A DNA stretch of 64,000 nucleotides from assembly GCA_965198005.1 (NCBI GenBank), contig CBDAOI010000002.1, positions 704,001 through 768,000 of the forward strand. Direction: 5' to 3'. The notes under the pieces are model-generated. The model saw nothing but the letters and a program-made list of their open reading frames with translations. It ran no database searches and was not told where the DNA came from. The DNA is from Spirochaetia bacterium. Lineage in GTDB: Bacteria > Spirochaetota > Spirochaetia > SZUA-6 > Bin103. Both the position numbers and the translations under genes were made by a program. Shown piece by piece: positions 1-64,000 of the stretch (positions within the stretch are counted from its first letter, which is position 1; every line of letters starts with the position of its first letter).

Positions 1-262
1 GGTTGGCGGATCGGCCGCGCCCGGACCCGCCGGTCATGCAGGAGATCATCAGCGGCAGGCGCAACGTTGCGTGCAGAAACGGTTGGGTCGTGTCCACCCG
101 GGCGCTGTCCAACTCCGGCAGTGCCTGGTGCAGGAACTGCACCTGATCGAGGCTGGTGCCCATGGGTGCGGGATCGGGGTAGCGTTGATCGTCGAGACAG
201 ATGTCGAGATGATGCTCCTTGCGGAGCGCAATCTCGGTGTCTCCGGAGCGTTGCGCAGTCAT
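1..262 (-). CDS. fni: Type 2 isopentenyl-diphosphate delta-isomerase, N-terminal part (runs off window)
   Basis: Manual translation from ATG 262: MTAQRSGDTEIALRKEHHLDIC...QFLHQALPELD...PLMISCMTGG, the IDI-2 N-terminal motifs; 4 bp downstream of HMG-CoA synthase. Missing from the ORF track. Confidence 0.9.
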   Translation of the reverse strand, partial: MTAQRSGDTEIALRKEHHLDICLDDQRYPDPAPMGTSLDQVQFLHQALPELDSARVDTTQPFLHATLRLPLMISCMTGGSGRGRSAN

Positions 263-266
263 TCCC

Positions 267-1544
267 TCACCCGCCCCGGAGCCCATACACGCGGTACCCG
301 TCGGCACGAACCTCCTGCAAGTAGAAGCTGCGCGCGGGGATCTCGGTCTCCAGCGGCCCCCCATGACCGGGCGCAGTACTGCGACGGCCGGCGACCCATG
401 CGTCGTAGTCAGCCATCGATGCCTCTTGGCCGTGGTTCAGCAGGTGGTCCAGGGACCAGCCGCGAATAACCGCCGGAGCCTGCCGGCTCACGCGTCCGGA
501 AAACGCCAGCGCCGTGTTGCCGGAACCGTAGGCTGCCATGGTGATCCGCTTGCCCACCACGGCGGATTGCAGTTCCCGGCAGCGTGCCGCCAGCAGCGCC
601 GCCAAGCTCAGGAACATCGCTCCGGTGTACACGTTGCCCACCACCGCCGCCGGTTCGGTTCCGGCCTTGAAGTGACGCCGCGCCAGAAAAGCGCTGGTGG
701 CGGCGGAGTCCGTGCCCAGATAGCGCTGCACCAGATCGGCCATGGTTTCCTCCGGCAGCGAACGAAACGGCACGTGCAACGCGAACAGATCGGTCTCCAC
801 CAGCAACTCCGGCATGCTGCGCCCGGTGCGGGCGCACAGATCGAGCAGCGCCTCCTCGACCGTGGTCTGGTAGCACTCGATGGAGAAGCGGCCCTTTACC
901 TGGGCCGTAAGCGATCCGAGGGGGCGAAAGAAGTCGTCTACGTCGTGCGAGGAATAGCCTACCTCTCCCAAGTCAATGGCAAGCAGGCGCGGCGCGGGTT
1001 CGGCCAGGATGGCCACCGCCGCCGCACCCTGCGTGATCTCCGCCTTGCTGCCCGGCGCGTAGCGCGCTTCGTCGGTGCAGATGATCAGACCGCGCTCCCC
1101 ACCGGCACGACTCGCGCCCAGCATGGCGCCCACGCTCAACAAGGCGATCGCACCGCCGGCGCAGGCGTGTTTGACGTCGAAGGTGGAGATCGCTTGGGAA
1201 ATCGGAAAGCCGGCACGCTGCAGCATTCCGTGGACGTAGGCGGCAATCGGCTTGGCTTGGTCGATGCCGGTCTCGGTGCCCACCACCAAGTAGCGCAACG
1301 AGGCGACGGCGGCGGCATCCAGCCGTACCAGGAGTTGAGCCGCCGCCTGCGCGGCCATGGTCGCAGTGTCCTCCCAGCAATGCGGGAAGCGGATCGACAC
1401 TTGGCCGGTTCGGCCCCGTGCGCGCTCCAGCGCAATCGCCCGCTGCGGGTCCTGCCGCCGGTGACGTGCAATGATCGTATTGAGCGGTATTTTTGGTCGC
1501 GGGATGTGAACGCCGATGTCGCCGATCCCGAGTGTCGCCTGCAT
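267..1544 (-). CDS. mvaS: Hydroxymethylglutaryl-CoA synthase
   Basis: Motifs VGTET, DVKHACAGG (catalytic Cys), EITQGAAAVA, DFFRP, HVPF, VGNVYTG, YGSG; start placed at MQATLGIGDIG. Confidence 0.9.
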   Translation of the reverse strand: MQATLGIGDIGVHIPRPKIPLNTIIARHRRQDPQRAIALERARGRTGQVSIRFPHCWEDTATMAAQAAAQLLVRLDAAAVASLRYLVVGTETGIDQAKPIAAYVHGMLQRAGFPISQAISTFDVKHACAGGAIALLSVGAMLGASRAGGERGLIICTDEARYAPGSKAEITQGAAAVAILAEPAPRLLAIDLGEVGYSSHDVDDFFRPLGSLTAQVKGRFSIECYQTTVEEALLDLCARTGRSMPELLVETDLFALHVPFRSLPEETMADLVQRYLGTDSAATSAFLARRHFKAGTEPAAVVGNVYTGAMFLSLAALLAARCRELQSAVVGKRITMAAYGSGNTALAFSGRVSRQAPAVIRGWSLDHLLNHGQEASMADYDAWVAGRRSTAPGHGGPLETEIPARSFYLQEVRADGYRVYGLRGG

Positions 1545-1668
1545 CAATGAAACCCGCCGCCCGTTAGTCCCATGCCATTCAAATCTCCCTCCAAACAGAG
1601 TGAAAAACAAAACACTGTTTGTCAACAAAAATGCGTAGCCTCGGGACACATTTTTGGGTCCATACAGG

Positions 1669-1697
1669 TCGGGAATTCGGGTGTACGTTTCAGGAAG
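1669..1697. promoter_or_regulatory. Candidate LytTR-type direct-repeat operator upstream of mevalonate operon
   Basis: TCGGGAA (1669) and TCAGGAA (1690), 21 bp period; the same motif clusters upstream of the LytTR gene. Confidence 0.45.
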
Positions 1698-1846
1698 TTA
1701 CTCTAGCTCATATTCCCGTTCTTCAGGTTCCTGAATTGATGTTTTGTTCCTGGTATTGTCTGTTAACTTCGGGAAACCGGGACGACCACAAACCGGCGGC
1801 GCGAATTCGCTCGACGGATCTGAAAAGCGATTGGAGAACCCGCGAA

Positions 1847-2941
1847 TTACTCTACCGGCGAGCTACTCGAGCGAGCCTCGCCTTTCTGCGCTGCGGAATT
1901 CGACGATTTTTCAATGAAGTCACGAACGGCGGGAAGAAATGGGTGGCTTACCGGTATTTCGTAACCGTCGGTAAGGCACAGCAGCATCCGGTGATCGCGT
2001 CTCACCAGATGCCGGATGTGCCGAGACGCCACCCAGTAGGATCGATGAATCCGCATCCCGCAATCGCCGAGTGCGGCGACCGCGTCCGCCAGCCGCATCA
2101 AGACGACGACCGAACCGGACGTCGTGACCACTTCAAGGTAGTGCCCGGACACGTGTACGTATACGACATCCTGCCCCACCGGTTCCGGCAGGCTCTCCAG
2201 GAGCCGCTGCGCTTCAACCGGGCGGATGTGAAGCGCGGCGTGTCGCGGCTGCTTGCCCTCGACTGCGTCGTCGCTGTCGCGATGCGCATCAGCATCCGGT
2301 TGCTGCGCGTCCGCTGAACCACTCGAATCGTCAACGGTTGCCCGCTCGCCCTTGTCGGCGAGTCCCTCCGCGGGTCCAGGGAGAGGAATCTCGTCACCGT
2401 TGGTGTCCTGACGATCAGCGGAGGAGCCTGCAGATACATCGTCCGGAGCAGGTTGAGCGGGGGTCGTGCTGTCCTTGAGAGCAAGCAGGTCGCGACGGCC
2501 GAGACGCAGCAGGAGCACGTAGAATATCAGCGCCGCGGTCCAGAGCAAATTCATGGCGTTTGCGACGTAGAGCTCCAGCATTCCGTCACCGGGCGCGCGG
2601 CCCTCGTGCAGCAAAGCATACCCAGCGTACATGATCGCGGTGCAGAGTACAGCCACAATCGGAGCGGCAACTGCAAGTACCGCCATGCTCTGGAACTTTG
2701 AGCGGAACCTCGACAGATAGAGCAACAGGGCACCACAAGAGTAGCAAATGAGCAGGTCCGAGCAGCCGACGAAAACCGAGAATCCCAGGCGCTGGAGCGC
2801 GCTCATCGTGTGCGTCAGGTCCATAGGGTCCCACAACGTGAACAACGCCGTGAGTACTACGATGATGGAGAGAGCAAGCGGGAGCATGCTCAGTTTCAAT
2901 AGCTCTTGATACGCGTAGCGCATCTCCACATGGCGGTTCAT
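1847..2941 (-). CDS. Membrane-anchored LytTR-family DNA-binding protein
   Basis: About four hydrophobic N-terminal segments, acidic linker, C-terminal LytTR motifs (SGHYLEVVT, MRLADAV, RIHRSYWV, IPVS). Confidence 0.85.
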   Translation of the reverse strand: MNRHVEMRYAYQELLKLSMLPLALSIIVVLTALFTLWDPMDLTHTMSALQRLGFSVFVGCSDLLICYSCGALLLYLSRFRSKFQSMAVLAVAAPIVAVLCTAIMYAGYALLHEGRAPGDGMLELYVANAMNLLWTAALIFYVLLLRLGRRDLLALKDSTTPAQPAPDDVSAGSSADRQDTNGDEIPLPGPAEGLADKGERATVDDSSGSADAQQPDADAHRDSDDAVEGKQPRHAALHIRPVEAQRLLESLPEPVGQDVVYVHVSGHYLEVVTTSGSVVVLMRLADAVAALGDCGMRIHRSYWVASRHIRHLVRRDHRMLLCLTDGYEIPVSHPFLPAVRDFIEKSSNSAAQKGEARSSSSPVE

Positions 2942-2954
2942 ACATCACTCCCAT

Positions 2955-3047
2955 TCGGGGACTCTACCGAGCAAATCAGGAATACAGGAATAGCGGGCGA
3001 CATGACTCGACTAATTCGGGAATCCGGGTCCCGAGGAATCGGGAATT
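2955..3047. promoter_or_regulatory. Cluster of TCRGGAA-like repeats upstream of LytTR gene
   Basis: Motif copies at about 2955, 2976, 3016 and 3039. Confidence 0.4.
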
Positions 3048-3369
3048 GCTTGGATACCACTCATCATTCTCATTATTGACGATGCGACACGGATCGTCAA
3101 TAGCGCGCACTGCTCTTGCTTCATTGCTTCACCCGAAATCTACACGAACGGAACTTGCGTACCACCTCTGTCTCTGTCGATAACCTGCCGGACCACGATC
3201 AATCACCGGCAGGCACGGTAGAATGCAGCATGAGTCGGCACATTCACTCCGTGACACCCAAGACGACGCGATTCGATGCACGGGCATCCTCCAATGCCCG
3301 GCACTTTCGGGGCAGTGACCGGTTCGGATTCGACGCGCCCGATTGCCTGGGCCGGCGCAGCGGATCCTG

Positions 3370-3640
3370 CTAACGGTTGACGCGAGGCCGGTCGATTACC
3401 CGCGCAAGCTGCAGCACGGCCGGTTCCATGGCGCCCTCCGGCACGGCGGCGTAGCCCAGGTGCAGCCCCGGCCGCGCCCCCGGTCCCAGCCAGTACGGGG
3501 ACAGAGGCCGCAGCGCGAGGCCGGCGCGCCGGCCGGCTTCGGCGACGGCGCAGTCGTCCACGCCATCGGCCAGCCACGCCGCCACCTGCATCCCCGAGTC
3601 GGTCGGCGCGAGCTCCAGCAGCCCCGCCAGATGCCTGCCC
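3370..3640 (-). pseudogene. C-terminal remnant of MocR/GabR (GntR-PLP aminotransferase) regulator
   Basis: SGMQVAAWL...GLALRPLSPYW...PGLHLGYAAVPE is the typical MocR C-terminus; the N-terminal part is absent. Confidence 0.7.
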
Positions 3641-4213
3641 TCTCGGTCAAGTGGTAGGTAGTCATCGATGCTCTGGTCGTCGCTGGCGTTACGCGACTCG
3701 CGCCATACTCCGAGTAGCCCAGTCGAGGGAGATGCCGAAGCTACCGTCAGCGCAACCATGGGCTCATCGCCACTTGCGCCGAGAGCAGCGACTTCTGGCG
3801 GCACGCTACGGCCCGGCGCGGCGGTCAGGCGACGGCGGCCGCCGTTCACCCAGATGGTGGTCGAGGGCTGCCCGGAGCACGTTTGTGAGTCGGCGCTGGT
3901 GCGCATGGACGCCGGCTCCCGACTCCCGACAGCCAGACGCTCAAAGGGCCTGGAGGCGGGGGCGCCGACTACGTGCTAACAGGCCGAGAAATCGGAGCAC
4001 GCGCGGACCCGCCGTGGGCTTCCTAGATCGCACGTATCGCACGTCATCACACAGGAGGCAGAGCATGTCGTCAGCGGCCGTGCCTGGGAGAGCCGGACAG
4101 CCACTGGAGTTGACGAGGGATGCGGTACGTAGTATTGTACGTAGGATACGGCGACTATACGGTTAATACGTATATTGTACAGTGCGTATATCTAGCAGAT
4201 CAGAGGGCAACGA

Positions 4214-4712
4214 ATGAGCGAACGATTTGAGATGCGTCTCGAAACGGAGATGCTTGAGCTTATCGATGGGTGGCGCGGCAGCCAAGGAGACTTACCGTCA
4301 CGGGCAGAAGCCGTGCGGCGGCTTGTCAACGCCGGATTGGGTAAGGGTACGGAGTTCACCATCAGTGATGGAGACAGACTCATTATTTCGCTGTTGAGCG
4401 ACCTTATGAAGCATGCACAAGTCGATACCGACTTGGACATGGAGCTAATCCAGGAGTTGATCAGTAGCGGCCAATTGTGGGCGTTGAACGAAGTATACCC
4501 TGGGCTATTTGCCGCGAACCGGTACACGGATTCGCGTTCGTGCGCATCAGCGCCAGCCCTTCGGTGATTTCGCAGGTCGCGATCTCGACGCGCATGTGCC
4601 GATGCTCGACACCTATCGGCGAATGGTCCCGATATTCCGTCCCATGGTAGCGCCGCTGGTGTACCTGACCGCAGACCAGATTATCGAGCTGTTGCGGGCT
4701 ATGGTACGGTAG
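4214..4712 (+). pseudogene. Ribbon-helix-helix + YfbU-like protein, disrupted
   Basis: N-terminus ERFEMRL...SRAEAVRRLV (RHH); YfbU-like tail FAGRDLDAHVPMLDTYRRM lies in another frame after ~4550, with the middle apparently deleted. Confidence 0.6.
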
Positions 4713-4736
4713 CAGCCGGTATCAGGAGAAACACGC

Positions 4737-6334
4737 ATGAGGCGCAGGAAGCCGCCCAGGCGCTCGGATAACTACCGTCACCCGGAGGCGGAAGCGCTGC
4801 TGCGGCCGGATATCGGCATACAGCCGCAGTTTCGCAAGAAGAAACCGTCCACCACTTATCGTTACGACTCTTCGCTGTCGCCGTCGCTCGAATGGGATGG
4901 GCAGAATCCGGCACGGGAGCCAGGCGAGGCGAAGATTGCTGCACTGGAGGGGCACATCGCGGGCCTGTCAGAGATTCTCGACCCTGCCGGGACCGAGCCG
5001 TTGTCGGAGGAGGATCGCAGCTCGGCACGGCGCGAGCTTGCCAACGCACGGCAGCAGCTCGCCGAACTGCGGGCGCTGTGCAAACCGTTCCTCAACTGGG
5101 CCGGCAAGGCCGAGCGGCTGTCCTTCGAGGTTCCCACGCTGCCGCTGTTTGTGCACGAGCGGTTGTCCACCGCCGCCATCCTGGAGACGCTGAAGGGGCA
5201 TCGGCGCGACGACCGGCCGACGCAGTTCGAGTTGTTCGGCGAGAGCGATCTGCCGATTCACGACCGGTTGCTCAAAGCCTACGAGCATCGCAATGGGTGG
5301 GTGAATCGGCTGATCCTCGGTGATTCGCTGGTGGTGATGAACTCGTTGCTCGGATTCGAGGGGCTTGGCGGACAGGTGCAGACGATCTACATGGACCCGC
5401 CCTACGCGTTCGGTGAAGTTTCCGGCTCCGGCCGATTGGGGCGATGACGAGACTAACCAGGATGCGTCACATGATGACGGCTACGACGATCACGTCGAGC
5501 GCATGATCGAAGTGCTGAGACGCTCACCCGTGCTGCGTCTCGGCGCTGGACGCACGGTCACCCTCTCCGGAGTGCGCGGCCCCGCGCGCACTATCAGCCT
5601 CTCGGCGGAGGCGAAGATCGAAGGCGACGGCGAACAGATTGCCGCCATCGTCTTCGGTCCCGAGAACGGCGCCGTGTCGCAGAATCTCGTGTTCGAAGCT
5701 GCGAAAGAGGCGAACGTCAAGGGATACCGGCCACCTGTATGTGTTCGGCTTTGCCATTCAACCGGATGCAAGGAGCCTCATCGAACTCAGCGATCGTGCG
5801 CTCGGTCATTCCAGCCACCTACGTGCAAGCGAGCCCCGATCTCACGATGGGCGACCTGCAAGGAGCCTCATCGAGCTCAGCGATCGCGCGCTCAAGAACA
5901 TGCGATCTCACGATGGGCGATCGAACATGCGCTCAAGCCAGATCTTCTCGGTCTGCGGACTGCCCGAGGTACGGATCGAGCGAGCCGACGATCATGCGTA
6001 CCGCGTCCATCTGTCCGGGCTCGACGTATTCGATCCCGCCACCATGGAGACCGATCATCGCGACGGCGCCGACGTGCCGGCCTGGTTCCTGGACACCGAT
6101 TACAATGGCCTCTGCTTCCACGTGTGTCAGGCGTTTTTCCCGCGAACGTCGGCCTGGGAGGGACTCAGGAATTCGCTCCGGGGCGACTTCAAGCCGAGCG
6201 TCTGGCAACATCTCTCCGGGACGATCAGCGAGCCGTTTGCCGCGGGCACGCACGAGCAGGTCGCCGTGAAAGTGGTCGACGACCGGGGCAACGAACTGCT
6301 GGTAGTGAAGCACCTTGCGGAAGCCGACATATGA
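4737..6334 (+). pseudogene. Type III-like site-specific DNA methyltransferase (Mod), fragmented
   Basis: NRLILGDSL...IYMDPPY (5391-5405), then an abrupt jump lacking the SAM-binding motif; frameshifts and scrambled duplications at 5720-5935; conserved tail WFLDTDY...VAVKVVDDRGNE. Confidence 0.85.
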
Positions 6335-7983
6335 TTCGGTCGGTTCGCATTCGCGGCTTCAAGCGATTCCGGGAGGTGGAGTTCCGCCTGCCCGGACACG
6401 TCGTGCTCGCTGGCCCCAACAATACCGGCAAGACCACCCTCTTGCAGGCGATCGCGTCGTGGGCACTCGCGCTGCGACGCTGGCGTGAGCTAAACGACTT
6501 CAATCGCCGAAACGCATACCGGAAGGTGCCCATCGCCCGGCAGGCGTTTGCAGCGGTGCCGCTGGGCAGCTTCGACCTGTTGTGGACCGACCGTCGTTAC
6601 CGTGGGCAGATCGAGATCGAGTTGCGCCACGACGCGGGGTGGGCAGTGACGATGGAGTTCATCGCCGACAGCACCGAGCAGATCTACGTACGACCGGCCT
6701 GGAATTCCTCGGGCAACCTGCGAGAGATCGACCTGCAAGCGGTATTCGTGCCGCCGATGACCGGGCTTGGTACGGATGAACCGCTGTTGCAGTGGCCCAA
6801 GATCGAGCAACTTCTCGGCCTTGGACGTCCGGGGGAGGTGCTGCGCAACCTGCTCGCCGACGCAAACCGCGACCAGATGGCGTGGGAGGCTCTGCAGACA
6901 ACCATCGGCAAGCTGTTCGGGTATCGGCTGCTGCCTCCCGACACCAGCGCCGCACATATCCGGGCAGAGTACCAGACGACCGAGCAGGAGATGCCGCTCG
7001 ACGTGGCGAGCGCGGGCAGCGGCTTCCAACAGGTGTTGATGCTGCTGGCGTTTCTCCATACCCGGCAGGGCGCGGTCTTGCTGCTCGACGAACCGGATGC
7101 GCACCTGCACATGATCCTGCAAGATGCCATCTACCATGAGCTGAGAAGCACCGCCGCACGTAACCGTTCGCAGCTCATCGTCGCCACTCATTCCGAAGTA
7201 GTCATCAACTCGGTCGAGCCGCGTGAGCTTGTCGTCACGTTGAGCCAGCCGCGGTTGGTTGCCGACAACGACGTGCGTAGTCGCCTCATTTCTTCGTTGC
7301 GCGTGCTGAGCAACGCAGACGTTACACAGGCTCTGGACGTACGCGGGATCCTGTACGTCGAGGACTACACCGATATCAACATCCTGCGCGCGTGGGCGGA
7401 GACGCTGCAACACCGGGCGTTGGGGCTGCTGACGACGGAAGTGATGTGGAAGCCGATCGCGTTTCACACGCAGCAGGGGCGTCCGGGCCGGGGGATCACC
7501 GCACGGGAGCACTTCGCCGCGCTGCAACTGGTGCGCGCCGACCTGCCCGGACTGGAGCTGCTCGACGGCGACGCACACCAGGAGATTGAGGCCACTCCCA
7601 TCACCGGGAGCGGACTACAGCGTCTGCGCTGGCGGCGCTACGAGATCGAGAGCTACTTGCTTCATCCGGAAGCACTTGCGCGATTCGTTGCGGAACAGGT
7701 CGGGACGAGCGTCGCACGGCAGCACATCGATGACATGCTCACGTGGTGGCGAAGAGAACTACCGCCCGCGGTGGCGGAGGAACCACTCGCCGACCATCCG
7801 TTCCTGAATCGCACCAAGGCGCGCACCGAACTCCTGCCACCGCTGCTGGAAGCCGCCGAGATCTTCGGATTGCCGTACACCCGCTACCATGAAATCGCCG
7901 CGCTGATGCTCCCCGAAGAGGTCCACCCCGAAGTGAGCGAGAAGCTCGACGCGATCTGCCGAGCGTTCGGAGTGCAGCCGTGA
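6331..7983 (+). CDS. ABC-type ATPase fused to TOPRIM-like domain (OLD/PARIS-like putative defence nuclease)
   Basis: Walker A GPNNTGKT, signature AGSGFQQ, Walker B LLLDEPDAHLH, ATHS; then LYVEDYTD, LLDGD, YEIESYL. Its ATG overlaps the mod stop; its stop overlaps the res GTG. Confidence 0.85.
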   Translation: MIRSVRIRGFKRFREVEFRLPGHVVLAGPNNTGKTTLLQAIASWALALRRWRELNDFNRRNAYRKVPIARQAFAAVPLGSFDLLWTDRRYRGQIEIELRHDAGWAVTMEFIADSTEQIYVRPAWNSSGNLREIDLQAVFVPPMTGLGTDEPLLQWPKIEQLLGLGRPGEVLRNLLADANRDQMAWEALQTTIGKLFGYRLLPPDTSAAHIRAEYQTTEQEMPLDVASAGSGFQQVLMLLAFLHTRQGAVLLLDEPDAHLHMILQDAIYHELRSTAARNRSQLIVATHSEVVINSVEPRELVVTLSQPRLVADNDVRSRLISSLRVLSNADVTQALDVRGILYVEDYTDINILRAWAETLQHRALGLLTTEVMWKPIAFHTQQGRPGRGITAREHFAALQLVRADLPGLELLDGDAHQEIEATPITGSGLQRLRWRRYEIESYLLHPEALARFVAEQVGTSVARQHIDDMLTWWRRELPPAVAEEPLADHPFLNRTKARTELLPPLLEAAEIFGLPYTRYHEIAALMLPEEVHPEVSEKLDAICRAFGVQP

Positions 7984-10900
7984 ACGTGCACGAAGTTCCG
8001 GAGCCGATCCTCAACTCGCCATTCGTGGAACCGAGGGAGTACTGGCGGATCACGGAGCACGAGCCACCTCAGCGGGTGCCCGGCCGCCGTCCGGCCATGT
8101 ACTTCTACCGTCCGCCCGGGCACGAGTCGTCCTCTGAGCAGCAGGGAATCGGAACGGCCATCGGACTCAAGCTGGTCAACCGGATCCGTACCCAGCTTGC
8201 CGAATGGCGGCCGCTGGCGCTGCGCGGCGAGGGCGGCGTGACCCGTACCACCATGGAGTTGCTGCGCTACTGGCGGCGCGAAGGGCGCAAACACCGCCTG
8301 TTCTTCGCCCAGCTTGAAGCCGCCGAAACCGTGATCTTCCTGACCGAGGCACGCCCGGACCTCCTGCAGGGGATCGAGGTCCCGCTCGACGAACCGGGTT
8401 CGGAGGCGCAGGCGAAGGGTCTCCGTGCCTTCCGGCGCTACGCCTGCAAGATGGCAACCGGTACCGGCAAGACCACCGTCATGGGCATGCTTGCCGCGTG
8501 GAGCATCCTCAACAAGGTCGTTGCCCGTGGGGATCGCCGCTATTCGGATACCGTGTTGGTCGTGTGTCCGAACGTTACGATTCGCAATCGGCTGGAAGAA
8601 CTCAAGCCGCAGGGCGGCGAGGCCAGCTTGTACCGCACACGCGATCTGGTACCGCCGCATCTCATGTCTTCCCTGGCGCAGGGCAGCGTGCTGGTGATGA
8701 ACTGGCACGTGTTCGAGCCGAAGAGTGCGCACGCCGACGGCCAGTCCGCCCGGGTGATCCGCGCCGGCCAGGAGATTCGGACGCGCGAGACGATCCGCAT
8801 TGGCGCAAGATCGGCCACCATGCGCGGGTCGCGCTATCTGACGCTGGATGATCTGAAACGGCAGGTGGAACTTGGAATGATTACGGTCCTTGGCGAACAA
8901 CACGAGCGGCAAGGGGCCCTCAAGTCGGTCACCGTAGAGTCGGTTCGATACGTGGAGAGCGATAGCAAACTGGTTGAACGTGTGCTCGCACGCGAAGTGG
9001 GAGGCAAGGGGAACATCCTCCTGATGAATGACGAAGCGCATCACGCCTACCGGATTCGGCACGCGGAGCCGGACGAGGGCGAGGAGGATCTGTTCGGTGA
9101 TTCCGAACAGAGCGAGGAGTTCTTTCGCGAATCGACGGTCTGGGTCGACGGTCTGGATCGCATCCACAAACTGCGCGGCATCAACCTTTGCATCGACCTG
9201 TCCGCGACCCCCTACTACCTTGGGCGGGTTGGACAGGATGCGAACCGGCCGTTCCCCTGGGTGGTGAGTGATTTCGGACTGGTGGACGCTATCGAGTCAG
9301 GGCTGGTGAAGATACCGCAGCTCGCGGTGCGTGACACCAGCGGCGCCGCAATCCCCGGCTACTTCAATATCTGGCGGTGGATTCTGCCCCGGCTCACCCC
9401 CGCCGAACGCGGCGGCCGTCGGGGCAGCGCGAAGCCGGAAGCGATCCTCAAGCATGCGCACGTTCCGATCGCGATGCTCGGCGGGCTGTGGGAGCTGCTT
9501 CGCCGCGAGTGGGGACGTCGCCACGAGTCGGACCGACCGCCGGTGTTCATCATCGTGTGCAAGAACACCGCGCTCGCCAAGGTCATCCATCGCTGGCTGG
9601 GCCATGACGAGGCGCCGGTCGGGATTCCGCCGGCACGTCTTGATGGACTGCGCAACACCGATGGAGACAACTATACGATTCGCGTGGACTCCAAGGTCGT
9701 GCAGGAGTCGGACGGCGGCGAGGCCCGGTCCGACGCGGACCGTTGGATGCGCTTGACGCTCGATACCATCGGCAAGACGGCATGGCCACAAGACGCTCAG
9801 GCGCGCCCCCTCTATCCCGAGGGCTTCGAGGCCCTTGCCGACAAGCTTGGCAAGCCCCTGCATCCACCGGGCCGCGACGTGCGTTGCATCGTCAGCGTCG
9901 GCATGCTCACCGAAGGGTGGGACTGCAACACGGTCACCCATATCATCGGTCTGCGGCCGTTCATGTCGCAATTGCTGTGCGAGCAGGTGGTGGGCAGGGG
10001 GTTGCGCCGGTTGAGCTATGCAGTCGAGCAAGACGGCAGACTCGGCGAGGAGGTGGCCAAGATCTTCGGCGTGCCGTTCGAGGTCATCCCACTGAAGACC
10101 AACCCTCCCGGCGTGCCGAAGCCACCGCCGCAGACATGGCGCATCCGCGCCCTGCCGGAGCGCGCCGATCTCGAGATCCGGTTCCCTCGGGTCGAGGGCT
10201 ACACGGCTCGAATCCGCAATCGAATCCGCGTCGACTGGGACAGCATCGCGCCGCTGACACTCGATCCTCTCCACATTCCGCCCGAGGTCGAGATGAAGGC
10301 AGGCCTGCCGAGCAACACGGGGCGACCGTCCTTGATCGGCCCTGGGCGGCTCGAGCAGGTCGATCTCAACCCGTACCGTAGAGGTCGGCGCCGGCAGCGG
10401 CTGGTCTTCGAAATGGCACGCGATCTCACCCGCAGCTATCGTGAGTCGCCCGACTGTGCAGCCCCGGCCCACGTGCTGTTCCCTCAACTGGTGACCGCGG
10501 TGCAGCGCTACCTCGACCAGAAAGTGCGTCCTATCGCACCGGCGAAAGAGGTCGATGCGTTCCTCTCACCCTGGTATGGGTGGCTCCTGGAACGGCTCCT
10601 GGAGGCGATCCATCCGGAGGCAGACGGCAACGACAAGTCCGAGTCACCGCGCTACGAAACCAACCGCGGACCTGGATCCACGGAAGAGGTGGACTTCGAG
10701 ACCCGACGCGAGCCCTACCCGGTGACCAAGAGTCACGTCAACGCCGTGGTGCCCGACACCGCCAAGTGGGAGCAATCGGCGGCCTACCAGATAGATCGCA
10801 ACAACCATGTGAGGTCATTCGTCAAGAATGCGGGCCTCGGGTTTGCCATCCCCTATCTGCACAACGGCGAACATCACGAATATATTCCCGACTTCATTAT

Positions 10901-11108
10901 CCAACTGAACGGCACCGACCCGCGCTACCTTATCCTGGAGACGAAAGGATACGATCCCTTGCGCGACGTGAAGGAACAAGCGGCCCAGCGCTGGATTCGA
11001 GCAGTGAATGACACAGGCAGCTTCGGCCACTGGGCATACACGATGGTCACCGATGTATACAGGGTTAGCGAAACGGTGTCACGAGCGGCCGCAATGGGAG
11101 CCACATAG
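7980..11108 (+). CDS. Type III-like restriction endonuclease (Res; SF2 helicase + PD-(D/E)xK nuclease)
   Basis: KMATGTGKT, NDEAHH, LSATP, MLTEGWD, EQVVGRGLR, C-terminal YIPDF...LILETKG; intact 1042 aa. Confidence 0.9.
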   Translation: MNVHEVPEPILNSPFVEPREYWRITEHEPPQRVPGRRPAMYFYRPPGHESSSEQQGIGTAIGLKLVNRIRTQLAEWRPLALRGEGGVTRTTMELLRYWRREGRKHRLFFAQLEAAETVIFLTEARPDLLQGIEVPLDEPGSEAQAKGLRAFRRYACKMATGTGKTTVMGMLAAWSILNKVVARGDRRYSDTVLVVCPNVTIRNRLEELKPQGGEASLYRTRDLVPPHLMSSLAQGSVLVMNWHVFEPKSAHADGQSARVIRAGQEIRTRETIRIGARSATMRGSRYLTLDDLKRQVELGMITVLGEQHERQGALKSVTVESVRYVESDSKLVERVLAREVGGKGNILLMNDEAHHAYRIRHAEPDEGEEDLFGDSEQSEEFFRESTVWVDGLDRIHKLRGINLCIDLSATPYYLGRVGQDANRPFPWVVSDFGLVDAIESGLVKIPQLAVRDTSGAAIPGYFNIWRWILPRLTPAERGGRRGSAKPEAILKHAHVPIAMLGGLWELLRREWGRRHESDRPPVFIIVCKNTALAKVIHRWLGHDEAPVGIPPARLDGLRNTDGDNYTIRVDSKVVQESDGGEARSDADRWMRLTLDTIGKTAWPQDAQARPLYPEGFEALADKLGKPLHPPGRDVRCIVSVGMLTEGWDCNTVTHIIGLRPFMSQLLCEQVVGRGLRRLSYAVEQDGRLGEEVAKIFGVPFEVIPLKTNPPGVPKPPPQTWRIRALPERADLEIRFPRVEGYTARIRNRIRVDWDSIAPLTLDPLHIPPEVEMKAGLPSNTGRPSLIGPGRLEQVDLNPYRRGRRRQRLVFEMARDLTRSYRESPDCAAPAHVLFPQLVTAVQRYLDQKVRPIAPAKEVDAFLSPWYGWLLERLLEAIHPEADGNDKSESPRYETNRGPGSTEEVDFETRREPYPVTKSHVNAVVPDTAKWEQSAAYQIDRNNHVRSFVKNAGLGFAIPYLHNGEHHEYIPDFIIQLNGTDPRYLILETKGYDPLRDVKEQAAQRWIRAVNDTGSFGHWAYTMVTDVYRVSETVSRAAAMGAT

Positions 11109-11294
11109 TGAAGATCACCATCGTCGCCCCACGGCGCCAGTGATTGGTGCAAGTCCCAGGGTAAGAATGTATCCGGATCACTTGCCGTAATCTATAGCAA
11201 GGATTCCGCTGGTCACGGACAACCGTGCTGTATTAAACTGTCCAACGAGGATCCCCTACATATCTTCGATAGCAGCAATCTGGAGATCATTCAG

Positions 11295-11700
11295 ATGTTT
11301 CCCGACGACGAGACCGCTGAGCGCTGGTTCGTCGAAGGCCGCTGGCCCGCCGGCGTCCGCTGCGCTCACTGCAAGCGGGACAACGTGGCTCGGAACGGCA
11401 ACCAACCTCAAGGGCACGTCCAGCATGCACCTCCACCGAGACCTTGGGGTGACTCAGAAATCAGCCTGGCACCTGGCCCACCGTATCCGCACCACCTGGG
11501 CGCGCGGCTCCGGGTTGTTCGACGGCCCGGTCGAGCTGGACGAGGCTTATGTCGGGGGCAAGGAAAAGAACAAGCACGCCGATAAGAAGTTCCGGGCTGG
11601 GCGCGGCACTGTCGCATGCCTAACCGCACGATGGTGCGACACTCGGTCGGAGAGTACGTCAACGAGCCCAGACCCACGGAATGCTGCGCGTCGAATATAA
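11295..11700 (+). mobile_element. IS1595-family transposase remnant
   Basis: Zn-ribbon RWPAGVRCAHC, LHRDLGVTQKSAW, GPVELDEAYVGGKEKNKH, split over frames with deletions. Confidence 0.85.
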
Positions 11701-11808
11701 CACGGCGCGACCACGGCCGATAACCTGTATGTGCGGCATGGCGGCGCGGCGGCTAATGCGTTACTCTTGGACCAATTAGGGGTGCGCGGGCGCGCGCCCC
11801 AAAAGCGG

Positions 11809-11841
11809 TTGACAATCATGCGCGGCGCCGCGCATGATTGT
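11809..11841 (+). promoter_or_regulatory. Sigma70-like promoter overlapped by a perfect 30-bp palindrome
   Basis: TTGACA (11809)-N18-CATGAT (11833); ACAATCATGCGCGGC|GCCGCGCATGATTGT at 11812-11841. Confidence 0.6.
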
Positions 11842-11875
11842 GCCAGCGGGGCGGATTCCCCGGTAGGAGGGGGCT

Positions 11876-12124
11876 ATGATTGACTCTGAACGGGACAAGC
11901 TGCTACAGCGGCTGGACGAGCGGACCGAGCGGCTGGACAAGCGGCTGGGCAACGTCGAAGCGGGGCAAGCGGAGCTGCTGCGCGACCTTAAGTACCTTAA
12001 GGGGGCGGTCGATCAGATCGACAACAACCTGCTCCACTTGCGGCGCAGGCTGGGGGACGATGGCTTACTGTCACCCGAGCGAGCCGACGACGACACCGAG
12101 CCGATGGCGGCGGCGGCCCGATGA
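11876..12124 (+). CDS. Small coiled-coil hypothetical protein
   Basis: Strong SD AGGAGG and an upstream promoter; heptad pattern LQRLDERTERLDKRLGNVEAGQAEL. Confidence 0.7.
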   Translation: MIDSERDKLLQRLDERTERLDKRLGNVEAGQAELLRDLKYLKGAVDQIDNNLLHLRRRLGDDGLLSPERADDDTEPMAAAAR

Positions 12125-12343
12125 GCGACGTCGACGGCGATGTCCAGTAGTGGCGGCAGCCATCTTCGCGGTTTTCCGGGCACTACCTCGGCGCCGGTGG
12201 CGCGCATCGTTTGCCGCAATGCCGACGTTCCGGCACTGCGCGTGAAGTGACCGATTCCATGCCCCACAACGGGCACCAACGCGCGTGCGGCGCGGAGTCC
12301 GATACGTCGACCGAGCCGTTACTATTGAAACTGTTAGGGCGGG

Positions 12344-12610
12344 CTAACGCTCGTCACTTGGCTCGTAGATCTTGAGCTTGAACTGCCAGCCTTCGAGGCT
12401 GGTGAGCAGGCGACCGAACTCTTCCCAGGTCACGGCCTTGCCGTCTATCGCGAGCAGCGGCACTTCACCGTCCATGTTCTCGTCCCACTCGATCCTGCCG
12501 TGCACCATCAGTTCGTCGCAGATGTGACGCCAACCCTGCTTGTCGACGACGATATGCTCTCGGGCGAGCGCTCGCCTGATCTTCCCTCCTCGCTTCGATA
12601 CTTGCAGTTG
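12344..12610 (-). pseudogene. C-terminal remnant of a conserved uncharacterised protein
   Basis: GRIEWD...PLLAIDGKAVTWEEFGRLLTSLEGWQFKL is protein-like and has no start of its own; abuts the gltD stop. Confidence 0.5.
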
Positions 12611-12615
12611 CGGGG

Positions 12616-14076
<1,461 letters not shown>

Positions 14077-14093
14077 GTTCGCTCGCGGCGCGG

Positions 14094-18788
<4,695 letters not shown>

Positions 18789-18953
18789 GTAATACTCGGC
18801 GCCTACTCGGCGCTGCCCACCTCGCCCGGCACCGCGGCGAGCATGGCCAGCTACGTTGCCGGATCGTGGTTCAGGTCATGGACGATACAGATCCTGGAAG
18901 ATACATATCGCAGATCGCCTACGATAAGCGAAACCGGGGGCGTGCGTCAATCC

Positions 18954-19755
18954 TCATTCGTAGCGAATCCGCGGGTCCAGCGACGCGTACAGCAGATCGG
19001 TCAGCAGGTTGACGAACACCACCACCGTGGCGAAGAACAGGTTCACCGCCGACACCACCGGGTAGTCGCGGTCGTTGAGCGCATCCAGCATCAGCCGCCC
19101 CAGCCCCGGCAGGTTGAAGATGTTCTCGATGATCACCGCGCCGCCCACCAGGATCGGGAGCTGCATGCCCACCAGCGTCACCACCGGGATGATGGCGTTC
19201 TTGACCGCGTGGCGCAGGATCACCGACCGCTCCAGCAGCCCCTTGGCCCAGGCGGTCCTGATGTAGTCCTGGCGCAGCACCTCCAGCATCATGGTGCGCG
19301 TCATGCGCATGGTGCTGGCCGCCAGGTAGGTGCCGAGGATCATCACCATCGTTCCCAGCCAGAAGTTGGGCGTCGCCAGCCCCATGATGGCCACCGACCG
19401 TCCCACGTAGTCGGCGGCGGTGTACTGGCGCACCGCCGAGTAGATGCCCACCGGCAGCGCGATGACCAGGCCGATGAGGATGGCCAGCAGCCCGAGCTCG
19501 GCGGTGACCGGCAGTCGTCCCAGCATGCGCTGCTTGATCCGCCAACCGCCCAGCAGCGACTCGCCCAGGGTGCCGCGCAGGAGGATGCCGCCGATCCACC
19601 GGCCGTACTGCACGTGGACGGGCACGTCCAAGCCCAGCATATGCTCCAGCGCCTCACGGTCCATCTTGCCGGCCATCCCGTCAACCCTCAGCGCCATAAC
19701 GCCTATTACATCGCCGGGGAGGAAGCGGACGGAGAGAAAGACTATGATCGACTCT
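18954..19755 (-). pseudogene. OppB/DppB-like permease with N-terminal loss and internal deletion
   Basis: Compared with paralogs it lacks MRAYIIRRLL..., and FWLGTMVMI joins directly to LGTYLAAS (about 35 aa missing); EAA motif QDYIRTAWAKGL present. Confidence 0.8.
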
Positions 19756-19777
19756 CGCACGTCGGCTCGCGCGGTGT

Positions 19778-19823
19778 AGGGAGCTGGGAGGAGCGCTTGC
19801 GGGCGACAGCCTCCCAGCTCCCT
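19778..19823. repeat. Stem-loop immediately 3' of SBP gene
   Basis: AGGGAGCTGGGAGG / CCTCCCAGCTCCCT, perfect 14-bp inverted repeat. Confidence 0.75.
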
Positions 19824-19855
19824 TTTCCCTGAGCTAAGCCACAAGGGTTGAAACC

Positions 19856-21706
19856 CTAATAACCCATTGCTTCCTTCAGCCCTTGGTCAATCCAGAGGCG
19901 GGCGAGGACGTCACGCTCGCCAAATTCGTGCAGCCTCATTTCACCGCTAAAACCTTTGACCCACGGCTGGTTCGGCATAAAGAGTGGAGACATAGGACCC
20001 CATATCTGATTGTGCTGCCTTATAATGAGCAGATCCCACTCTTTGAATGCCCTCAGCTGCTCCTCATGGGTGGTAGCGGCGTAAAAGGCATCGTAGGCGG
20101 CGGTCAGCTCGGGGGTCTCGACTCCGCCCACGTTGTCGCGCCATAACTGCAGCGTCTGGCGATAATTGGCTACCCAAACGTCAGGGTCATTATACATGCC
20201 CCCGTCGCCATCGCTCATGTCCCAACGAAGTAGGTCTTCTTGGGGGACATCCTCGGTACGCTCGCCCACACCCCTGCGCTCGAACGCCCAACCTTGCGTG
20301 TCATATATCTCAATCTTTACCTCAACGCCAAGCGCCTCCCAGTAGCCGACTGCTATTTCTCGATAGCCCAAATCATAGACGTCGCGGTGGTCGAGCTCGA
20401 CCTTGAATCGAACGCCGTCCGCGCCGCGCTGATATCCAGCCTCATCGAGCAGCTTCTCGGCACCTTCCGGGTCATAAGTAAAGTATTGCTTGAGATCTTC
20501 GGGATAGTCTTCAAACGTGGTGCCATACGGCTTGCTGGCAATCCCCCCCATAGGTTCCCACCTTGCAAGCCCGCCATAGTAGGTATCGTTAATCGTCTCG
20601 AGGTCCAGTGCCATCTGCATGGCGTGGCGCACCCTGATGTCGTCAAAGGGTGGCTTGCGAATGTTCACACTAAAGGTGGCGTCGGACCGCAGGAAATTGC
20701 TGCTCACCTGGATATCGGGGTTGGTACGCTGGAGGCTCCTTACCACGTCGAGGTTCCTTATGTGAGTGCCCTGGCTATTGATTATGTCAACCTTGCCCGT
20801 GCGTAGTGCCGAGATACGTGTTGCTTCTTCTTCTATATGCAGGGCCCTCATCTCGTCAATATAGGGGAGGCGGTTCTCCGGGTATTTTTCGTCGTAGCGC
20901 CAGTAGTCAGGATTCTTTTCCCAGCTGATAGAGACGCCCTCAACATAGTCAGTCAGTATAAGGGGCCCGGTGCCGACCACGTTCTTCCAATCCTCATAGT
21001 TGCCGTATTTCTCGATTACCTCGGGGGGTAATATCCACTGCATAGCGTCGATGAGGATAGTCCTTAGCGCAATGAGGGATGGCTCCGTCATCTTCATGAC
21101 AACCGTATATTTGTCGGTGGCCTCGATCGATTCCCACGGCAGGTCGAACGCCTTGGAAGCGATCTGGGGACGTTCGGTAAAGTCGCCCTGAGCGTTATTG
21201 CGTTGCCAGTTATATGCGACATCATCGGCTGTGAGTTCCCGCCCGTTTACTAAGCGACTGGCCTCGCTGTCCGGATCAAGGGCGTAGTGTACTCCCGAGC
21301 GGATGTGGAAGATGTACGTCAGTGGGTCAGGCGTTTCCCAGCTTTCCGCCAGGCTCCCAGTTATGGCAAAATCAGGGGCGTAAGAGTCTCTAAAGTCATA
21401 TACCTCCCTATCTGTTCCCCAGTCCCCCCAGGCGAGACGCTCATTAACCGAGGCGATGTGGTAGCCCGCATTGACCCAGCTTTTCAGCGGGTCAGTAGTC
21501 TCCGCATCAAATACATAGGGATAGGTTATTGTGCCGCCATACACTGGCGCGGTTACCGCCTTTCCGGTGGTGGGGTCCATCACCATTTCCTTCTCCATCG
21601 CCGCGGCCGGCTCCTCTTCCCCGGCCGGGCTCGCCCAGAGGCCGGTTGCGGTCAGGACGAGACCGAACAGTACCGCCAGGCACGTTCGAAACATTACGTA
21701 ATGCAT
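19856..21706 (-). CDS. ABC transporter substrate-binding protein, family 5 (copy A)
   Basis: Signal peptide, PVYGGT, LAESWE, GTGP, PFDDIRVR; SD AGGAG before MHYVMF. Confidence 0.93.
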   Translation of the reverse strand: MHYVMFRTCLAVLFGLVLTATGLWASPAGEEEPAAAMEKEMVMDPTTGKAVTAPVYGGTITYPYVFDAETTDPLKSWVNAGYHIASVNERLAWGDWGTDREVYDFRDSYAPDFAITGSLAESWETPDPLTYIFHIRSGVHYALDPDSEASRLVNGRELTADDVAYNWQRNNAQGDFTERPQIASKAFDLPWESIEATDKYTVVMKMTEPSLIALRTILIDAMQWILPPEVIEKYGNYEDWKNVVGTGPLILTDYVEGVSISWEKNPDYWRYDEKYPENRLPYIDEMRALHIEEEATRISALRTGKVDIINSQGTHIRNLDVVRSLQRTNPDIQVSSNFLRSDATFSVNIRKPPFDDIRVRHAMQMALDLETINDTYYGGLARWEPMGGIASKPYGTTFEDYPEDLKQYFTYDPEGAEKLLDEAGYQRGADGVRFKVELDHRDVYDLGYREIAVGYWEALGVEVKIEIYDTQGWAFERRGVGERTEDVPQEDLLRWDMSDGDGGMYNDPDVWVANYRQTLQLWRDNVGGVETPELTAAYDAFYAATTHEEQLRAFKEWDLLIIRQHNQIWGPMSPLFMPNQPWVKGFSGEMRLHEFGERDVLARLWIDQGLKEAMGY

Positions 21707-21935
21707 TCGATAACTCCTATCGTTTGAGAGTACGAAGTTCACTGCCGGTCCCTCGCCTACTCTCGACGTATGCCTGCAATCGCAGGCGGTCAGAAAGCGA
21801 GGGCGACACCCTGGCGCGTCCCGGCGCGGCGGCTCGCCGCTTGGGCTCGATGCGCCATACCTGGCTGTCGTAGTCGTGTCTTGGTCGTGTCTTAGTCGTA
21901 TCCGGTCTTGGGCTGCATCCCTTCCTCCTTTTTGT
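21707..21935 (-). ncRNA. SBP leader, family 1, copy A (candidate cis-regulatory RNA)
   Basis: Homologous to 54667-54895, 57921-58122 and 62984-63185; conserved hairpins and uORF. Confidence 0.75.
21892..21918 (-). CDS. Leader peptide MQPKTGYD (copy A)
   Basis: AGGAGG SD 5 nt upstream of ATG; identical peptide in four copies, with a CAG/CAA synonymous difference. Confidence 0.7.
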   Translation of the reverse strand: MQPKTGYD

Positions 21936-22400
21936 CGATTTGGACGCACCGACCGCGCGACCGCGCGGCGGGCGCCGCGACCTGGGTCATTTGGCGCCAC
22001 GTGCAGCGCCGCTACCCGGGTACCCGGGTGGGCGGCGCAGCGGTGCCGAAGGCGCAGGTAGGGCCCAGTGAATGCCGCTGCGGGATCAGTCCGAGCGGTT
22101 AGTGATTCTTGATCGTCAGGTGTATGACAGAGTCCCGCGCCCGCCCGTGGGGGGGGGGACCATAAGCGCTAACTTGTTGTGGGCGCTACAGGGACCGTCC
22201 ATGGCTCTACGGTGCGACTGGCAGTAGCACGGACTGTAGCCGGACCCGTGACTCGGGTCAACCAGCCAGATCGAAGTAAGCTGACAACTGAGACAGCCGG
22301 CGCCGTGGCGGCTCCCCGCATCAGGTGATTGACGGCACGTGGCAACGAGCGTTATATTAGCATGCAATAAGCATCGAAAACCAATCCTGAGAGGCGTGCA

Positions 22401-22523
22401 GTGGACATCACAAAGGATATTCGACCGCTCACCGAGTTCAAGCGGGATACGGCGCGCTTCGACGGACGCGGTGTTCCTGCGTCGGCCTTTTTCGAGGAGT
22501 TTGCCACCCACACCGCCGAGTAG
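22401..22523 (+). pseudogene. Phd/YefM antitoxin with in-frame internal deletion
   Basis: MDITKDIRPLTEFKRDTARF joined to DGRGVPASAFFEEF...; only 40 aa; stop overlaps the toxin start. Confidence 0.7.
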
Positions 22524-22834
22524 TGGTGAAGCGCTTCAGCGTCATCATCACCCCGTTCGCTGCCGCCAACATTCGTGAGGCGCACGAGTGGTTGTCGGCG
22601 AGGAACCCTGCCTACGCGAAGCGGTGGCTCACGGCGATTCGAGACCGGATCCAGGGCCTCGACACGCTGCCGGAAGCCCACCCCGTGGCTCCGGAAAGCG
22701 CTGCCTTCGACGATGAGATTCGCCAAGTGCTGGTAGGGCGGGGTACGCCCTGGAAGGTGTTCTTCACGGTCCGGGGACTAACGGTCCACGTGCTTCACGT
22801 CCGGCACGGTGCTCGCGACGCTTGGCGTCCCTGA
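22523..22834 (+). CDS. RelE/ParE-family toxin
   Basis: VIITPFAAANIREAHEWL...LDTLPEAHP...VHVLHVRHGAR pattern; 103 aa. Confidence 0.85.
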   Translation: MVKRFSVIITPFAAANIREAHEWLSARNPAYAKRWLTAIRDRIQGLDTLPEAHPVAPESAAFDDEIRQVLVGRGTPWKVFFTVRGLTVHVLHVRHGARDAWRP

Positions 22835-22958
22835 GAGTCGGTCTCCGTGCGGTGGGTGCGGTGCTGTCGTCAGGCACGTCATGCATCGAGACCCGCCGAG
22901 ACGACGGTCCAGTTGGGACTGGTTGCCATGTCCCATGGCTGCTATCATGATAATCGCC

Positions 22959-24167
22959 ATGACGGAAGGCAACTTTCGCAGCCGCGACAACTGGGTCAGG
23001 CGCCGGCTCGACGTGGAGGGGCTGCTCGCGCGCCGGTCGGTGTTCCTGTTCGGACCGCGGCAGACCGGCAAGACGACCTACGTCCGCCGGCAACTCGGGG
23101 ACGCGGTAGCGCTGACGTTCACTTTGCTCGACCGCGGGCTGCTCACCGCGGTGCTGGCCGATCCGACGCGCGTCAGACGCGAGGTGGAGGCGCGCGGCCT
23201 GCGCGACACCGTGGTCTGCATCGACGAAATCCAGAAGTGCCCGGCGCTGATCGACGAGGTGCAACTGATGATCGAGACGCGCGGCATACGGTTCCTGCTT
23301 ACCGGATCGAGCGCGCGCGCCCTGCGGCGCAAGGGGGTCAATCTGCTCGGCGGACGTGGCAGCGACCGGGTGATACACCCATTCTCGTGGTGCGAGCTGC
23401 GGGCGGGAGGACGATTCTCGCTGGACCGCGCCATCAATCACGGTCTGCTGCCGCCGCACTACCTGTCCGACGACCCGGACGAGGAGTTGGCCTCCTACGT
23501 GGACCGCTACCTGACGGAGGAGGTCGCCGCCGAGGGGCTGACGCGCAACCTGCCCGGCTTCGCCCGCTTTCTGCAGACCGCAGCCGCCACCAATGCCCAG
23601 CTTCTCAACTACTCCAACATTGCCCGCGACGCGCAACTCCCGCGCCAGACCGTGGTCCAGTGGTACAAGGTTCTGGCCGACACGCTGATCGCGGTCGAGC
23701 TCCTGCCATTCACGCGCACCGTCAAGCGCAAGGCAATCGAGACCGCGAAACTCTACTTCTTCGACACCGGCGTCGTGCGCGCGTTGCGGCGGCTGCCGCC
23801 GGTCCACGAGGCGTCAGCAGACTTCGGCGAGTTCTTCGAGCACTACGTGCTGCACGAGCTGCGCACCTGGATCGACTACCGCCGCCCCCGCACGCCGCTC
23901 GCCTTCTGGCGTTCCCGCTCCGGTTACGAAGTCGACTTCATCCTGGACGGGCGGGTGGCAATCGAGGCCAAGGCTGCCCGCAGGATCCACGCCAAGCACC
24001 TGCGCGGGCTGCACGCACTGGCGGAGGAGGGGCTGATCGAGCGCTGCATCGTGGTCTGCCGCGAGGAGCGGCCGCGCATCGAGCCCGGTCCCGCGCGCCA
24101 AGTCGAGATCTGGCCGCTGGAGTTCTTTCTGGCCATGCTCTGGCAGGATGAGCTGGCAAGTGTGTAG
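22959..24167 (+). CDS. AAA_14 ATPase with DUF4143-type C-terminus
   Basis: GPRQTGKT, IDEIQK, LTGSS, KLYFFDTG, EVDFIL...IEAK. Confidence 0.88.
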   Translation: MTEGNFRSRDNWVRRRLDVEGLLARRSVFLFGPRQTGKTTYVRRQLGDAVALTFTLLDRGLLTAVLADPTRVRREVEARGLRDTVVCIDEIQKCPALIDEVQLMIETRGIRFLLTGSSARALRRKGVNLLGGRGSDRVIHPFSWCELRAGGRFSLDRAINHGLLPPHYLSDDPDEELASYVDRYLTEEVAAEGLTRNLPGFARFLQTAAATNAQLLNYSNIARDAQLPRQTVVQWYKVLADTLIAVELLPFTRTVKRKAIETAKLYFFDTGVVRALRRLPPVHEASADFGEFFEHYVLHELRTWIDYRRPRTPLAFWRSRSGYEVDFILDGRVAIEAKAARRIHAKHLRGLHALAEEGLIERCIVVCREERPRIEPGPARQVEIWPLEFFLAMLWQDELASV

Positions 24168-24501
24168 GCTTGCGCCACGGCTTGCGCCAATCTTGCGCCA
24201 CGGCTTGCTGTGGTGCCCTGGGGACCGCGCTCTGTGGATGCGCGCGGAGGTGATTCGCCCGATCGAGCGGGAATTCGCCATGGTCGACGATCTCGAGGCC
24301 GCTCTGCGTGCGGTGCCCGCCCGATCAGATTTCACGGTCGCAGTCGTTGAGCACCTGCATCGCCTCGTCTCCCATCGCCAGGGCGTAGATCCCGCGCCGG
24401 CTGCGGCATCCGGCCCCGCGGCGGCTGCTTGACTGCGCGGATATTGTGCGCCACGCTGCTCCTGCACGAAGGACTGGCGCTACCTGGAGGAAGGTGGAAC
24501 G

Positions 24502-25077
24502 ATGAATGCGACGCGGATCGCAGGGCTGGCCGCCACGCTGATCTGTCTGGTTGTCGTCGCGGCGAATGCTCAAGGAGGAGGCGCGCCGCGTTGGGTGCAC
24601 GACTGGGGCACCATCGCGGCCGTAGTTGCTGCCGGGGTTGCGGTCTTTGGATTGCAACTGAGTGCACGCAAGGAAGCGCGGGAGGCGCGTAGGGAGGACC
24701 GCGAGGAAGCGCGGGAGGCGCGTAGGGAGGACCGCGAGGAAGCGCGACGAGCGCATGACCGGATCGGCAGCAACCTCAATAGGCTGGACGCCAAGATCGA
24801 AAAGCAGGACGCCAAGATCGAAAAGCTGGACACCAAGGTTGACGACCTGCGCACCGACGTGACCGCCAGGATTGACGACCTGCGCACCGACGTGACCGCC
24901 AGGATTGATGGCTTGCGCACGGACATGACCGCCAAGGTTGATGGCTTGACCCGACAAGTGGCTGGCGTCGACAAGCGCTTGGCTGTCGTAGAGATCAGGT
25001 TGGAGCACGTAGAAGATACGTTGGGGAAGATGGACGGACAGACTGAACGGCAGGAAGACCCGGCAGTTGCAGGATGA
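24502..25077 (+). CDS. Membrane-anchored coiled-coil protein with 11-aa tandem repeats
   Basis: SD upstream; two hydrophobic segments; 33-bp repeats EAREARREDRE x2 and DDLRTDVTARI x3. Confidence 0.75.
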   Translation: MNATRIAGLAATLICLVVVAANAQGGGAPRWVHDWGTIAAVVAAGVAVFGLQLSARKEAREARREDREEAREARREDREEARRAHDRIGSNLNRLDAKIEKQDAKIEKLDTKVDDLRTDVTARIDDLRTDVTARIDGLRTDMTAKVDGLTRQVAGVDKRLAVVEIRLEHVEDTLGKMDGQTERQEDPAVAG

Positions 25078-25254
25078 AGCGCCACGACGACAGTCAGCGC
25101 AGTGGCCGGTTGGCGGTGACGCAGCGCGATGAGCGCGTTGGGTCGCGCTTGACACGGATTTGGGCGGCCGCGTACACTCGTCCGCGAATGGGCACTGACA
25201 GCATCCAGCCCGACTACCGACTACCGACTACCGCTAGCCGCGCAGCAGCCGACC

Positions 25255-25705
25255 TCGCGGCGCCGGTGCTGACCGCGGCACCATTGATGCGTGTGGCGCA
25301 CAGCCGCCACGCATCTGTGCGTCCAACGGCTGACCGCGTCGGCCGCAAACTTCACCGGTCCACACCAGCCGGCGTTGCCGGCTCCTCTATACAGACAACC
25401 GACGCATCTGTGCCCGACCAGAGTTGTCGACGACAGATGCGCGCTAGCCGCGGCACCGGCTGGTCCGATGGCCGAGCCACCGTCCTGTCAAGGCACCCAA
25501 TAGCTCAAGAAAGGGGGTGCAAAATGACACTCAAAGAGCCGTAGGCGCGCGCGGGGTGAGCCCGGGTGAACCCGGTGAGTCACACGCCGCGCGCTTTCCG
25601 TGTATTTGACTCAAACTGGCCGTCCGCGTTGCGGGCCCGAGAGTAGCCAGGGAGCGGCAAGTCGCTCCGCAATACTCTCAAAAAGACAAATCTATGGAGA
25701 ATACC
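25255..25705 (+). ncRNA. SBP leader, family 2, copy E (candidate cis-regulatory RNA)
   Basis: Colinear homology with 33345-33793; hairpins with compensatory changes; contains a uORF. Confidence 0.7.
25524..25544 (+). CDS. Leader peptide MTLKEP
   Basis: AAGGGGGTG SD; homologous to MILKEP at 33613 (GAG/GAA synonymous). Confidence 0.6.
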   Translation: MTLKEP

Positions 25706-27499
25706 ATGAACTATATGGCAAGCATTACGAGGATCTTCGCGGTTGCGTTGGTCCTCGTCCTGACCGCAACCGGCGTCTGGGCCGCCGGCGCAGAAGAGGC
25801 ACCGGCAGCCGCTGCCGACAAGAAGTATGTGACCGACCCCTCCACCGGCAAGGTGGTGAGCGCGCCGGAGTATGGCGGGACATTCGCCCATGCCGTAAGG
25901 AACGAGCCTTCGAGTATTGCCGACACCTGGTTCCAGCCCGCGGCGGCGGTTGTCGTCGCTGCTGTTGCAGAGAGGCTGGGCGTTCCGGACTGGGCAGTAG
26001 ACAGGGACGAATATGCCCACACATCAGAGATCACGCTGGCAACTCCCCTAAGAGGGGAGCTGGCTGAAAGCTGGGAGATTTCCCCGGACGGCCTCACCTA
26101 CACCTTCCATATCCGCAAGGGGGTTCGCTGGCATAACAAGCCACCGATGAACGGTCGGGAGCTGACTGCCGATGATATCGTGTATAACTTTCATCGGGTG
26201 ATGGGTATGGGCAGCGGCTTCACCGAACCTTCCCCCACTGGCTTTACCAGGAATCTGCCATTCGAATCGATAGCGGCCACCGACAACTCGACGGTTGTTA
26301 TGAAGCTCGAGGAGCCAAGCCTCGACGCGCTGAACTTTATCACCACCGATTTTACCGGCAGCATATTACCCCCCGAGGTAATCGAGCAATTCGGCGACGT
26401 CAAGGATTGGAGGAACCTGGTCGGCACTGGACCCTATATGCTGACTGACTGGGTCGAGGGCAGCTCGATAACCTATGAAAAGAATCCTGACTACTGGGGC
26501 TTCGACGAAAAATACCCGGAAAACCGATTGCCCTATACTGACATGATAAGGACCCTGGTCATGCCTGAAGAGTCGACATTTGTGGCGGCGTTACGCACGC
26601 GTCGGCTTGATTTCACGGGTGTCCTCAGCGGATCTTCAATAACGTCACTCGACAAGGCAGAGAGCCTCCGGCGCACCAACCCTGAAATCGTGCAGTGGCC
26701 CCATCTCAATCGGTCGGACAATTCTCATGTGTTTGATGTGGCCCAGCCGCCTTTTGACGACCTGAGGGTGCGCACGGCGATGCAGATGGCACTGGACCTG
26801 GATACAATCAACAATACGTACTTCAAGGGTTTAGCAGTCTCGACACCTTACGGATTGTTAAGGGTCCCTGGGTATCACATCCCATTTGCAGAGTGGCCCG
26901 AAGAGGTCAAGAAGGGCTACATGTATGACCCGGAAGGTGCCGAGAAGCTCCTTGATGAGGCTGGATACCCGCGCGGTTCGGACGGAATCAGGTTTAAAAC
27001 GACCGTCAATCACTACGTATCGTTCGACCTCAACTATCAACAAATAACCGCTGAGTACTGGCGTGAAATCGGCGTTGATGTAGAGTTTGACGTAGCGGAC
27101 GGTCCTACGCTTGCCGCTCGTAGAAAGGACCATACTTTTGAAGGTATGATCACTTTGATTGCGGCTCTCACCTGGTCGCCGACCGCAGCGCTACGCTTCT
27201 GGTACTCGGAAGGAGGATGGACCGAAGACAACATCAATGACCCGGATTATGACGCCATGTACGACGCCGCCGCAGCCGCTGCCACCCCCGAGGAGCTGCA
27301 GAAGCTGGCTATAGAGCTGGATATGTACGAGATCGAGAGGCACTGGCATTTATGGGGTCCTATGGTCCCTCAGTTTATCGCGCACCAGCCGTGGGTCATG
27401 GGTTATAACGGTGAAGTCGATCTGGGGAGGATCAGTCAGCGCGTGATCTACGCCCGCCTCTGGATTGATAGTGAGCTGAAGGAAGAGATGGGTCATTAG
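25706..27499 (+). CDS. ABC transporter substrate-binding protein, family 5 (copy E)
   Basis: Signal peptide, PEYGGT, LAESWE, GTGPY, PFDDLRVR; SD GGAG before ATG 25706 (25694 is an alternative start). Confidence 0.93.
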   Translation: MNYMASITRIFAVALVLVLTATGVWAAGAEEAPAAAADKKYVTDPSTGKVVSAPEYGGTFAHAVRNEPSSIADTWFQPAAAVVVAAVAERLGVPDWAVDRDEYAHTSEITLATPLRGELAESWEISPDGLTYTFHIRKGVRWHNKPPMNGRELTADDIVYNFHRVMGMGSGFTEPSPTGFTRNLPFESIAATDNSTVVMKLEEPSLDALNFITTDFTGSILPPEVIEQFGDVKDWRNLVGTGPYMLTDWVEGSSITYEKNPDYWGFDEKYPENRLPYTDMIRTLVMPEESTFVAALRTRRLDFTGVLSGSSITSLDKAESLRRTNPEIVQWPHLNRSDNSHVFDVAQPPFDDLRVRTAMQMALDLDTINNTYFKGLAVSTPYGLLRVPGYHIPFAEWPEEVKKGYMYDPEGAEKLLDEAGYPRGSDGIRFKTTVNHYVSFDLNYQQITAEYWREIGVDVEFDVADGPTLAARRKDHTFEGMITLIAALTWSPTAALRFWYSEGGWTEDNINDPDYDAMYDAAAAAATPEELQKLAIELDMYEIERHWHLWGPMVPQFIAHQPWVMGYNGEVDLGRISQRVIYARLWIDSELKEEMGH

Positions 27500-27504
27500 T
27501 AGCT

Positions 27505-27532
27505 GAGCCGGGAGGCTCAAGCCTCCCGGCTC
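27505..27532. repeat. Stem-loop between SBP and permease
   Basis: GAGCCGGGAGGCT / AGCCTCCCGGCTC inverted repeat. Confidence 0.75.
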
Positions 27533-27555
27533 CCATCACCAAAACGAGGGATTTC

Positions 27556-28512
27556 CTGAGAGCCTATATCATCAGGCGAATATTGCTGATGATCCCCACC
27601 CTGTTCCTATTGACCATCGTGGTCTTTCTCTCGGTGCGCTTCATCCCCGGCGATGTCATCGACGTCATGGTGGGCCGCATGGACCAGTCCGCTACAAATA
27701 TAGACCGGGAAGCGCTCGAGCATCTGCTCGGATTGGACGTGCCGGTCTGGGTGCAATATGGAAGGTGGTTGGGAGGTGTTTTCCTGCACGGCAGCCTTGG
27801 TGAATCACTGATGGGCCGTGGGGCGGTAGAGGAGCGGATAGTCGCAAGGCTGCCGGTCACCCTCGAGCTGGGTGTCCTCGCAATCCTCATCGGCCTGGTG
27901 ATCGCGATGCCCGTTGGCATTTACTCCGCCGTTCGCCAGGATACCGCCGCCGACTTCCTGGGGCGGTCGGTCGCCATCATCGGCCTGGCCACGCCGAACT
28001 TCTGGCTGGCACTTATGGTCATCATCTACCCGGCCATCTGGTTCGGCTGGGCGCCACCGACGGAGCTGGTTTCCTTCACCGAAGACCCGCTGGGGAATCT
28101 GGCGGTGTTCATTATTCCCAGCCTGATTCTGGGGACCGCCTCGGCGGCCGCCACCATGCGGATGACGCGCACCATGATGCTCGAGGTGCTGAGGCAGGAC
28201 TATATCCGCACCGCCTGGTCCAAGGGGCTCAAGGAACGGGCCGTGGTGATCCGACACGCCGTCAAGAATGCCCTCATCCCGGTGGTGTCCCTGATCGGCC
28301 TGCAGTTGCCGATCCTGGTGGGTGGCGCCGTGATCATGGAGAACATCTTCAACCTGCCGGGGCTCGGGCGTCTCATGCTGATCGCCCTCAACGAGAGAGA
28401 CTACCCGATGGTCTCCGGAATAAACCTGTTTTTCGCCACGGCGGTTGCGGTATTCAATCTCATTACTGACCTGATCTATGCTTTCTTGGACCCCAGGGTC
28501 CGGTATGAATAA
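27556..28512 (+). CDS. OppB/DppB-like permease (homologous start codon is CTG)
   Basis: CTG-RAYIIRRILLMIPTL aligns with MRAHIIRRLL of paralogs; EAA motif QDYIRTAWSKGL. Confidence 0.9.
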   Translation: MRAYIIRRILLMIPTLFLLTIVVFLSVRFIPGDVIDVMVGRMDQSATNIDREALEHLLGLDVPVWVQYGRWLGGVFLHGSLGESLMGRGAVEERIVARLPVTLELGVLAILIGLVIAMPVGIYSAVRQDTAADFLGRSVAIIGLATPNFWLALMVIIYPAIWFGWAPPTELVSFTEDPLGNLAVFIIPSLILGTASAAATMRMTRTMMLEVLRQDYIRTAWSKGLKERAVVIRHAVKNALIPVVSLIGLQLPILVGGAVIMENIFNLPGLGRLMLIALNERDYPMVSGINLFFATAVAVFNLITDLIYAFLDPRVRYE

Positions 28513-28527
28513 AGGAAAATAACGAGT

Positions 28528-29505
28528 ATGAGTGACGCCGTAGGGATACCGTCAGCAGTAAGTGAGCCAAAAAGACGTAGCGGGCTGGCTGACTTCTTCA
28601 CCAGGATGGTCAAGGAGAAGCCAACGGGTACTGTCGGCGGGATTATCATATTGCTCTTGTTTTTTGTCGGGATCTTTGCCGATGTTCTGGCCCCTTATCC
28701 ATTTTCTGAAATACACCTGGCGGACAGGCTGCAGGGCTCATCAGCCCGGTATCTGCTCGGTACCGACCAGCTAGGGCGAGACCTCTTGACCCGCCTTATC
28801 TTCGGGGCTCGTATTTCGTTAACAGTGGGTCTGGCAGCGACCACTGTCAATGTCCTGGTGGCTGTCCTGATAGGTGGCATTTCGGGATTCTTTGGCGGAA
28901 AATTGGACCTAGCTGTGCAGAGATTTGTAGACGCCTGGATGTCTTTCCCGGGATTGCTCCTGTTGTTAACCATAATGTCCCTGGTGGGGCAGGGTCTGCC
29001 GCAGATAATAGTGGTACTGGGGATAACCGGAGGAATCGGCGGCTCAAGAGTAGTCCGAGGCGCTGTTATTGGTGTAAAAGAGAATGTGTATTTTCAGACG
29101 GCGGAGGTGATTGGCTGTACAAAACGGAGAACACTTATCAGACATGTCCTGCCCAATATCATGCCTGTCGTAATCATCCTATTCAGCATCAACATCGGGG
29201 GGGTGATTATCAGTGAGGCGTCCTTAAGCTTCCTCGGATTCGGACTACCAGCGGACGTTCCTAGCTGGGGAGGCATGCTTAGCCGGGAAGGGCGCGAGTT
29301 CATGGAGATGGCGCCACGGTTGGCTCTCTGGCCTGGCCTGGCCCTGACTATTACCGTTTACAGTCTGAACATGTTCGGTGACGCTATGAGGGACCTGCTG
29401 GATCCGAGGTTGCGTGGCGCAAGCGGAGTCAGGGGTGGTGTGGGTCGGCTCGGTGCTGATCCGTCAAAGAGAGCCATCAAGAAACAAGTAGCCGACGCAC
29501 GCTAG
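28528..29505 (+). CDS. OppC/DppC-like permease
   Basis: LLGTDQLGRD, RHVLPN, EASLSFLGFG, PSWG, GDAMRDLLDPR. Confidence 0.93.
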   Translation: MSDAVGIPSAVSEPKRRSGLADFFTRMVKEKPTGTVGGIIILLLFFVGIFADVLAPYPFSEIHLADRLQGSSARYLLGTDQLGRDLLTRLIFGARISLTVGLAATTVNVLVAVLIGGISGFFGGKLDLAVQRFVDAWMSFPGLLLLLTIMSLVGQGLPQIIVVLGITGGIGGSRVVRGAVIGVKENVYFQTAEVIGCTKRRTLIRHVLPNIMPVVIILFSINIGGVIISEASLSFLGFGLPADVPSWGGMLSREGREFMEMAPRLALWPGLALTITVYSLNMFGDAMRDLLDPRLRGASGVRGGVGRLGADPSKRAIKKQVADAR

Positions 29506-29604
29506 GGCAGGAGACCACGCGCTGGCAATCTTCAGCTTCGCCACCGCCCCGCCGACCCGTGGGTGCGCGCAAACGAGGTTCGCGCGGCGGACCGGGAGCC
29601 CGCT

Positions 29605-29935
29605 AGCTCCTAAGAAACAACAGTTTCTTACATGACCACGCCGGGCCCCGCCCGGTGGGAAGCTCCTAAGAAACAACAGTCAGGCACGACAGTCAGGCAG
29701 CCTCCGGGACAAGCACATAACCGAGGGCCCGAGCTTGGTTGCGGACGCGGCGTTCGAGGCGTCGCAGGTCTTGGCGTTCCTGGGCGGCGAGGATGCTGTC
29801 GTCGTACGCAACGCGATGGGTAACGAGATGGTAGATGATGCGCGCCAGTTTGTGGGCAGTCGCCGTGATCGCCTCGGGAGTACCCAGGCGCGCGCGCATC
29901 CGGCGGAAGTACTGGCCGAGGGACGAGGGGCTGCG
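29605..29935 (-). mobile_element. IS110-family transposase 3' remnant with duplicated right-end sequence
   Basis: YFRRMRARLGTPEAITATAHKLARIIY...; AGCTCCTAAGAAACAACAGT present at 29605 and 29661. Confidence 0.8.
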
Positions 29936-30200
29936 GTACAAGTGGGAAAACGCGGCACCGTGGTAATTCCTGCGAAGCTGCGCCGCGAATACGGGATCGA
30001 GGAAGGGGCGTTCGTGATCACCGAGCCGCGCGAAGGTGGCGTGCTGATCCGTCCCGCGGTAGCCCTGCCGGTCGAGAACTACTCCGACGAGCGCAAGGCG
30101 GAGTTCCTGCTGACGAACGCCGTGGACGAGCAGGACTACGCCTGGGCGCGGGAGCAGGTGCGCAAGCTCGGTCTCGATCCGGACCACGTGGAAACCGGCA
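29935..30200 (+). pseudogene. AbrB/MazE/SpoVT-type antitoxin wedged between IS remnants
   Basis: QVGKRGTVVIPAKLRREYGIEEG...VLIRP; start and end replaced by IS sequence; no cognate toxin adjacent. Confidence 0.7.
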
Positions 30201-31105
30201 GTGATAGTGACCCCCCCTCGGCGTTTTTAGGGACCCCGGGGTCGGCATTCAAAGGGACCCCAGGTCGGCACTGAAAGGACCCCCCTCCTCGGCATCGAAA
30301 AGGACCCCCCTCATGATGCACGGTTGGTGCGTGCACACAACGAACTACGTGAGGAGGGTCAGAATGGCCAGGAGGACATCGACGATGGAACTACAGGATA
30401 TCGTCCGACGACTGAGAATGGGGCAGTCGATCAAGGCGATCAAGCGTGAGACCGGCAAGCACCGGCGCGTGATCCGCAGGCTGCTGCTGCTCGCCGAGCA
30501 GGAGGGGTGGCTGGATGAGCAGCATGAGGTGCCGTCCGAGCAGCAACTGCAGGAGGTGTACCACGAACAGCGGAGCGGCGAGGAAGGCCGCCGGCATCCG
30601 CTCGACTCGCACCGTGAGCAGATCGAGGGGTGGCGCGAGGAAGGCTACAGCTTCCTGGTGATCCACAAGTTGCTCGAAAAGCGGGGGGTGGAATACTCGG
30701 AGACCACGGTGCGCCGCTACATCCATCGCCACTTTCCGAAGGCGGTGCGACCGGTGATGCGGCGCGAGACGACCGCTGGCGAGGTGATGGAGGTGGACTT
30801 CGGATACCTGGGGCTCACCTGGCACACGACCACGCGCTCGCGGCGGCGCACCTGGGTGTTCTCGGGCCGGCTACGGCACTCCCGCCGCGCCTACCGTGAA
30901 GTGGTCTTCGATCAGAAGCAGCAGACCTTCTTCGCTTGCCACATCCACGCCTTCGAGTGGTTCGGCGGCGTGTCCGAGAAGGCGACCCCGGACAATCTGA
31001 AGGCGGCCATCATCGTCGCTTCCTTCGAGGACCCGGTGGTGAACCGCGCCTATCGCGAGTTGGCGCTGCACTACGGGTTCCTGATTTCGCCCTGTCTGCC
31101 TTACC
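30200..31105 (+). mobile_element. istA: IS21-family left end and truncated istA
   Basis: Five GACCCC-containing repeats at ~23-bp period (30209-30310); ORF from 30364 with GEVMEVDFG and PDNLKAAI, cut after CLPY; no istB. Confidence 0.85.
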
Positions 31106-31248
31106 TCATGAGCCAGCCCAGCGGGCCAGCAATTCTCGGTGAACAAAAATTGAGAGGGTCGGCGTAGGGGGCAATGGCGGGCGGGACGGCACGGGACGGC
31201 ACGTAAGTGGTCGTATAGGTCATGAGTATGTAATAACTCGATCCCAGG

Positions 31249-32601
31249 GTGGTCATGCTGTCTCCTATGGCAAGAGGTCGCCGCAGAGGTCCATTATTAC
31301 TTCGTTTTCGTGCGCTCCTGGTCTCCTTGAACCTGCACGCCGCCAAGGTCGTCGATACCCGCCAAGCCAGCAAGGTCCGGTACTCCCTACAGGATTGCTA
31401 CGTGTGTGGTTTCGCCTTGTTCTACCTCCAAGACCCTTCCGTGCTGGAGTTCCAACGCCGCTTCCAGGACGAACTGCGCACCAACAACCTCAACTCTACG
31501 TTTGGCGTCGCTCAGATCCCTGCCGACTCCCAGTTCCGCGATCTGCTCGACAGCCATGACTATGAACCGCTGCTCGACTGCTTCGGCGACTGGATAGGGC
31601 GCATGCAGGACGCCAAATGGCTGCAGCACTACCAGTTCCTCGACGGTCGCTATCTCATCACCATGGACGGCTCCCAGTACTTCAGCTCGTACCAGGTGAA
31701 CTGTGAGTGCTGTCTGACCGCCACCAACAACGGCACCGTACGCTACCACCACGACATCCTGCAGACCGCCATCGTCCACCCCGACAAGCGGCAGGTGCTG
31801 CCGTTGGCTCCCGGGTTCATTCACAACGCCGATGACTCTGGCGCCAAGAATGCCAAACGCCGCAAGCAGGACTGTGAAATAAAAGCCGGCTACCGTGCCT
31901 TGCAGCGCATCCGTAACGACCATCCCCGGCTGGCTGCGGTGATCGTCGCCGATAGTCTGTACTCCAAGCAACCGTTCATCGAACAGGTGCGCGCCGCCCG
32001 CTTCTCGTTTCTGCTGGTGGCCAAACCGGAGGATCACACCAGCCTGTACCAGGATATCGACGGGCTGCGCCGCGGTCGGCTGCTGGACCACCACTGCACG
32101 ATCGACGCGACCGGGGACCGGCATGAATACGAGTGGGTTACCGGGGTGCCGCTGAACGGCAACCCCCGCAGTCCCAAGATCAACTTCGTGTACTACCGCA
32201 TCGTACGTGCCGGCACGACCACCTATCAAAACGCCTGGGTGACCGACTTGGTGCCCAGCGCTGGCAGCGTAGCGCGGATCGTGCGTGCGGGACGAGCACG
32301 CTGGAAGATCGAGAACGAGGGGTTCAATACGCTGAAGAACCAGGGCTACCACCTGGAGCACAACTTCGGCCACGGTGACAAGTACTTGTCGGAGGCGTTC
32401 TTCGTGCTCAATCTGCTGGCCTATTTCATGCACCAGATATTCGAGCTGGTGGACGGTCTGTATCAGCAGGTGCGGGCTGGGTTCGGGTCGCGCCGGGAGT
32501 TCTGGGGCGCGGTCCGCGCCACGTTTCGGCTATTCCTGTTCCCGTCGTGGGACCAGGTGCTGGTGCGGATGAACTCGCCGCCGCAGCCGCTGCCCGTGTA
32601 G
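31249..32601 (+). mobile_element. DDE transposase (ISNCY-like), apparently intact
   Basis: ITMDGSQYF, KQDCEIKA, VADSLYS, GRARWKIENEGFNTLKNQGY; second copy at the window end. Confidence 0.88.
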
Positions 32602-33344
32602 CGCTGAACGTTATCATCCCTGATTAGTGCCTGCGTCGGACCGGGTACCGCGCATACCGCGTCCGGGTAACCGCGCCGGGAGACTTGGCCGGGGGGCTGG
32701 TGTGCTCCCTGCGCCGCCAGCAGGCGCTTGGTGCACGGCTCCACCCTGGGCTCCGGTGTGGGTCAGCCGGCGCGCCCTGCCAGCTGAGCACACGACGCTG
32801 CCTGTGCCGGGTCGCCCACCGCCACCTCCGACCCCTCGCAGGGCAATCGACTGAACTATTCTTGGGGATGAAGGGACGCGGGCAGTGTTCGGTATTTTAT
32901 GACAGAGTAAGCAGATAGCTCTACGGAAGGGGGCGCGAGGGAAGCAGATGCCGAACGGGTCCCATCCACGTCACCGAATTTAGGTTTGACAACCGCCGGA
33001 ATAAGCCTTCCAATACTCATTGTGCTGTTAGTCTCGGTGAGTGGCTGGCCGCGGAGCGGAGCGAGGCATGAGGCGATCGTGTGGGAGAGTTCCCACCGGC
33101 TGGCGGGGGCACCTGAATGCCCGCTTGACTGTTTGCCGCGCGTGCGGCAGACTGCGTTCTCATGGGCACCGTGATGCGTGACGACACGTCCCAGCGCTCC
33201 CACCGGTTAGCGGTAACGCAGCCGGTGCATCCTGCCACCACCACTACCCGTTCACCGAGAACTGCTGCCCAGCGGGCGGTCGCGGTTGACGGAGCTGGCC
33301 CGGCGGTGGGCTCACCGCTCACCGACCCGCGCGACAGCCGTTCG

Positions 33345-33793
33345 CTCGGTGCCGGTGCTGAGCGCGGCACCACCGATCCGCGTGGCACACACTCGCCACG
33401 CGTCCGCGCATCGAACGGGCGACCCGTTCGCCCGCAAACTCATACCAGTCCACACGTGCATGCGCAGCGACGTTGCCGGAGCGAGAAGGGGCACGCGTGT
33501 GCGCGACCAAACTCGTAGGCCACAGATGCGCGCTAACCCGTGGCAGCGGCTCGGCGATCGCCGGGCCACCATTCTGTCAGAGGAACCTGTAGCTCAAGAG
33601 AGGAGGTGGAAAATGATACTCAAAGAACCGCACGCGCGCGCGGTGTGAGCCCGGCCGAACCCGGTGAGTCACACGCCGCGCGCTTTCAGTGTAATTGACT
33701 CAGGCTGGCTGTCCGCGTTGCGGGCGTCAGAGTAGCCGGGGAGCGACAACTCGCTCCGCAATACTCTGGAGATAACATTTTAAGGAAGACACG
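33345..33793 (+). ncRNA. SBP leader, family 2, copy F (candidate cis-regulatory RNA)
   Basis: Homologous to 25255-25705; CAGAGTA/TACTCTG here versus GAGAGTA/TACTCTC (covarying pair). Confidence 0.7.
33613..33648 (+). CDS. Leader peptide MILKEPHARAV
   Basis: AGGAGGTG SD; the TAG of copy E is CAC here, so the frame extends to a TGA inside the hairpin arm. Confidence 0.6.
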   Translation: MILKEPHARAV

Positions 33794-35572
33794 ATGAAAA
33801 ACTTTTTGACAATGACCTTCGCGGTTGTGTTGGTCCTGGTGGTGACCGCAACCGGCCTCTGGGCCGCTGGCGCGGAAGAGGAGCCGGCAGCGGCGATGGA
33901 GACGGAAATGGTGGAGGAAGCTGGACCGCAATACGGTGGGACGATTACCATGATGGACGCATATCTCGGGCGCTTCCCGCCTACAGAGTGGGACCCAGCT
34001 AAGTTTGTCTGGCCGTTAATGGTCTATGTTGAACATTTCGAGCAGCTTCTTGGTGGAGACTGGCAGAATAGGGGGCCACGTGGCACCAATGAGTGGCCGT
34101 TCAATATACGTTCAGGTCCTCCTAATGATTTTCTATCACCTGTTTTAGCTGAAAGCTGGACTACGCCCGATGACACAACCGTTATTTTCAAAATACGTCG
34201 GGGAGTCATGTGGCATGAAGCGCCGGGAGTAATGGCATCAAGGGAGCTGACAGCGGAGGATGTAGCTTATCACTGGACTCGTACTCTAGCGTCAGACAAG
34301 GCCTGGAGCATATATGGTGCAGTTGAGTCGGTAACCGCCACGGATGAGTACACGGTTGAATTCAAGTTGGCCTCTTACACGCCTGATTGGATGCTTCTTA
34401 TAGGAAGGGGCCATTTACCGACGTGGATCGCGAGTCCTCCAGAGCTGGTGGAGGCGGGACCAAGTGACTGGAGGAACCATCGTGGGGTAGGGACAGGCCC
34501 GTTTTTGCTCGATGACTTCGTGGAAGGCACCTCGGTAAGTTACGTAAGGAACGACAATTACTGGCAAACTGAAACCATCGATGGCAAGGAATACGAGATT
34601 CCGTTCATCGACCGCCTGGTTAAAATTCTAAATCCGGATAGAGCTGCCCAGATCGCTGCGTTACGAACAGGGAGGCTGGACCAACTTAATGCAGTTGGCG
34701 CGCAGTACGTCCAGTCGCTACAAGATACAAATCCCGAAATAAAGTTTATTGGGAGACCAGCAGGCGGGTCCTACTTAGTAGGCATGAGGCTAGATACGGC
34801 GCCCTTTGACGATCCGAAGGTGCGGAAAGCAATGAGCATGGCTATAGATCGACAAGGCTTTATTGCCAATATATGGGGTGGTGCGGGAGAGATTTTAAAC
34901 TTTCCGGCACCTGCGAACCTGCCAGAGACTGTCTATACTCCTCTGGAGAAGCTACCGGAATCAATTAGGGGGCAGCTTGAATATAACCCCGAGCGTGCGA
35001 GGCAACTATTAGCCGAGGCGGGACTCGCGGACGGTTTCGAGGCGACTCTGCAAGGATATGCAATAGAGCCTTGGGAAGATATAGCTTCGTTACTGGTAGC
35101 TTTCTGGGCTGATATCGGAGTCGACGTTTCAATCGATTTGATTGAGAAGACTACTATGGATGCCATGTTTACAGCCAAGGAGCATGGGCCGCTTTCAATG
35201 TTTACCGTTGGAGGAGGTGTTGATGCGCTTGGTGTAATACAGGGACGATACATCGAGCCCCTGATATATAATACACCAATGTTTGAGCATCACCCTGAAT
35301 ACGCTGAATTTAGAGAGCGATGGCAGCAGGCATACGATAAAAGGGACCTGGTTGAAAAGTACAAGCTAACCAAGCAGTTGAACCAGGAGGCCTTATCGAC
35401 TGTCGCTTTCGCCCTTTTGCCAACTCCATATGTATACCTAGGTATCTGGCCATGGGTGGAGAACCACCACGGCGAACTCGCTCCAGCGGCGGGGACGGGT
35501 GGTGTAGGCCCGGTTATGGCTCGTGTCTGGATCAACAGCGCCTTGAAGCAACAATTGGTGGGAGGTCAATAG
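33794..35572 (+). CDS. ABC transporter substrate-binding protein, family 5 (copy F)
   Basis: Signal peptide, PQYGGT, LAESW, GTGPF, PFDDPKVRKA. Confidence 0.93.
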   Translation: MKNFLTMTFAVVLVLVVTATGLWAAGAEEEPAAAMETEMVEEAGPQYGGTITMMDAYLGRFPPTEWDPAKFVWPLMVYVEHFEQLLGGDWQNRGPRGTNEWPFNIRSGPPNDFLSPVLAESWTTPDDTTVIFKIRRGVMWHEAPGVMASRELTAEDVAYHWTRTLASDKAWSIYGAVESVTATDEYTVEFKLASYTPDWMLLIGRGHLPTWIASPPELVEAGPSDWRNHRGVGTGPFLLDDFVEGTSVSYVRNDNYWQTETIDGKEYEIPFIDRLVKILNPDRAAQIAALRTGRLDQLNAVGAQYVQSLQDTNPEIKFIGRPAGGSYLVGMRLDTAPFDDPKVRKAMSMAIDRQGFIANIWGGAGEILNFPAPANLPETVYTPLEKLPESIRGQLEYNPERARQLLAEAGLADGFEATLQGYAIEPWEDIASLLVAFWADIGVDVSIDLIEKTTMDAMFTAKEHGPLSMFTVGGGVDALGVIQGRYIEPLIYNTPMFEHHPEYAEFRERWQQAYDKRDLVEKYKLTKQLNQEALSTVAFALLPTPYVYLGIWPWVENHHGELAPAAGTGGVGPVMARVWINSALKQQLVGGQ

Positions 35573-35668
35573 GCAATAGGGAAATAGAGAAATAGTGTGA
35601 GTTAATTCTTCTCTGACAGACGGGGGTGAGGGTAGCTTCTCTCTCCCCCGTATTTTTGGTAGAGAGGG

Positions 35669-36658
35669 ATGCAAGCCTACATAATCAGAAGATTACTCCT
35701 GATTATACCCACTATACTCGTAGCGAGTCTAATAGTGTTCTTCCTTCTTCGCTTTATTCCCGGCGATGTAGTGACCAAGATGGTGGCTTCGCATCCGGTG
35801 GTTGGGGAAGCATTGGACGAGGCGGCTTTACGACAAAGCCTGGGACTGGATGTGCCAATCCCAGTCCAATACGGACGCTGGATAGGAGTTATTCGGGACC
35901 GTCAAGGCTCATTTTCTGGACTTTTACAAGGCAGCCTTGGATCATCCCTATGGCGCCAGCAACCTGTGATTGAGATAATACTCAATAGATGGCCAGTAAC
36001 CTTTGAGCTTTCTATCTTAGGTATGACAATAGCCCTACTAGTAGCCCTACCTATAGGTATCTACTCAGCGATGCGGCCGGACACCATTGGCGACTACATC
36101 GCGCGCAGCTTTGCTATTCTCGCTATCGCTGTACCCGTCTTCTGGCTAGGGACGCTGGTAGTAGTCGTCCCCTCGATTTGGTGGGGTTGGTCTCCGCCGC
36201 TAGAGTTTATCAAGTTCACTGATGACCCGCTGGGAAACCTGGGGCAGTTCATCATTCCGGCTAGTGTCTTGGGCCTGAATATGGCGGGGGCGGTCATGAG
36301 GATGACGCGAACCATGACGCTGGAGGTGCTAAGGCAAGATTACGTAAGGACAGCCTGGGCAAAGGGACTCAAGGAGAGGATGGTAATCCTCCGGCATACT
36401 CTCAAAAACGCCCTAATTCCGGTGGTCACCGTAACGGGAGTTGTGTTTCCTACGGTGGTTGGGGGTTCAGTTGTCACAGAGACGATATTCGGCATGCCCG
36501 GCATAGGTACTTTACTGCTACTGGCCATCAACGATAGAGACTATCCCATAATCTCCGGAGTAATGTTGTTAGTGGCTGGCATTATGGTGCTGACCAATCT
36601 AGTTATTGACCTGTCCTACGGCTTTCTTGACCCCAGGGTTCGGGGTTCGTATGAGTGA
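35669..36658 (+). CDS. OppB/DppB-like permease
   Basis: MQAYIIRRLL, PVTFEL, QDYVRTAWAKGL. Confidence 0.93.
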   Translation: MQAYIIRRLLLIIPTILVASLIVFFLLRFIPGDVVTKMVASHPVVGEALDEAALRQSLGLDVPIPVQYGRWIGVIRDRQGSFSGLLQGSLGSSLWRQQPVIEIILNRWPVTFELSILGMTIALLVALPIGIYSAMRPDTIGDYIARSFAILAIAVPVFWLGTLVVVVPSIWWGWSPPLEFIKFTDDPLGNLGQFIIPASVLGLNMAGAVMRMTRTMTLEVLRQDYVRTAWAKGLKERMVILRHTLKNALIPVVTVTGVVFPTVVGGSVVTETIFGMPGIGTLLLLAINDRDYPIISGVMLLVAGIMVLTNLVIDLSYGFLDPRVRGSYE

Positions 36659-37610
36659 GTTAAATAGGCACTCCCCGTTTCTTATCAGGCTGGCCAAGCA
36701 GAAACCACTGGGTCTTATCAGTGGGATCATAGTGCTTCTCTTTCTTTTTACTGGGATTTTTGCCGATTGGCTGGCTCCTTACGGAATGAACGAAATTCAC
36801 CTTAGTGATGGCCTGCATCCACCATCAACCGAGTATTTCCTCGGTACGGATAACCTGGGGCGGGACATGTTAAGTCGTGTTATCTTTGGGGCTCGTATCT
36901 CGATGATTGTAGGTTTAGCTGCTGGCGCTATAGCTGTACTTATAGCCTTATTGATAGGTGTTCCTTCCGGGTTTATCGGCGGTAAGTTTGATATTGCGGT
37001 GCAGCGGTTCGTTGATGGCTGGATTTCCTTTCCCTCGTTAGTCATTTTCTTAGCCGTTGTCTCTATCGTGGGGGCAGGTATGTTGCAGCTGATTATCGCT
37101 ATAGGGGTGGGACTAGGTATCCTTACTTCAAGGATAATGAGAAGCGCCGTTATCGGCGTTAAGGAGAATATTTATTTTTCGGCGGCGAAGGCGATTGGCA
37201 GTCCACGTAGAAGAATACTCTGGCGGAATGTTCTGCCCAATATTATGGCTCCCGCACTCATCGTATTTTCGACACAGGTGCCCTCTGCAATATTAACTGA
37301 AGCCGGCCTCAGCTTCCTTGGTTTTGGCATCCCCCCACCGCAGCCTAGCTGGGGAGGTATGCTCAGTGGCTCTGGACGCTCTTATATGTTCCTAGCTCCT
37401 TGGATGGCCATATGGCCTGGTCTTGCTATCACTATTGTAGTCTACGGCATCAATATGTTTGGCGATGCGGTCAGAGACCTCTTGGACCCGAAGCTGAGGG
37501 GTGGTCTCGGGGGATATTCCGGAACAACGAGAAAAGCATCCAAGCGTTTGAAAAAGGCCGTACAAACAGGGAAACCGTCCGCGAATCTACGTGGGATACA
37601 ACAACGGTGA
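36651..37610 (+). CDS. OppC/DppC-like permease
   Basis: LGTDNLGRD, EAGLSFLGFG, PSWG; overlaps the oppB stop. Confidence 0.93.
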   Translation: MSELNRHSPFLIRLAKQKPLGLISGIIVLLFLFTGIFADWLAPYGMNEIHLSDGLHPPSTEYFLGTDNLGRDMLSRVIFGARISMIVGLAAGAIAVLIALLIGVPSGFIGGKFDIAVQRFVDGWISFPSLVIFLAVVSIVGAGMLQLIIAIGVGLGILTSRIMRSAVIGVKENIYFSAAKAIGSPRRRILWRNVLPNIMAPALIVFSTQVPSAILTEAGLSFLGFGIPPPQPSWGGMLSGSGRSYMFLAPWMAIWPGLAITIVVYGINMFGDAVRDLLDPKLRGGLGGYSGTTRKASKRLKKAVQTGKPSANLRGIQQR

Positions 37611-37643
37611 CACTGATCGATCGGTGCGCAAGTGAGGAGTGCG

Positions 37644-38471
37644 ATGGGAAGGCTTCAGGACCAGGTAGCAATAGTGACGGGCGGCGGCAGAGGCATTGGT
37701 CGTGAGATCTGCGGAGCGTTTGCAGCCGAGGGTGCTCTGGTCGCCGTAGTCGCGCGAACCGAGGATCAGGTCTCGGAGACCGTCCGCAGAGTCGTTGATG
37801 ACGGTGGCTGGGCAATCGGCGTCGGGGCCGATGTCACTGACCTTGCGGCGGTAGAGGCCATGGTCGAGCGCGTCGAGTCAGAGCTCGGGCCGGTGGCACT
37901 CCTCGTGAACAACGCCGGGAGCAACAGTGTTCCTGGCCCCCTGGCCGAGGCCGATCCAATCGCATGGTGGCGCGATGTATCGATCAACCTCCTGGGTCCC
38001 TTTCACACTTGCCGTACGGTGCTGCCGAGAATGCTGGAGAGAGGCGAGGGTCGGATCATCAACATGACCGGGGCCGGTAGAGATACGCCGAGGGCATACC
38101 TTTCGGCCTACGGAAGCTCCAAGGCAGCTGTGGTGCGCCTTACCGAGACCTTGGACCGTGAACTTGGAGAATCGGGCGTGAGAGCCTTTTCCATGAGCCC
38201 AGGGCTCGTTCGAACCGCGATGAACGAAGCGCTCATCACAGGCGGAGCCATGAAGCGATGGTTCCCGGATATGCTCGACAGTTTCGATCATGGACGGGAC
38301 GTGTCGCCGACGATGGCTGGCGCTCTCGCCATGGAGATCGCCTCGGGGAGGCTGGACGAGCTCCGCGGCAGGTTGTTCGACGTCACCGACAATCTGGAGG
38401 AGGTGCTTGCTCAAAAGGACCGTATCCTCGCCGAAGACTTGAAGACGCTGAGGATCAGGAACCTTACGTAG
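37644..38471 (+). CDS. SDR-family oxidoreductase
   Basis: TGGGRGIG, NNAG, YGSSK; SD GAGGAG. Confidence 0.92.
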   Translation: MGRLQDQVAIVTGGGRGIGREICGAFAAEGALVAVVARTEDQVSETVRRVVDDGGWAIGVGADVTDLAAVEAMVERVESELGPVALLVNNAGSNSVPGPLAEADPIAWWRDVSINLLGPFHTCRTVLPRMLERGEGRIINMTGAGRDTPRAYLSAYGSSKAAVVRLTETLDRELGESGVRAFSMSPGLVRTAMNEALITGGAMKRWFPDMLDSFDHGRDVSPTMAGALAMEIASGRLDELRGRLFDVTDNLEEVLAQKDRILAEDLKTLRIRNLT

Positions 38472-38625
38472 ACCCAGTCGTCCGCCAGCGGCATCGCCAA
38501 GGTTCCTGGTCGCGCCGCTTCGCCGACGGTCTGCAACCGAGCAGCGTGGCGCAGGGACTGTCCGGCTGGGGTAGCCGCCGGACAAATCAGCTTGGTCAGC
38601 TGCAGTCCTAGCGACGTCCGAGTCG

Positions 38626-38655
38626 TTGACAGGATGGCCGCGTCCATAGTAAGCT
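38626..38655 (+). promoter_or_regulatory. Candidate sigma70 promoter
   Basis: TTGACA-N18-TAAGCT upstream of the truncated SBP. Confidence 0.4.
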
Positions 38656-38702
38656 TGCGTCGCGTGGAACAGCGCTCTCGAAAATGCTCACCAAGGAGCT
38701 CT

Positions 38703-38984
38703 ATGAGATTACTCAAGACGGGCCTCGCAGTACTCTGTGGACTCGCCCTCACGGCAACCGGCCTCTGGGCCGGCGGAGCCGAGGAGGAGGAGCCAGCCGC
38801 CGCTGAGGAGGAAGTGGCGTCGGTCATGGAAGAGCTGACGCTTACCAAACTTGACGGCACCACGGTGACAGTGGAGGTGAAACCGGCGCAATATGGCGGC
38901 TCGCTTGCCGTGCGACAAGGCTGGGATAAGAACCCGGACCACATTGACCCGTCCCGCACGCGTGACAGTGATAGGGCAGCATGA
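38703..38984 (+). pseudogene. Truncated family-5 SBP (N-terminus only)
   Basis: Same signal peptide type (TATGLWAGGAEEEEPAAA) and AQYGGSL; stops after 93 aa. Confidence 0.8.
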
Positions 38985-39032
38985 AGTGCAATCTTCATGC
39001 TGCCTATGATATTATAGTGGAGGATACGACCT

Positions 39033-39674
39033 GTGGTTTATGACGTAAGGACGTACGATTTGAAATTTGGGCTGGCCGAGGAATATGGCGAACGTATCAA
39101 GGCTAACCTGCCCGGGAGGGAAAAGTTATCCCCGCTGGGCGGGTACTGGTACACCGAGATAGGGCCTCTGAACCAGGTTATAAACATCTGGCCGTACAAA
39201 GACGTGGACTCCTATGTAGACTTCCGTACCCGGTTCGATCCCGTTAAGGCGTGGGGGCCAATGCACGAATATGGCGTGAATATCGCCATCGTCGGTGGCC
39301 ATAACGAAGTCATGTTTCCAGCTCCATTCATGAAGCCTCTGGGAGAGCGCCGCATCGGTCCCATATACGATATGAGAATCGACACACACGCGCCGGGAGA
39401 TATACCGAAAACCCTGGAGGCGTGGGGCAAAGTTATCGACGAGAGAGAAAAACTCTCCCCGCTTGCCGGCTTCTGGCACTCAGATATAAATGGCCTCAAT
39501 GTACACCGTAGCGGCAGAATTATCCACCTCTGGGCGTACAAGACCTTCGAAGACAGGGCGAGAGTACTGGCAGAAAGCCACAAGAGCGGCTACTGGTTGC
39601 CCCCGGGCGCTGCGTTGCCGACCAAGTCGGAGAACCAAATCATGCTGCCTTATGACTTCTCTCCAATGCAGTAA
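39033..39674 (+). CDS. NIPSNAP-family protein (two domains)
   Basis: YDVRTY...WYTEIGPLNQVINIWPY, repeated as YDMRID...IIHLWAY; ends PYDFSPMQ. Confidence 0.88.
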   Translation: MVYDVRTYDLKFGLAEEYGERIKANLPGREKLSPLGGYWYTEIGPLNQVINIWPYKDVDSYVDFRTRFDPVKAWGPMHEYGVNIAIVGGHNEVMFPAPFMKPLGERRIGPIYDMRIDTHAPGDIPKTLEAWGKVIDEREKLSPLAGFWHSDINGLNVHRSGRIIHLWAYKTFEDRARVLAESHKSGYWLPPGAALPTKSENQIMLPYDFSPMQ

Positions 39675-39852
39675 TCTGAGGCTTCATTAGAGCATAACGA
39701 AGTCACGATACGGCTCGATTCGCGGCGTCGAGACCGTTCCCGTCCGTCGTCGAACTGGGTCAGCGCGATGGCACCGATCTGGAGTTGCTCCAGCGCATCG
39801 ACATGAGGCGCGCTTGGCTTGATATGGAAAATCTCAGTCATGGAGGTAACAG

Positions 39853-40821
39853 ATGTCAGGAGCACTCGAACAACGCCCCTTCGGCAACACCGGTGAGAAG
39901 GTCACCGTTATCGGTTTGGGAGGCGCTTTTCTCTACAAACACTCCTTTGAGCAAGGGGTAGAAACGGTCAAACATGCGTTGGAGCTAGGTGTCAACTATT
40001 TCGATACCTCTCCAGCGTACGGAAGACGGAGGGATGGCAAGTGGATCAGCAGGGGTGAATCGCAGTTAATCATGGGTGAGGGTCTTGACGGGAGTACGAA
40101 ACCGCATCTACTTGCGACCAAGCTACATAAGTGCCGCTCAGTAGAAGATTTCCGCGCCCAAATACAAGAGAACCTACATGCCCTGCGTCGTGATAGGGTC
40201 GATATACTCCAGGCGCACGACATCGAGCGGGCATACTTATGGAAGCCCGACCGCCAGAGTACTGACATGCTGAACCTTGATGAGGAGCTAGACTTCGAGA
40301 ACGCCCCGGTGATACAGGCGATGCGTGAAGCAAAGAAGCAAGGGCTCTGCAGTTTCATTGGTATCAGCTCACAGTGGTCCGAAATGATAGTCCACGTCCT
40401 AAAGCATGTAAGGCTAGACATGTGTCTCTCTGCCATGGAGTATTCGCTGTATAACCGACGTTCCCCGCATGTGGTGTTGCCGTTCATTCGTGAGCAGGGG
40501 GTTGCTTATGTCGTAGGAGGGATATTCGCCATACATCGTAGACATTTGCAGCCTTCCGCAGAAGATATTTGTGGATCGGCATTCTCCGATGAGCGCCTGC
40601 TCAAGTTGGCGGAGACGACGGGCATGTCGATCGCGACGTTGACGGTTCGTTTCTTGATAGCGAATCAGGAGGTTTCGACCATTCTGGTGGGTGCGTCCAC
40701 ACCCGAGGAGATCGAGGAAAGCGTCGTGGCCGCGCAGGCAGGTCCGCTACCGCCCGACCTTCATCAGACCCTTGAGGAAGTGGGATCGAATACCGGCTAC
40801 TATGATAGTCTCGTAGGATAA
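39853..40821 (+). CDS. Aldo/keto reductase
   Basis: RPFGNTG, IGLG, NYFDTSPAYG, LATK, VDILQAH, LVGAST. Confidence 0.9.
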   Translation: MSGALEQRPFGNTGEKVTVIGLGGAFLYKHSFEQGVETVKHALELGVNYFDTSPAYGRRRDGKWISRGESQLIMGEGLDGSTKPHLLATKLHKCRSVEDFRAQIQENLHALRRDRVDILQAHDIERAYLWKPDRQSTDMLNLDEELDFENAPVIQAMREAKKQGLCSFIGISSQWSEMIVHVLKHVRLDMCLSAMEYSLYNRRSPHVVLPFIREQGVAYVVGGIFAIHRRHLQPSAEDICGSAFSDERLLKLAETTGMSIATLTVRFLIANQEVSTILVGASTPEEIEESVVAAQAGPLPPDLHQTLEEVGSNTGYYDSLVG

Positions 40822-40912
40822 TAACAAGTGTAACGAGATGGCCATAGACAACCAAATATCCATTGATGTATGTTAGTGACAAAATAATGAAGGGCAGCAG
40901 GAGAATAACATA

Positions 40913-41764
40913 ATGAAAGATTTTAGTGGAAAAGTGGCAGTGATAACGGGTGCTGGGCGCGGCATCGGGAGGGGTATTGCCTTGCGCTGCGCCAGCGAGG
41001 AGATGAGAGTCGTGCTGGTGGGCATCGGACTGGAGTCGCTGACCAGGACGAATGCCGACCTGCGAGACATGGGCGTGGAGACGCTGGTCGTGCAGGCGGA
41101 TGTTTCCAAGCTGGAGGATGTGGAGAGACTGGCACAGAAGACGGTTGAGGCGTTTGGTGAAGTCCACATGCTTGTCAACAACGCTGGGGTTGCTTCCAGG
41201 CCGGACACCTGGGATAGGAGCCTGGCTGATTGGGAATGGATAATGGGCGTGAATTTCTGGGGTGTGCTCTACGGGGTACGCACATTCATCCCCATCATGA
41301 TGAAACAGGAGACCGACTGTCACATCATTAATGTCTCGTCAGGTGCTGGACTTGCACCGGGAGGACGGAATACGCTCTATGCTGTTTCAAAGCACGGTGT
41401 AGTCGTCCTTTCGGAAGCGCTCTACTTTCAACTTGCCAAGCAAGCTCCTCATATCAAAGTGTCGGTCTATTGTCCTATGTGGGTCAGTAGCGAGCTAGAT
41501 GATACTGTTGAGCGTAACCGCCCTAGTGACCAGCCGCCCCCTCCACTAACTCCAGAAGCGAAAGCAGAGTGGCGGACGTCACTCGCCACGGGTATATCTA
41601 TCGAGGAATCGGCAGATATTCTCTTTAAGGGTATTGTGGAAGACAAGTTGTACATCGGGCCAAAAGGATTCCCCGCCAGTGCCGACCCGGAATCTTTGAT
41701 ATCGGCGATACGAACAAGGGCGGAGAACATTATCAACGAGCGCAACCCGGAACTGCCGTCCTGA
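40913..41764 (+). CDS. SDR-family oxidoreductase
   Basis: TGAGRGIG, NNAG, VSS, YAVSK. Confidence 0.92.
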   Translation: MKDFSGKVAVITGAGRGIGRGIALRCASEEMRVVLVGIGLESLTRTNADLRDMGVETLVVQADVSKLEDVERLAQKTVEAFGEVHMLVNNAGVASRPDTWDRSLADWEWIMGVNFWGVLYGVRTFIPIMMKQETDCHIINVSSGAGLAPGGRNTLYAVSKHGVVVLSEALYFQLAKQAPHIKVSVYCPMWVSSELDDTVERNRPSDQPPPPLTPEAKAEWRTSLATGISIEESADILFKGIVEDKLYIGPKGFPASADPESLISAIRTRAENIINERNPELPS

Positions 41765-41847
41765 TGCGTAAGGACAATATTCAGGGGCGTATGACCATGC
41801 TGGTCACCGAACACCCCAAAAACACAGCCAAACGTGGAGGTAACACT

Positions 41848-42867
41848 ATGGCAAAAACACTATCGACGCTTTCCGACGACCTCGCGTCGGCGATCGAGTC
41901 GGCAGGACCCGCGGTCGTGCGTGTGGAGGCGACACGTCGCCTGGGGGCATGCGGCCTGGCAACTGGCTTCGTCTGGTCGCCTGATGGGGTCATCGTCACT
42001 GCTCACCACGTCGTTGAACGAGACGACAACATTAAGGTTGGCCTTGCCGACGACCCCGCCAGTTCGGTGCCCGCAACCCTTGTGGGGCGCGACCCGACTA
42101 GCGATATCGCGGTCCTGCGCACCGACGCCAGGGACCTCACGCCACTATCATGGGCCGATCAGAGAGTCCCTGCCAACGATATTTCTATCGCCGGTTACAC
42201 CGAATTCGCGGACAACATACGAGTCGGGCACATGGTGTTCGCTCTGGGAAGACCCAGCAAGACCGTCCAGGCAAACCTGGGAATCGTCGGCGCGTTCGGG
42301 TTTGCGGGTCGCTACTTGGTGACCGATGTCGCGATGGACCCCGGGTTCCCCGGCGGGCCTCTGGTCGATGCCAGCGGAAAGTTGTTGGGACTGAACACCA
42401 CGGCTCGTCAGCGGTACGGATTCAACGTCGCACTGGGGAAGCCTACGTTGATCCCTGTCGTCGATGCGCTGCTATCCGAGGGGCGCATCCGCAGGGGCCA
42501 GATCGGAGTTGGGACTCAGCCAGCCCGGTTGCCCGACGGGCTCGCAAAGGAGCTGGGTCAGGAGAGCGGACTGCTACTGGTCTCGGTGGAGCCGGGCAGT
42601 CCTGCCGATAAGGGCGGCCTGCTCGTGGGCGACATCATCGTCGGCCTGCACGGGGTTCCTGTGGGGAGCCATTATGACACTGGTCACAAGCTGGACGACC
42701 TCCTCAGTCACCAGGGTGCCCCAACCGCTCGTTGGTTATGGGCGATGACTTACTTGATCCATTCACAGTTGCTGAGCGACGCGACGAGTGGGAAAGCACT
42801 GTCAGTAGAGATAGTGCGTGGAGGCACAGTCCGGGCGCTTCGGGTGGTAATCGACGAGCAGAGCTAG
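41848..42867 (+). CDS. S1C (HtrA/DegP-like) protease-PDZ protein lacking the catalytic Ser
   Basis: VTAHHVV, GRDPTSDIAVL, PGFPGGPL (Pro in the Ser position), PDZ VEPGSPADKGGL. Confidence 0.85.
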   Translation: MAKTLSTLSDDLASAIESAGPAVVRVEATRRLGACGLATGFVWSPDGVIVTAHHVVERDDNIKVGLADDPASSVPATLVGRDPTSDIAVLRTDARDLTPLSWADQRVPANDISIAGYTEFADNIRVGHMVFALGRPSKTVQANLGIVGAFGFAGRYLVTDVAMDPGFPGGPLVDASGKLLGLNTTARQRYGFNVALGKPTLIPVVDALLSEGRIRRGQIGVGTQPARLPDGLAKELGQESGLLLVSVEPGSPADKGGLLVGDIIVGLHGVPVGSHYDTGHKLDDLLSHQGAPTARWLWAMTYLIHSQLLSDATSGKALSVEIVRGGTVRALRVVIDEQS

Positions 42868-43084
42868 GTGGGTCGACAGGCAAGCAATAACAGCTCCCCA
42901 CAGAAATCGATTAAGACGACCGCGGTGTCCACCGAACCTGCCGCCACCGCATCCAACAGGGCCGAGAGCGGAGTTGGCTCGCCAACTCTTGAGGTGCCCG
43001 CAACGGAAAACCGACGCTCCAGACGCGGATGTCGCGCTGCGCACCGCCCTGGATGGAGATACGTTTGTTGCGGCACCTACGTCG

Positions 43085-43320
43085 CAAGCACGATCACGTG
43101 AGCACCGAACGCGTCTGTCCCGGCATGGGCATACCGAATTTGTATCGGTTGATGCGCAGGCAGCCGTTGGCTGAGGAGTTCTACGCCGCCTTTACCAGCA
43201 AGGGGCGAATGGCCGAGGTGCTCGCCGACATCCCGGCACAGGTGATACTGAACCCCAAGGTCGCGCTGTTGGGCGCGGCGAGAATCGGTATGGAGCGGCT
43301 CTCCGGTAGCGCGCCGGAGC
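43085..43320 (+). pseudogene. glk: Glucokinase remnant
   Basis: HVSTERVCPGMGIPNLY joined to FYAAFTSKGRMAEVLADIP...LLGAA. Confidence 0.7.
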
Positions 43321-43379
43321 AGTGGCAAACGCGGCAGCGTGACCTCGTCCGTGGCGGAAGGGGTGGCTACGTGGAACGA

Positions 43380-44564
43380 CTAACGCATCTCCGCTTCCGA
43401 CATCCGCAACTGCGCAGCTAGCTCGCGGAGGCCAATTGCCTCGACGTCAGGAGTCAAGGCATACCGCTCAGTGCCCGAGTACACTACGAACGTACGCGTG
43501 GGCCGCAGGTCGGCGCACGCATTTCTGAGTCCTTTGGACGCCCCGGGATCGAGCCCACGTTTGATCTCGACAGCCCAGCTACCCCGCGAGCCGCCGAGCT
43601 CCAGAACGAGGTCCACTTCGGCGCCAGCTGCCGTTCGGTAGAAGCTGACATCGGCCCCAGGGGCAGCGGCAAGCAGCGACTCGATCGCATAGCCCTCCCA
43701 ACTCGAGCCGACGACTGGGTGTCCGAGTAGATCGTCGAGTGTCTGGAGACGCAGCAGAGCATGGACGAGTCCCGAGTCTCGCACATAGATCTTGGGCGAC
43801 CTGACCAGCCGCTTGCCGACGTTGGCATGCAGCGGTTCCAGACGCCGCAGCAGCAACAGGTCGACCAGAAGATCTAGGTAGCGGGCGACGGTTGTCGAGG
43901 ACGCGCCGAAGCTCGCCGCGAGCCGCGACGCGTTGAGCAGCTGGCCCTGATTGTGCGCCAGCATCGTCCATAACCGGCGAAGCGTCTCGGCCGGAACCCG
44001 TGGCCCTAGCTGCGGGACGTCGCGCTCGAGGTAGGTCCGGATCAGGTCCTGCCTCAATAGAAAGCTGTCGGCATCCGTGGCGGCCAATAGACTGTCGGGG
44101 AACCCACCGCGCAGCCATAACTGATCCTGCTCGTTGCGATCGGGCGGAATTTCGGGTGCGGTCACGGGGCCCAACTGGACATACGCGATGCGGCCAGCAA
44201 GGCTCTCTCCTGACTGACGCAGTAGGGCGACCGAAGCGGATCCGAGGATAAGGAACAGGCCTGTGCGTCGCCCGCTTCGGCGTGCTCGGTCGATGACTCC
44301 CCGCAGCACCTGAAACAGATCCGGCGTGCGGTGGATCTCGTCGAGGACGATGAGCTTGTCGGTGTGCCGCTCCAGAAACAGCTCCGGAGCCTGCAGCTTG
44401 GCAACGTCCTGCGGCGCTTCCAGATCGAGATAGACGGATGGCCGAGATCGCGCGATCTTGAGTGCGAGGGTGGTCTTGCCGACCTGGCGCGGACCGACGA
44501 TCGCCACGGCTGCTTGCCGTTCGAGGGCAGCCACCACCTGACCTTCGACCGCGCGTTCTATCAT
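43380..44564 (-). CDS. AAA_14 ATPase with DUF4143-type C-terminus
   Basis: GPRQVGKT, LDEIH, ESLAGR, RGGFP, PKIYVRDSG, EVDLV...VEIK. Confidence 0.9.
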   Translation of the reverse strand: MIERAVEGQVVAALERQAAVAIVGPRQVGKTTLALKIARSRPSVYLDLEAPQDVAKLQAPELFLERHTDKLIVLDEIHRTPDLFQVLRGVIDRARRSGRRTGLFLILGSASVALLRQSGESLAGRIAYVQLGPVTAPEIPPDRNEQDQLWLRGGFPDSLLAATDADSFLLRQDLIRTYLERDVPQLGPRVPAETLRRLWTMLAHNQGQLLNASRLAASFGASSTTVARYLDLLVDLLLLRRLEPLHANVGKRLVRSPKIYVRDSGLVHALLRLQTLDDLLGHPVVGSSWEGYAIESLLAAAPGADVSFYRTAAGAEVDLVLELGGSRGSWAVEIKRGLDPGASKGLRNACADLRPTRTFVVYSGTERYALTPDVEAIGLRELAAQLRMSEAEMR

Positions 44565-44725
44565 CCTTGCATTTTCTGCGCGATTCTTGAAATTTGCAAG
44601 GATGGGGGATGGGGTTGTTTGATCTCCTCGAGATTTGCCCCAATCTCCCTCGAGATCTGCCCCAGCCCACCTGGACAGCCGGCGCGCGGCGATCTAACCT
44701 CCATAGCCCCCCAGAGCCCGCAACG

Positions 44726-45850
44726 ATGTCCCACGCCGATTCCCGACTCACCGATTCGCAACGGGCCCATCCGCGTCGCCCCGACGCTCTGCCGCCCCTC
44801 GCCGGGGTGCGGGTGATCGATTTCAGCCACTACCTGCCCGGCCCTCTGGCAGGCATGCTACTGGCCGATCAGGGAGCCCAGGTAATCCGGATCCGGCGTC
44901 CGCGAGCGGCCGCTGACGTGCAGCCGGCCGCTGGGGCGCAGCCGGGCGCTGACGTGCAGCTGGGCGCTGGCGTGCAGCCGGCCGCTGGCGTGCAGCCGGC
45001 CGCTGACGTGCAGCCAGCCGCTGGCGCTCAGCCGGGCGGCGACGTAGCCGCGGAGGCGGTGTTCGATCGCGGCAAACAGGTGCTGACCCTCGACCTGAAG
45101 AGCGAGGCCGGCCTAAACGCGGCGTGGCAATTGGTGAGCTCCGCCGATGTGTTGATCGAGAACTATCGGCCTGGAGTAATGCAGCGTCTTGGTCTGGGCG
45201 TGGACGAGGCAACGCGGCGCAACCCACGGCTGATCTACCTGTCCCTGCCTGGTTTCTCATCCATCGACGGCGATCACGCATCGCTGCGCGCCTTCGACGG
45301 CATCATCAGCGCCGCCACCGGCATGTTCACCGATCTCAACCGCCGCCGCCGCGAGCTGGAGGCACCGCCGGTGTTTACACCGCTGCCGGTGGCCTCCGCC
45401 TACGCAGCGGTCCACGGTGCGCTGGCGGTGACGCTGGCCCTGTACGCGCGCGAACAGACCGGCCGTGGCGAGGCGTTGGGCACCCACGACCAGCTGCTGG
45501 CCGCTGGCATGATCGACCACCCGTGGTTAGATTAGAGGACGCCAGCACCACCAACAACCTGCGGCATCCGGGCAACCTCTCCGCGGAGTGGCGATCCACC
45601 ATCAGCGAAAAGATGGCCGCCGCCTTCGTGCGACAACCCGCCGAATTCTGGGTGGCGAAGATGCGCCAGGCCGGTGTGCCGTTCAGTCTCTGCCGGACCA
45701 GCCAGGAGCGGCTGCACGCAGCCGAAGTCGAGGAGTCAGCGCTGAGCGTGGTGGTAGAGGACCCGGTACACGGCCCGGTACGGCAGTTCGGGCTGCAGAC
45801 CACGCTGGGGCGGACGCCAGACGAGTGCCTAGTGCTCAGGTCGTCCAGGC
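44726..45850 (+). pseudogene. CaiB/BaiF CoA-transferase, disrupted
   Basis: PLAGVRVIDFS, GPLAGMLLADQGAQVI, RGKQVLTLDLK, DVLIENYRPG; deletion near 45470 and in-frame stop at 45535. Confidence 0.8.
44909..45034 (+). repeat. 18-bp tandem repeat x7 (AADVQP-type) inside CoA-transferase
   Basis: GSCGCTGRCGTGCAGCCG units read directly from the sequence. Confidence 0.9.
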
Positions 45851-46125
45851 CCTCGGCATGGCGGGCTGCGGCCGCGGTGAGCGCATCGCGCGCGGCATCC
45901 ACCCACTCGGGGGTCGCGAAGGTGAGGTCGCCGATGCCGTCGGCCATGGCGGCCAAGAGGACCGACGCGGTGGCTGGGGCGGCTGCGGTGGCTGGGGCAT
46001 CAGGCTGGTGGTGTTGATCTGGCATGGTGGGCGGAGTGTGGCGTGGATTCGTCCCGCCGGTCGATAGCAGCGATGAGCATGATGAGGATGGCGACGCCGA
46101 CAATCGGCTGGTGCATGATTGGAGT

Positions 46126-46452
46126 GTGAAAAAGCGCCTCCGAAAGAAGCTGCGCCGGTTTGAGTTCCGCGAGCTCGGATTCGAAGTCCGGTTCTTGGTT
46201 GCCGAGACGGTGATCGACGATGCGCTGGACCGGTTCTGGGATGAGCTCATCGGCGAGGGAATCGAGGGAGCAGGCTTGATGTGTGGAGGTGGCGGTGACC
46301 ACGCGTGGGAGCTCGTTGTCTTTCGCGCGCGTGGATGCGCGACGGACGCGGATCGGGTGACGCTCGCAGAATGGTTGCAGCGGCATCCGGCCGTGAGCGA
46401 TGTAGAGGTCGGCCCGCTATTCGACCTCTGGCATGGTCCGGATGCGCCTTAA
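46126..46452 (+). CDS. YggL (DUF469)-family protein
   Basis: KKRLRKKLR..EFRELGF, CGGGG, VEVGPLFDLW; exact start uncertain. Confidence 0.8.
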   Translation: MKKRLRKKLRRFEFRELGFEVRFLVAETVIDDALDRFWDELIGEGIEGAGLMCGGGGDHAWELVVFRARGCATDADRVTLAEWLQRHPAVSDVEVGPLFDLWHGPDAP

Positions 46453-47369
46453 GCGCTTGCTGGGCGTGCGATTACGGTGTCCCGGTCCGCCAACAGGCTC
46501 CGCTGGGCCTCTGGGAGCGGGATCTCACGGCGGGTTCGCTCGAGAAAGAAGCTGAGGTGGGTGTAGCCACAGCTCTCGAGCAGCGCCAGCGCCGAATCGA
46601 ACCCGTCGGCGACGCGGTCGGGGTCGTGGGCATCCGCGCCAACTACCACCGGGATGCCGCGCTGCCGCATCTCGACCAGCATGGCGGGAAACGGGTTCAT
46701 CTCGGCGATGCTCTTGTTGACCCCCGAGGTATTGAGCTCCATGGCGATGCCGGTGGCCGCGATGCGGTCGAGCGAGCGGCAAATGTCGTCCATGATCGTC
46801 GCGGGCTGCCAGACCTCCACGGTTTCGTTCTTGACCAGGTCCGGGTGGGCGAGGCAGTCGAACAGCCCGGTCTCGGCCGCCGCAGCCAGCTGTTCGAAGT
46901 AAGTGCGCTGGTAGGAGCGCGCATCCCCGTCGAAGTAGCGCTGGCGGAATTCAGCAACCTGGGGATGCACGGAGCCGAGCACGTAGTGAAGATCCGCGCT
47001 GGCTAGCTGGCGTTCCACCCAGGGCTCGGTGCCGGCAAAGAAGTCGCACTCCAGGCCGAGGCGCACGTCGATCCGACCCTCCCACTGTTGCCGCGCCCGC
47101 TGCACGAGCTCCACGTAGTCGGCCAGCTGATCGGCGCGCATGCGCGAACTGGCCGAGTACCCGTCCGGCATGGGGTTGTGGCACGTCACCGTCAGGCCGC
47201 GCAGCCCGCGCTGCCAGGCAACTGCCGCATACTCCCCGGGCTCACCGCGGGCATGGTTACACAGCGGCGTATGCGAGTGGGTTTCGTATACCAGTCGTTG
47301 GTGTGGTGTCGGGGCGGAGGCTATGGGGAGACCTGCTTGGGGCGCGCGGGGACTTTCAAGCCGGCGCAT
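46449..47369 (-). CDS. PHP-family histidinol phosphatase (HisJ-like)
   Basis: HSHTPLCNHA, TCHNP, LGLECDF, LGSVH, AHPD, ELNTSG, GADAH; start uncertain. Confidence 0.87.
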   Translation of the reverse strand: MRRLESPRAPQAGLPIASAPTPHQRLVYETHSHTPLCNHARGEPGEYAAVAWQRGLRGLTVTCHNPMPDGYSASSRMRADQLADYVELVQRARQQWEGRIDVRLGLECDFFAGTEPWVERQLASADLHYVLGSVHPQVAEFRQRYFDGDARSYQRTYFEQLAAAAETGLFDCLAHPDLVKNETVEVWQPATIMDDICRSLDRIAATGIAMELNTSGVNKSIAEMNPFPAMLVEMRQRGIPVVVGADAHDPDRVADGFDSALALLESCGYTHLSFFLERTRREIPLPEAQRSLLADRDTVIARPASA

Positions 47370-47639
47370 CCTGGCACGGCGCATCCTCGCACAGGGTGAT
47401 GGGATGGGTCCATAAGGCTTCCTCATCCTCCGCCACCGCCTGTTCCTCGGTTTGGGATTCATAGTGCTCTATCAGTCGTTGCACGCGCGCCTCATCCCTC
47501 GGACGTAGCGTCCTTCATCGGTTTGTCCGATAGCGATACGCGAGCCCTCCCGTCCGGGCCGATCCTCGCCGGGAGACGCCAGTCGCTCAAGCCACCGCGT
47601 GTCGGCCTTCCCTGAGTTATCAGATAATGATAACTTACA

Positions 47640-48013
47640 TTGATGACGGCGCCGAACCGCGATCCCGGGCTCGACACGCTGCTCGACCTTCACGGTGTGA
47701 CGCTATTCGTAGACGAAGCAGGTCACTGGGTGAAGTTCATGGCGGTGCGAACCGACGTAACTGCGGAACGTCCGCACGGGCTCAGCTATTCGCTGACGCT
47801 GCACGCCCCGGACGGCACCAGGCTGGTCGGGTTCGACAATGCGCACCCGGTGAGGGAACGGCGCGACCCGGAACGCGACGACGCTGGCAGCATGACCACC
47901 GGCACCGGCTGCGAACAATCCGGGCCTACGAGTACAGGGACGCGGCAACGCTTCTGGAGGACTTCTGGACGGAAGTGGACGGCGTTCTGAAGGAGAGGGG
48001 ATCGATCCCATGA
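47640..48013 (+). pseudogene. DUF6516-like putative toxin, frameshifted
   Basis: PHGLSYSLTLH...RLVGFDNAH continues in another frame as HDHRH...LLEDFWTEVD; shift near 47870. Confidence 0.7.
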
Positions 48014-48390
48014 AGACGCTGAAGATCGGTATCGCCGGCTATGACCGGATGAAAGCGCGCACGATGGCGATCGCCCGGGGCGAGTACAAGCCCGCCAGGG
48101 GCGAGCCGACGGTCTGGTTCACCTCCATCGAGAGCTTCGCGAAGGTGCTCTCGCAACGCAATCGCGAGCTTCTGGCCATGATTGCCCAGGAGAAGCCGGA
48201 CTCGCTCACCGAGTTGGCGGAGTTCGCCGGACGGAGCACGTCGAACCTGTCGCGGACGCTGAAGACGATGGCGCGCTACGGGCTGGTGGAGTTGAAGGCG
48301 GGGCGTCGCGGCACGTTGATCCCGCGTGTCCCGTACGATCGGGTGACGCTCGACGTTTCGTTGACGCCGCCGCCGCGGAGGGTTGCGTGA
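48010..48390 (+). CDS. HTH transcriptional regulator / putative antitoxin
   Basis: WFTSIESFAKVLS..NRELL...SLTELAE..GR..SNLSRTLKTM; ATGA overlap with the upstream gene. Confidence 0.8.
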   Translation: MKTLKIGIAGYDRMKARTMAIARGEYKPARGEPTVWFTSIESFAKVLSQRNRELLAMIAQEKPDSLTELAEFAGRSTSNLSRTLKTMARYGLVELKAGRRGTLIPRVPYDRVTLDVSLTPPPRRVA

Positions 48391-48559
48391 AGTGCGCACG
48401 GACGTCCATCAGGCGTGTACCCGCTCCAGTTCCGCCCTTGCCGCCGCCAGCCGCGAGCGCCAGTCGGGCGGCAGCTCCACCCGGCCGGTGAGGCGAAAGC
48501 CGGCGGTCAGGGCCCGCAGCCAATGATAGGAAGAGTAATCGAGAGCCGAACGAGCCTAA

Positions 48560-48997
48560 GAGGGTGTTGACATAATCAAGCGGCGGCGGCGAGTCTGCGG
48601 GCGAGCATGCGTGCGCCAGTAAGCCACACCCAGGCTTCTGATACCGAGAGCAGGCGATCATGGTGCATAATCAGGCGGCGGCACCGTTCGTGCGATACAC
48701 ATTCTCCCAGGGCGGAAACTCACGCGCCTCGCTCCTGCTTCACCCCTGCCTGCCGTAGTGCTTTGCGCACCGTAGCCGCATTAACCGTCAGTTCAGTCCG
48801 CCGCATGAACTCGGCGGTCACTTCGTCAAGCGTCGCGTGGGGTTGGGCGGTGACGATCTCGCGCAGGATTTCGCGCCCGGATTCGTCGATCTTGGGCGGG
48901 CGTCCCTTTCTCTTCGCCAATGATCCTCCCCTGATTACCGTTTGCTCCGGTAATCGACAGCATCATTGCCCATTCAGTTTATTATGTCAACACCCTC
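48560..48997 (-). mobile_element. Internally deleted IS5-family element (MITE-like) with intact ends
   Basis: 17-bp inverted repeats GAGGGTGTTGACATAAT, TAA duplication on both sides; remnants KGRPPKI (HTH), FPPWENVY, RRLIMHHDR...SEAWVWL. Confidence 0.88.
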
Positions 48998-49040
48998 TAA
49001 GGGCCGGCGCAAGAATAAGTACCTAGTTTTGCCTGTTGTT

Positions 49041-49265
49041 TCAGGACCGGGGACGGATGGTGTAGTTGCGCAGTGGTTGGACTTGGTGAGGTTCGAGGGC
49101 GATGGAGGCGAATTCAGTATTGGATACCTGGAGGCCCCTCGGGTACTGCTGATCAACCAAGTGGGCGGCCACGCGGAGTCCGGTCTGTGTGGTGGAGGTG
49201 CGGATGTGGTTGAGGACGGTGTCGTAGTCGCGCAGCGGGACGCCGGCCCAGTTTTTGCTGCACCG
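49041..49265 (-). mobile_element. ISAzo13-family transposase C-terminal remnant
   Basis: NWAGVPL...TTQTGLRV..HL...YPRG...NYTIRP. Confidence 0.8.
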
Positions 49266-49462
49266 TGCCGTGAAGATCGTCATCGAGGGCAAAAGCTATC
49301 GCATGGACGCCTTTGTGCGCCGTTCACGGGAACTGCCGCAGTCCTCGGCGGAGCCACGATGAGGGTGATGCGGGCCGTGGCAGGGGGGGTGTCCGGATAC
49401 CACCTCGCCGGTGGACGGCGGCCGCACCGCCCGGACCCGTTACGTAACGGAGTGCCGTGACC

Positions 49463-49750
49463 ATGGCTTTGACCAACGCCCAGCGACAACGGCGCTATCG
49501 AGAGCGCCGCAAGGCACAGCAGCCGCGCCTGCATTACCGCACGCCGCAGGACCGCAGGTCGCGACCGCAGCGCTGGCAGGAGGCGGTGCGCACCCTGCTC
49601 GACCTCCAGGGTGAGTACCAAGCGTGGCTCGACAACCTGCCCGACAATCTCGGGGAGTCCGCGCTCGCTCACCAGCTGCAGGCGATTTGCGCCCTTGAGC
49701 TTGCCGAACTGGAGAGCGTCGAGCCGCCGCGCGGGTTCGGGCGTGACTGA
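49463..49750 (+). CDS. Small hypothetical protein in mobile-element context
   Basis: ALTNAQRQRRYRERR...YQAWLDNLP...PPRGFGRD; coherent 95-aa protein-like ORF. Confidence 0.7.
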   Translation: MALTNAQRQRRYRERRKAQQPRLHYRTPQDRRSRPQRWQEAVRTLLDLQGEYQAWLDNLPDNLGESALAHQLQAICALELAELESVEPPRGFGRD

Positions 49751-50833
49751 GGGAAACCCGCAGCACGCCCGCTTTAGTTCCTTGGCGGCCCCCGGCGGCC
49801 CCTGGGGCCGCTACGGTGCCGCCAGGGACTCCTCACGGTCGCTACGTGCAGATTCTCCCGTGCAAAAAGCCACTGATTCCGATTTGAGAGAGCCAGCCGT
49901 CCAGAAATGAAAGCCACCCGTCTGGCGCGAACAAACCACTTGGAGGCTGATTTCCGGACGGGGTCAGGTCCGACCCTCCGCTACGCTCCTCCCAAATCCG
50001 TACAGGAGGGACGCCGCGCGCGGGGCGATGGGCCGTTCTGGGGCGCGGCGCGGCGCTCCGGAGGTCCAACCGCGAGCCGCTCGCCGGTCGAGTTCGAGGC
50101 TGCTCGGACAGGACAGGCAGCACGCGCGCCGCTACGCTGACGATCTCGGCCTCGGACCCGACCCCCCTTGCACAACCCAACCGACCTACGCCACCCGGTG
50201 TCTCGTTGCGACATTGATTCTCATCGTGATTGTCGCCCGATTCTCATCCTGATTGTCGCGCCACGCAGAATCGCCCAAAACCGTGGGTTTCACCCTCGAT
50301 CCCGCAGGCGTCTCCCACCGGTCCGGGTATCTTCTGCCCGGTCGCGACTCCAACCTTGCCGCGCTCGCTCCGATGCGCGCACCTCCACTGCCGTGCGCTA
50401 CTCTCTCCGCCGCCACGCAGGGGCTCGTCCCGCGCGGATTCCCCGGCGTGTGCTGCACTGCTTGGATTCGATCTACACACGCACGCTACCAGACGACAAT
50501 CGCCGATCGCTGTTTATCTCCCAATGACGACAGACCGCAGTCCCCGAACGAGAGGTCAGGGTTGACTCAATACTCGCCCGGTAGTACAACCTAAACGACC
50601 AGCCGGGAAGGGGGGTCCCTTTGGATGCCGACCTGGGGTCACTTTGCCTGCCGATTCACACCACGTGCCCCACGACCGACCCAACGCCTGACGGCGCCTC
50701 GAGACCGTCGCCCCCGCCTCCTGAATGGCAGACAGACTGTTTCTCGATGCGAACGTGTTGTTCTCGGCTGCCTGCGCCAGCACCACAACAAGAGCTTGCC
50801 GCACGGTAAGCGCCCTGGTGGGCTCTTGCCGCC

Positions 50834-51816
<983 letters not shown>

Positions 51817-51827
51817 TGTTTGACCGC

Positions 51828-52781
51828 CTACTGGTAGCGGACCCGGGGATCCAGGACCGCATAGACCAGGTCGATCATCAGGTTGATCCCCATCACCGCG
51901 CTGCCGAACACCAGGTTGATGCCGGCGACCACCGGGAAGTCTCGGTCGTTGAGAGCCACCAGCATCAGACGACCCAACCCGGGCAGGTTGAAGATGTTCT
52001 CGATGATGACGGCACCACCCACCAGGATGGGCAACTGCAGGCCGATCATCGTAACCACCGGAATGAGGACATTCTTGACCGCATGCCGCACCACCACCAC
52101 CCGCTCCTTCAGGCCCTTGGACCACGCCGTCCTGATGTAGTCCTGCCGCAGCACCTCCAGCATCATCGTGCGCGTCATCCGCATGGTAGCCGCAGCCAGG
52201 TAGGTCCCCAGAATCAGACTCGGAATCAGGAACATGCCGAGATTCCCCAGCGGGTCTTCGCTGAACGTGATCAGCCGCATCGGCGGCGACCAGCCCCACC
52301 AGATGGCCGGGTAGATCATCACCATCAGGGCCAGCCAGAAGTTGGGCGTTGCCAGGCCCAGGATGGCGATGGAGCGGCCGGCGTAGTCGACCGCCGTATC
52401 CTGGCGAATTGCCGAGTAGATGCCGACCGGCAGGGCTATCGACAGCCCGATGACGATTGACAGCACACCCAGCTCGATGGTTACCGGCAATCTACCGAGA
52501 ATCTTCTCCTCTACCGACCAATCGCCCATCAGTGAGCGGCCAAGGCTGCCGTGCAGCAGGATATCTCCCAACCAGCGGCCGTACTGCACGTAGACTGGCT
52601 GGTCCAGTCCCAGCATGCGCTCGAGCGCTACACGGTCCACCCGCCCCAGGCCTGCCAACCGACTTTGCATGACGTCGATGACATCGCCCGGAATGAAGCG
52701 GACCGAGAGAAAGACCAGGACGCTCAGGATGAACAGGGTGGGGATGACCAGCAACAACCGCCTGATGACGTGGGCTCTCAT
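51828..52781 (-). CDS. OppB/DppB-like permease
   Basis: Near-identical to 60177-61130; EAA motif present. Confidence 0.93.
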   Translation of the reverse strand: MRAHVIRRLLLVIPTLFILSVLVFLSVRFIPGDVIDVMQSRLAGLGRVDRVALERMLGLDQPVYVQYGRWLGDILLHGSLGRSLMGDWSVEEKILGRLPVTIELGVLSIVIGLSIALPVGIYSAIRQDTAVDYAGRSIAILGLATPNFWLALMVMIYPAIWWGWSPPMRLITFSEDPLGNLGMFLIPSLILGTYLAAATMRMTRTMMLEVLRQDYIRTAWSKGLKERVVVVRHAVKNVLIPVVTMIGLQLPILVGGAVIIENIFNLPGLGRLMLVALNDRDFPVVAGINLVFGSAVMGINLMIDLVYAVLDPRVRYQ

Positions 52782-52856
52782 GTGCTACGCCTCATCGCGA
52801 TCTTCGCGTCATTTTGCACCCTCGGAGGGGGACAATCCCTCGTCCCCTCCGCAAGG

Positions 52857-54666
52857 CTAATAGCCCATTTCTGCCTTCAGCGCACTATCAATCCAGAGGC
52901 GGGCGAGGATGGGGAAGTAGTCCATGAATCCAAGGTGGGTTTCACCGTTGGATCCGACCACCCACGGCTGGTGTGCCATGTACTTTCCAGCTTTAGGACC
53001 CCATATCCACCAGTGGTTCTCCATGGTGTACATATCCACCTCTTTGACCAGCCTTTGCCGTTCCTCTTCGGACGTAGTGGCTTGGGCGGCGTCGAGAAGG
53101 GCGTCCAACTCAGGGTACCTGATTCCGTGTAAGTCCTCGTGGCTAGTCGAGTGTACCATCTGGCGTACAAAACCCAACGGCTCAGTATTGTTGCCCATGG
53201 TGTGATATATCAGACCTTCCCACGTGCGGTCACCTCGAACAGCAGTAGAGGCAGCTCCATCCAATACGTTGATCTGCACATCAACGCCAATCTCGGCCCA
53301 GTAGGTGGCAGCCAGTTCACTGAAACCCAAAGGAAACCGATAGAGATGGTTCAACACGGTCTTGAATCGCGTGCCGTCCGCGCCGCGCGGATATCCGGCC
53401 TCATCCAGCAACGCTTCCGCCGCCGCCGGATCGTACCGATAGCCGTCCTTGACCTCGTCGGGCCACTCGTCGAAGGGAGTGAAATACCCGCTGACGCCCT
53501 CCCCTATTATGCCCTGAGGCTGCCAGGCTGAAGTGCCCTTGTAGACGCTGCGGTCGATGCCCTCGAGGTCTATCGCCATCTGCATGGCTCGGCGCACCCT
53601 GACGTCGTCAAAGGGCGGCTTGCTCGCGTCCATAACATAAGAGGTTTCCGAACGGAGCCACCACGGCAGCAGCATGATCTCGGGGTTGCTCTTCCGGAGG
53701 CTCTCGAGCACCTCGACCGATACGATATCAGAGCCACCGGCAGGCAAACCTAGGAAATCAATCTTGCCGGTGCGCAGTCCCGCTAGACGGGTCTCTTCCT
53801 CTGTGATGATAAGGCCCTGAATCTCGTCAATATAGGGCAGACGATTCCCCGGGTACTTCTCGTCGTCTTTCCAGTAGTCAGGATTCTTCTGGAAGGTAAA
53901 AGAGCTGCCCTCGGTCCAGTCAGTAAGGAAATAGGGCCCGGTACCGACCAGGTTCCTCCAGTCCTTCACGTCACCGTACTGCTGGATGACCTCGGGCGCG
54001 TTCATATAGGTGAGGCCCAGGCCAAGATACTGTCCAAGAGCTGCGCTACTGGGCTCCGCCAGCTTGATAACAACCGTGTATCTGTCGGTGGCCGTTACCG
54101 ACTCGCCAGGTGGCCGCTGATACGTAAAGGGGCTCGGTCCGGCTTCGGCAAAGTCGCCCAGGCCCAGCAGGCGATGAAAGTTGAATACGACATCATCAGC
54201 AGTAAACTCTCTCCCGTTCATCGGTGGCTTGTCGTGCCAGTTCACACCCTTGCGGATGTTGAAGATGATCGTGAGGGGGTCGGGGGTGTCCCAGCTCTCA
54301 GCCAGATGCGGTTTATAGACGGATAGATCCGGAGGTATGTACGTGTTTCTGAACGAAAACACGTCCCTATCTATTCCCCAGTCCATGAGTCCCAGCTTCT
54401 CTGTAGTGCCGCCGGTGACCCTTGCTTGGGAATGAAGGAAATGGGTGTCAGCATTCGCTGGCTCGCCCGCGGTGGCAAAGGTCAATGTCCCGCCATACTC
54501 CGGCGCCACCACTACCTTGCCGGTGGTGGGGTCGGTCACGTACCTCTTCTCCGCGGCGGCGGCCGGCTCCTCCTCTGCACCACCCGCCCACAGGCAGGTC
54601 GCGGTAAGGGCGAGTCCAACCAGGACCGCCAGGCAACTTCGAAACGTTACGCGTTACGTAAAGCAT
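52857..54666 (-). pseudogene. Family-5 SBP (copy B), frameshifted in the signal peptide
   Basis: 7-bp duplication CGTTACG at 54645-54658; removing one copy restores a 600-aa ORF from ATG 54666. Confidence 0.88.
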
Positions 54667-54895
54667 TCGATAACTCCTATAAACTCCTATCACTCGAGAG
54701 TACGAAGTTTACTGCCGGCCCCTCGCCTACTCTCGCGGTATGCCTGCAATCGCAGGTAACCGAAAAAACGAGGGCGACACCCTGGCGCGTCCCGGCGCGA
54801 CGGCTCGCCGCCCGGGCTCGATCAGCCATACCTGGCTGTCTTGGTCGTGTCTTAGTCGTATCCGGTCTTGGGTTGCATCCCTTCCTCCTTTGGTC
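54667..54895 (-). ncRNA. SBP leader, family 1, copy B (uORF MQPKTGYD at 54852-54878)
   Basis: Homology to the other three copies; SD and uORF intact. Confidence 0.75.
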
Positions 54896-55043
54896 GATTT
54901 GAACTCGAATCCCGTACCGGCGCAAGCATGGCACCGGCGCGGCTACGTGTCAACCACGATTCGACAATCGACAATCGACAATCGACAATCGGACCCGCTC
55001 CGAACCCATCAATGCACGTGCGGCGCCACCCTCGGCGGCGCTC

Positions 55044-55928
55044 TCACCCTCGCTCCGGGTCGATGCCCGACCGGCGCAGGAGCGCCGCCAGCCGTTCGGC
55101 GCGTCGGCGTTCCTCACTCAGCAGATGTTCCGCGTGCTCGGCGCGGTGGCGTTCCTGATCCGCGCGGTAGCGTTGTTCCCTGCCCGTCGGAATCAACCCG
55201 TCGTGCTCGTCCGTCCAGCGCAGCCACCTGCTCTGGACGCCCTCGAACGCCCCCTCCCACAGCCTCAGTCCCAACCTCAACTCCGCGAACCGGGGCGACT
55301 CTTGGCGTTCGTAGCCCCCGTCCCTCAACCGATAGATGCGCAAATCCTCCCGCATCACCTGATGCAACGGATCGTAGATCACATAGTAGCCGACACCCAT
55401 GCGCGCGTACGCGAGCCTCTTGCTCCCGACCTCGTTGCCTTCCCGGTTGGAGACGATCTCCACCACCAGGTCCGGCGGCTTGCCGAATTCCCACACGAAA
55501 TAGGAGCGGTGCCTCTTGTCCCACCAGTTGTCGGCCACCTGCACGTCCAGGCTCAGGAACACGTCCGGCACGATCGCCGGGTTGCGCGCCTCCGCGAACA
55601 CGCCGACGTTGGCAGCCGCCAGAAACGTGCGCCCGGCGCCCGGACCGCCCCACGAGCTGTACAGCGGCTCGGTGAGCAGGCGTTGCTGCTTCTCAGAGGG
55701 CATGTTGTCCACCGGCGTATCATCCTCGGTCACCAGAGATTCGATGTCGGCGCTCACCTGCGGCGCCGACAGCGCCGCGGCAACCCCTGCTGCCTGGACC
55801 GAAGCGGCACGCGGCACGCTCGAGGCCGGTCTCGTCAGCACCCTGCCCGGCTGGGCAGGCTCCGCTCCGGGAGCGCTGGATTGCGGGTCAAGCGCGGAAT
55901 GCCTGCGGTCGGGGGTGGTCGGCTCCAT
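55044..55928 (-). CDS. Uma2-family (PD-(D/E)xK) endonuclease with coiled-coil tail
   Basis: PVDNMPSEKQ, IVPDVFLS, GKPPDLVVEIVS, YYVIYDP. Confidence 0.88.
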   Translation of the reverse strand: MEPTTPDRRHSALDPQSSAPGAEPAQPGRVLTRPASSVPRAASVQAAGVAAALSAPQVSADIESLVTEDDTPVDNMPSEKQQRLLTEPLYSSWGGPGAGRTFLAAANVGVFAEARNPAIVPDVFLSLDVQVADNWWDKRHRSYFVWEFGKPPDLVVEIVSNREGNEVGSKRLAYARMGVGYYVIYDPLHQVMREDLRIYRLRDGGYERQESPRFAELRLGLRLWEGAFEGVQSRWLRWTDEHDGLIPTGREQRYRADQERHRAEHAEHLLSEERRRAERLAALLRRSGIDPERG

Positions 55929-56120
55929 GCGCTCACCAGTATACACCTTTCCGACACTCCCTCCAGCTCGGCCAACCGGACCGCCAGGGAAGGCGACCGC
56001 CGATGGCCGATGGTTGCCTACGGCCTCGACTGGTCGGAAGCGAAACGAGGCGTGTTCTACCCGCATAGACACTCGGAGGGGGACAATTCCGTTGCCCCCC
56101 TCCGGCAGGCTAATGAAAGG

Positions 56121-57920
56121 CTAATGCCCCATTTCTGCCTTCAGCTCACTGTCAATCCAGACCCGCGCGATGACGGTGAGGAAGTCCATACGTCCAAGCC
56201 AGATTTCACCGTTAAAACCGGCGAGCCACGGCTGGTGCGCCATGTAGCTTCCGGTTTTGGGACCCCATATCCACCAGTGGTTCTCCATGGTGTACATATC
56301 CACCTCTTTAGCCAGTTTCTGCCGCTCCTCTTCAGAAGCAGTGGCTTCGGCGGCTTCAATAAGCGAGTCCAACTCAGGGTACCTGATTCCGTGAAAGTCA
56401 TTCATACCGCTCGAGTGTACGGAGCCGCGTATATAAGACATAGGATTACCATTAGTGCCCAGAGGTTCCCACATCAGACCTTCCCAAGTACGGTCCCTTC
56501 GAGCAGCCTCAAAGGGGCCGGTATCCCATGGGTTGATCTCCACGTCGACGCCAATCTCAGCCCAGTAGGTCGCCGCTAGTTCACTGTAGCCTATACCCAG
56601 TGTAGCACTAATGTTCAGTGTGGTATCGAATCTGGCACCGTCCGCGCCGCGCGGATATCCGGCCTCATCCAGCATAGCTTCCGCCCCTGCCAGATCGTAC
56701 CGATAGCCCTTCTTGACCTCTTCCGGCCACTCTTCAAAGGGGGTGAAGTACTCGGTGATGCCTTCCCCCACTATCCCCTGAGGCTGCCACATCGACGTGC
56801 CCCTGTAGAAGTCGCGGTCAATGCCCTCGAGGTCGATTGCCATCTGCATCGCCTTGCGCACCCTGATGTCGTCAAAGGGCGGCTTGGACGCGTCCAGTGC
56901 AAAAGAGTTTGTCGAACGGCTCCACCACGGCTGCAGCACGATTTCGGGGTTGCTCTTCCGGATGCTGTCGAGTACTTCGACCGATGTGATGTTGGGCGGA
57001 CCGGTAGTGCTACCCATGAAGTCAATCTTGGCCGTGCGCAGTCCCGCCAGAATTGTTGCTTCCTCTTTGATGATAAGGCCCTGAATCTCGTCAATATAGG
57101 GCAGACGATTCCCCGGATACTTTTCATCGTCTTTCCAGTAATCAGGATTCCTCTGCAAGGTCATGGAGGTGCCCTCGGTCCAGTCGGTCAGCAGATAGGG
57201 ACCGGTACCGACCAGGTTCCTCCAGTCCTTCATGTCACCGTGCTCCTTGATGACGTCGGGGGGGTTTATGTAGGTGAGACCAATGCCGAGATACTGTCCA
57301 AGAGCTCCGCTGCTCGGCTCGGCCAGCTTGATAACGACCGTGTATCGGTCGCTGGCCGTTACCGACCCGCCCAGTGGTGGCCGCTCATACGTAAAGGGGC
57401 TCGGTCCGGCTTCGGCAAAGTCGCCCAAGCCTAGCTGGCGATGAAAGTTGAATACGACATCATCCGCGGTTAGCTCTCTCCCATTCATCGGTGCCTTGTC
57501 TTGCCAGTGCACGCCCTGGCGGATGTTGAAGATGATCGTGAGTGGGTCGGGGGTGTCCCAGCTCTCAGCCAGGTGCGGTACAAAGAGGGATGGAGGCATG
57601 TACCAGTGTCTGAACGCAAACACGTCCCTGTCTATTGCCCAGTCCATGATTCCGAGCTTCTCCGTGACACCGCTGGTGACCAGCCCTGGGAGATGACTGA
57701 CATGGGTGTCGGCATGCGGCGCCTCCAGCGACGTGGCATAGGTAAATGTCCCGCCATACTCCGGCGCGCTGACCATCTTGCCGGTGGACGGGTCGAGCAC
57801 CATTTCCTTCTCCATCGCCGCGGCCGGCTCCTCTTCTGCGGCGGCAGCCCCGAGGCCGGTTGCGGTCAGAACGAGACCGCACAGTACCGCGAGGCAGGTT
57901 CGAAACGTTACGTAATGCAT
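56121..57920 (-). CDS. ABC transporter substrate-binding protein, family 5 (copy C, no adjacent permeases)
   Basis: Signal peptide, PEYGGT, LAESW, GTGPY, PFDDIRVR. Confidence 0.93.
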   Translation of the reverse strand: MHYVTFRTCLAVLCGLVLTATGLGAAAAEEEPAAAMEKEMVLDPSTGKMVSAPEYGGTFTYATSLEAPHADTHVSHLPGLVTSGVTEKLGIMDWAIDRDVFAFRHWYMPPSLFVPHLAESWDTPDPLTIIFNIRQGVHWQDKAPMNGRELTADDVVFNFHRQLGLGDFAEAGPSPFTYERPPLGGSVTASDRYTVVIKLAEPSSGALGQYLGIGLTYINPPDVIKEHGDMKDWRNLVGTGPYLLTDWTEGTSMTLQRNPDYWKDDEKYPGNRLPYIDEIQGLIIKEEATILAGLRTAKIDFMGSTTGPPNITSVEVLDSIRKSNPEIVLQPWWSRSTNSFALDASKPPFDDIRVRKAMQMAIDLEGIDRDFYRGTSMWQPQGIVGEGITEYFTPFEEWPEEVKKGYRYDLAGAEAMLDEAGYPRGADGARFDTTLNISATLGIGYSELAATYWAEIGVDVEINPWDTGPFEAARRDRTWEGLMWEPLGTNGNPMSYIRGSVHSSGMNDFHGIRYPELDSLIEAAEATASEEERQKLAKEVDMYTMENHWWIWGPKTGSYMAHQPWLAGFNGEIWLGRMDFLTVIARVWIDSELKAEMGH

Positions 57921-58122
57921 CGATAACTCCTATCACTCGAGAGTACGAAGTTCACTGCCGGGCCCTCGCTTACTCTCGAGGTATGCCTGCAATCGCAGGC
58001 GGTCAGAAAGCGAGGGCGACACCCTGGGTCGTCCGGACGCGGCGGCTCGCCGCCCGGGCTCGATCGGCTTGGCTACGGCTTAGTCGTATCCGGTCTTGGG
58101 TTGCATCCCTGCCTCCTTTGGT
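57921..58122 (-). ncRNA. SBP leader, family 1, copy C (uORF MQPKTGYD at 58080-58106)
   Basis: Homology to the other copies; CTCGAGAGTA/TACTCTCGAG 10-bp stem. Confidence 0.75.
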
Positions 58123-58279
58123 CGACTTGGACACACCGACCGACACACCGACGGCGCGGCGGGCGTCGCGAGGTGGGTCACAACGCCACGTGACGTGGTG
58201 TCGAGGTATGGCGGTGGTGGGCTCGGCGAAGCCGCGGTTAGTGGTTCTTGATCGTCAGGTGTATCACAGAGTCCCTCCC

Positions 58280-58299
58280 GGGGGGGGGGGGGGGGGGGG
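58280..58299. repeat. Homopolymer G20
   Basis: Counted directly; the homologous position at 22149-22158 is G10. Confidence 0.85.
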
Positions 58300-58609
58300 C
58301 AGAAACGTACCACCGGCCGCTTCGAGGCTAACCAGTGGCTGTGCGGGTATGTGTCTTCATGCTGCATCATGCGCATCGGTCACGATCCCCAGGCAGTCAC
58401 CATAGCCCACGCCGCAACAGCCGTCAAGCGGGTGTCGTCAGGCACGTCAGGCACGTCAGGCATCAGCCGCATTGGTGAGGCTCGCACGGTGGTCACCCTA
58501 GCCGACGCTGCAACAGCGGTCAAGCGCGGCCAATGGCCTCCGCCGAGCGGCCGATGGCCAATGGTCGACGACAGCTCTGGAGTACACCTCGCTGGGCCAG
58601 GAAGAGGAA

Positions 58610-58790
58610 TCACGCCCAATCCAGAGGCCGGGTCAACGTGAGAACATTCCGCCTCCGGCTGACGAACAGGTCGAACCGGTCAAGTAGGTCCCGACCGAGC
58701 AACGACGGCACCCATCCGTCCGGATTCTTCTCCGCAACCGACAGCGCAACGCCGAAGGTATGCTCGCCGTCATCAACGGAACGCAGGACC
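58610..58790 (-). pseudogene. Retropepsin-like protease C-terminal remnant
   Basis: PSLLGRDLLDRFDL motif; the DTG-containing half is missing. Confidence 0.6.
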
Positions 58791-59066
58791 AACCAGGATC
58801 ATAATTCGAGGATTCTTCTCCAGGAGTGCGATGGCCGTCTGGGCCTCCGGAAACTGATGATTCTTCAGCTCCTGATAGATACCCTGGTAGGTGTCGCTGT
58901 GCAGCACCCCAAGGCTATGATGGAGCCCGACCCACTTGTCCGGGTACTGCTGGACGAGCTCGTCACGCCGGTCGCACATCATCTGGTTGGACTTCCGGAA
59001 GGCGGCGTCGTCCCGCCGGAATCGTTCGGCCTCCTCCGGAGTCATTCGTCTGGACGTTATCTCCAT
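58773..59066 (-). CDS. DUF5678-like small protein
   Basis: ELVQQYPDKWVGLH motif; lies upstream of the aspartyl protease remnant. Confidence 0.6.
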   Translation of the reverse strand: MEITSRRMTPEEAERFRRDDAAFRKSNQMMCDRRDELVQQYPDKWVGLHHSLGVLHSDTYQGIYQELKNHQFPEAQTAIALLEKNPRIMILVGPAFR

Positions 59067-59259
59067 GGGATCAGCTCCAACGGGCGGCTGTGTGGTGATG
59101 CCGCGACCGTGCACGGGGGTCGCCGGGTCGCGGCGACCCTCACGTTCAGTCTTGAAACATTACACTTGTCGCGCGACACGTCAATATCGTCAAAGATCGT
59201 CAACGGTTTTCGCCCGCAGCGGACGCCCGCCGCCAGCCGTTACGTAAACTTCCGAAGCA

Positions 59260-60165
59260 CTACACGGACCGGGCCTCTTGCGCGCCCAGACGGCCCGCTC
59301 CACCGATCAGCCGCGGGTCGAGCAGGTCGCGCACCGCGTCGCCGAGCATGTTCAGGCTGTACACGGTAACCGTCAACGCCAGGCCGGGCCAGAAGGCGAG
59401 GTGCGGCGCCGCCTCCATGTACTGGCGGCCCTCCCGGCTCAGCATTCCACCCCAGCTCGGAATCTCGATCGGCAGGCCGAAGCCAAGAAAGCTCAAGGCA
59501 GCTTCCGAGATGATCACGCCCCCGACGTTGATGCTGAATACCACGATTATCGGAGCCGCGATGTTGGGCAGCACGTGGCGGACAATTATCTTCCACTGCG
59601 AGGCGCCAATCGCCCGCGCGGACTGAAAATAGTCGTTCTCCTTGACATTGATGACAGCGCTCCTGAGCACGCGCGAGCCGACGATGCCGCCCGAGATGCC
59701 CAGGACCGCGATCAACTGCACCAACCCCTGGCCCACGATCGCTATGATGGTCAACAACAGCAGCAGCCCCGGGAACGACATCCACGCATCCACGAACCGC
59801 TGCACTACCAGGTCCAGCCTGCCACCGAGGAATCCCGAGGTGCCGCCGATCAGCACGGCGACCAGAACGTTGAGCGTGGTGGCTGCCAGACCCACCGTCA
59901 GGGAAACCCGGGCGCCGTGGATGATGCGGCTCAGGAGGTCCCGCCCCAGGTGGTCGGTACCGAGCGGATACTGGGCCGATGAGCCCCGCAACCGGTCGGG
60001 CAGGTGCCTCTCACCATAGGGGTAGGGAGCGATCACGTCAGCGAAGACGGCCACCAGAATCAGGATCACTACGGCAATGCCGCTGGCCGTTCCCAGCGGC
60101 TTCTCCTTGACCAGCCGGGTCAAGAACCGCGTGCGCCCGCTGCTTTGACTGCTTTGACCCACCAC
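59260..60165 (-). CDS. OppC/DppC-like permease
   Basis: [29 protein letters not shown]. Confidence 0.93.
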   Translation of the reverse strand: MVGQSSQSSGRTRFLTRLVKEKPLGTASGIAVVILILVAVFADVIAPYPYGERHLPDRLRGSSAQYPLGTDHLGRDLLSRIIHGARVSLTVGLAATTLNVLVAVLIGGTSGFLGGRLDLVVQRFVDAWMSFPGLLLLLTIIAIVGQGLVQLIAVLGISGGIVGSRVLRSAVINVKENDYFQSARAIGASQWKIIVRHVLPNIAAPIIVVFSINVGGVIISEAALSFLGFGLPIEIPSWGGMLSREGRQYMEAAPHLAFWPGLALTVTVYSLNMLGDAVRDLLDPRLIGGAGRLGAQEARSV

Positions 60166-60176
60166 TGTTTGACCGC

Positions 60177-61130
60177 CTACTGGTAGCGGACCCGGGGATC
60201 CAGGACCGCATAGACCAGGTCGATCATCAGGTTGATCCCCATCACCGCGCTGCCGAACACCAGGTTGATGCCGGCGACCACCGGGAAGTCTCGGTCGTTG
60301 AGAGCCACCAGCATCAGACGACCCAACCCGGGCAGGTTGAAGATGTTCTCGATGATGACCGCGCCACCCACCAGGATGGGCAACTGCAGGCCGATCATCG
60401 TAACCACCGGAATGAGGACGTTCTTGACCGCGTGCCGCACCACCACCACCCGTTCCTTCAGGCCCTTGGACCACGCCGTCCGGATGTAGTCCTGCCTCAG
60501 CACCTCCAGCATCATCGTGCGCGTCATCCGCATGGTAGCCGCAGCCAGGTAGGTCCCCAGAATCAGGCTGGGGATCAGGAACATGCCGAGATTCCCCAGC
60601 GGGTCTTCGCTGAACGTGATCAGCCGCATCGGCGGCGACCAGCCCCACCAGATGGCCGGGTAGATCATCACCATCAGGGCCAGCCAGAAGTTGGGCGTTG
60701 CCAAGCCCAGGATGGCGATGGAGCGGCCGGCGTAGTCGACCGCCGTATCCTGGCGAATCGCCGAGTAGATGCCGACCGGCAGGGCGATCGACAGCCCGAT
60801 TACGATGGACAGCACACCCAGCTCGATGGTGACCGGCAATCTACCGACAATCTTCTCCTCTACCAGCCAATCGCCCATCAGTGAGCGGCCAAGGCTGCCG
60901 TGCAGCAGGATATCTCCCAACCAGCGGCCGTACTGCACGTAGACCGGCTGGTCCAGTCCCAGCATCCGCTCGAGCGCTGCACGGTCCACCTGCCCCAGGC
61001 CTCCCAGCCTGCCTTGCATGACGTCGATCACATCGCCCGGGATGAAGCGGACCGAGAGAAAGACCAGGATGCTGAGGATGAACAGGGTGGGGATGACCAG
61101 CAACAACCGCCTGATGATGTGGGCTCTCAT
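60177..61130 (-). CDS. OppB/DppB-like permease
   Basis: MRAHIIRRLL, QDYIRTAWSKGL. Confidence 0.93.
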   Translation of the reverse strand: MRAHIIRRLLLVIPTLFILSILVFLSVRFIPGDVIDVMQGRLGGLGQVDRAALERMLGLDQPVYVQYGRWLGDILLHGSLGRSLMGDWLVEEKIVGRLPVTIELGVLSIVIGLSIALPVGIYSAIRQDTAVDYAGRSIAILGLATPNFWLALMVMIYPAIWWGWSPPMRLITFSEDPLGNLGMFLIPSLILGTYLAAATMRMTRTMMLEVLRQDYIRTAWSKGLKERVVVVRHAVKNVLIPVVTMIGLQLPILVGGAVIIENIFNLPGLGRLMLVALNDRDFPVVAGINLVFGSAVMGINLMIDLVYAVLDPRVRYQ

Positions 61131-61140
61131 GGTCCTCGCA

Positions 61141-61179
61141 CCCTCGGAGGGGGACAACCCCTTGTCCCCCTCCGGAGGG
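61141..61179. repeat. Stem-loop 3' of SBP (related copies at 52823-52851 and 56074-56104)
   Basis: CGGAGGGGGACAA / TTGTCCCCCTCCG inverted repeat. Confidence 0.78.
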
Positions 61180-61183
61180 AGAG

Positions 61184-62983
61184 CTAATTACCCATTTCCG
61201 CCTTCAGCTCACTGTCGATCCAGAGCCGCGCGAGGAGGGTGAGGCGGTCCATGAATCCAAGCCAGGTTTCACCGTTGAATCCGACGACCCAGGGCTGGTG
61301 CGACATGTACTTTCCAGCTTTGGGACCCCATATCCACCAGTGGTTCTCCATGGTGTACATATCCACCTCTTTGACCAGCCTTTGCCGTTCCTCTTCGGAC
61401 GTAGTGGCTTGGGCGGCGTCGAGAAGGGCGTCCAACTCAGGGTACCTGATTCCGTGTAAGTCCTCGTGGCTAGTCGAGTGTACCATCTGGCGTACAAAAC
61501 CCAACGGCTCAGTATTGTTGCCCATCGTGTGGAATATCAGACCTTCCCAAGTACGGTTGCTTCGAACAGCAGTAGCGGCAGCTCCATCCAATACGTTGAT
61601 CTGCACATCAACGCCAATCTCGGCCCAGTAGGTGGCAGCCAGTTCACTGAAACCCAAAGGAAACCGATACAGATGGTTCAACACGGTCTTGAATCGCGTG
61701 CCGTCCGCGCCGCGCGGATATCCGGCCTCATCCAGCAACGCTTCCGCCGCCGCCGGATCGTACCGATAGCCGTCCTTGACCTCGTCGGGCCACTCGTCGA
61801 AGGGAGTGAAATACCCGCTGACGCCCTCCCCTATTATGCCCTGAGGCTGCCAGGCTGAAGTGCCCTTGTAGACGCTGCGGTCGATGCCCTCGAGGTCTAT
61901 CGCCATCTGCATGGCCCGGCGCACCCGGACGTCGTCAAACGGAGGCTTGCTCGCGTCAATCGCATACGAGTTTTCCGAACGGTCCCACCACGCCTGCAGC
62001 ACGATTTCGGGGTTGCTCTTCTGCAGGCTCTCAAGCACCTCGACCGACGTGATGTCAGAGACACCAACGGGAAAGCCCAGGAAATCAATCTTGCCGGTGC
62101 GCAGTCCCGCCAGATAGGTGGCTTCTTCCAGGATGATAAGGCCCTGTATCTCGTCGATATAAGGCAGACGATTCCCCGGATACTTCTCGTCATCTTTCCA
62201 GTAGTCAGGATTCTTCCGGAAGGTAAAAGAGCTGCCGTCGGTCCAGTCAGTCAGCAGATAGGGACCGGTGCCGACCAGGTTCCTCCAGTCCTTCACGTCA
62301 CCGTGCTCCCGGATGACCTCGGGGGCGTTCATATAGGTGAGGCCGATGCCGAGATACTGTCCGAGCGCTGCGCTACTGGGCTCCGGCAGCTTGATAACGA
62401 CCGTGTATCGGTCGGTGGCCGTTACCGACTCGCCAGCGGGCCGCTGATACGTAAAGGGACTCGGTCCGGCTTCGGCGAACTCGCCCAGGCCCAGCAGGCG
62501 ATGGAAGTTGAAGACGACGTCATCAGCAGTAAACTCTCTCCCGTTCATCGGTGCCTTGTCTTGCCAGTTCACCCCTTTGCGGATGTTGAAGATGATCGTG
62601 AGCGGGTCGGGGGTGTCCCAGCTCTCAGCCAGATGCGGTCGGTAGACGGATAACGGTATGTACGTGTTTCGGAACGAAAACTCGTCCCTGTCCATTGCCC
62701 AGTCCATGATTCCCAGCTTCTCCGTGGTGGCGCCGGTGACCATTGCCTGGACATGGAGGAAATGGGTGTCAGCATTCACTGGAGCGACCCCGCCAGTGGC
62801 GTAGGTCAAGGTCCCGCCATACTCCGGAGCGCTGACCATCTCGCCGGTGGCCGGGTCGCGCACCATTTCCTTCTCCATCGCCGCGGCCGGCTCCTCTTCT
62901 GCGGCGGCAGCCCAGAGGCCGGTTGTGGTCAACACGAGACCGCACAGCACCGCGAGGCACGTTCGAAACGTTACGTAATGCAT
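61184..62983 (-). CDS. ABC transporter substrate-binding protein, family 5 (copy D)
   Basis: Signal peptide, PEYGGT, LAESW, GTGPY, PFDDVRVR; SD AGGAG. Confidence 0.93.
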   Translation of the reverse strand: MHYVTFRTCLAVLCGLVLTTTGLWAAAAEEEPAAAMEKEMVRDPATGEMVSAPEYGGTLTYATGGVAPVNADTHFLHVQAMVTGATTEKLGIMDWAMDRDEFSFRNTYIPLSVYRPHLAESWDTPDPLTIIFNIRKGVNWQDKAPMNGREFTADDVVFNFHRLLGLGEFAEAGPSPFTYQRPAGESVTATDRYTVVIKLPEPSSAALGQYLGIGLTYMNAPEVIREHGDVKDWRNLVGTGPYLLTDWTDGSSFTFRKNPDYWKDDEKYPGNRLPYIDEIQGLIILEEATYLAGLRTGKIDFLGFPVGVSDITSVEVLESLQKSNPEIVLQAWWDRSENSYAIDASKPPFDDVRVRRAMQMAIDLEGIDRSVYKGTSAWQPQGIIGEGVSGYFTPFDEWPDEVKDGYRYDPAAAEALLDEAGYPRGADGTRFKTVLNHLYRFPLGFSELAATYWAEIGVDVQINVLDGAAATAVRSNRTWEGLIFHTMGNNTEPLGFVRQMVHSTSHEDLHGIRYPELDALLDAAQATTSEEERQRLVKEVDMYTMENHWWIWGPKAGKYMSHQPWVVGFNGETWLGFMDRLTLLARLWIDSELKAEMGN

Positions 62984-63185
62984 TCGATAACTCCTCTCAC
63001 CCGAGAGTACGAAGTTCACTGCCGGCCCCTCGCCTACTCTCGAGGCATGCCTGCAATCGCAGGCGGTCAGAAAGCGAGGGCGACACCCTGGGTCGTCCCG
63101 ACGCGGCGGCTCGCCGCCCGGGCTCGATCGGCCTGGCTACGGCTTAGTCGTATCCGGTCTTGGGTTGCATCCCTTCCTCCTCTTG
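62984..63185 (-). ncRNA. SBP leader, family 1, copy D (uORF MQPKTGYD at 63144-63170)
   Basis: Homology to the other copies; SD AGGAGG. Confidence 0.75.
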
Positions 63186-63844
63186 CTTCTGTCTCGCTTT
63201 TGTCGATTCGGACGCATGGGCCGCACGGCGGGCGCCGCGACCTGGGTCACAGCGCCACGTGGAGCGGTGTCGAGATGTGACGGGGGGGGGGTACAGGAAG
63301 TCCAGCTGCGTCACCGCGATCCGGTGCCAGCGCTGGGAAGTATCATCACGTATCATCGTCCGCATGTTTCCAAGAACCCTGAGCATCGCACTGTGCCATG
63401 GCGCGACAAGCACGTCAAGTCACCGATTCGGTGGCCAGCAATTCTCGGTGAACGGCTGGTAGAGGGGCAGAGTGTCATAAGCTCAAGCCCTCCGTATGTG
63501 AAATGCGACCATGCCCCACCTGTTGGCCCACCGCGTGAATGCGCGACCCAATAATACCCATTCCTCCCGTGAAAGGCATGCACCGGACGGCCCGACCCGG
63601 CCCGACCCGGCCCGACCCGGCCGAACTTCTATAACTGATTGCAGGTGAAGTAGTTAGCCACCGTCATGCAGCCCCGTGCGATGACCTGACCACCGTCAGC
63701 CACCGCCGCTCGGCCGATGCCGCGGGCTGGCGCGGTGCCGCGATCGGCCCTTCGGGGCCGGTTGCCCGCGCGCCGCCGGCACACCTGCGCCGCAGCCCCA
63801 GTCAGGGATCGTTCAGGGAGCAGGTTCAGTTCCCCAGGGAGCGG

Positions 63845-64000
63845 CTACCCGGACAGCGGCTGCGGCGGCGAGTTCATCCGCACCAGCACCTGGTCCCACG
63901 ACGGGATCAGGAATAGCCGGAACGTGGCACGCACCGCGCCCCAGAACTCCCGGCGCGACCCGAACCCAGCCCGCACCTGCTGATACAGACCGTCCACCAG
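63845..64000 (-). mobile_element. 3' end of a second ISNCY-like transposase copy (partial)
   Basis: LVDGLYQQVRAGFGSRREFWGAVRATFRLF...NSPPQPLSG*, nearly identical to 32446-32601. Confidence 0.9.

Follow-up and report, generated by a model that had tools for sequence, protein, structure and literature searches.

The window (the whole stretch of DNA that was analysed, 64,000 nucleotides) holds four paralogous genes for substrate-binding proteins (SBPs), and each is preceded on the minus strand by a copy of the same non-coding leader. The downstream proteins are family-5 SBPs, with a PF00496 match in four of four. The leader elements predicted earlier for the four copies are all present at their positions, as read from the window sequence. 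Their order is AGGAGG, 5 nt, the upstream open reading frame (uORF) ATG-CAR-CCC-AAG-ACC-GGA-TAC-GAC-TAA, a GC hairpin, CCTGC-GATT-GCAGG, GAGAGTA...TACTCTC, and the Shine-Dalgarno (SD) sequence and ATG of the SBP gene. The uORFs of the four copies differ only by a synonymous CAG/CAA change, and the spacer between the uORF and the structure carries the indels that had been described. The features are as follows, with P0 to P3 denoting the helices of the leader.

22233-22261, minus strand: copy A promoter match of the sigma-70 type (TTGACC, 17 nt, TACAGT), a consensus match only
22149-22158, minus strand: poly-C tract of copy A (10 C), in the upstream portion of the leader and outside the stretch first described, from the sequence
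21924-21929, minus strand: SD sequence AGGAGG of the uORF of copy A, 5 nt before the ATG
21892-21918, minus strand: uORF of copy A, ATG CAG CCC AAG ACC GGA TAC GAC TAA (MQPKTGYD)
21820-21845, minus strand: P0 of copy A, a GC-rich hairpin (GCGGC...GCCGC type) between uORF and pseudoknot, from the sequence
21797-21808, minus strand: 5' strand of P1 in copy A, TGTCG (P1a) and CCCTCGC (P1b), from covariation
21771-21788, minus strand: P2 of copy A, hairpin GCCTGC-GATT-GCAGGC in loop 1, with both-side changes in 4/6 pairs
21758-21764, minus strand: 5' strand of P3 in copy A, GAGAGTA, from covariation
21743-21756, minus strand: 3' strand of P1 in copy A, GCGAGGG (P1b), a 2-nt bulge (AC) and CGGCA (P1a)
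21726-21732, minus strand: 3' strand of P3 in copy A, TACTCTC, which closes the H-type pseudoknot, from covariation
21704-21719, minus strand: ribosome-binding site of SBP A, TAGGAGTTATCGAATG, start codon 21706-21704, within an AU-rich stretch
19856-21706, minus strand: SBP A gene (616 aa, SBP_bac_5)
54664-54889, minus strand: leader copy B, with uORF at 54852-54878 and pseudoknot at 54696-54779; the SD is duplicated
57918-58117, minus strand: leader copy C, with uORF at 58080-58106 and pseudoknot at 57939-58021; SBP gene at 56121-57920
58280-58299, minus strand: poly-C tract of copy C (20 C)
58399-58427, minus strand: equivalent sigma-70-like promoter site of copy C, a consensus match only
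62981-63181, minus strand: leader copy D, with uORF at 63144-63170 and pseudoknot at 63003-63085; SBP gene at 61184-62983
63282-63291, minus strand: poly-C tract of copy D (10 C)

The frame of SBP B, read from the ATG at 54666, is interrupted by a 7-nt tandem duplication just past the start. Two permease genes come after the SBP D gene. Hairpins of the P0 type recur in other leader types, as judged by eye.

Two statements of the original prediction need to be enlarged. The ~200-nt stretch is indeed shared, but it covers only the 3' portion of the leader, whose full length is ~470-520 nt when measured from the sigma-70-like promoter matches. Likewise, the four SBP leaders are all real, but they belong to a genome-wide family of ~50 members (nhmmer gave 50 hits at E<1e-3). 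The divergence of SBP A, which had also been remarked upon, is confirmed: its mature part is 41-42% identical to those of C and D and its coding sequence 62% identical in nucleotides, against 96% for the leader core.

Downstream genes and distribution of the leader

Among 49 leaders, 39 directly precede full-length homologous SBP open reading frames (at least 482 aa, starting 10-60 nt downstream) whose products are 43-100% identical to SBP C, and most of the remaining ones precede broken SBP starts. This constant SBP context, with no Rfam or IS-like match, speaks against a MITE or an IS end. Neither a known Rfam family nor an IS end, the identifications that the original prediction had named as fatal to it, is matched in the window. 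A search of Rfam 15 gave no matches at gathering thresholds across the 64-kb window, and an E-value scan of leader C returned only xerDC, at 17.8 bits versus a threshold of 72.5 (E=1.4). The structured leader thus has no Rfam family, in line with the earlier remark that it resembles no recognised riboswitch consensus.

Of 11 genomes of one uncultured Spirochaetia genus, 7 carry the leader motif, and none of 17 genomes from the order's other families has a match. Among 151 genomes sampled from the class, the sole match outside the genus is in DNA of 45% GC that has no adjoining SBP start, and it is taken as spurious. In the sister genus, 3/13 genomes gave matches; these are short leaders that have hairpins resembling P2 and P3 but lack both P1 and a uORF. 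Close SBP homologues (62-73% amino acid identity) are present in MAGs titled Dehalococcoidia or 'bacterium', and the DNA upstream of these is unrelated. The motif appears to be confined to one genus, with no convincing occurrence outside it, and the host lineage is that of uncultured, probably sponge-associated spirochaetes. General literature searches, with supplementary files outside their scope, found no description of the leader, and searches for the uORF peptide strings found nothing relevant.

One SBP pair is 74% identical, yet the two genes have different leader types. The 5' modules appear clearly to have been exchanged between paralogues, and the leader family illustrates the shuffling of promoter, leader and signal-peptide modules among paralogues. 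SBP paralogues with only 43-50% protein identity still keep the leader fold through compensatory changes, which points to selection rather than recent copying.

The H-type pseudoknot

Helices P1 (CCCTCGC/GCGAGGG) and P3 (GAGAGTA/TACTCTC) form an H-type pseudoknot, on the evidence of covariation and folding energies. A single purine-rich strand, GAGAGUAGGCGAGGGGCCGGCA, is shared by both helices, its partners being two strands rich in pyrimidines. P1 has ~12 bp with a bulge and P3 has 7 bp, while hairpin P2 is optional and is missing from minimal leader types. The CCCTCGC/GCGAGGG pairing had been proposed as an alternative to the GAGAGTA/TACTCTC hairpin, but the two do not exclude each other. 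They covary in the same sequences, and P1-containing folds are more stable than P3-enforced folds by 3-30 kcal/mol in all seven copies tested; therefore both coexist as a pseudoknot.

A covariance search of related genomes, as advised with the original prediction, yielded a list of ~180 hits, and the pairs show compensatory changes. In a set of 24 copies, 93.9% of cells are paired versus 38-49% with slid partners, both-side changes are seen in 8 of 25 pairs, and none of 500 shuffles scored as high. A larger set of 81 distinct copies comes from seven genomes of the genus (G000, G001, G003, G005-G008), three of the sister genus and one contig titled Aggregatilineales. Here 92.8% are paired versus 34-57% with slid partners, and 21 of 25 pairs have compensatory both-side changes, as counts not corrected for phylogeny. 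P3, which the search model did not include, is by itself 93.3% paired, with compensatory changes in five of its seven pairs and a score reached by 0/500 shuffles. These covariation counts rule out chance as the source of the leader structure.

Two other foldings did not hold. The only nested competitor proposed by RNAfold, an extension of P1 in the MFE structure in which CUUUCU pairs with GAGAG/GUC, is 78.3% paired, against 78.9% for the shuffled controls, 398 of 500 of which score as high; it shows no covariation and was rejected. The predicted AGGGTGTCGCCCT hairpin is not conserved either, as its GGG is not kept elsewhere and its loop and 3' arm are part of helix P1.

In minimal copies there are 5 nt between the 5' strands of P1 and P3, and 1 nt between the 5' strand of P3 and the 3' strand of P1; a minimal core of 57 nt is located at G000 C4:755158-755221. 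Loop 3, the bulge and junction 1 are variable, and a hairpin insertion at the junction occurs. Weakly conserved loops are compatible with a ligand pocket built from stem grooves. Sequence conservation of the stems goes beyond what base pairing by itself demands, and this excess could come from gene conversion between leaders and not from factor recognition. The pseudoknot is retained where the uORF has been lost.

The distance from the end of the pseudoknot to the SBP start codon is 10-60 nt, mostly 18-31 nt. The 3' strand of P3 is 5' of the SD, which is located between knot and start codon and outside the fold (determined partly by eye). By fold prediction and composition, the AU-rich ribosome-binding region of the SBP gene is left unpaired. 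The pairing of ACUCU with GGAGU at the SBP SD, which was part of the original prediction, finds little in its favour: it would consist of 4-5 weak pairs, and the interval between knot and start codon is variable. It is also beyond the reach of covariation, as the ribosome itself keeps the SD constant.

The uORF, the upstream leader and transcription

In 37 of 49 leaders (one added by eye), an SD-like site precedes a start codon that begins an open reading frame of at most 11 codons; random open reading frames at 66% GC average an estimated ~40 codons. The 3' end of the 16S rRNA of this genome reads ...GGATCACCTCCTT, with an anti-SD, CCUCC, that perfectly matches the uORF SD. The uORF is probably translated. 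Its frame is preserved among further homologues, with the 8-codon frame kept in 20 of 22 BLAST-found copies of the YD type and broken in two. Within the YD subfamily, variation in the TGYD codons is confined to two four-fold sites (ACC/ACG; GGA/GGC/GGT/GGG), and the stop codon is TAA, TAG or TGA and never TGG. A change of the uORF Lys to Arg, via AAG to CGC, is also seen. Such sequence statistics indicate that the TGYD-stop ending is under peptide-level selection.

Other subfamilies display start-stop, MxN, MK[LP], MILKEP... and MKSPYD mini-ORFs. The peptides are wholly different between subfamilies, which argues against one peptide-specific sensor. No uORF has runs of one codon or amino acid, in keeping with the earlier view that this is not an amino-acid-run leader. 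Nine of the 49 leaders have no uORF; with the two frame-broken YD copies, this makes the uORF dispensable in some copies. The uORF stop and the structure are -5 to 99 nt apart, in most cases 13-82 nt, and this variability, together with the nine leaders without a uORF, argues against tight ribosome-position coupling. Six type-II leaders without a start codon have retained AAGGAGG.

Upstream, copy A has two promoter matches versus 0.1 expected; these are consensus matches only, and the one at 22233-22261 implies a leader of ~520 nt. Some 300 nt separate the promoter-like sites from the uORF downstream of them. Between positions -330 and -120, counted from P1, a region upstream of the uORF, the leader has an excess of C over G of 0.05-0.16; the spacers that follow the uORF stop are short and variable. 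The poly-C tract opens the C-rich stretch, and the region after the tract has stops in all frames. An M-V-R-S-(Pro)n open reading frame that runs through the tract ends 9-43 nt past it in 7/9 copies and is suggestive of a uORF there, with the limit that long open reading frames are common at 66% GC. Rho is encoded (TIGR00767 at 698 bits, above cut-off). No terminator-like sites are present in leaders A and C, the two that were scanned. RNase J (TIGR00649) and CsrA (PF02599) were not found in the genome (G000), which is 90% complete, and mechanisms based on RNase J or on CsrA binding to the leader were rejected on this basis, which at that completeness falls short of proving the genes absent.

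Metatranscriptome contigs cover the leader in four of four runs; such contigs give no starts, ends, strand or level. Leader and coding sequence are bridged by X17 record 1 (21300-21840) and X24 record 26 (21581-21819), and the uORF is covered by X21 record 21 (21716-21987). These RNA contigs may derive from relatives, paralogues or carry-over of library DNA. A contig gap at ~22040-22150 in three runs is uninformative, and the loose contig ends at 21989 were rejected as transcript ends, as the sequence runs on into paralogue-like sequence.

Possible functions and comparison with known systems

The leader looks like a new RNA control element. It is tentatively proposed, as a reading of the sequences that is quite possible, that the leader is modular, with a ribosome-loading uORF on a long C-rich RNA and a pseudoknot beside the SBP ribosome-binding site. 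The conserved region is the 3' half of a ~470-520 nt 5' leader shared by ~50 paralogous SBP genes per genome. One module, supported by sequence statistics, is the strong SD with its mini-ORF of 1-11 codons, the commonest form of which ends in Thr-Gly-Tyr-Asp-stop; the other, supported by covariation, is the H-type pseudoknot as the conserved core, and the two probably act separately. The uORF may hold a ribosome on the C-rich, G-poor leader and so shield it from Rho-dependent premature termination or decay, and the selected TGYD-stop ending may prolong ribosome occupancy at termination. The pseudoknot would sit where the 30S platform meets the mRNA. Most likely it docks a common trans-acting factor, or serves as a standby or stabilising structure, and it would determine translation initiation and mRNA lifetime across the full set of SBP genes.

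If regulatory, pseudoknot and TGYD mini-peptide would define a post-transcriptional regulon of ~50 binding-protein genes in a probably sponge-associated spirochaete lineage to whose lifestyle nutrient scavenging is central. The compact RNA core (57-90 nt) already comes with natural compensatory mutants and the 8-residue peptide with a clear selection signature, and both are open to in vitro study without culturing the organism.

Other explanations assign the same parts different roles. The original prediction was of a ribosome-dependent attenuator or riboswitch; the structured leader new to Rfam and the coding signature of the uORF stand, but the proposed switch does not. In such a two-state switch, uORF translation would select the pairing, and ACUCU (or CCCUC) would hide the SD of the SBP gene or of the uORF. 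The leader does have pyrimidine tracts at two places (CCCUC, CUCUC) and purine tracts at four, and two of the latter are real SDs; for copy C, the RNAfold MFE structure has CCCUCGCUUUCU as the partner of the uORF SD region, and in the start-stop/MxN subfamily the uORF stop is 7-44 nt (mostly 7-26) before P1. However, P1 and P3 show joint covariation, P1 is energetically favoured in every case, the nested alternative is without covariation, the spacings on both sides of the structure vary widely, 9/49 leaders lack a uORF and the ACUCU:GGAGU pairing is weak, so that the switch is quite unlikely. A small-molecule riboswitch appears equally improbable. Here the pseudoknot would be an aptamer that passes one metabolic signal to all SBP genes, the uORF being incidental. 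PreQ1-I, SAM-II and guanidine-III are H-type pseudoknot riboswitches, and the compact, covarying spirochaete knot resembles them in size, in two stems that share one continuous strand and in its location in 5' leaders of transport genes; it also survives uORF loss. It differs from these in its unusually long P1, its unconserved loops and its lack of an Rfam match, and its SD is not inside stem 2. Neither an SD nor a terminator lies within a switching helix (the SD is 3' of P3, and leaders A and C, being terminator-free, offer no such expression platform). In addition, the variable loops and junctions, dispensable P2 and junction insertion leave no evident conserved pocket, and the motif is limited to a single genus and a single family of paralogous genes.

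A constitutive role is somewhat unlikely. The pseudoknot and a ribosome-bound SD would then be an mRNA stabiliser or insulator that keeps the AU-rich SBP ribosome-binding site free, which is consistent with the unpaired state of this region. In the STAB-SD element of Bacillus, attributed to Agaisse and Lereclus (1996), an SD without a translated open reading frame reportedly blocks the 5' exonuclease RNase J. The likeness is in the perfect SD within the leader, kept in the six type-II leaders with no usable start codon. In contrast to STAB-SD, the SD of most spirochaete copies is followed by a start codon and a peptide under selection, the SD is ~300 nt from the predicted 5' end, and RNase J, which such elements block, was not found in the 90% complete genome. 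Peptide-level selection on TGYD would also be needless for mere ribosome parking, and the stems are conserved beyond structural need. A ribosome-protected 5' stabiliser is described for B. subtilis hbs (PMC5737220). That the leader has no function of its own, and hitchhikes on gene duplication with homogenisation by gene conversion, is very improbable. Swapped 5' modules, the genus-restricted motif and the existence of broken copies are in line with it, but compensatory double changes in 21/25 pairs while loops and spacers diverge, the purely synonymous variation of TGYD, and the persistence of the fold in paralogues of only 43-50% protein identity all count against it. Perhaps the P-x-T-G-Y-D-stop peptide causes arrest or pausing and, with a knot read by the 30S subunit or a factor, would tie nutrient uptake by ~50 genes to the state of the cell, with poly-C slippage further upstream switching individual genes on or off. 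The peptide would be new and very short, the H-type pseudoknot lineage-specific and the factor dedicated, and the cell would be a sponge symbiont whose translational or metabolic state is sensed; this reading is quite unlikely.

For the ribosome-loading uORF of the modular proposal, one close comparison is the E. coli tna leader, in which the TnaC arrest peptide (24 aa) and a rut site next to the leader stop govern Rho-dependent attenuation. Both have a short leader open reading frame with selected C-terminal residues ending at the stop codon, both are long leaders with C-rich RNA, and Rho is encoded; an intrinsic terminator is absent from spirochaete leaders A and C. In contrast to tna, the spirochaete peptide has 8 aa, the C-rich stretch is upstream of the uORF and not by the stop, a conserved pseudoknot follows the uORF, ~50 copies occur per genome, and other subfamilies use start-stop or unrelated mini-ORFs. 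An attenuator of the trp/his type was rejected, as the uORFs have no regulatory codon runs and leaders A and C no U-run terminator hairpin. The cat-86 and cmlA leaders encode drug-sensing peptides that end in Asp at the stall site, and the mammalian SAM-decarboxylase uORF encodes MAGDIS, a short metabolite-sensing peptide. Like the spirochaete uORF, they encode peptides of 5-8 residues in which the final residues are important and Asp stands at the C-terminus or close to it; the RNA downstream of the spirochaete uORF differs in being a pseudoknot at variable distance and not a hairpin that overlaps the uORF. A literature search for the cat/cmlA leader peptide strings found nothing relevant.

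For the pseudoknot of the modular proposal, E. coli rpsO/S15 and the alpha operon/S4 provide pseudoknot translational operators, in which the knots include the SD or the start codon. As in these, the spirochaete pseudoknot is just upstream of the initiation region, where it may be read by a protein or the 30S platform. It is unlike them in that it stops 10-60 nt short of the start codon and has many unlinked target genes.

Leader architecture and family size

The order of elements in copy A, the leader of the substrate-binding protein (SBP) gene starting at 21706, recurs before the SBP genes at 54666, 57920 and 62983 (copies B, C and D), so that the shared leader of the original prediction stands.

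Elements of copy A, in 5′ to 3′ order
21929-21924, minus strand: Shine-Dalgarno (SD) sequence of the mini-ORF (uORF), AGGAGG
21918-21892, minus strand: uORF, ATG CAG CCC AAG ACC GGA TAC GAC TAA (MQPKTGYD)
Between uORF and GC hairpin, minus strand: spacer with many ACGAC repeats
21845-21820, minus strand: GC hairpin
21808-21797, minus strand: TGTCG-CCCTCGC
Within 21788-21771, minus strand: hairpin GCCTGC-GATT-GCAGGC
21764-21758, minus strand: GAGAGTA
21756-21743, minus strand: GCGAGGG, a 2-nt bulge (AC) and CGGCA
21732-21726, minus strand: TACTCTC
Start codon at 21706, minus strand: TAGGAGTTATCGAATG, with the SBP start codon

The proteins downstream of the four leaders are family-5 solute-binding proteins; all four match PF00496 and none reaches a specific NCBIfam cut-off. 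Two permease genes lie downstream of copy D, and likewise of copy B, with a Uma2-family gene after copy C and glutamate synthase after copy A. Copy B is broken, as a 7-nt tandem duplication (CGTAACG) right after the ATG disrupts the SBP frame. This copy (54640-55003, minus strand) has three small tandem duplications in total, the others being a doubled SD (ATAGGAGTT) and, upstream, GATTGTC repeated four times.

All four predicted copies are present, but the family is far larger, with about 50 places in the source genome, G000. Leader C matches 22 places by BLAST, a profile of the leader core 50 places at E<1e-3, and a covariance model gives 54 matches. Of the 50 profile matches, 49 fit a loose pattern that keeps the helix strands in one order; two of these are visibly defective (one a fragment, one without the last strand). 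After 39 of the 49 leaders, an ORF of 482-616 aa starts within 10-60 nt, and all 39 products are 43-100% identical to SBP C, the protein downstream of copy C. One type of leader, including the window copies, has the hairpin P2; another is without P2, and just 5 nt separate the first and third strands. Further types have a hairpin inserted at the junction, a long P2, or a divergent architecture. Decayed copies are found at C4:200071-200171, C1:94510-94601 and C4:1307400-1307490 (contigs of G000); they comprise a piece of the core joined to unrelated DNA, a copy that breaks off behind the P1 3′ strand, and a copy that has lost its SBP start and signal peptide.

A pseudoknot supported by covariation, adjacent to the ribosome-binding site

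Pairs were counted for helices P1a (TGTCG/CGGCA), P1b (CCCTCGC/GCGAGGG), P2 and P3 (GAGAGTA/TACTCTC). With 24 own-genome copies aligned by MAFFT, 93.9% of cells are paired, compared with 38-49% when partners are slid, and both-side changes occur in 8 of 25 pairs, a level reached by 0 of 500 shuffles. A larger set of 87 matches (81 distinct) was drawn from G000 and six other genomes of the genus (G001, G003, G005-G008), three sister-genus genomes and one contig titled Aggregatilineales. Here 92.8% of cells are paired versus 34-57% slid, both-side changes occur in 21 of 25 pairs and the covariation score is 0.220 versus 0.03-0.06; this alignment was fitted to P1 and P2, which biases both helices towards the model, and P3 lies outside the model. 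P3 is 93.3% paired, with five of its seven pairs compensatory. Slid by -2, P3 pairs as well, owing to the repetitive GAGAG/CUCUC, though without any compensatory change. Variants can be read directly for P3 (GAGAGCA/TGCTCTC, GGGAGTA/TACTCCC, GAAAGC/GCTTTC, GAGAGTG/CACTCTC, TAGAGCA/TGCTCTA) and for P1b (CCTTCGC/GCGAAGG, CCGTCGC/GCGACGG, CCCTCGT/ACGAGGG).

The P3 5′ strand is inside P1 and its 3′ strand outside; therefore P1 and P3 are either mutually exclusive or joined in an H-type pseudoknot. The pseudoknot is favoured on three grounds. In all seven copies examined, the best P1-containing fold is more stable than the best P3-enforced fold by 3-30 kcal/mol, and selection on P3 would thus be impossible if P3 had to displace P1. 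Minimal copies have connecting segments of 5 nt, 1 nt and 9 nt, the lengths of a classical H-type knot. The sole nested competitor from RNAfold, CUUUCU with the P3 5′ strand, displays no covariation. Accordingly, the core is read as a pseudoknot rather than a switch, and the "alternative pairing" first proposed is in fact its second helix. The pseudoknot adjoins the SBP ribosome-binding region, which is AU-rich in this 66%-GC genome.

Mini-ORF, upstream region and possible mode of action

The 16S rRNA 3′ end in G000 is ...CACCUCCUU, which makes AGGAGG a full-strength SD. An SD-like site, with a start codon 4-12 nt on and an ORF of 1-11 codons, is found in 37 of the 49 leaders (one assigned by eye); nine have none and three are ambiguous. 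Its forms are [M]xP[KRQ]TGYD and M[KT][HL]PTGYD, MKS[PA]YD, MQTLTVYD/MQILTVYG, an ATG-TAG start-stop and MxN, MK[LP] (MKFQR in one relative), and MILKEP.... At C4:580398-580600 (minus strand) of G000, a putative start further upstream (SD and ATG, read by eye) leads into a frame of 46 codons that continues in phase into an MKSPYD uORF and shares its stop.

The eight-codon frame is intact in 20 of 22 BLAST matches to the uORF region (five genomes); the other two have an extra nucleotide each, and in one of them the ATG has become AAG as well. The last four codons vary only at the third positions of Thr (ACC/ACG) and Gly (GGA/GGC/GGT/GGG), so that, of the 12 sites, the only two that vary coincide with the two four-fold degenerate positions; by our own arithmetic this has a probability of about 1 in 66. 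The stop codon is TAA, TAG or TGA, and Lys is replaced by Arg via AAG to CGC. One tabulation of TGYD used a pattern that fixes codon positions 1-2, the unbiased basis being the other codon comparisons, including the 22 BLAST matches. This pattern of codon variation supports the view that the uORF is probably translated, with its C-terminal TGYD under selection. Six type-II leaders keep AAAGGAGG and GAC-TAA, with ATA, GTA or CTA in place of ATG; these, and the unrelated mini-ORFs of other subfamilies, speak against a peptide-specific mechanism.

Upstream features
22261-22233, minus strand: sigma-70-like promoter match, copy A, about 300 nt upstream of the uORF
58427-58399, minus strand: sigma-70-like promoter match, copy C, about 300 nt upstream of the uORF
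22149-22158, minus strand: poly-C tract
58280-58299, minus strand: poly-C tract
63282-63291, minus strand: poly-C tract

Between promoter and uORF the leader has a poly-C tract (8-22 C), a short segment in which every frame carries stops, a hairpin, CCGGCGTTGCCGG, that is conserved, and some 200 nt with more C than G. Most other G000 leaders have poly-C tracts too; the tracts lie roughly 200-270 nt before the uORF, and the 45 nt or so after each one contain stop codons in every frame (CACTAA...GGCTGA motif). A 140-nt repeat (96-100% identity; 24 near-full copies in G000, e.g. C4:651560-651699) ends just before the poly-C of many leaders; it may be a promoter cassette or the end of a mobile element. 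In seven of nine copies preceded by this repeat, the end of an ORF M-V-R-S-(Pro)n falls 9-43 nt past the poly-C. The poly-C region might represent a poly-proline uORF prone to slippage, or a site for Rho loading. A tandem repeat, CCTGACGTG, is present about three times at 58440-58470 (minus strand), just upstream of the copy C promoter-like site. Metatranscriptome contigs cover parts of the leader in all four RNA runs compared, some spanning the uORF or bridging into the coding sequence; such contigs may derive from relatives, paralogues or contaminating DNA, and they do not give transcript ends.

The leader is long and C-rich, with no intrinsic terminator-like site after the promoter matches of leaders A and C, and the organism encodes Rho; neither RNase J nor CsrA was found in G000 (90% complete). 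The uORF and pseudoknot would be independent modules, a reading favoured because their spacing varies and the knot outlasts loss of the uORF; the uORF-coupled switch first proposed is possible at lower odds. As one module, the uORF may hold a ribosome on the leader and so protect it from Rho or decay, with TGYD-stop perhaps lengthening occupancy. As the other, the pseudoknot may provide a shared structure for recognition or standby next to where the 30S subunit binds. A ligand-sensing riboswitch and a purely structural stabiliser are both conceivable and both less probable. Among known systems, the element comes nearest to the tna leader, H-type pseudoknot riboswitches, r-protein pseudoknot operators and STAB-SD elements, and from each it differs in at least one of the defining features tested. 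No Rfam family matches the leader, in agreement with the original prediction, and the literature searched yielded no account of it.

Distribution and evolution

Of 11 genomes in the genus, seven have matches to the covariance model (54 in G000, 52 in G001, 28 in G005, 20 in G006, 16 in G003, 6 in G007 and 4 in G008); two of the four matchless ones are single-contig and 95% complete. Weak matches occur in 3 of 13 sister-genus genomes and none in 17 genomes from other families of the order. One hit outside the genus, in a class sample of 151 genomes, is taken as spurious. Related records are titled "MAG: Spirochaetia bacterium", and parts of the window occur, in small shares, in runs labelled sponge metagenome.

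Among 66 loci encoding SBP relatives, 19 have the leader, 18 in Spirochaetia-titled records and one (L085) on a contig titled Aggregatilineales bacterium. L085 has a complete leader, MQPKTGYD and G-U-compatible P1b changes; the explanation is either transfer of the cassette or mis-binning of a contig from a spirochaete. Loci L058-L060 of the sister genus g2 have single short leaders with P2- and P3-like hairpins and no uORF, a promoter-like site directly upstream, and a downstream SBP with a similar signal peptide. These may be a simpler relative of the element.

Copy A and copies C/D are 96% identical in the core and 41-42% in the mature protein, and an SBP 74% identical to that of copy C has a minimal leader without P2 or start codon. 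5′ modules move between SBP paralogues. Conservation over all 741 pairs is no higher in the core than in the coding sequence (median nucleotide identity 64% versus 63%); therefore the fold is maintained by compensation, not by recency. Family-5 SBPs with 62-73% aa identity to SBP C (L084, L087, L088, L095, L098) are found in records titled Dehalococcoidia or "bacterium", the latter low-GC. The leader is absent upstream of these homologues and the upstream DNA is unrelated, which suggests that the SBP was transferred between phyla without its leader. One of these five SBPs is fused to an N-terminal repeat domain.

Follow-up and report, generated by a model that had tools for sequence, protein, structure and literature searches.

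Leader peptides that use the ribosome as a sensor are known from single operons. TnaC of the Escherichia coli tna operon is a tryptophan-sensing peptide of 24 residues that ends in Pro-stop and blocks Rho loading, in ermC a rearrangement frees the Shine-Dalgarno (SD) sequence of the resistance gene, and mgtL of Salmonella mgtA, a frame of 17 codons with several Pro, acts together with a Mg2+ riboswitch and Rho at a single locus. A translation-aborting upstream ORF (uORF) before a Mg2+ transporter has reportedly been described. Pro is a poor donor in both peptide transfer and peptide release, and a Glu-Pro-stop end is said to pause the ribosome too. According to one report, a C-terminal Pro-Pro in the full-length protein YbeL-PP impairs termination and arrests the ribosome in E. 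coli, and the construct name used there, YbeL(E159P), implies a natural Glu-Pro end (PMC3834316). The closest case by design to the leader described here is bmrB, a small translated ORF directly 5' of the ABC-transporter genes bmrCD of Bacillus subtilis, which comes with alternative stem-loops, brings about ribosome-mediated transcription attenuation of the transporter and must be translated for downstream expression (PMC4191407).

The present leader is a control region of ~190 bases that heads nutrient-uptake operons in ~80 copies per genome. Copies E (25500-25705) and F (33590-33793) of it were analysed in the window, which is the whole 64,000-nucleotide stretch of DNA under study, from a genome of 4.9 Mb with 66% G+C. 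The bmrB system serves a drug exporter, is induced by ribosome-targeting antibiotics, occurs at one locus only and includes an intrinsic terminator that has been demonstrated; the present leader, in contrast, stands before importers at ~80 loci, has a uORF of 6-11 codons, and gave no canonical terminator in the scans described below. It has no testable sequence in common with any of these systems, and importers downstream, ~80 copies per genome and the canonical terminator not found set it apart; our verdict is that the leader is new, genus-restricted and peptide-dependent. That it is a ribosome-sensing leader, i.e. a leader-peptide attenuator in the broad sense, heading ~80 paralogous ABC-importer operons is a reading for which we put the chances at about even.

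Table 1. Features of leader copies E and F, with positions in the window.
Feature	Copy	Position	Strand	Sequence or detail	Basis
SD of uORF	E	25513..25519	+	GGGGGTG	direct reading
uORF	E	25524..25544	+	ATG ACA CTC AAA GAG CCG TAG = MTLKEP-stop	three-periodic variation, conserved peptide M-[ITV]-L-K-E-P
P1, 5' arm	E	25547..25559	+	GCGCGCGG-G-GTGA	
P1b, apical hairpin capping P1	E	25562..25575	+	CCGGG-UGAA-CCCGG	
P2, 5' arm	E	25576..25585	+	TGAGTCA-CAC, overlapping inner portion of P1 3' arm	
P1, 3' arm	E	25580..25594	+	TCAC-ACG-CCGCGCGC	
Bases directly 3' of P1	E	25595-25597 (TTT)		TTTCC	
P2, 3' arm	E	25600..25613	+	GTG-TATT-TGACTCA	GACTC is an invariant island, linker around it variable
3' domain	E	25614..25683	+		R2 match, 96.4 bits; covariation
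3' domain, CUGGC	E	25616-25620	+	CUGGC	
3' domain, P3	E	25622-25636	+		
3' domain, P4	E	25639-25645 with 25673-25679	+	GAGAGUA with UACUCUC	
3' domain, GCCAG	E	25646-25650	+	GCCAG	
3' domain, P5	E	25651-25668	+		
Alternative in-frame ATG of binding-protein gene	E	25694	+	ATG, start in ORF list	
SD and probable start of binding-protein gene	E	25696..25708	+	GGAG 25696-25699, ATG 25706	
uORF	F	33613..33648	+	MILKEPHARAV-stop (11 aa, stop TGA inside P1), reading through P1 5' arm	
P1	F	33636..33683	+	5' arm 33636-33648, 3' arm 33669-33683, then TTTC	
P2	F	33665-33674 with 33689-33702	+	TGAGTCA-CAC with GTG-TAAT-TGACTCA	
3' domain	F	33703..33772	+		R2 match, 88.9 bits

SD, uORF, hairpin P1 and alternative helix P2 were all present in both leaders on direct reading (Table 1). 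The first-pass annotation had described a strong SD with a uORF M(T/I)LKEP in both leaders and an extension of the copy F frame to 11 aa, and these readings were borne out; its stem with the 5' arm at or inside the uORF end and TTTC behind it was found in copies E and F alike, and its alternative helix, placed at 25576-25613 and 33665-33702, has the same form in the two. Alignment of the leaders gives 84% identity across 587 columns, against just 30% between the binding proteins that follow them. A GGAGG-type SD lies 5' of the uORF start in all copies listed, most commonly as GGAGGTG, and P1b is dispensable, several copies carrying a deletion of it. For the copy E leader the folding energy is -84.2 kcal/mol (z = -3.55), a stability reached by 1 of 200 shuffles.

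Copies of the leader were collected with nhmmer, which gave 85 matches in the own genome, 73 of them almost full length and 81 with an ORF behind them that resembles the two binding proteins in BLASTP. The genes that carry the leader encode SBP_bac_5 proteins, for which NCBIfam named no substrate, every match falling far under its cut-off. Since both permease types lie downstream on the same strand in 53 of the 60 parsed copies, the leader can be said to head ABC-importer operons. Covariance models were built of the 5' half (R1) and the 3' half (R2). R1 found 81 copies in the own genome; seven further congeners had 56, 40, 32, 30, 5, 1 and 1, and three more congeners as well as the 13 sister-genus genomes searched had none. 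R2 was likewise restricted to the genus, with no copy in 24 other genera among the 61 genomes of the order searched (stricter filters applied beyond 40 genomes), and BLAST for the leader outside the genus returned 0 of 30 genomes. When one genome per species was scanned for an exact pattern, 44 loci were obtained, nearly all in four metagenome-assembled genomes (MAGs) labelled 'Spirochaetia bacterium'; two short contigs filed under other phyla also match. The host organism is known from MAGs only, and the carriers are uncultured sponge-associated bacteria labelled Spirochaetia. Sponge metatranscriptomes X1, X2, X5 and X6 (three studies) contain pieces of leader and gene on short, repeat-broken contigs that carry no information on ends, strand or level; the stretch 24900-25061 is without cover in these contigs. 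Rfam 15 gave no match at gathering score in the whole window and chance-level matches only (at most 17 bits) at E up to 10 in 25000-25800. Literature searches, conducted outside supplements, found no paper on 'MILKEP', and the element did not appear in papers on leader peptides with substrate-binding proteins, on sponge Spirochaet symbionts or on Spirochaet uORFs and riboswitches.

Conservation is higher in the leader (0.86-0.92) than in the coding sequence (0.37-0.87) and is patchy, with invariant arms and free linkers. One explanation would be a promoter-leader-signal-peptide cassette homogenised by amplification or gene conversion, in which the uORF and the helices are incidental: the high DNA identity of the leader extends over the first ~190 nt of coding sequence, the element belongs to one genus with a very uneven copy number (0 to 81), and transposase genes sit between the operons. 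Recent amplification or gene conversion does contribute to the likeness of the copies, and the divergence among them is small because all come from one genus. Conversion, however, acts on all positions equally, which is contradicted by the free linkers and by variation confined to third positions in the uORF; the cassette explanation is largely refuted by this periodicity and we regard it as improbable.

Statistics of the uORF were taken over 132 distinct copies (own genome plus congener loci), along which variation is three-periodic. Third positions of codons 3 (Leu), 5 (Glu) and 6 (Pro) are variant in 30, 36 and 22 copies, first and second positions of codons 3-6 in just 0-2 copies, and all four Pro codons are found at codon 6. 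Synonymous changes in codons 3-6 cover 6 of the 8 possible types and 88 copies, nonsynonymous changes 6 of the 28 possible types and 7 copies. Within the segment CTC-AAA-GAA-CCG (CTCAAAGAACCG), 64 of the 66 variant cells (97%) lie at third positions, the highest third-position share of the 80 segments evaluated over the 5' domain. The first triplet is ATG in 118 copies, GTG in 8, TTG in 4 and CTG in 2, and an in-frame start is kept in at least 128 of the 132 copies; among the 3 copies without it is L053, downstream of which a binding-protein frame is nonetheless open over at least 484 codons. This three-periodic variation, the strongest result of the analysis, points to a selected product M-[ITV]-L-K-E-P, and the uORF, as far as codon-level conservation can tell, is almost certainly translated and appears to be a real mini-gene selected at the peptide level. 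As to single positions, Ile, Thr, Val and Leu occur at codon 2, codon 7 encodes His in most copies and is otherwise a stop or Tyr, Trp, Glu or Leu, and codons 8-11 track the requirements of the P1 arm and not those of a peptide; the diverged copy L043 has an in-frame 6-nt deletion and reads VTRKDPRAA-stop.

The Pro-stop end of copy E had been likened in the first-pass annotation to known arrest peptides such as TnaC. The Pro-stop form (copy E type) is a minority of 17 among 124 parsed copies, most of which have the 11-codon form (copy F type); with codon 7 free to vary, conservation does not extend to the stop after Pro. The likeness to tnaC, a cis-acting nascent peptide ending in Pro-stop whose held ribosome controls downstream transcription, is limited to that minority, and the present leader differs further in having 6 conserved residues and in presenting a GC hairpin where tnaC has an unstructured, C-rich rut site. 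Compared with YbeL, Glu-Pro forms the last two residues of MILKEP as well, whereas the arrest there is of the Pro-Pro type and in the present family Pro is mostly followed by a sense codon. The mgtL leader is similar in that a Pro-containing uORF stands before a transporter gene and its translation decides between alternative stem-loops; it differs in being a single locus and is unrelated in sequence to the present leader.

A short leader ORF combined with mutually exclusive helices also recalls the classical amino-acid attenuators of the trpL/hisL type, which sense charged tRNA through regulatory codons, and AUA and AAA, rare codons that make up 10% of the Ile and 20% of the Lys codons in long ORFs, are each retained in 130 of the 132 copies. 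That retention may reflect a general A-richness after start codons. MILKEP(HARAA), however, contains no run or enrichment of any codon, I, L, K, E and P occurring once each, so the hallmark of a classical amino-acid attenuator is missing; moreover, the genes downstream are importers and not a biosynthetic operon, and the strong hairpin comes first among the helices here where it comes last in those attenuators, P2 being formed by its 3' side with a later segment. We consider this explanation to have almost no chance of being right.

The position of P1 relative to the uORF was measured with the first Pro-codon base as +1. The 8-nt GC arm GCGCGCGG occupies +9..+16 in 119 of the 132 copies. Toeprint distances indicate that a ribosome with a given codon in its P site holds +9..+16 in the mRNA channel; a ribosome at the putative stall site on the Pro codon would thus cover the P1 arm, and one on the uORF start codon falls short of it. 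In the minimum free energy (MFE) folds, P1 appears in 54 of the 55 copies, its energy averaging -33.0 kcal/mol and ranging from -41.8 to -21.7; in 91 distinct sequences 98.5% of its cells are paired, single changes being mostly wobble-compatible. Once 30 nt around the Pro codon were masked as single-stranded, P1 was found in 0 of 55 copies, a loss that follows by construction. Double changes in P1 amounted to 3 pairs against 0.3 in shuffles (1 of 500) in an alignment fitted to P1, and none were seen in the MAFFT alignment. Drug-dependent arrest peptides of the ermC type have a comparable plan, with a short selected peptide, a first hairpin arm one footprint from the stall site and a second helix that takes up the freed strand; here, by contrast, the main SD lies ~120 nt downstream with constant predicted accessibility, and the antibiotic context is absent.

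These observations are consistent with the following mechanism. The strong SD, which is seen directly, would load ribosomes onto the uORF, whose translation is suggested by codon-periodic conservation. With the nascent M-I-L-K-E-P, which appears to be kept by selection, the ribosome would dwell with Pro-tRNA in the P site, as may be expected because Pro is a poor donor and because the ribosomal helicase starts melting a hairpin of ~-33 kcal/mol at that very step. By geometry, the ribosome at Pro would cover +9..+16 and with it the whole 8-nt GC arm, so that P1 would be unable to form. The freed 3' strand of P1 could then pair with the downstream invariant GACUC to give P2, a weak and perhaps transient lock. 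When the ribosome is absent, P1 would close, and this form would be OFF, either because transcription ends early or pauses at the short U stretch, or because the leader becomes a substrate for processing or Rho, which is the least supported step. The ribosome-occupied form would be ON, and transcription or stability of the operon would be coupled to events on the uORF.

The first-pass annotation had proposed that ribosome position on the uORF chooses between two mutually exclusive helices. Selection on the uORF, the geometry and the dominance of P1 speak for a ribosome-position switch, of which the P2 switch and termination are hypothetical parts; the ribosome itself is probably the switch, a view supported in part. 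As to the helices, the dominance of P1 and the appearance of the P2 core in a constrained consensus agree with mutual exclusion, and the size of P2 and its frequency in folds weaken it. P2 has 5 invariant base pairs in 91 distinct sequences, and GACUC is an invariant island within an otherwise free linker. P2 was absent from the unmasked MFE folds of all 55 copies, and its core formed in 25 of 55 once the 30 nt around the Pro codon were masked. RNAalifold, with the uORF and 5' arm held single-stranded, gave GAGUC/GACUC, the P2 core, as the consensus alternative. The outer pairs of P2 and the CAC/GUG extension had also been considered as conserved parts and were rejected, being unpaired in 28 (outer pair), 15 (next pair) and 28 (extension) of 91 sequences. 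The second pair from outside shows three exchanges of A-U to G-C. Convincing covariation was absent from both P1 and P2, so that the covariation expected of the two helices by the first-pass annotation did not emerge from the homolog alignment for either. Two copies without a uORF start, L053 (GACAC) and L038 (GCCUC), are both altered in GACUC, no more than a hint that the loss of the start and the alteration are linked. P2 is not a classical antiterminator because its segment is transcribed after the putative termination point, and it is at most a lock on the open state.

The same invariant half-sites, TGAGTCA...TGACTCA, or alternatively the GC palindrome, could be thought to act at the level of DNA, either as an operator recognised by a dimeric regulator or as a repeat or mobile element, and the high repetition of the element would fit this as well. 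Orientation and distance of the leader relative to the binding-protein gene are constant throughout, though, the spacing of the half-sites varies through indels in the linker, and the uORF signature would be left unexplained; a DNA-level element is therefore very improbable in our estimate.

To evaluate termination, an intrinsic terminator was defined as a GC-rich stem-loop followed by at least 5 T in 8 nt, and a scan of 24900-25800 and 33000-33900 gave 0 sites. P1 is a stem of this kind (mean dG -33 kcal/mol), and the U tract behind it is not canonical: among 55 copies, the leading U run after P1 has a length of 0 in 9, 1 in 8, 2 in 21, 3 in 7 and 4 in 10, and the 8 nt after P1 contain 5 U in 11 copies and 1-2 U in 26. 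Termination at GCTTTC, as put forward in the first-pass annotation, is not supported by the tail, which has no conserved U tract (a run of 0-2 U in 38 of 55), or by the empty scan. Canonical terminators in 44001-64000 numbered 9 against 10.0 expected; they are not enriched there, so that the usual terminator of this genome offers no standard of comparison. With and without the uORF mask, the main SD/AUG had practically the same predicted accessibility (mean 0.467 vs 0.464). Three further candidates were rejected: a translational release of the main SD when the uORF is occupied (not predicted; 3 copies up, 5 down, n = 60), anti-SD pairing of the linker behind P1 (copy E only, not general) and a small hairpin at the main SD and AUG (44.8% of cells paired).

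Such results on P2 and on the output would also be expected if the uORF were translated and selected without any P1/P2 switch, as a constitutive 5' device in which a parked or cycling ribosome and a static GC hairpin guard against 5' decay or Rho, or pace the folding of the 3' domain. In favour of such a device, the peptide signature holds, P2 is weak, no canonical terminator was found, accessibility of the main SD is unchanged, and the leaders are long and modular, with further hairpins upstream. A static device needs neither the exact placement of P1 at +9..+16 nor the invariance of GACUC, however, and the analogous leader of family 1 (see below) has a U6 terminator-like site after its uORF. 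We judge the static device to be unlikely, if a serious contender, relative to which the ribosome-sensing leader remains the reading followed here.

The 3' domain contains helices P3, P4 and P5, which show the best covariation of the leader (11 double-change pairs vs 4.7 +/- 1.3 in shuffled alignments, 0 of 500), and a possible CUGGC/GCCAG pseudoknot that is 94% paired with one double change. For a riboswitch-like aptamer, covariation in P3, P4 and P5 would be in line and confinement to one genus would not. The domain is common to family 1 and the present leader family, P5 not being kept in family 1. Both this sharing and the covariation would suit a ligand- or protein-binding core to which uORF and P1 are accessory. 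Such a core, on the other hand, has no Rfam match and is found in one genus only, would require a single common ligand ahead of ~130 diverged binding proteins, lacks P5 in family 1 and has just the one double change in its pseudoknot, and it leaves the selection on the uORF peptide unexplained, which together make it quite unlikely as the principal element.

Family-1 leaders were found four times in the window, on the minus strand, with 49 matches genome-wide. Their uORF has 8 codons unrelated to MILKEP; across 13 distinct copies its last four residues, T-G-Y-D, and the stop are invariant, whereas residues 1-3 vary freely, and all four Gly codons are used. Hairpins follow this uORF, one copy having, at 54783-54771, a terminator-like stem with U6 behind it. 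Two unrelated, C-terminally conserved peptides before hairpins suit nascent-peptide control better than any other reading considered. An extension of this reading, which we put forward as speculative and rather doubtful, is that MILKEP is a new minimal arrest peptide of six residues in which L-K-E-P is selected and the A-site codon is irrelevant, and which would form, together with x-x-x-T-G-Y-D-stop (~50 further leaders), a nascent-peptide regulon of more than 100 ABC-importer operons. If so, a sponge symbiont would have its entire uptake repertoire answering to one translational signal, in a regulon defined by nascent peptides encoded in cis, without a transcription factor or riboswitch. MILKEP, were it to arrest the ribosome, would rank among the shortest effector-independent or metabolite-dependent arrest motifs and would give an uncommon example of a regulon of very large size wired in cis alone; in place of the single operons of known ribosome-sensing leader peptides, ~80 importer operons per genome, and hundreds across the genus, are concerned. 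For annotation, the leaders are a warning that long 'intergenic' regions of this kind contain real tiny genes. The ~250 natural variants of the uORF constitute a ready mutational scan, with stop or sense at codon 7, I, T or V at codon 2, and one K-D-P.

In the uORF shared by the family-2 leaders (M-I-L-K-E-P), AUA is retained at codon 2 in 130 of the 132 distinct copies compared and AAA at codon 4 in the same number, with none of these 132 copies carrying the synonymous ATC at codon 2. In the long ORFs of the genome, by contrast, ATA accounts for 10% of Ile codons and AAA for 20% of Lys codons. Two diverged copies, L053 (G007) and L038 (G008), have lost the uORF start codon and also carry an altered 3' arm of the alternative helix P2 (GACAC and GCCUC); an open binding-protein frame is still found downstream of L053.

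Family-2 leaders are modular assemblies. Among 60 copies from the organism's own genome, the 130 nt upstream of the uORF fall into approximately six sequence classes upstream of the SD, each conserved over more than 130 nt and possessing its own hairpins. The likeness between copies E and F, the two family-2 leaders in the window, extends approximately 240 nt upstream of the leaders (25149-25500 and 33350-33590), and the shared stretch contains several inverted repeats; this long form is present in about eight copies in the genome. Downstream, the DNA coding for the signal peptide and the start of the mature protein is conserved nearly as strongly as the leader itself, in paralogues whose identity is otherwise approximately 50%, and a third, weaker copy of this conserved DNA lies near 38.7 kb.

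Coordinates of features in the window
Feature	Position	Strand	Remark
Promoter-like TTGACA-18-TACACT	25149-25178		
CCGACTA, three in tandem	25209-25232		
uORF codon 2 (copy E)	25527-25529		
uORF codon 4 (copy E)	25533-25535		
Signal peptide and first mature residues, coding DNA (…TFAVALVLVLTATGLWAAGAEEEPAAAADKKYVTDP…)	25727-25812, 33809-33894, 38715-38800		
Family-1 leader	21722-21960	minus	ahead of another SBP_bac_5 gene
Family-1 leader	54655-54905	minus	ahead of another SBP_bac_5 gene
Family-1 leader	57935-58140	minus	ahead of another SBP_bac_5 gene
Family-1 leader	62999-63200	minus	ahead of another SBP_bac_5 gene
Transposase-like ORFs, two	30313-31167, 31249-32601		between the operons of copies E and F
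Tandem array, 18-nt unit (CGGCCGCTGACGTGCAGC-like)	44889-45063		at least 7 copies

Family-1 leaders, for which 49 genome-wide nhmmer matches were obtained, end in a 3' domain common to family 2 and carry an eight-codon uORF (MQPKTGYD-stop in the window). In a comparison of 13 distinct copies, the ending T-G-Y-D-stop never changes, each of the four Gly codons is used, and residues 2-4 vary freely. A terminator-like stem with U6 (54783-54771) comes after the uORF in one family-1 copy.

The same family-2 leader was also found, as copies L082 and L085, on two short contigs (JAPPFQ010000701.1 and JAKZSW010000151.1) belonging to MAGs filed under Acidobacteriota and Candidatus Tectimicrobiota, a placement that points to mis-binning or transfer. 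L082, which lies on a low-coverage contig, has one additional base past the uORF ATG. The two transposase-like ORFs in the window matched the Pfam families rve (below cut-off) and DDE_Tnp_1.

Follow-up and report, generated by a model that had tools for sequence, protein, structure and literature searches.

Leader-peptide attenuators, in which a short, well-translated uORF precedes a structured leader, are represented by tnaC plus rut in E. coli and by the translation-attenuation leaders of erm and cat. The 5' UTR of E. coli ompA and the STAB-SD of cryIIIA are portable 5' mRNA stabilisers, which can be transferred between genes. In the Rhizobiales, one small RNA regulator (AbcR1/AbcR2) coordinates the mRNAs of many ABC-transporter SBPs. 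The upstream homology box of the Borrelia ospE/ospF/elp (Erp) paralogs is the subject of Marconi et al. (1996) and Sung et al. (1998, 2000), as cited in PMC10016077. Family-5 SBP genes stand at the head of ABC uptake operons of the peptide type.

The leader RNA described here, which is located in front of family-5 SBP genes of a Spirochaetia bacterium, appears to have its nearest analogies in the attenuators for its upstream modules, in the stabilisers for its 3' core and in the Borrelia box as a block common to paralogs. Like the attenuators, it contains a short uORF with an SD ahead of a structured leader; in one of its two families (family 2) the stop codon lies in a strong helix, and in the other (family 1) a C-rich tract, which varies in length, comes after the tiny uORF. 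In contrast to the attenuators, no antiterminator/terminator pair or SD-sequestering helix was assigned, more than 100 genes are served, and the 3' core is without a counterpart there. With the stabilisers, the leader shares stable hairpins in the 5' region and/or a strong site resembling an SD close to the 5' end, then an A-rich single strand and the true RBS; the stabilisers are, however, single-gene features without a covarying multi-helix core or a conserved leader peptide. With the Borrelia box, the element has in common an upstream block found in divergent paralogs and recombination around it, whereas the box is described as a homology of promoter and leader DNA at far lower copy number and the block found here is a covarying RNA structure. 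AbcR1/AbcR2 acts in trans via short sites near the SD, while the present element is located in cis and no trans RNA was found. ROSE-like and ROSE-G RNA thermometers also stand upstream of ABC transporter genes (PMC12857270); in these, the last hairpin sequesters the SD by base-pairing, whereas that of the leaders is unpaired or located in a loop. At 45 of 137 genes, a hairpin at the start codon carries the SD in its loop, compared to 6.4% of shuffles, and the ROSE models did not match any of 20 leaders at E ≤ 1. Rfam 15 gave no match in the whole window (the stretch of 64,000 nucleotides analysed here, contig CBDAOI010000002.1, positions 704,001 to 768,000, assembly GCA_965198005.1) at the gathering threshold. 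When 20 whole leaders were searched against Rfam at E ≤ 1, the single result was a fragment of a group II intron, which is unrelated and lies on the other strand. No description of the leader was found in full-text literature searches covering the main texts of papers. The element is new as a family, while its kind, a leader peptide combined with a structured 5' UTR, is already known.

Six leaders are located in the window, two of family 2 (plus strand, at 25.5 kb and 33.6 kb) and four of family 1 (minus strand). The sequence AGAGTA-N15-45-TACTCT, which forms part of each, occurs six times (positions 21727, 25640, 33729, 54697, 57940 and 63004) compared to 0.01 occurrences expected from shuffles. 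A first-pass annotation, made from the sequence of the window, had named a series of motifs in these leaders, and all of them are present at the places given, including CAGAGTA/TACTCTG at 33728-33768. Family-2 leaders are composed, from 5' to 3', of an SD, a uORF, a 12-bp GC helix (P1) with a tip hairpin, a small hairpin (P2), a long hairpin (P3), an A-rich linker and a second SD in front of the SBP gene. The 3' end of the GC helix reads ...CGCGCTTTC in the family-2 leaders of the window, and a AGGAGGTG-like SD is a conserved feature of the family-2 profile. The 3' cores were detected with a covariance model (R1), which was built from 51 cores of both families and contains only P2 and the P3 closing stem as structure. 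The following features were assigned to the two family-2 loci:

25513-25519, plus strand: strong SD of the family-2 uORF, read from the sequence
25524-25544, plus strand: family-2 uORF, MTLKEP-stop in this copy, read from the sequence
25547-25594, plus strand: GC-rich helix P1, arms 25547-25558 and 25583-25594
25562-25575, plus strand: tip hairpin of P1, CCGGG-TGAA-CCCGG
25603-25679, plus strand: R1 match at the first family-2 leader
25616-25620, plus strand: CTGGC, candidate family-2 pseudoknot strand, complementary to GCCAG at 25646-25650
25622-25636, plus strand: small hairpin P2, GTCCGC-GTT-GCGGGC, supported by covariation
25639-25679, plus strand: long hairpin P3, closing arms GAGAGTA (25639-25645) and TACTCTC (25673-25679), with the conserved AGGG..CGGCA segment
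25651-25668, plus strand: inner hairpin of P3
25694-27499, plus strand: family-5 SBP gene (PF00496, E = 6.5e-73)
33613-33648, plus strand: family-2 uORF in its 11-codon form, MILKEPHARAV-stop
33636-33683, plus strand: P1 of the second family-2 leader, with the TGA of the uORF inside its 5' arm
33692-33768, plus strand: family-2 3' core, R1 match with 73.4 bits
33711-33725 and 33728-33768, plus strand: P2 and P3 of the second core, P3 closed by CAGAGTA/TACTCTG
33794-35572, plus strand: family-5 SBP gene, with two permease genes downstream (35669-36658; 36606-37610)

For the SBP gene at 25694-27499, the sequence suggests the ATG at 25706, preceded by GGAG (25696-25699), as the likely true start. 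The four family-1 leaders of the window are composed of the uORF MQPKTGYD-stop, a GC hairpin, ...CCCTCGCTTTC, the hairpin GCCTGC-GATT-GCAGGC and a long hairpin. Their features are:

63144-63170, minus strand: family-1 uORF MQPKTGYD-stop
63003-63086, minus strand: family-1 3' core, R1 match; P2 at 63049-63064, P3 at 63003-63041
63074-63080 and 63027-63033, minus strand: 5' strand (CCCTCGC) and 3' strand (GCGAGGG) of the pairing S1, the latter within the P3 loop, in a pseudoknot topology
61184-62983, minus strand: family-5 SBP gene with its likely start codon (ATG) at 62983 and two permease genes downstream
58080-58106, minus strand: family-1 uORF MQPKTGYD-stop
57939-58022, minus strand: family-1 3' core, R1 match
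56121-57920, minus strand: family-5 SBP gene (PF00496, E = 2.1e-63)
54852-54878, minus strand: family-1 uORF MQPKTGYD-stop
54696-54780, minus strand: family-1 3' core, R1 match
52857-54666, minus strand: family-5 SBP gene, ATG at 54664-54666, but open frame only from 54539
21892-21918, minus strand: family-1 uORF MQPKTGYD-stop
21726-21809, minus strand: family-1 3' core, R1 match
19856-21706, minus strand: family-5 SBP gene with its likely start codon (ATG) at 21704-21706 and one permease gene downstream (18954-19844)

From its sequence, the gene at 52857-54666 appears to be frameshifted at the 5' end. The genes behind the leaders of the window encode family-5 SBPs (PF00496, E = 1e-63 to 1e-73); the SBP gene is the first of its operon and is followed by two permease genes in most cases.

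Both families share a structured 3' core with covarying helices, as had been proposed in the first-pass annotation; the single model R1 detects both of them, and P2 as well as the P3 stem covary. In a MAFFT alignment of the 51 cores, which was not fitted to any structure, 95.6% of the cells in P2 and the P3 closing stem are paired (91.1% in shuffles), 7 of 13 pairs show changes on both sides (2.3 in shuffles), and 34 cells are changed on both sides (4.7 in shuffles). These values were reached by none of 500 shuffles, and slid partner columns were paired to 27-62%. A second, model-based alignment, which leans towards the model, comprised 102 matches (92 distinct) from the same genome, seven congeneric genomes and MAG records. 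Here, 96.1% were paired compared to 90.3%, 10 of 13 pairs change on both sides (compared to 4.3), and 68 cells are affected (compared to 9.1), the cells counting related sequences rather than independent events. P2 and the closing stem of P3 covary beyond both the shuffled and the slid controls. Common to both families are P2, the P3 closing stem and the unpaired segment AGGG..CGGCA just 3' of the P3 5' arm, and the lower five pairs of P3 (GAGAG/CTCTC) are nearly invariant across both. The P3 interior is unlike between the families, being a local hairpin in family 2 and pairing to an upstream strand in family 1; one leader (L131) is a hybrid of a family-1-type 5' part and a family-2-type P3 interior. 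At the top of the family-1 P3 stem, one pair is T-A in 27, C-G in 7 and T-G in 4 copies, and the next is A-T in 18 and G-C in 13. Such strong covariation of other P3 positions is unlike the behaviour of the outermost pair, which had been put forward as compensatory. The C-G form of this pair does exist, but it is found in only two copies, and the pair is unpaired in 20 of 82 distinct family-2 sequences, so that the example is weak.

The folded structure is assigned to the sense strand. In 40 of 48 family-1 and 69 of 82 family-2 cores (109 of 130), this strand gives a more stable fold than its antisense counterpart, and a T-G wobble at the second P2 pair, present in 46 of 88 family-2 copies, gives the commonest family-2 P2. 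Two further likenesses named in the window could not be upheld. CGCTTTC had been read as a stem end common to both families; the TTTC is variable after the family-2 GC helix, and the CGC of family 1 takes part in a different pairing. The uORF type M-x-x-K is not shared either: family-1 subtypes encode M(Q/A/T)PKTGYD-stop, MKSPYD-stop, M(Q/R/E)N-stop or M-stop, or have lost the ATG. Judging by these sequences, both likenesses are coincidences of the window.

The genome that contains the window (G000; 4.89 Mb in four contigs, 66% GC, 90.4% complete) harbors an enormous SBP family. PF00496 gave 133 scored matches among 226 candidates, and a family-specific HMM identified 176 SBP ORFs, 138 of which were strong and included the N-terminus. 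Sequence profiles of the two leader families yielded 49 and 85 matches. Directly upstream of 111 of these 138 genes, a leader is located on the same strand; 74 of the leaders belong to family 2 and 37 to family 1. With R1, 116 matches were found in the genome at E ≤ 0.01. The next gene on the same strand is an SBP-family ORF of at least 250 amino acids in 109 cases and a frameshifted or truncated SBP fragment in the remaining seven, and the distance between core and SBP start codon is always 10-60 nt. A genome-wide count with inspection of the downstream gene class, as proposed in the first-pass annotation, hence places all 116 matches 5' of family-5 SBP coding sequences. In seven congeneric genomes, the R1 match was 5' of and co-oriented with an SBP coding sequence at all 25 loci checked. 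Copies in random orientation or gene context, named beforehand as evidence against a regulatory system, were looked for and were absent from the 116 loci of the genome and the 25 loci of its relatives. All 116 matches have one context and one orientation, unlike the copies of a REP or MITE, and a dispersed repeat of this type was rejected on both sets of loci. The idea of a system of six transporters holds in that the core is common to all six, but falls far short of its size, which is at least 116 SBP loci in the genome. The core is the 3' domain of a modular, lineage-specific 5' leader RNA serving family-5 SBP genes.

In four metatranscriptome libraries from three studies, leader and coding sequence are covered by contigs at a likeness of at least 95%; one of these contigs, 113 nt long, spans 25652-25764 from P3 into the gene. 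The high contig depth over the leader is due to its copy number. Such contigs give neither transcript ends nor strand and may include carried-over DNA; they are consistent with the leader being part of the transcript as a 5' UTR.

Among 90 gap-free copies of the family-2 uORF, 45 encode MILKEPHARAA-stop and 15 have the stop codon directly behind Pro6; codon 7 is free and often a stop. Only ATG, GTG and TTG/CTG are found as start codons. At codons 3 to 6 (L-K-E-P) of 42 distinct uORFs, differences from the consensus amount to 4, 4 and 32 at codon positions 1, 2 and 3, respectively. By this pattern of substitutions, the family-2 uORF is selected as a peptide, the hexapeptide M-I-L-K-E-P. The strong SD, the preserved start codons and the third-position variation are leader-peptide features from which translation is predicted. 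Sensing of a rare codon was rejected, since ATA accounts for 27% of the Ile codons in the SBP genes and is therefore not rare. The 12 pairs of P1 are each formed in 81-85 of 81-86 distinct copies, with almost no variation. In most copies, the uORF stop codon is located within the P1 5' arm; in the 11-codon form, the arm contains the last uORF codons and the TGA, and therefore a translating ribosome must unwind the helix. With regard to P1 as a possible canonical intrinsic terminator, a simple scan of 25250-25750 returned neither terminator-like nor promoter-like sites, and a good U-tract (at least four T in the 8 nt after P1) is present in only 30 of 88 family-2 copies. For the candidate pseudoknot CTGGC/GCCAG of family 2, 82-88 of 89 copies are paired per position, with no change on both sides and seven uncompensated G-G. 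Similarly, the candidate pairing TGAGTCA/TGACTCA is complementary in most family-2 copies; double-sided changes are nearly absent, and some mismatches are uncompensated.

The uORFs of the two families are unrelated, and the uORF SD is kept in the family-1 subtypes without ATG. In family 1, CCCTCGC, situated in the region formerly read as CGCTTTC, is complementary to GCGAGGG, which follows the P3 5' arm after one base and lies inside the P3 loop. This pairing (S1) is formed in 97.1% of cells in 35 family-1 cores, which fall into four architectural subtypes, in which the small hairpin precedes P3, is enclosed by it, is missing or is enlarged. Four of the five pairs of the main S1 helix change on both sides, each change being found in only one or two sequences. 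By topology, S1 and P3 of family 1 form a probable H-type pseudoknot. Because the MFE folds of two family-1 copies show S1 as an alternative to P3, the alternation of both in this family may represent a switch.

A shared protein or ligand had been suggested as partner of the core; CsrA, Hfq, a complementary trans RNA and an SD-coupled switch were all looked for and none was found. CsrA (PF02599) and Hfq (PF17209) had no match in the 90.4% complete genome and were dropped as shared factor. A trans RNA partner of the conserved loop was rejected, as complementary sequences in the rest of the genome, outside the leaders, were limited to few, chance-like matches. For an anti-SD switch, in which TACTCTC pairs with the SD when P3 opens, partition functions were calculated with the P3 5' arm blocked. 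SD accessibility was 0.26 before and 0.26 after blocking in family 1 (31 leaders) and went from 0.56 to 0.48 in family 2 (60 leaders). The switch was rejected on this barely altered accessibility, and for the same reason no obvious expression platform joins the core to the SD.

Leader classes (family 1, family 2 or none) were placed on a tree of 120 SBP proteins, calculated after removal of the first 70 residues. The class changes at least 38 times on the tree, compared to 48 ± 2.6 with shuffled labels (minimum 40), and 16 of 39 sister pairs differ in leader class. In five of these differing pairs, the coding sequences are 85-100% identical and the upstream 240 nt are unrelated, with the break point between the start codon and about +60. 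Since near-identical genes carry unrelated leaders, the leaders are taken to be exchanged as cassettes between SBP paralogs. Simple co-inheritance of the leader with gene duplication was rejected on the 38 changes on the tree and on the pairwise profiles. Ten further genomes of the genus were searched with R1, and seven of them gave matches (at least 71, 69, 43, 39, 8, 4 and 1, respectively, with up to 73 candidates scored per genome); no match was obtained in 50 genomes further away (13 of the sister genus and 37 of other families of the order). Two leaderless congeners have 58 (G009) and 53 (G010) SBP matches and no R1 match; the SBP expansion is therefore wider than the leader and perhaps older. 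The public records that contain the leader are MAGs of Spirochaetia bacterium. Many decayed copies are present.

We estimate a probability of roughly 60% that the SBP leader core exerts a common post-transcriptional control over the at least 116 SBP loci. The core would act in cis on the mRNA and would put the whole SBP set under this one control. In the preferred version, a single shared trans-acting factor, most probably a protein, would dock on the core and set the stability or the translation of the SBP message. This idea is derived from the unpaired AGGG..CGGCA segment and the lower five P3 pairs, which are nearly invariant while other pairs covary. The upstream modules would add a second layer. 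In family 2, a ribosome on the uORF would melt P1, providing a translation-coupled gate of the attenuator type; the melting might lead to read-through of a weak terminator, to refolding of the downstream RNA or to protection from decay. A bolder version, in which the core is a sensor or docking domain by which a single small-molecule or protein signal gates more than 100 transporter operons, with the MILKEP uORF as a second input and cassette swapping plugging genes in and out, is considered rather unlikely.

Among the alternatives, the one to be taken most seriously, although doubtful, is that the core by itself stabilises the mRNA or enhances translation without any sensing, a stable 5' structure together with a strong SD or uORF close to the 5' end protecting the highly expressed SBP message from 5'-dependent decay and the A-rich linker serving as a ribosome standby site. 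The portability of the leader, swapped between genes of presumably different specificity, would fit such a role, as would the lack of a predicted SD coupling, the retention of the uORF SD in family-1 subtypes devoid of an ATG and the position of the SBP genes at the head of operons, ahead of the permease genes. The core can also stand alone: in L033 it is found without the other modules directly after a promoter-like TTGACA...TATGGT (L026, a leader region from another MAG in front of a gene similar to that of L033, has no core). A simple hairpin, however, would not need near-invariant loop nucleotides common to two unlike families, nor would it need a uORF conserved at the peptide level.

Those loop nucleotides, surrounded by covarying stems and accompanied by a probable pseudoknot, would also be expected from the aptamer of a new riboswitch class for one global metabolite or ion. 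The location in the 5' UTR, with orientation and gene context the same throughout, and the lack of a matching Rfam class are in favour of it as well. We nevertheless hold a riboswitch to be improbable, as neither a terminator nor an SD-sequestering alternative is tied to the core, the interior topology differs between the families, and the restriction to one genus is unusual for a metabolite sensor.

The mean pairwise identity of family-2 leaders at positions -180 to -31 is 0.78-0.90, which equals or exceeds that of the best-conserved coding bins, while the proteins are approximately 50% identical. Much of the apparent conservation of family 2, more than 85% identical at most columns, could thus be the result of concerted evolution rather than selection. 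It might even be argued that the similarity as a whole is largely a by-product of this process, with a recombining or selfish 5' cassette that gene conversion has made uniform among more than 100 paralogs and whose hairpins would be of little function. The frequent swapping, the numerous decayed copies and the confinement to a part of a genus whose SBP expansion is wider (G009 and G010) would be in line with this. Taken as the whole explanation, it is very improbable in view of compensatory changes that keep the helices intact, the third-position variation of the uORF, the strand-specific G-U bias and the strict context of 116 of 116 copies. A DNA-level operator, in which a transcription factor would recognise inverted repeats, or else a repeat of the REP/MITE type is hardly credible, for although the family-1 P2 is a perfect 6+6 palindrome and the L033 core is located just downstream of a promoter-like site, symmetric half-sites were not found in the family-2 P2 hairpins (T-G in 46 of 88, the commonest form thus being no DNA palindrome), the sense strand folds better in most cores (109 of 130), the P3 arms are 25-29 nt apart, and none of the copies deviates in orientation or context.

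As a regulatory element, the leader would represent an extreme case of coordinated post-transcriptional control, with at least 116 copies in a 4.9-Mb genome and about 80% of a giant SBP family included. The genomes richest in T-box or c-di-GMP riboswitches are not known to contain more than tens of copies. Should the bolder sensor version apply, we know of no larger cis-RNA regulon in a single genome, and MILKEP would act as a short sensor or arrest peptide of a new kind, feeding a second input. The swapping of leaders between near-identical paralogs amounts to a natural experiment in the rewiring of genes into a regulon. With a compact RNA domain showing covariation, a probable pseudoknot and a conserved leader peptide of six residues, the system is ready for the bench. 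A regulatory role of the leader would account for the tuning of a huge nutrient-scavenging repertoire by one signal in an uncultured bacterium associated with sponges.

Each of the SBP operons of the window listed below consists of a gene for a family-5 solute-binding protein (SBP) and one or two permease genes. No adjoining ATPase gene was seen among the ORFs checked. Downstream of the SBP gene at 56121-57920 there is a Uma2-family ORF in place of permeases.

SBP operons, window:
18954-22000
25694-29505
33794-37610
59260-63019

In the start regions of the SBP genes, a hairpin pairs the start codon and leaves the Shine-Dalgarno sequence exposed in the loop. This arrangement was present in 45 of 137 SBP genes compared to 6.4% of shuffles, mostly in family 2, one of the two leader families. 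Its sequence is CATACG-GAGAAA-CGTATG, and a compensatory variant (CATAGG/CCTATG) exists.

Window 25693-25709, start-codon hairpin, ATGG-AGAATA-CCAT

Of the SBP paralogs in G000, the genome holding the window, 27 have neither a family-1 nor a family-2 leader. Approximately 12 of these, located outside the window, share a third leader type composed of two nested hairpins, GCCGGAGTATCCGGC followed by CGGGTACCGGGAC...GTCCCGATCCCG, with GAGGAGGAG and ATGACTCCA 3' of both.

Third leader type, example loci in G000 (strand coordinates):
contig C1:71700
contig C1:79101
contig C4:340094
contig C4:2246505

Many of the SBP loci across G000 are broken. Seven of the 116 leaders stand before SBP fragments, and four half-leaders, comprising only the upstream ORF and the GC helix, adjoin truncated or deleted SBP genes. 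One SBP gene in the window, the 5' end of which appears frameshifted, carries an additional ACGCGTA-like repeat directly 3' of the ATG.

Window 52857-54666 (-), SBP gene with apparently frameshifted 5' end

Between the two family-2 SBP operons of the window, at 30313-32601 (+), are two ORFs that resemble transposases, one matching rve/HTH_29 and the other DDE_Tnp_1; the Pfam match is weak in each case. Immediately 5' of the family-2 leader at L122, a leader locus of G000, lies a fragment that matches a group II intron with 37.5 bits, where the gathering score is 49. At a CCGACTA repeat 5' of the 25.5-kb leader, contigs from metatranscriptomes stop or diverge; three of the four runs compared have loose ends at 25211.

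L122:1-51 (-), G000:C3:760688-760738, fragment matching group II intron domains D1-D4 (RF02005)
Window 25206-25232 (+), short tandem repeat of CCGACTA units

The signal-peptide and N-terminal coding region of the SBP genes (+30 to +180) shows a mean pairwise nucleotide identity of 0.72-0.85, which is unusually high given that the overall identity of these paralogs is about 50%. This high conservation may reflect gene conversion or a role at the RNA level.
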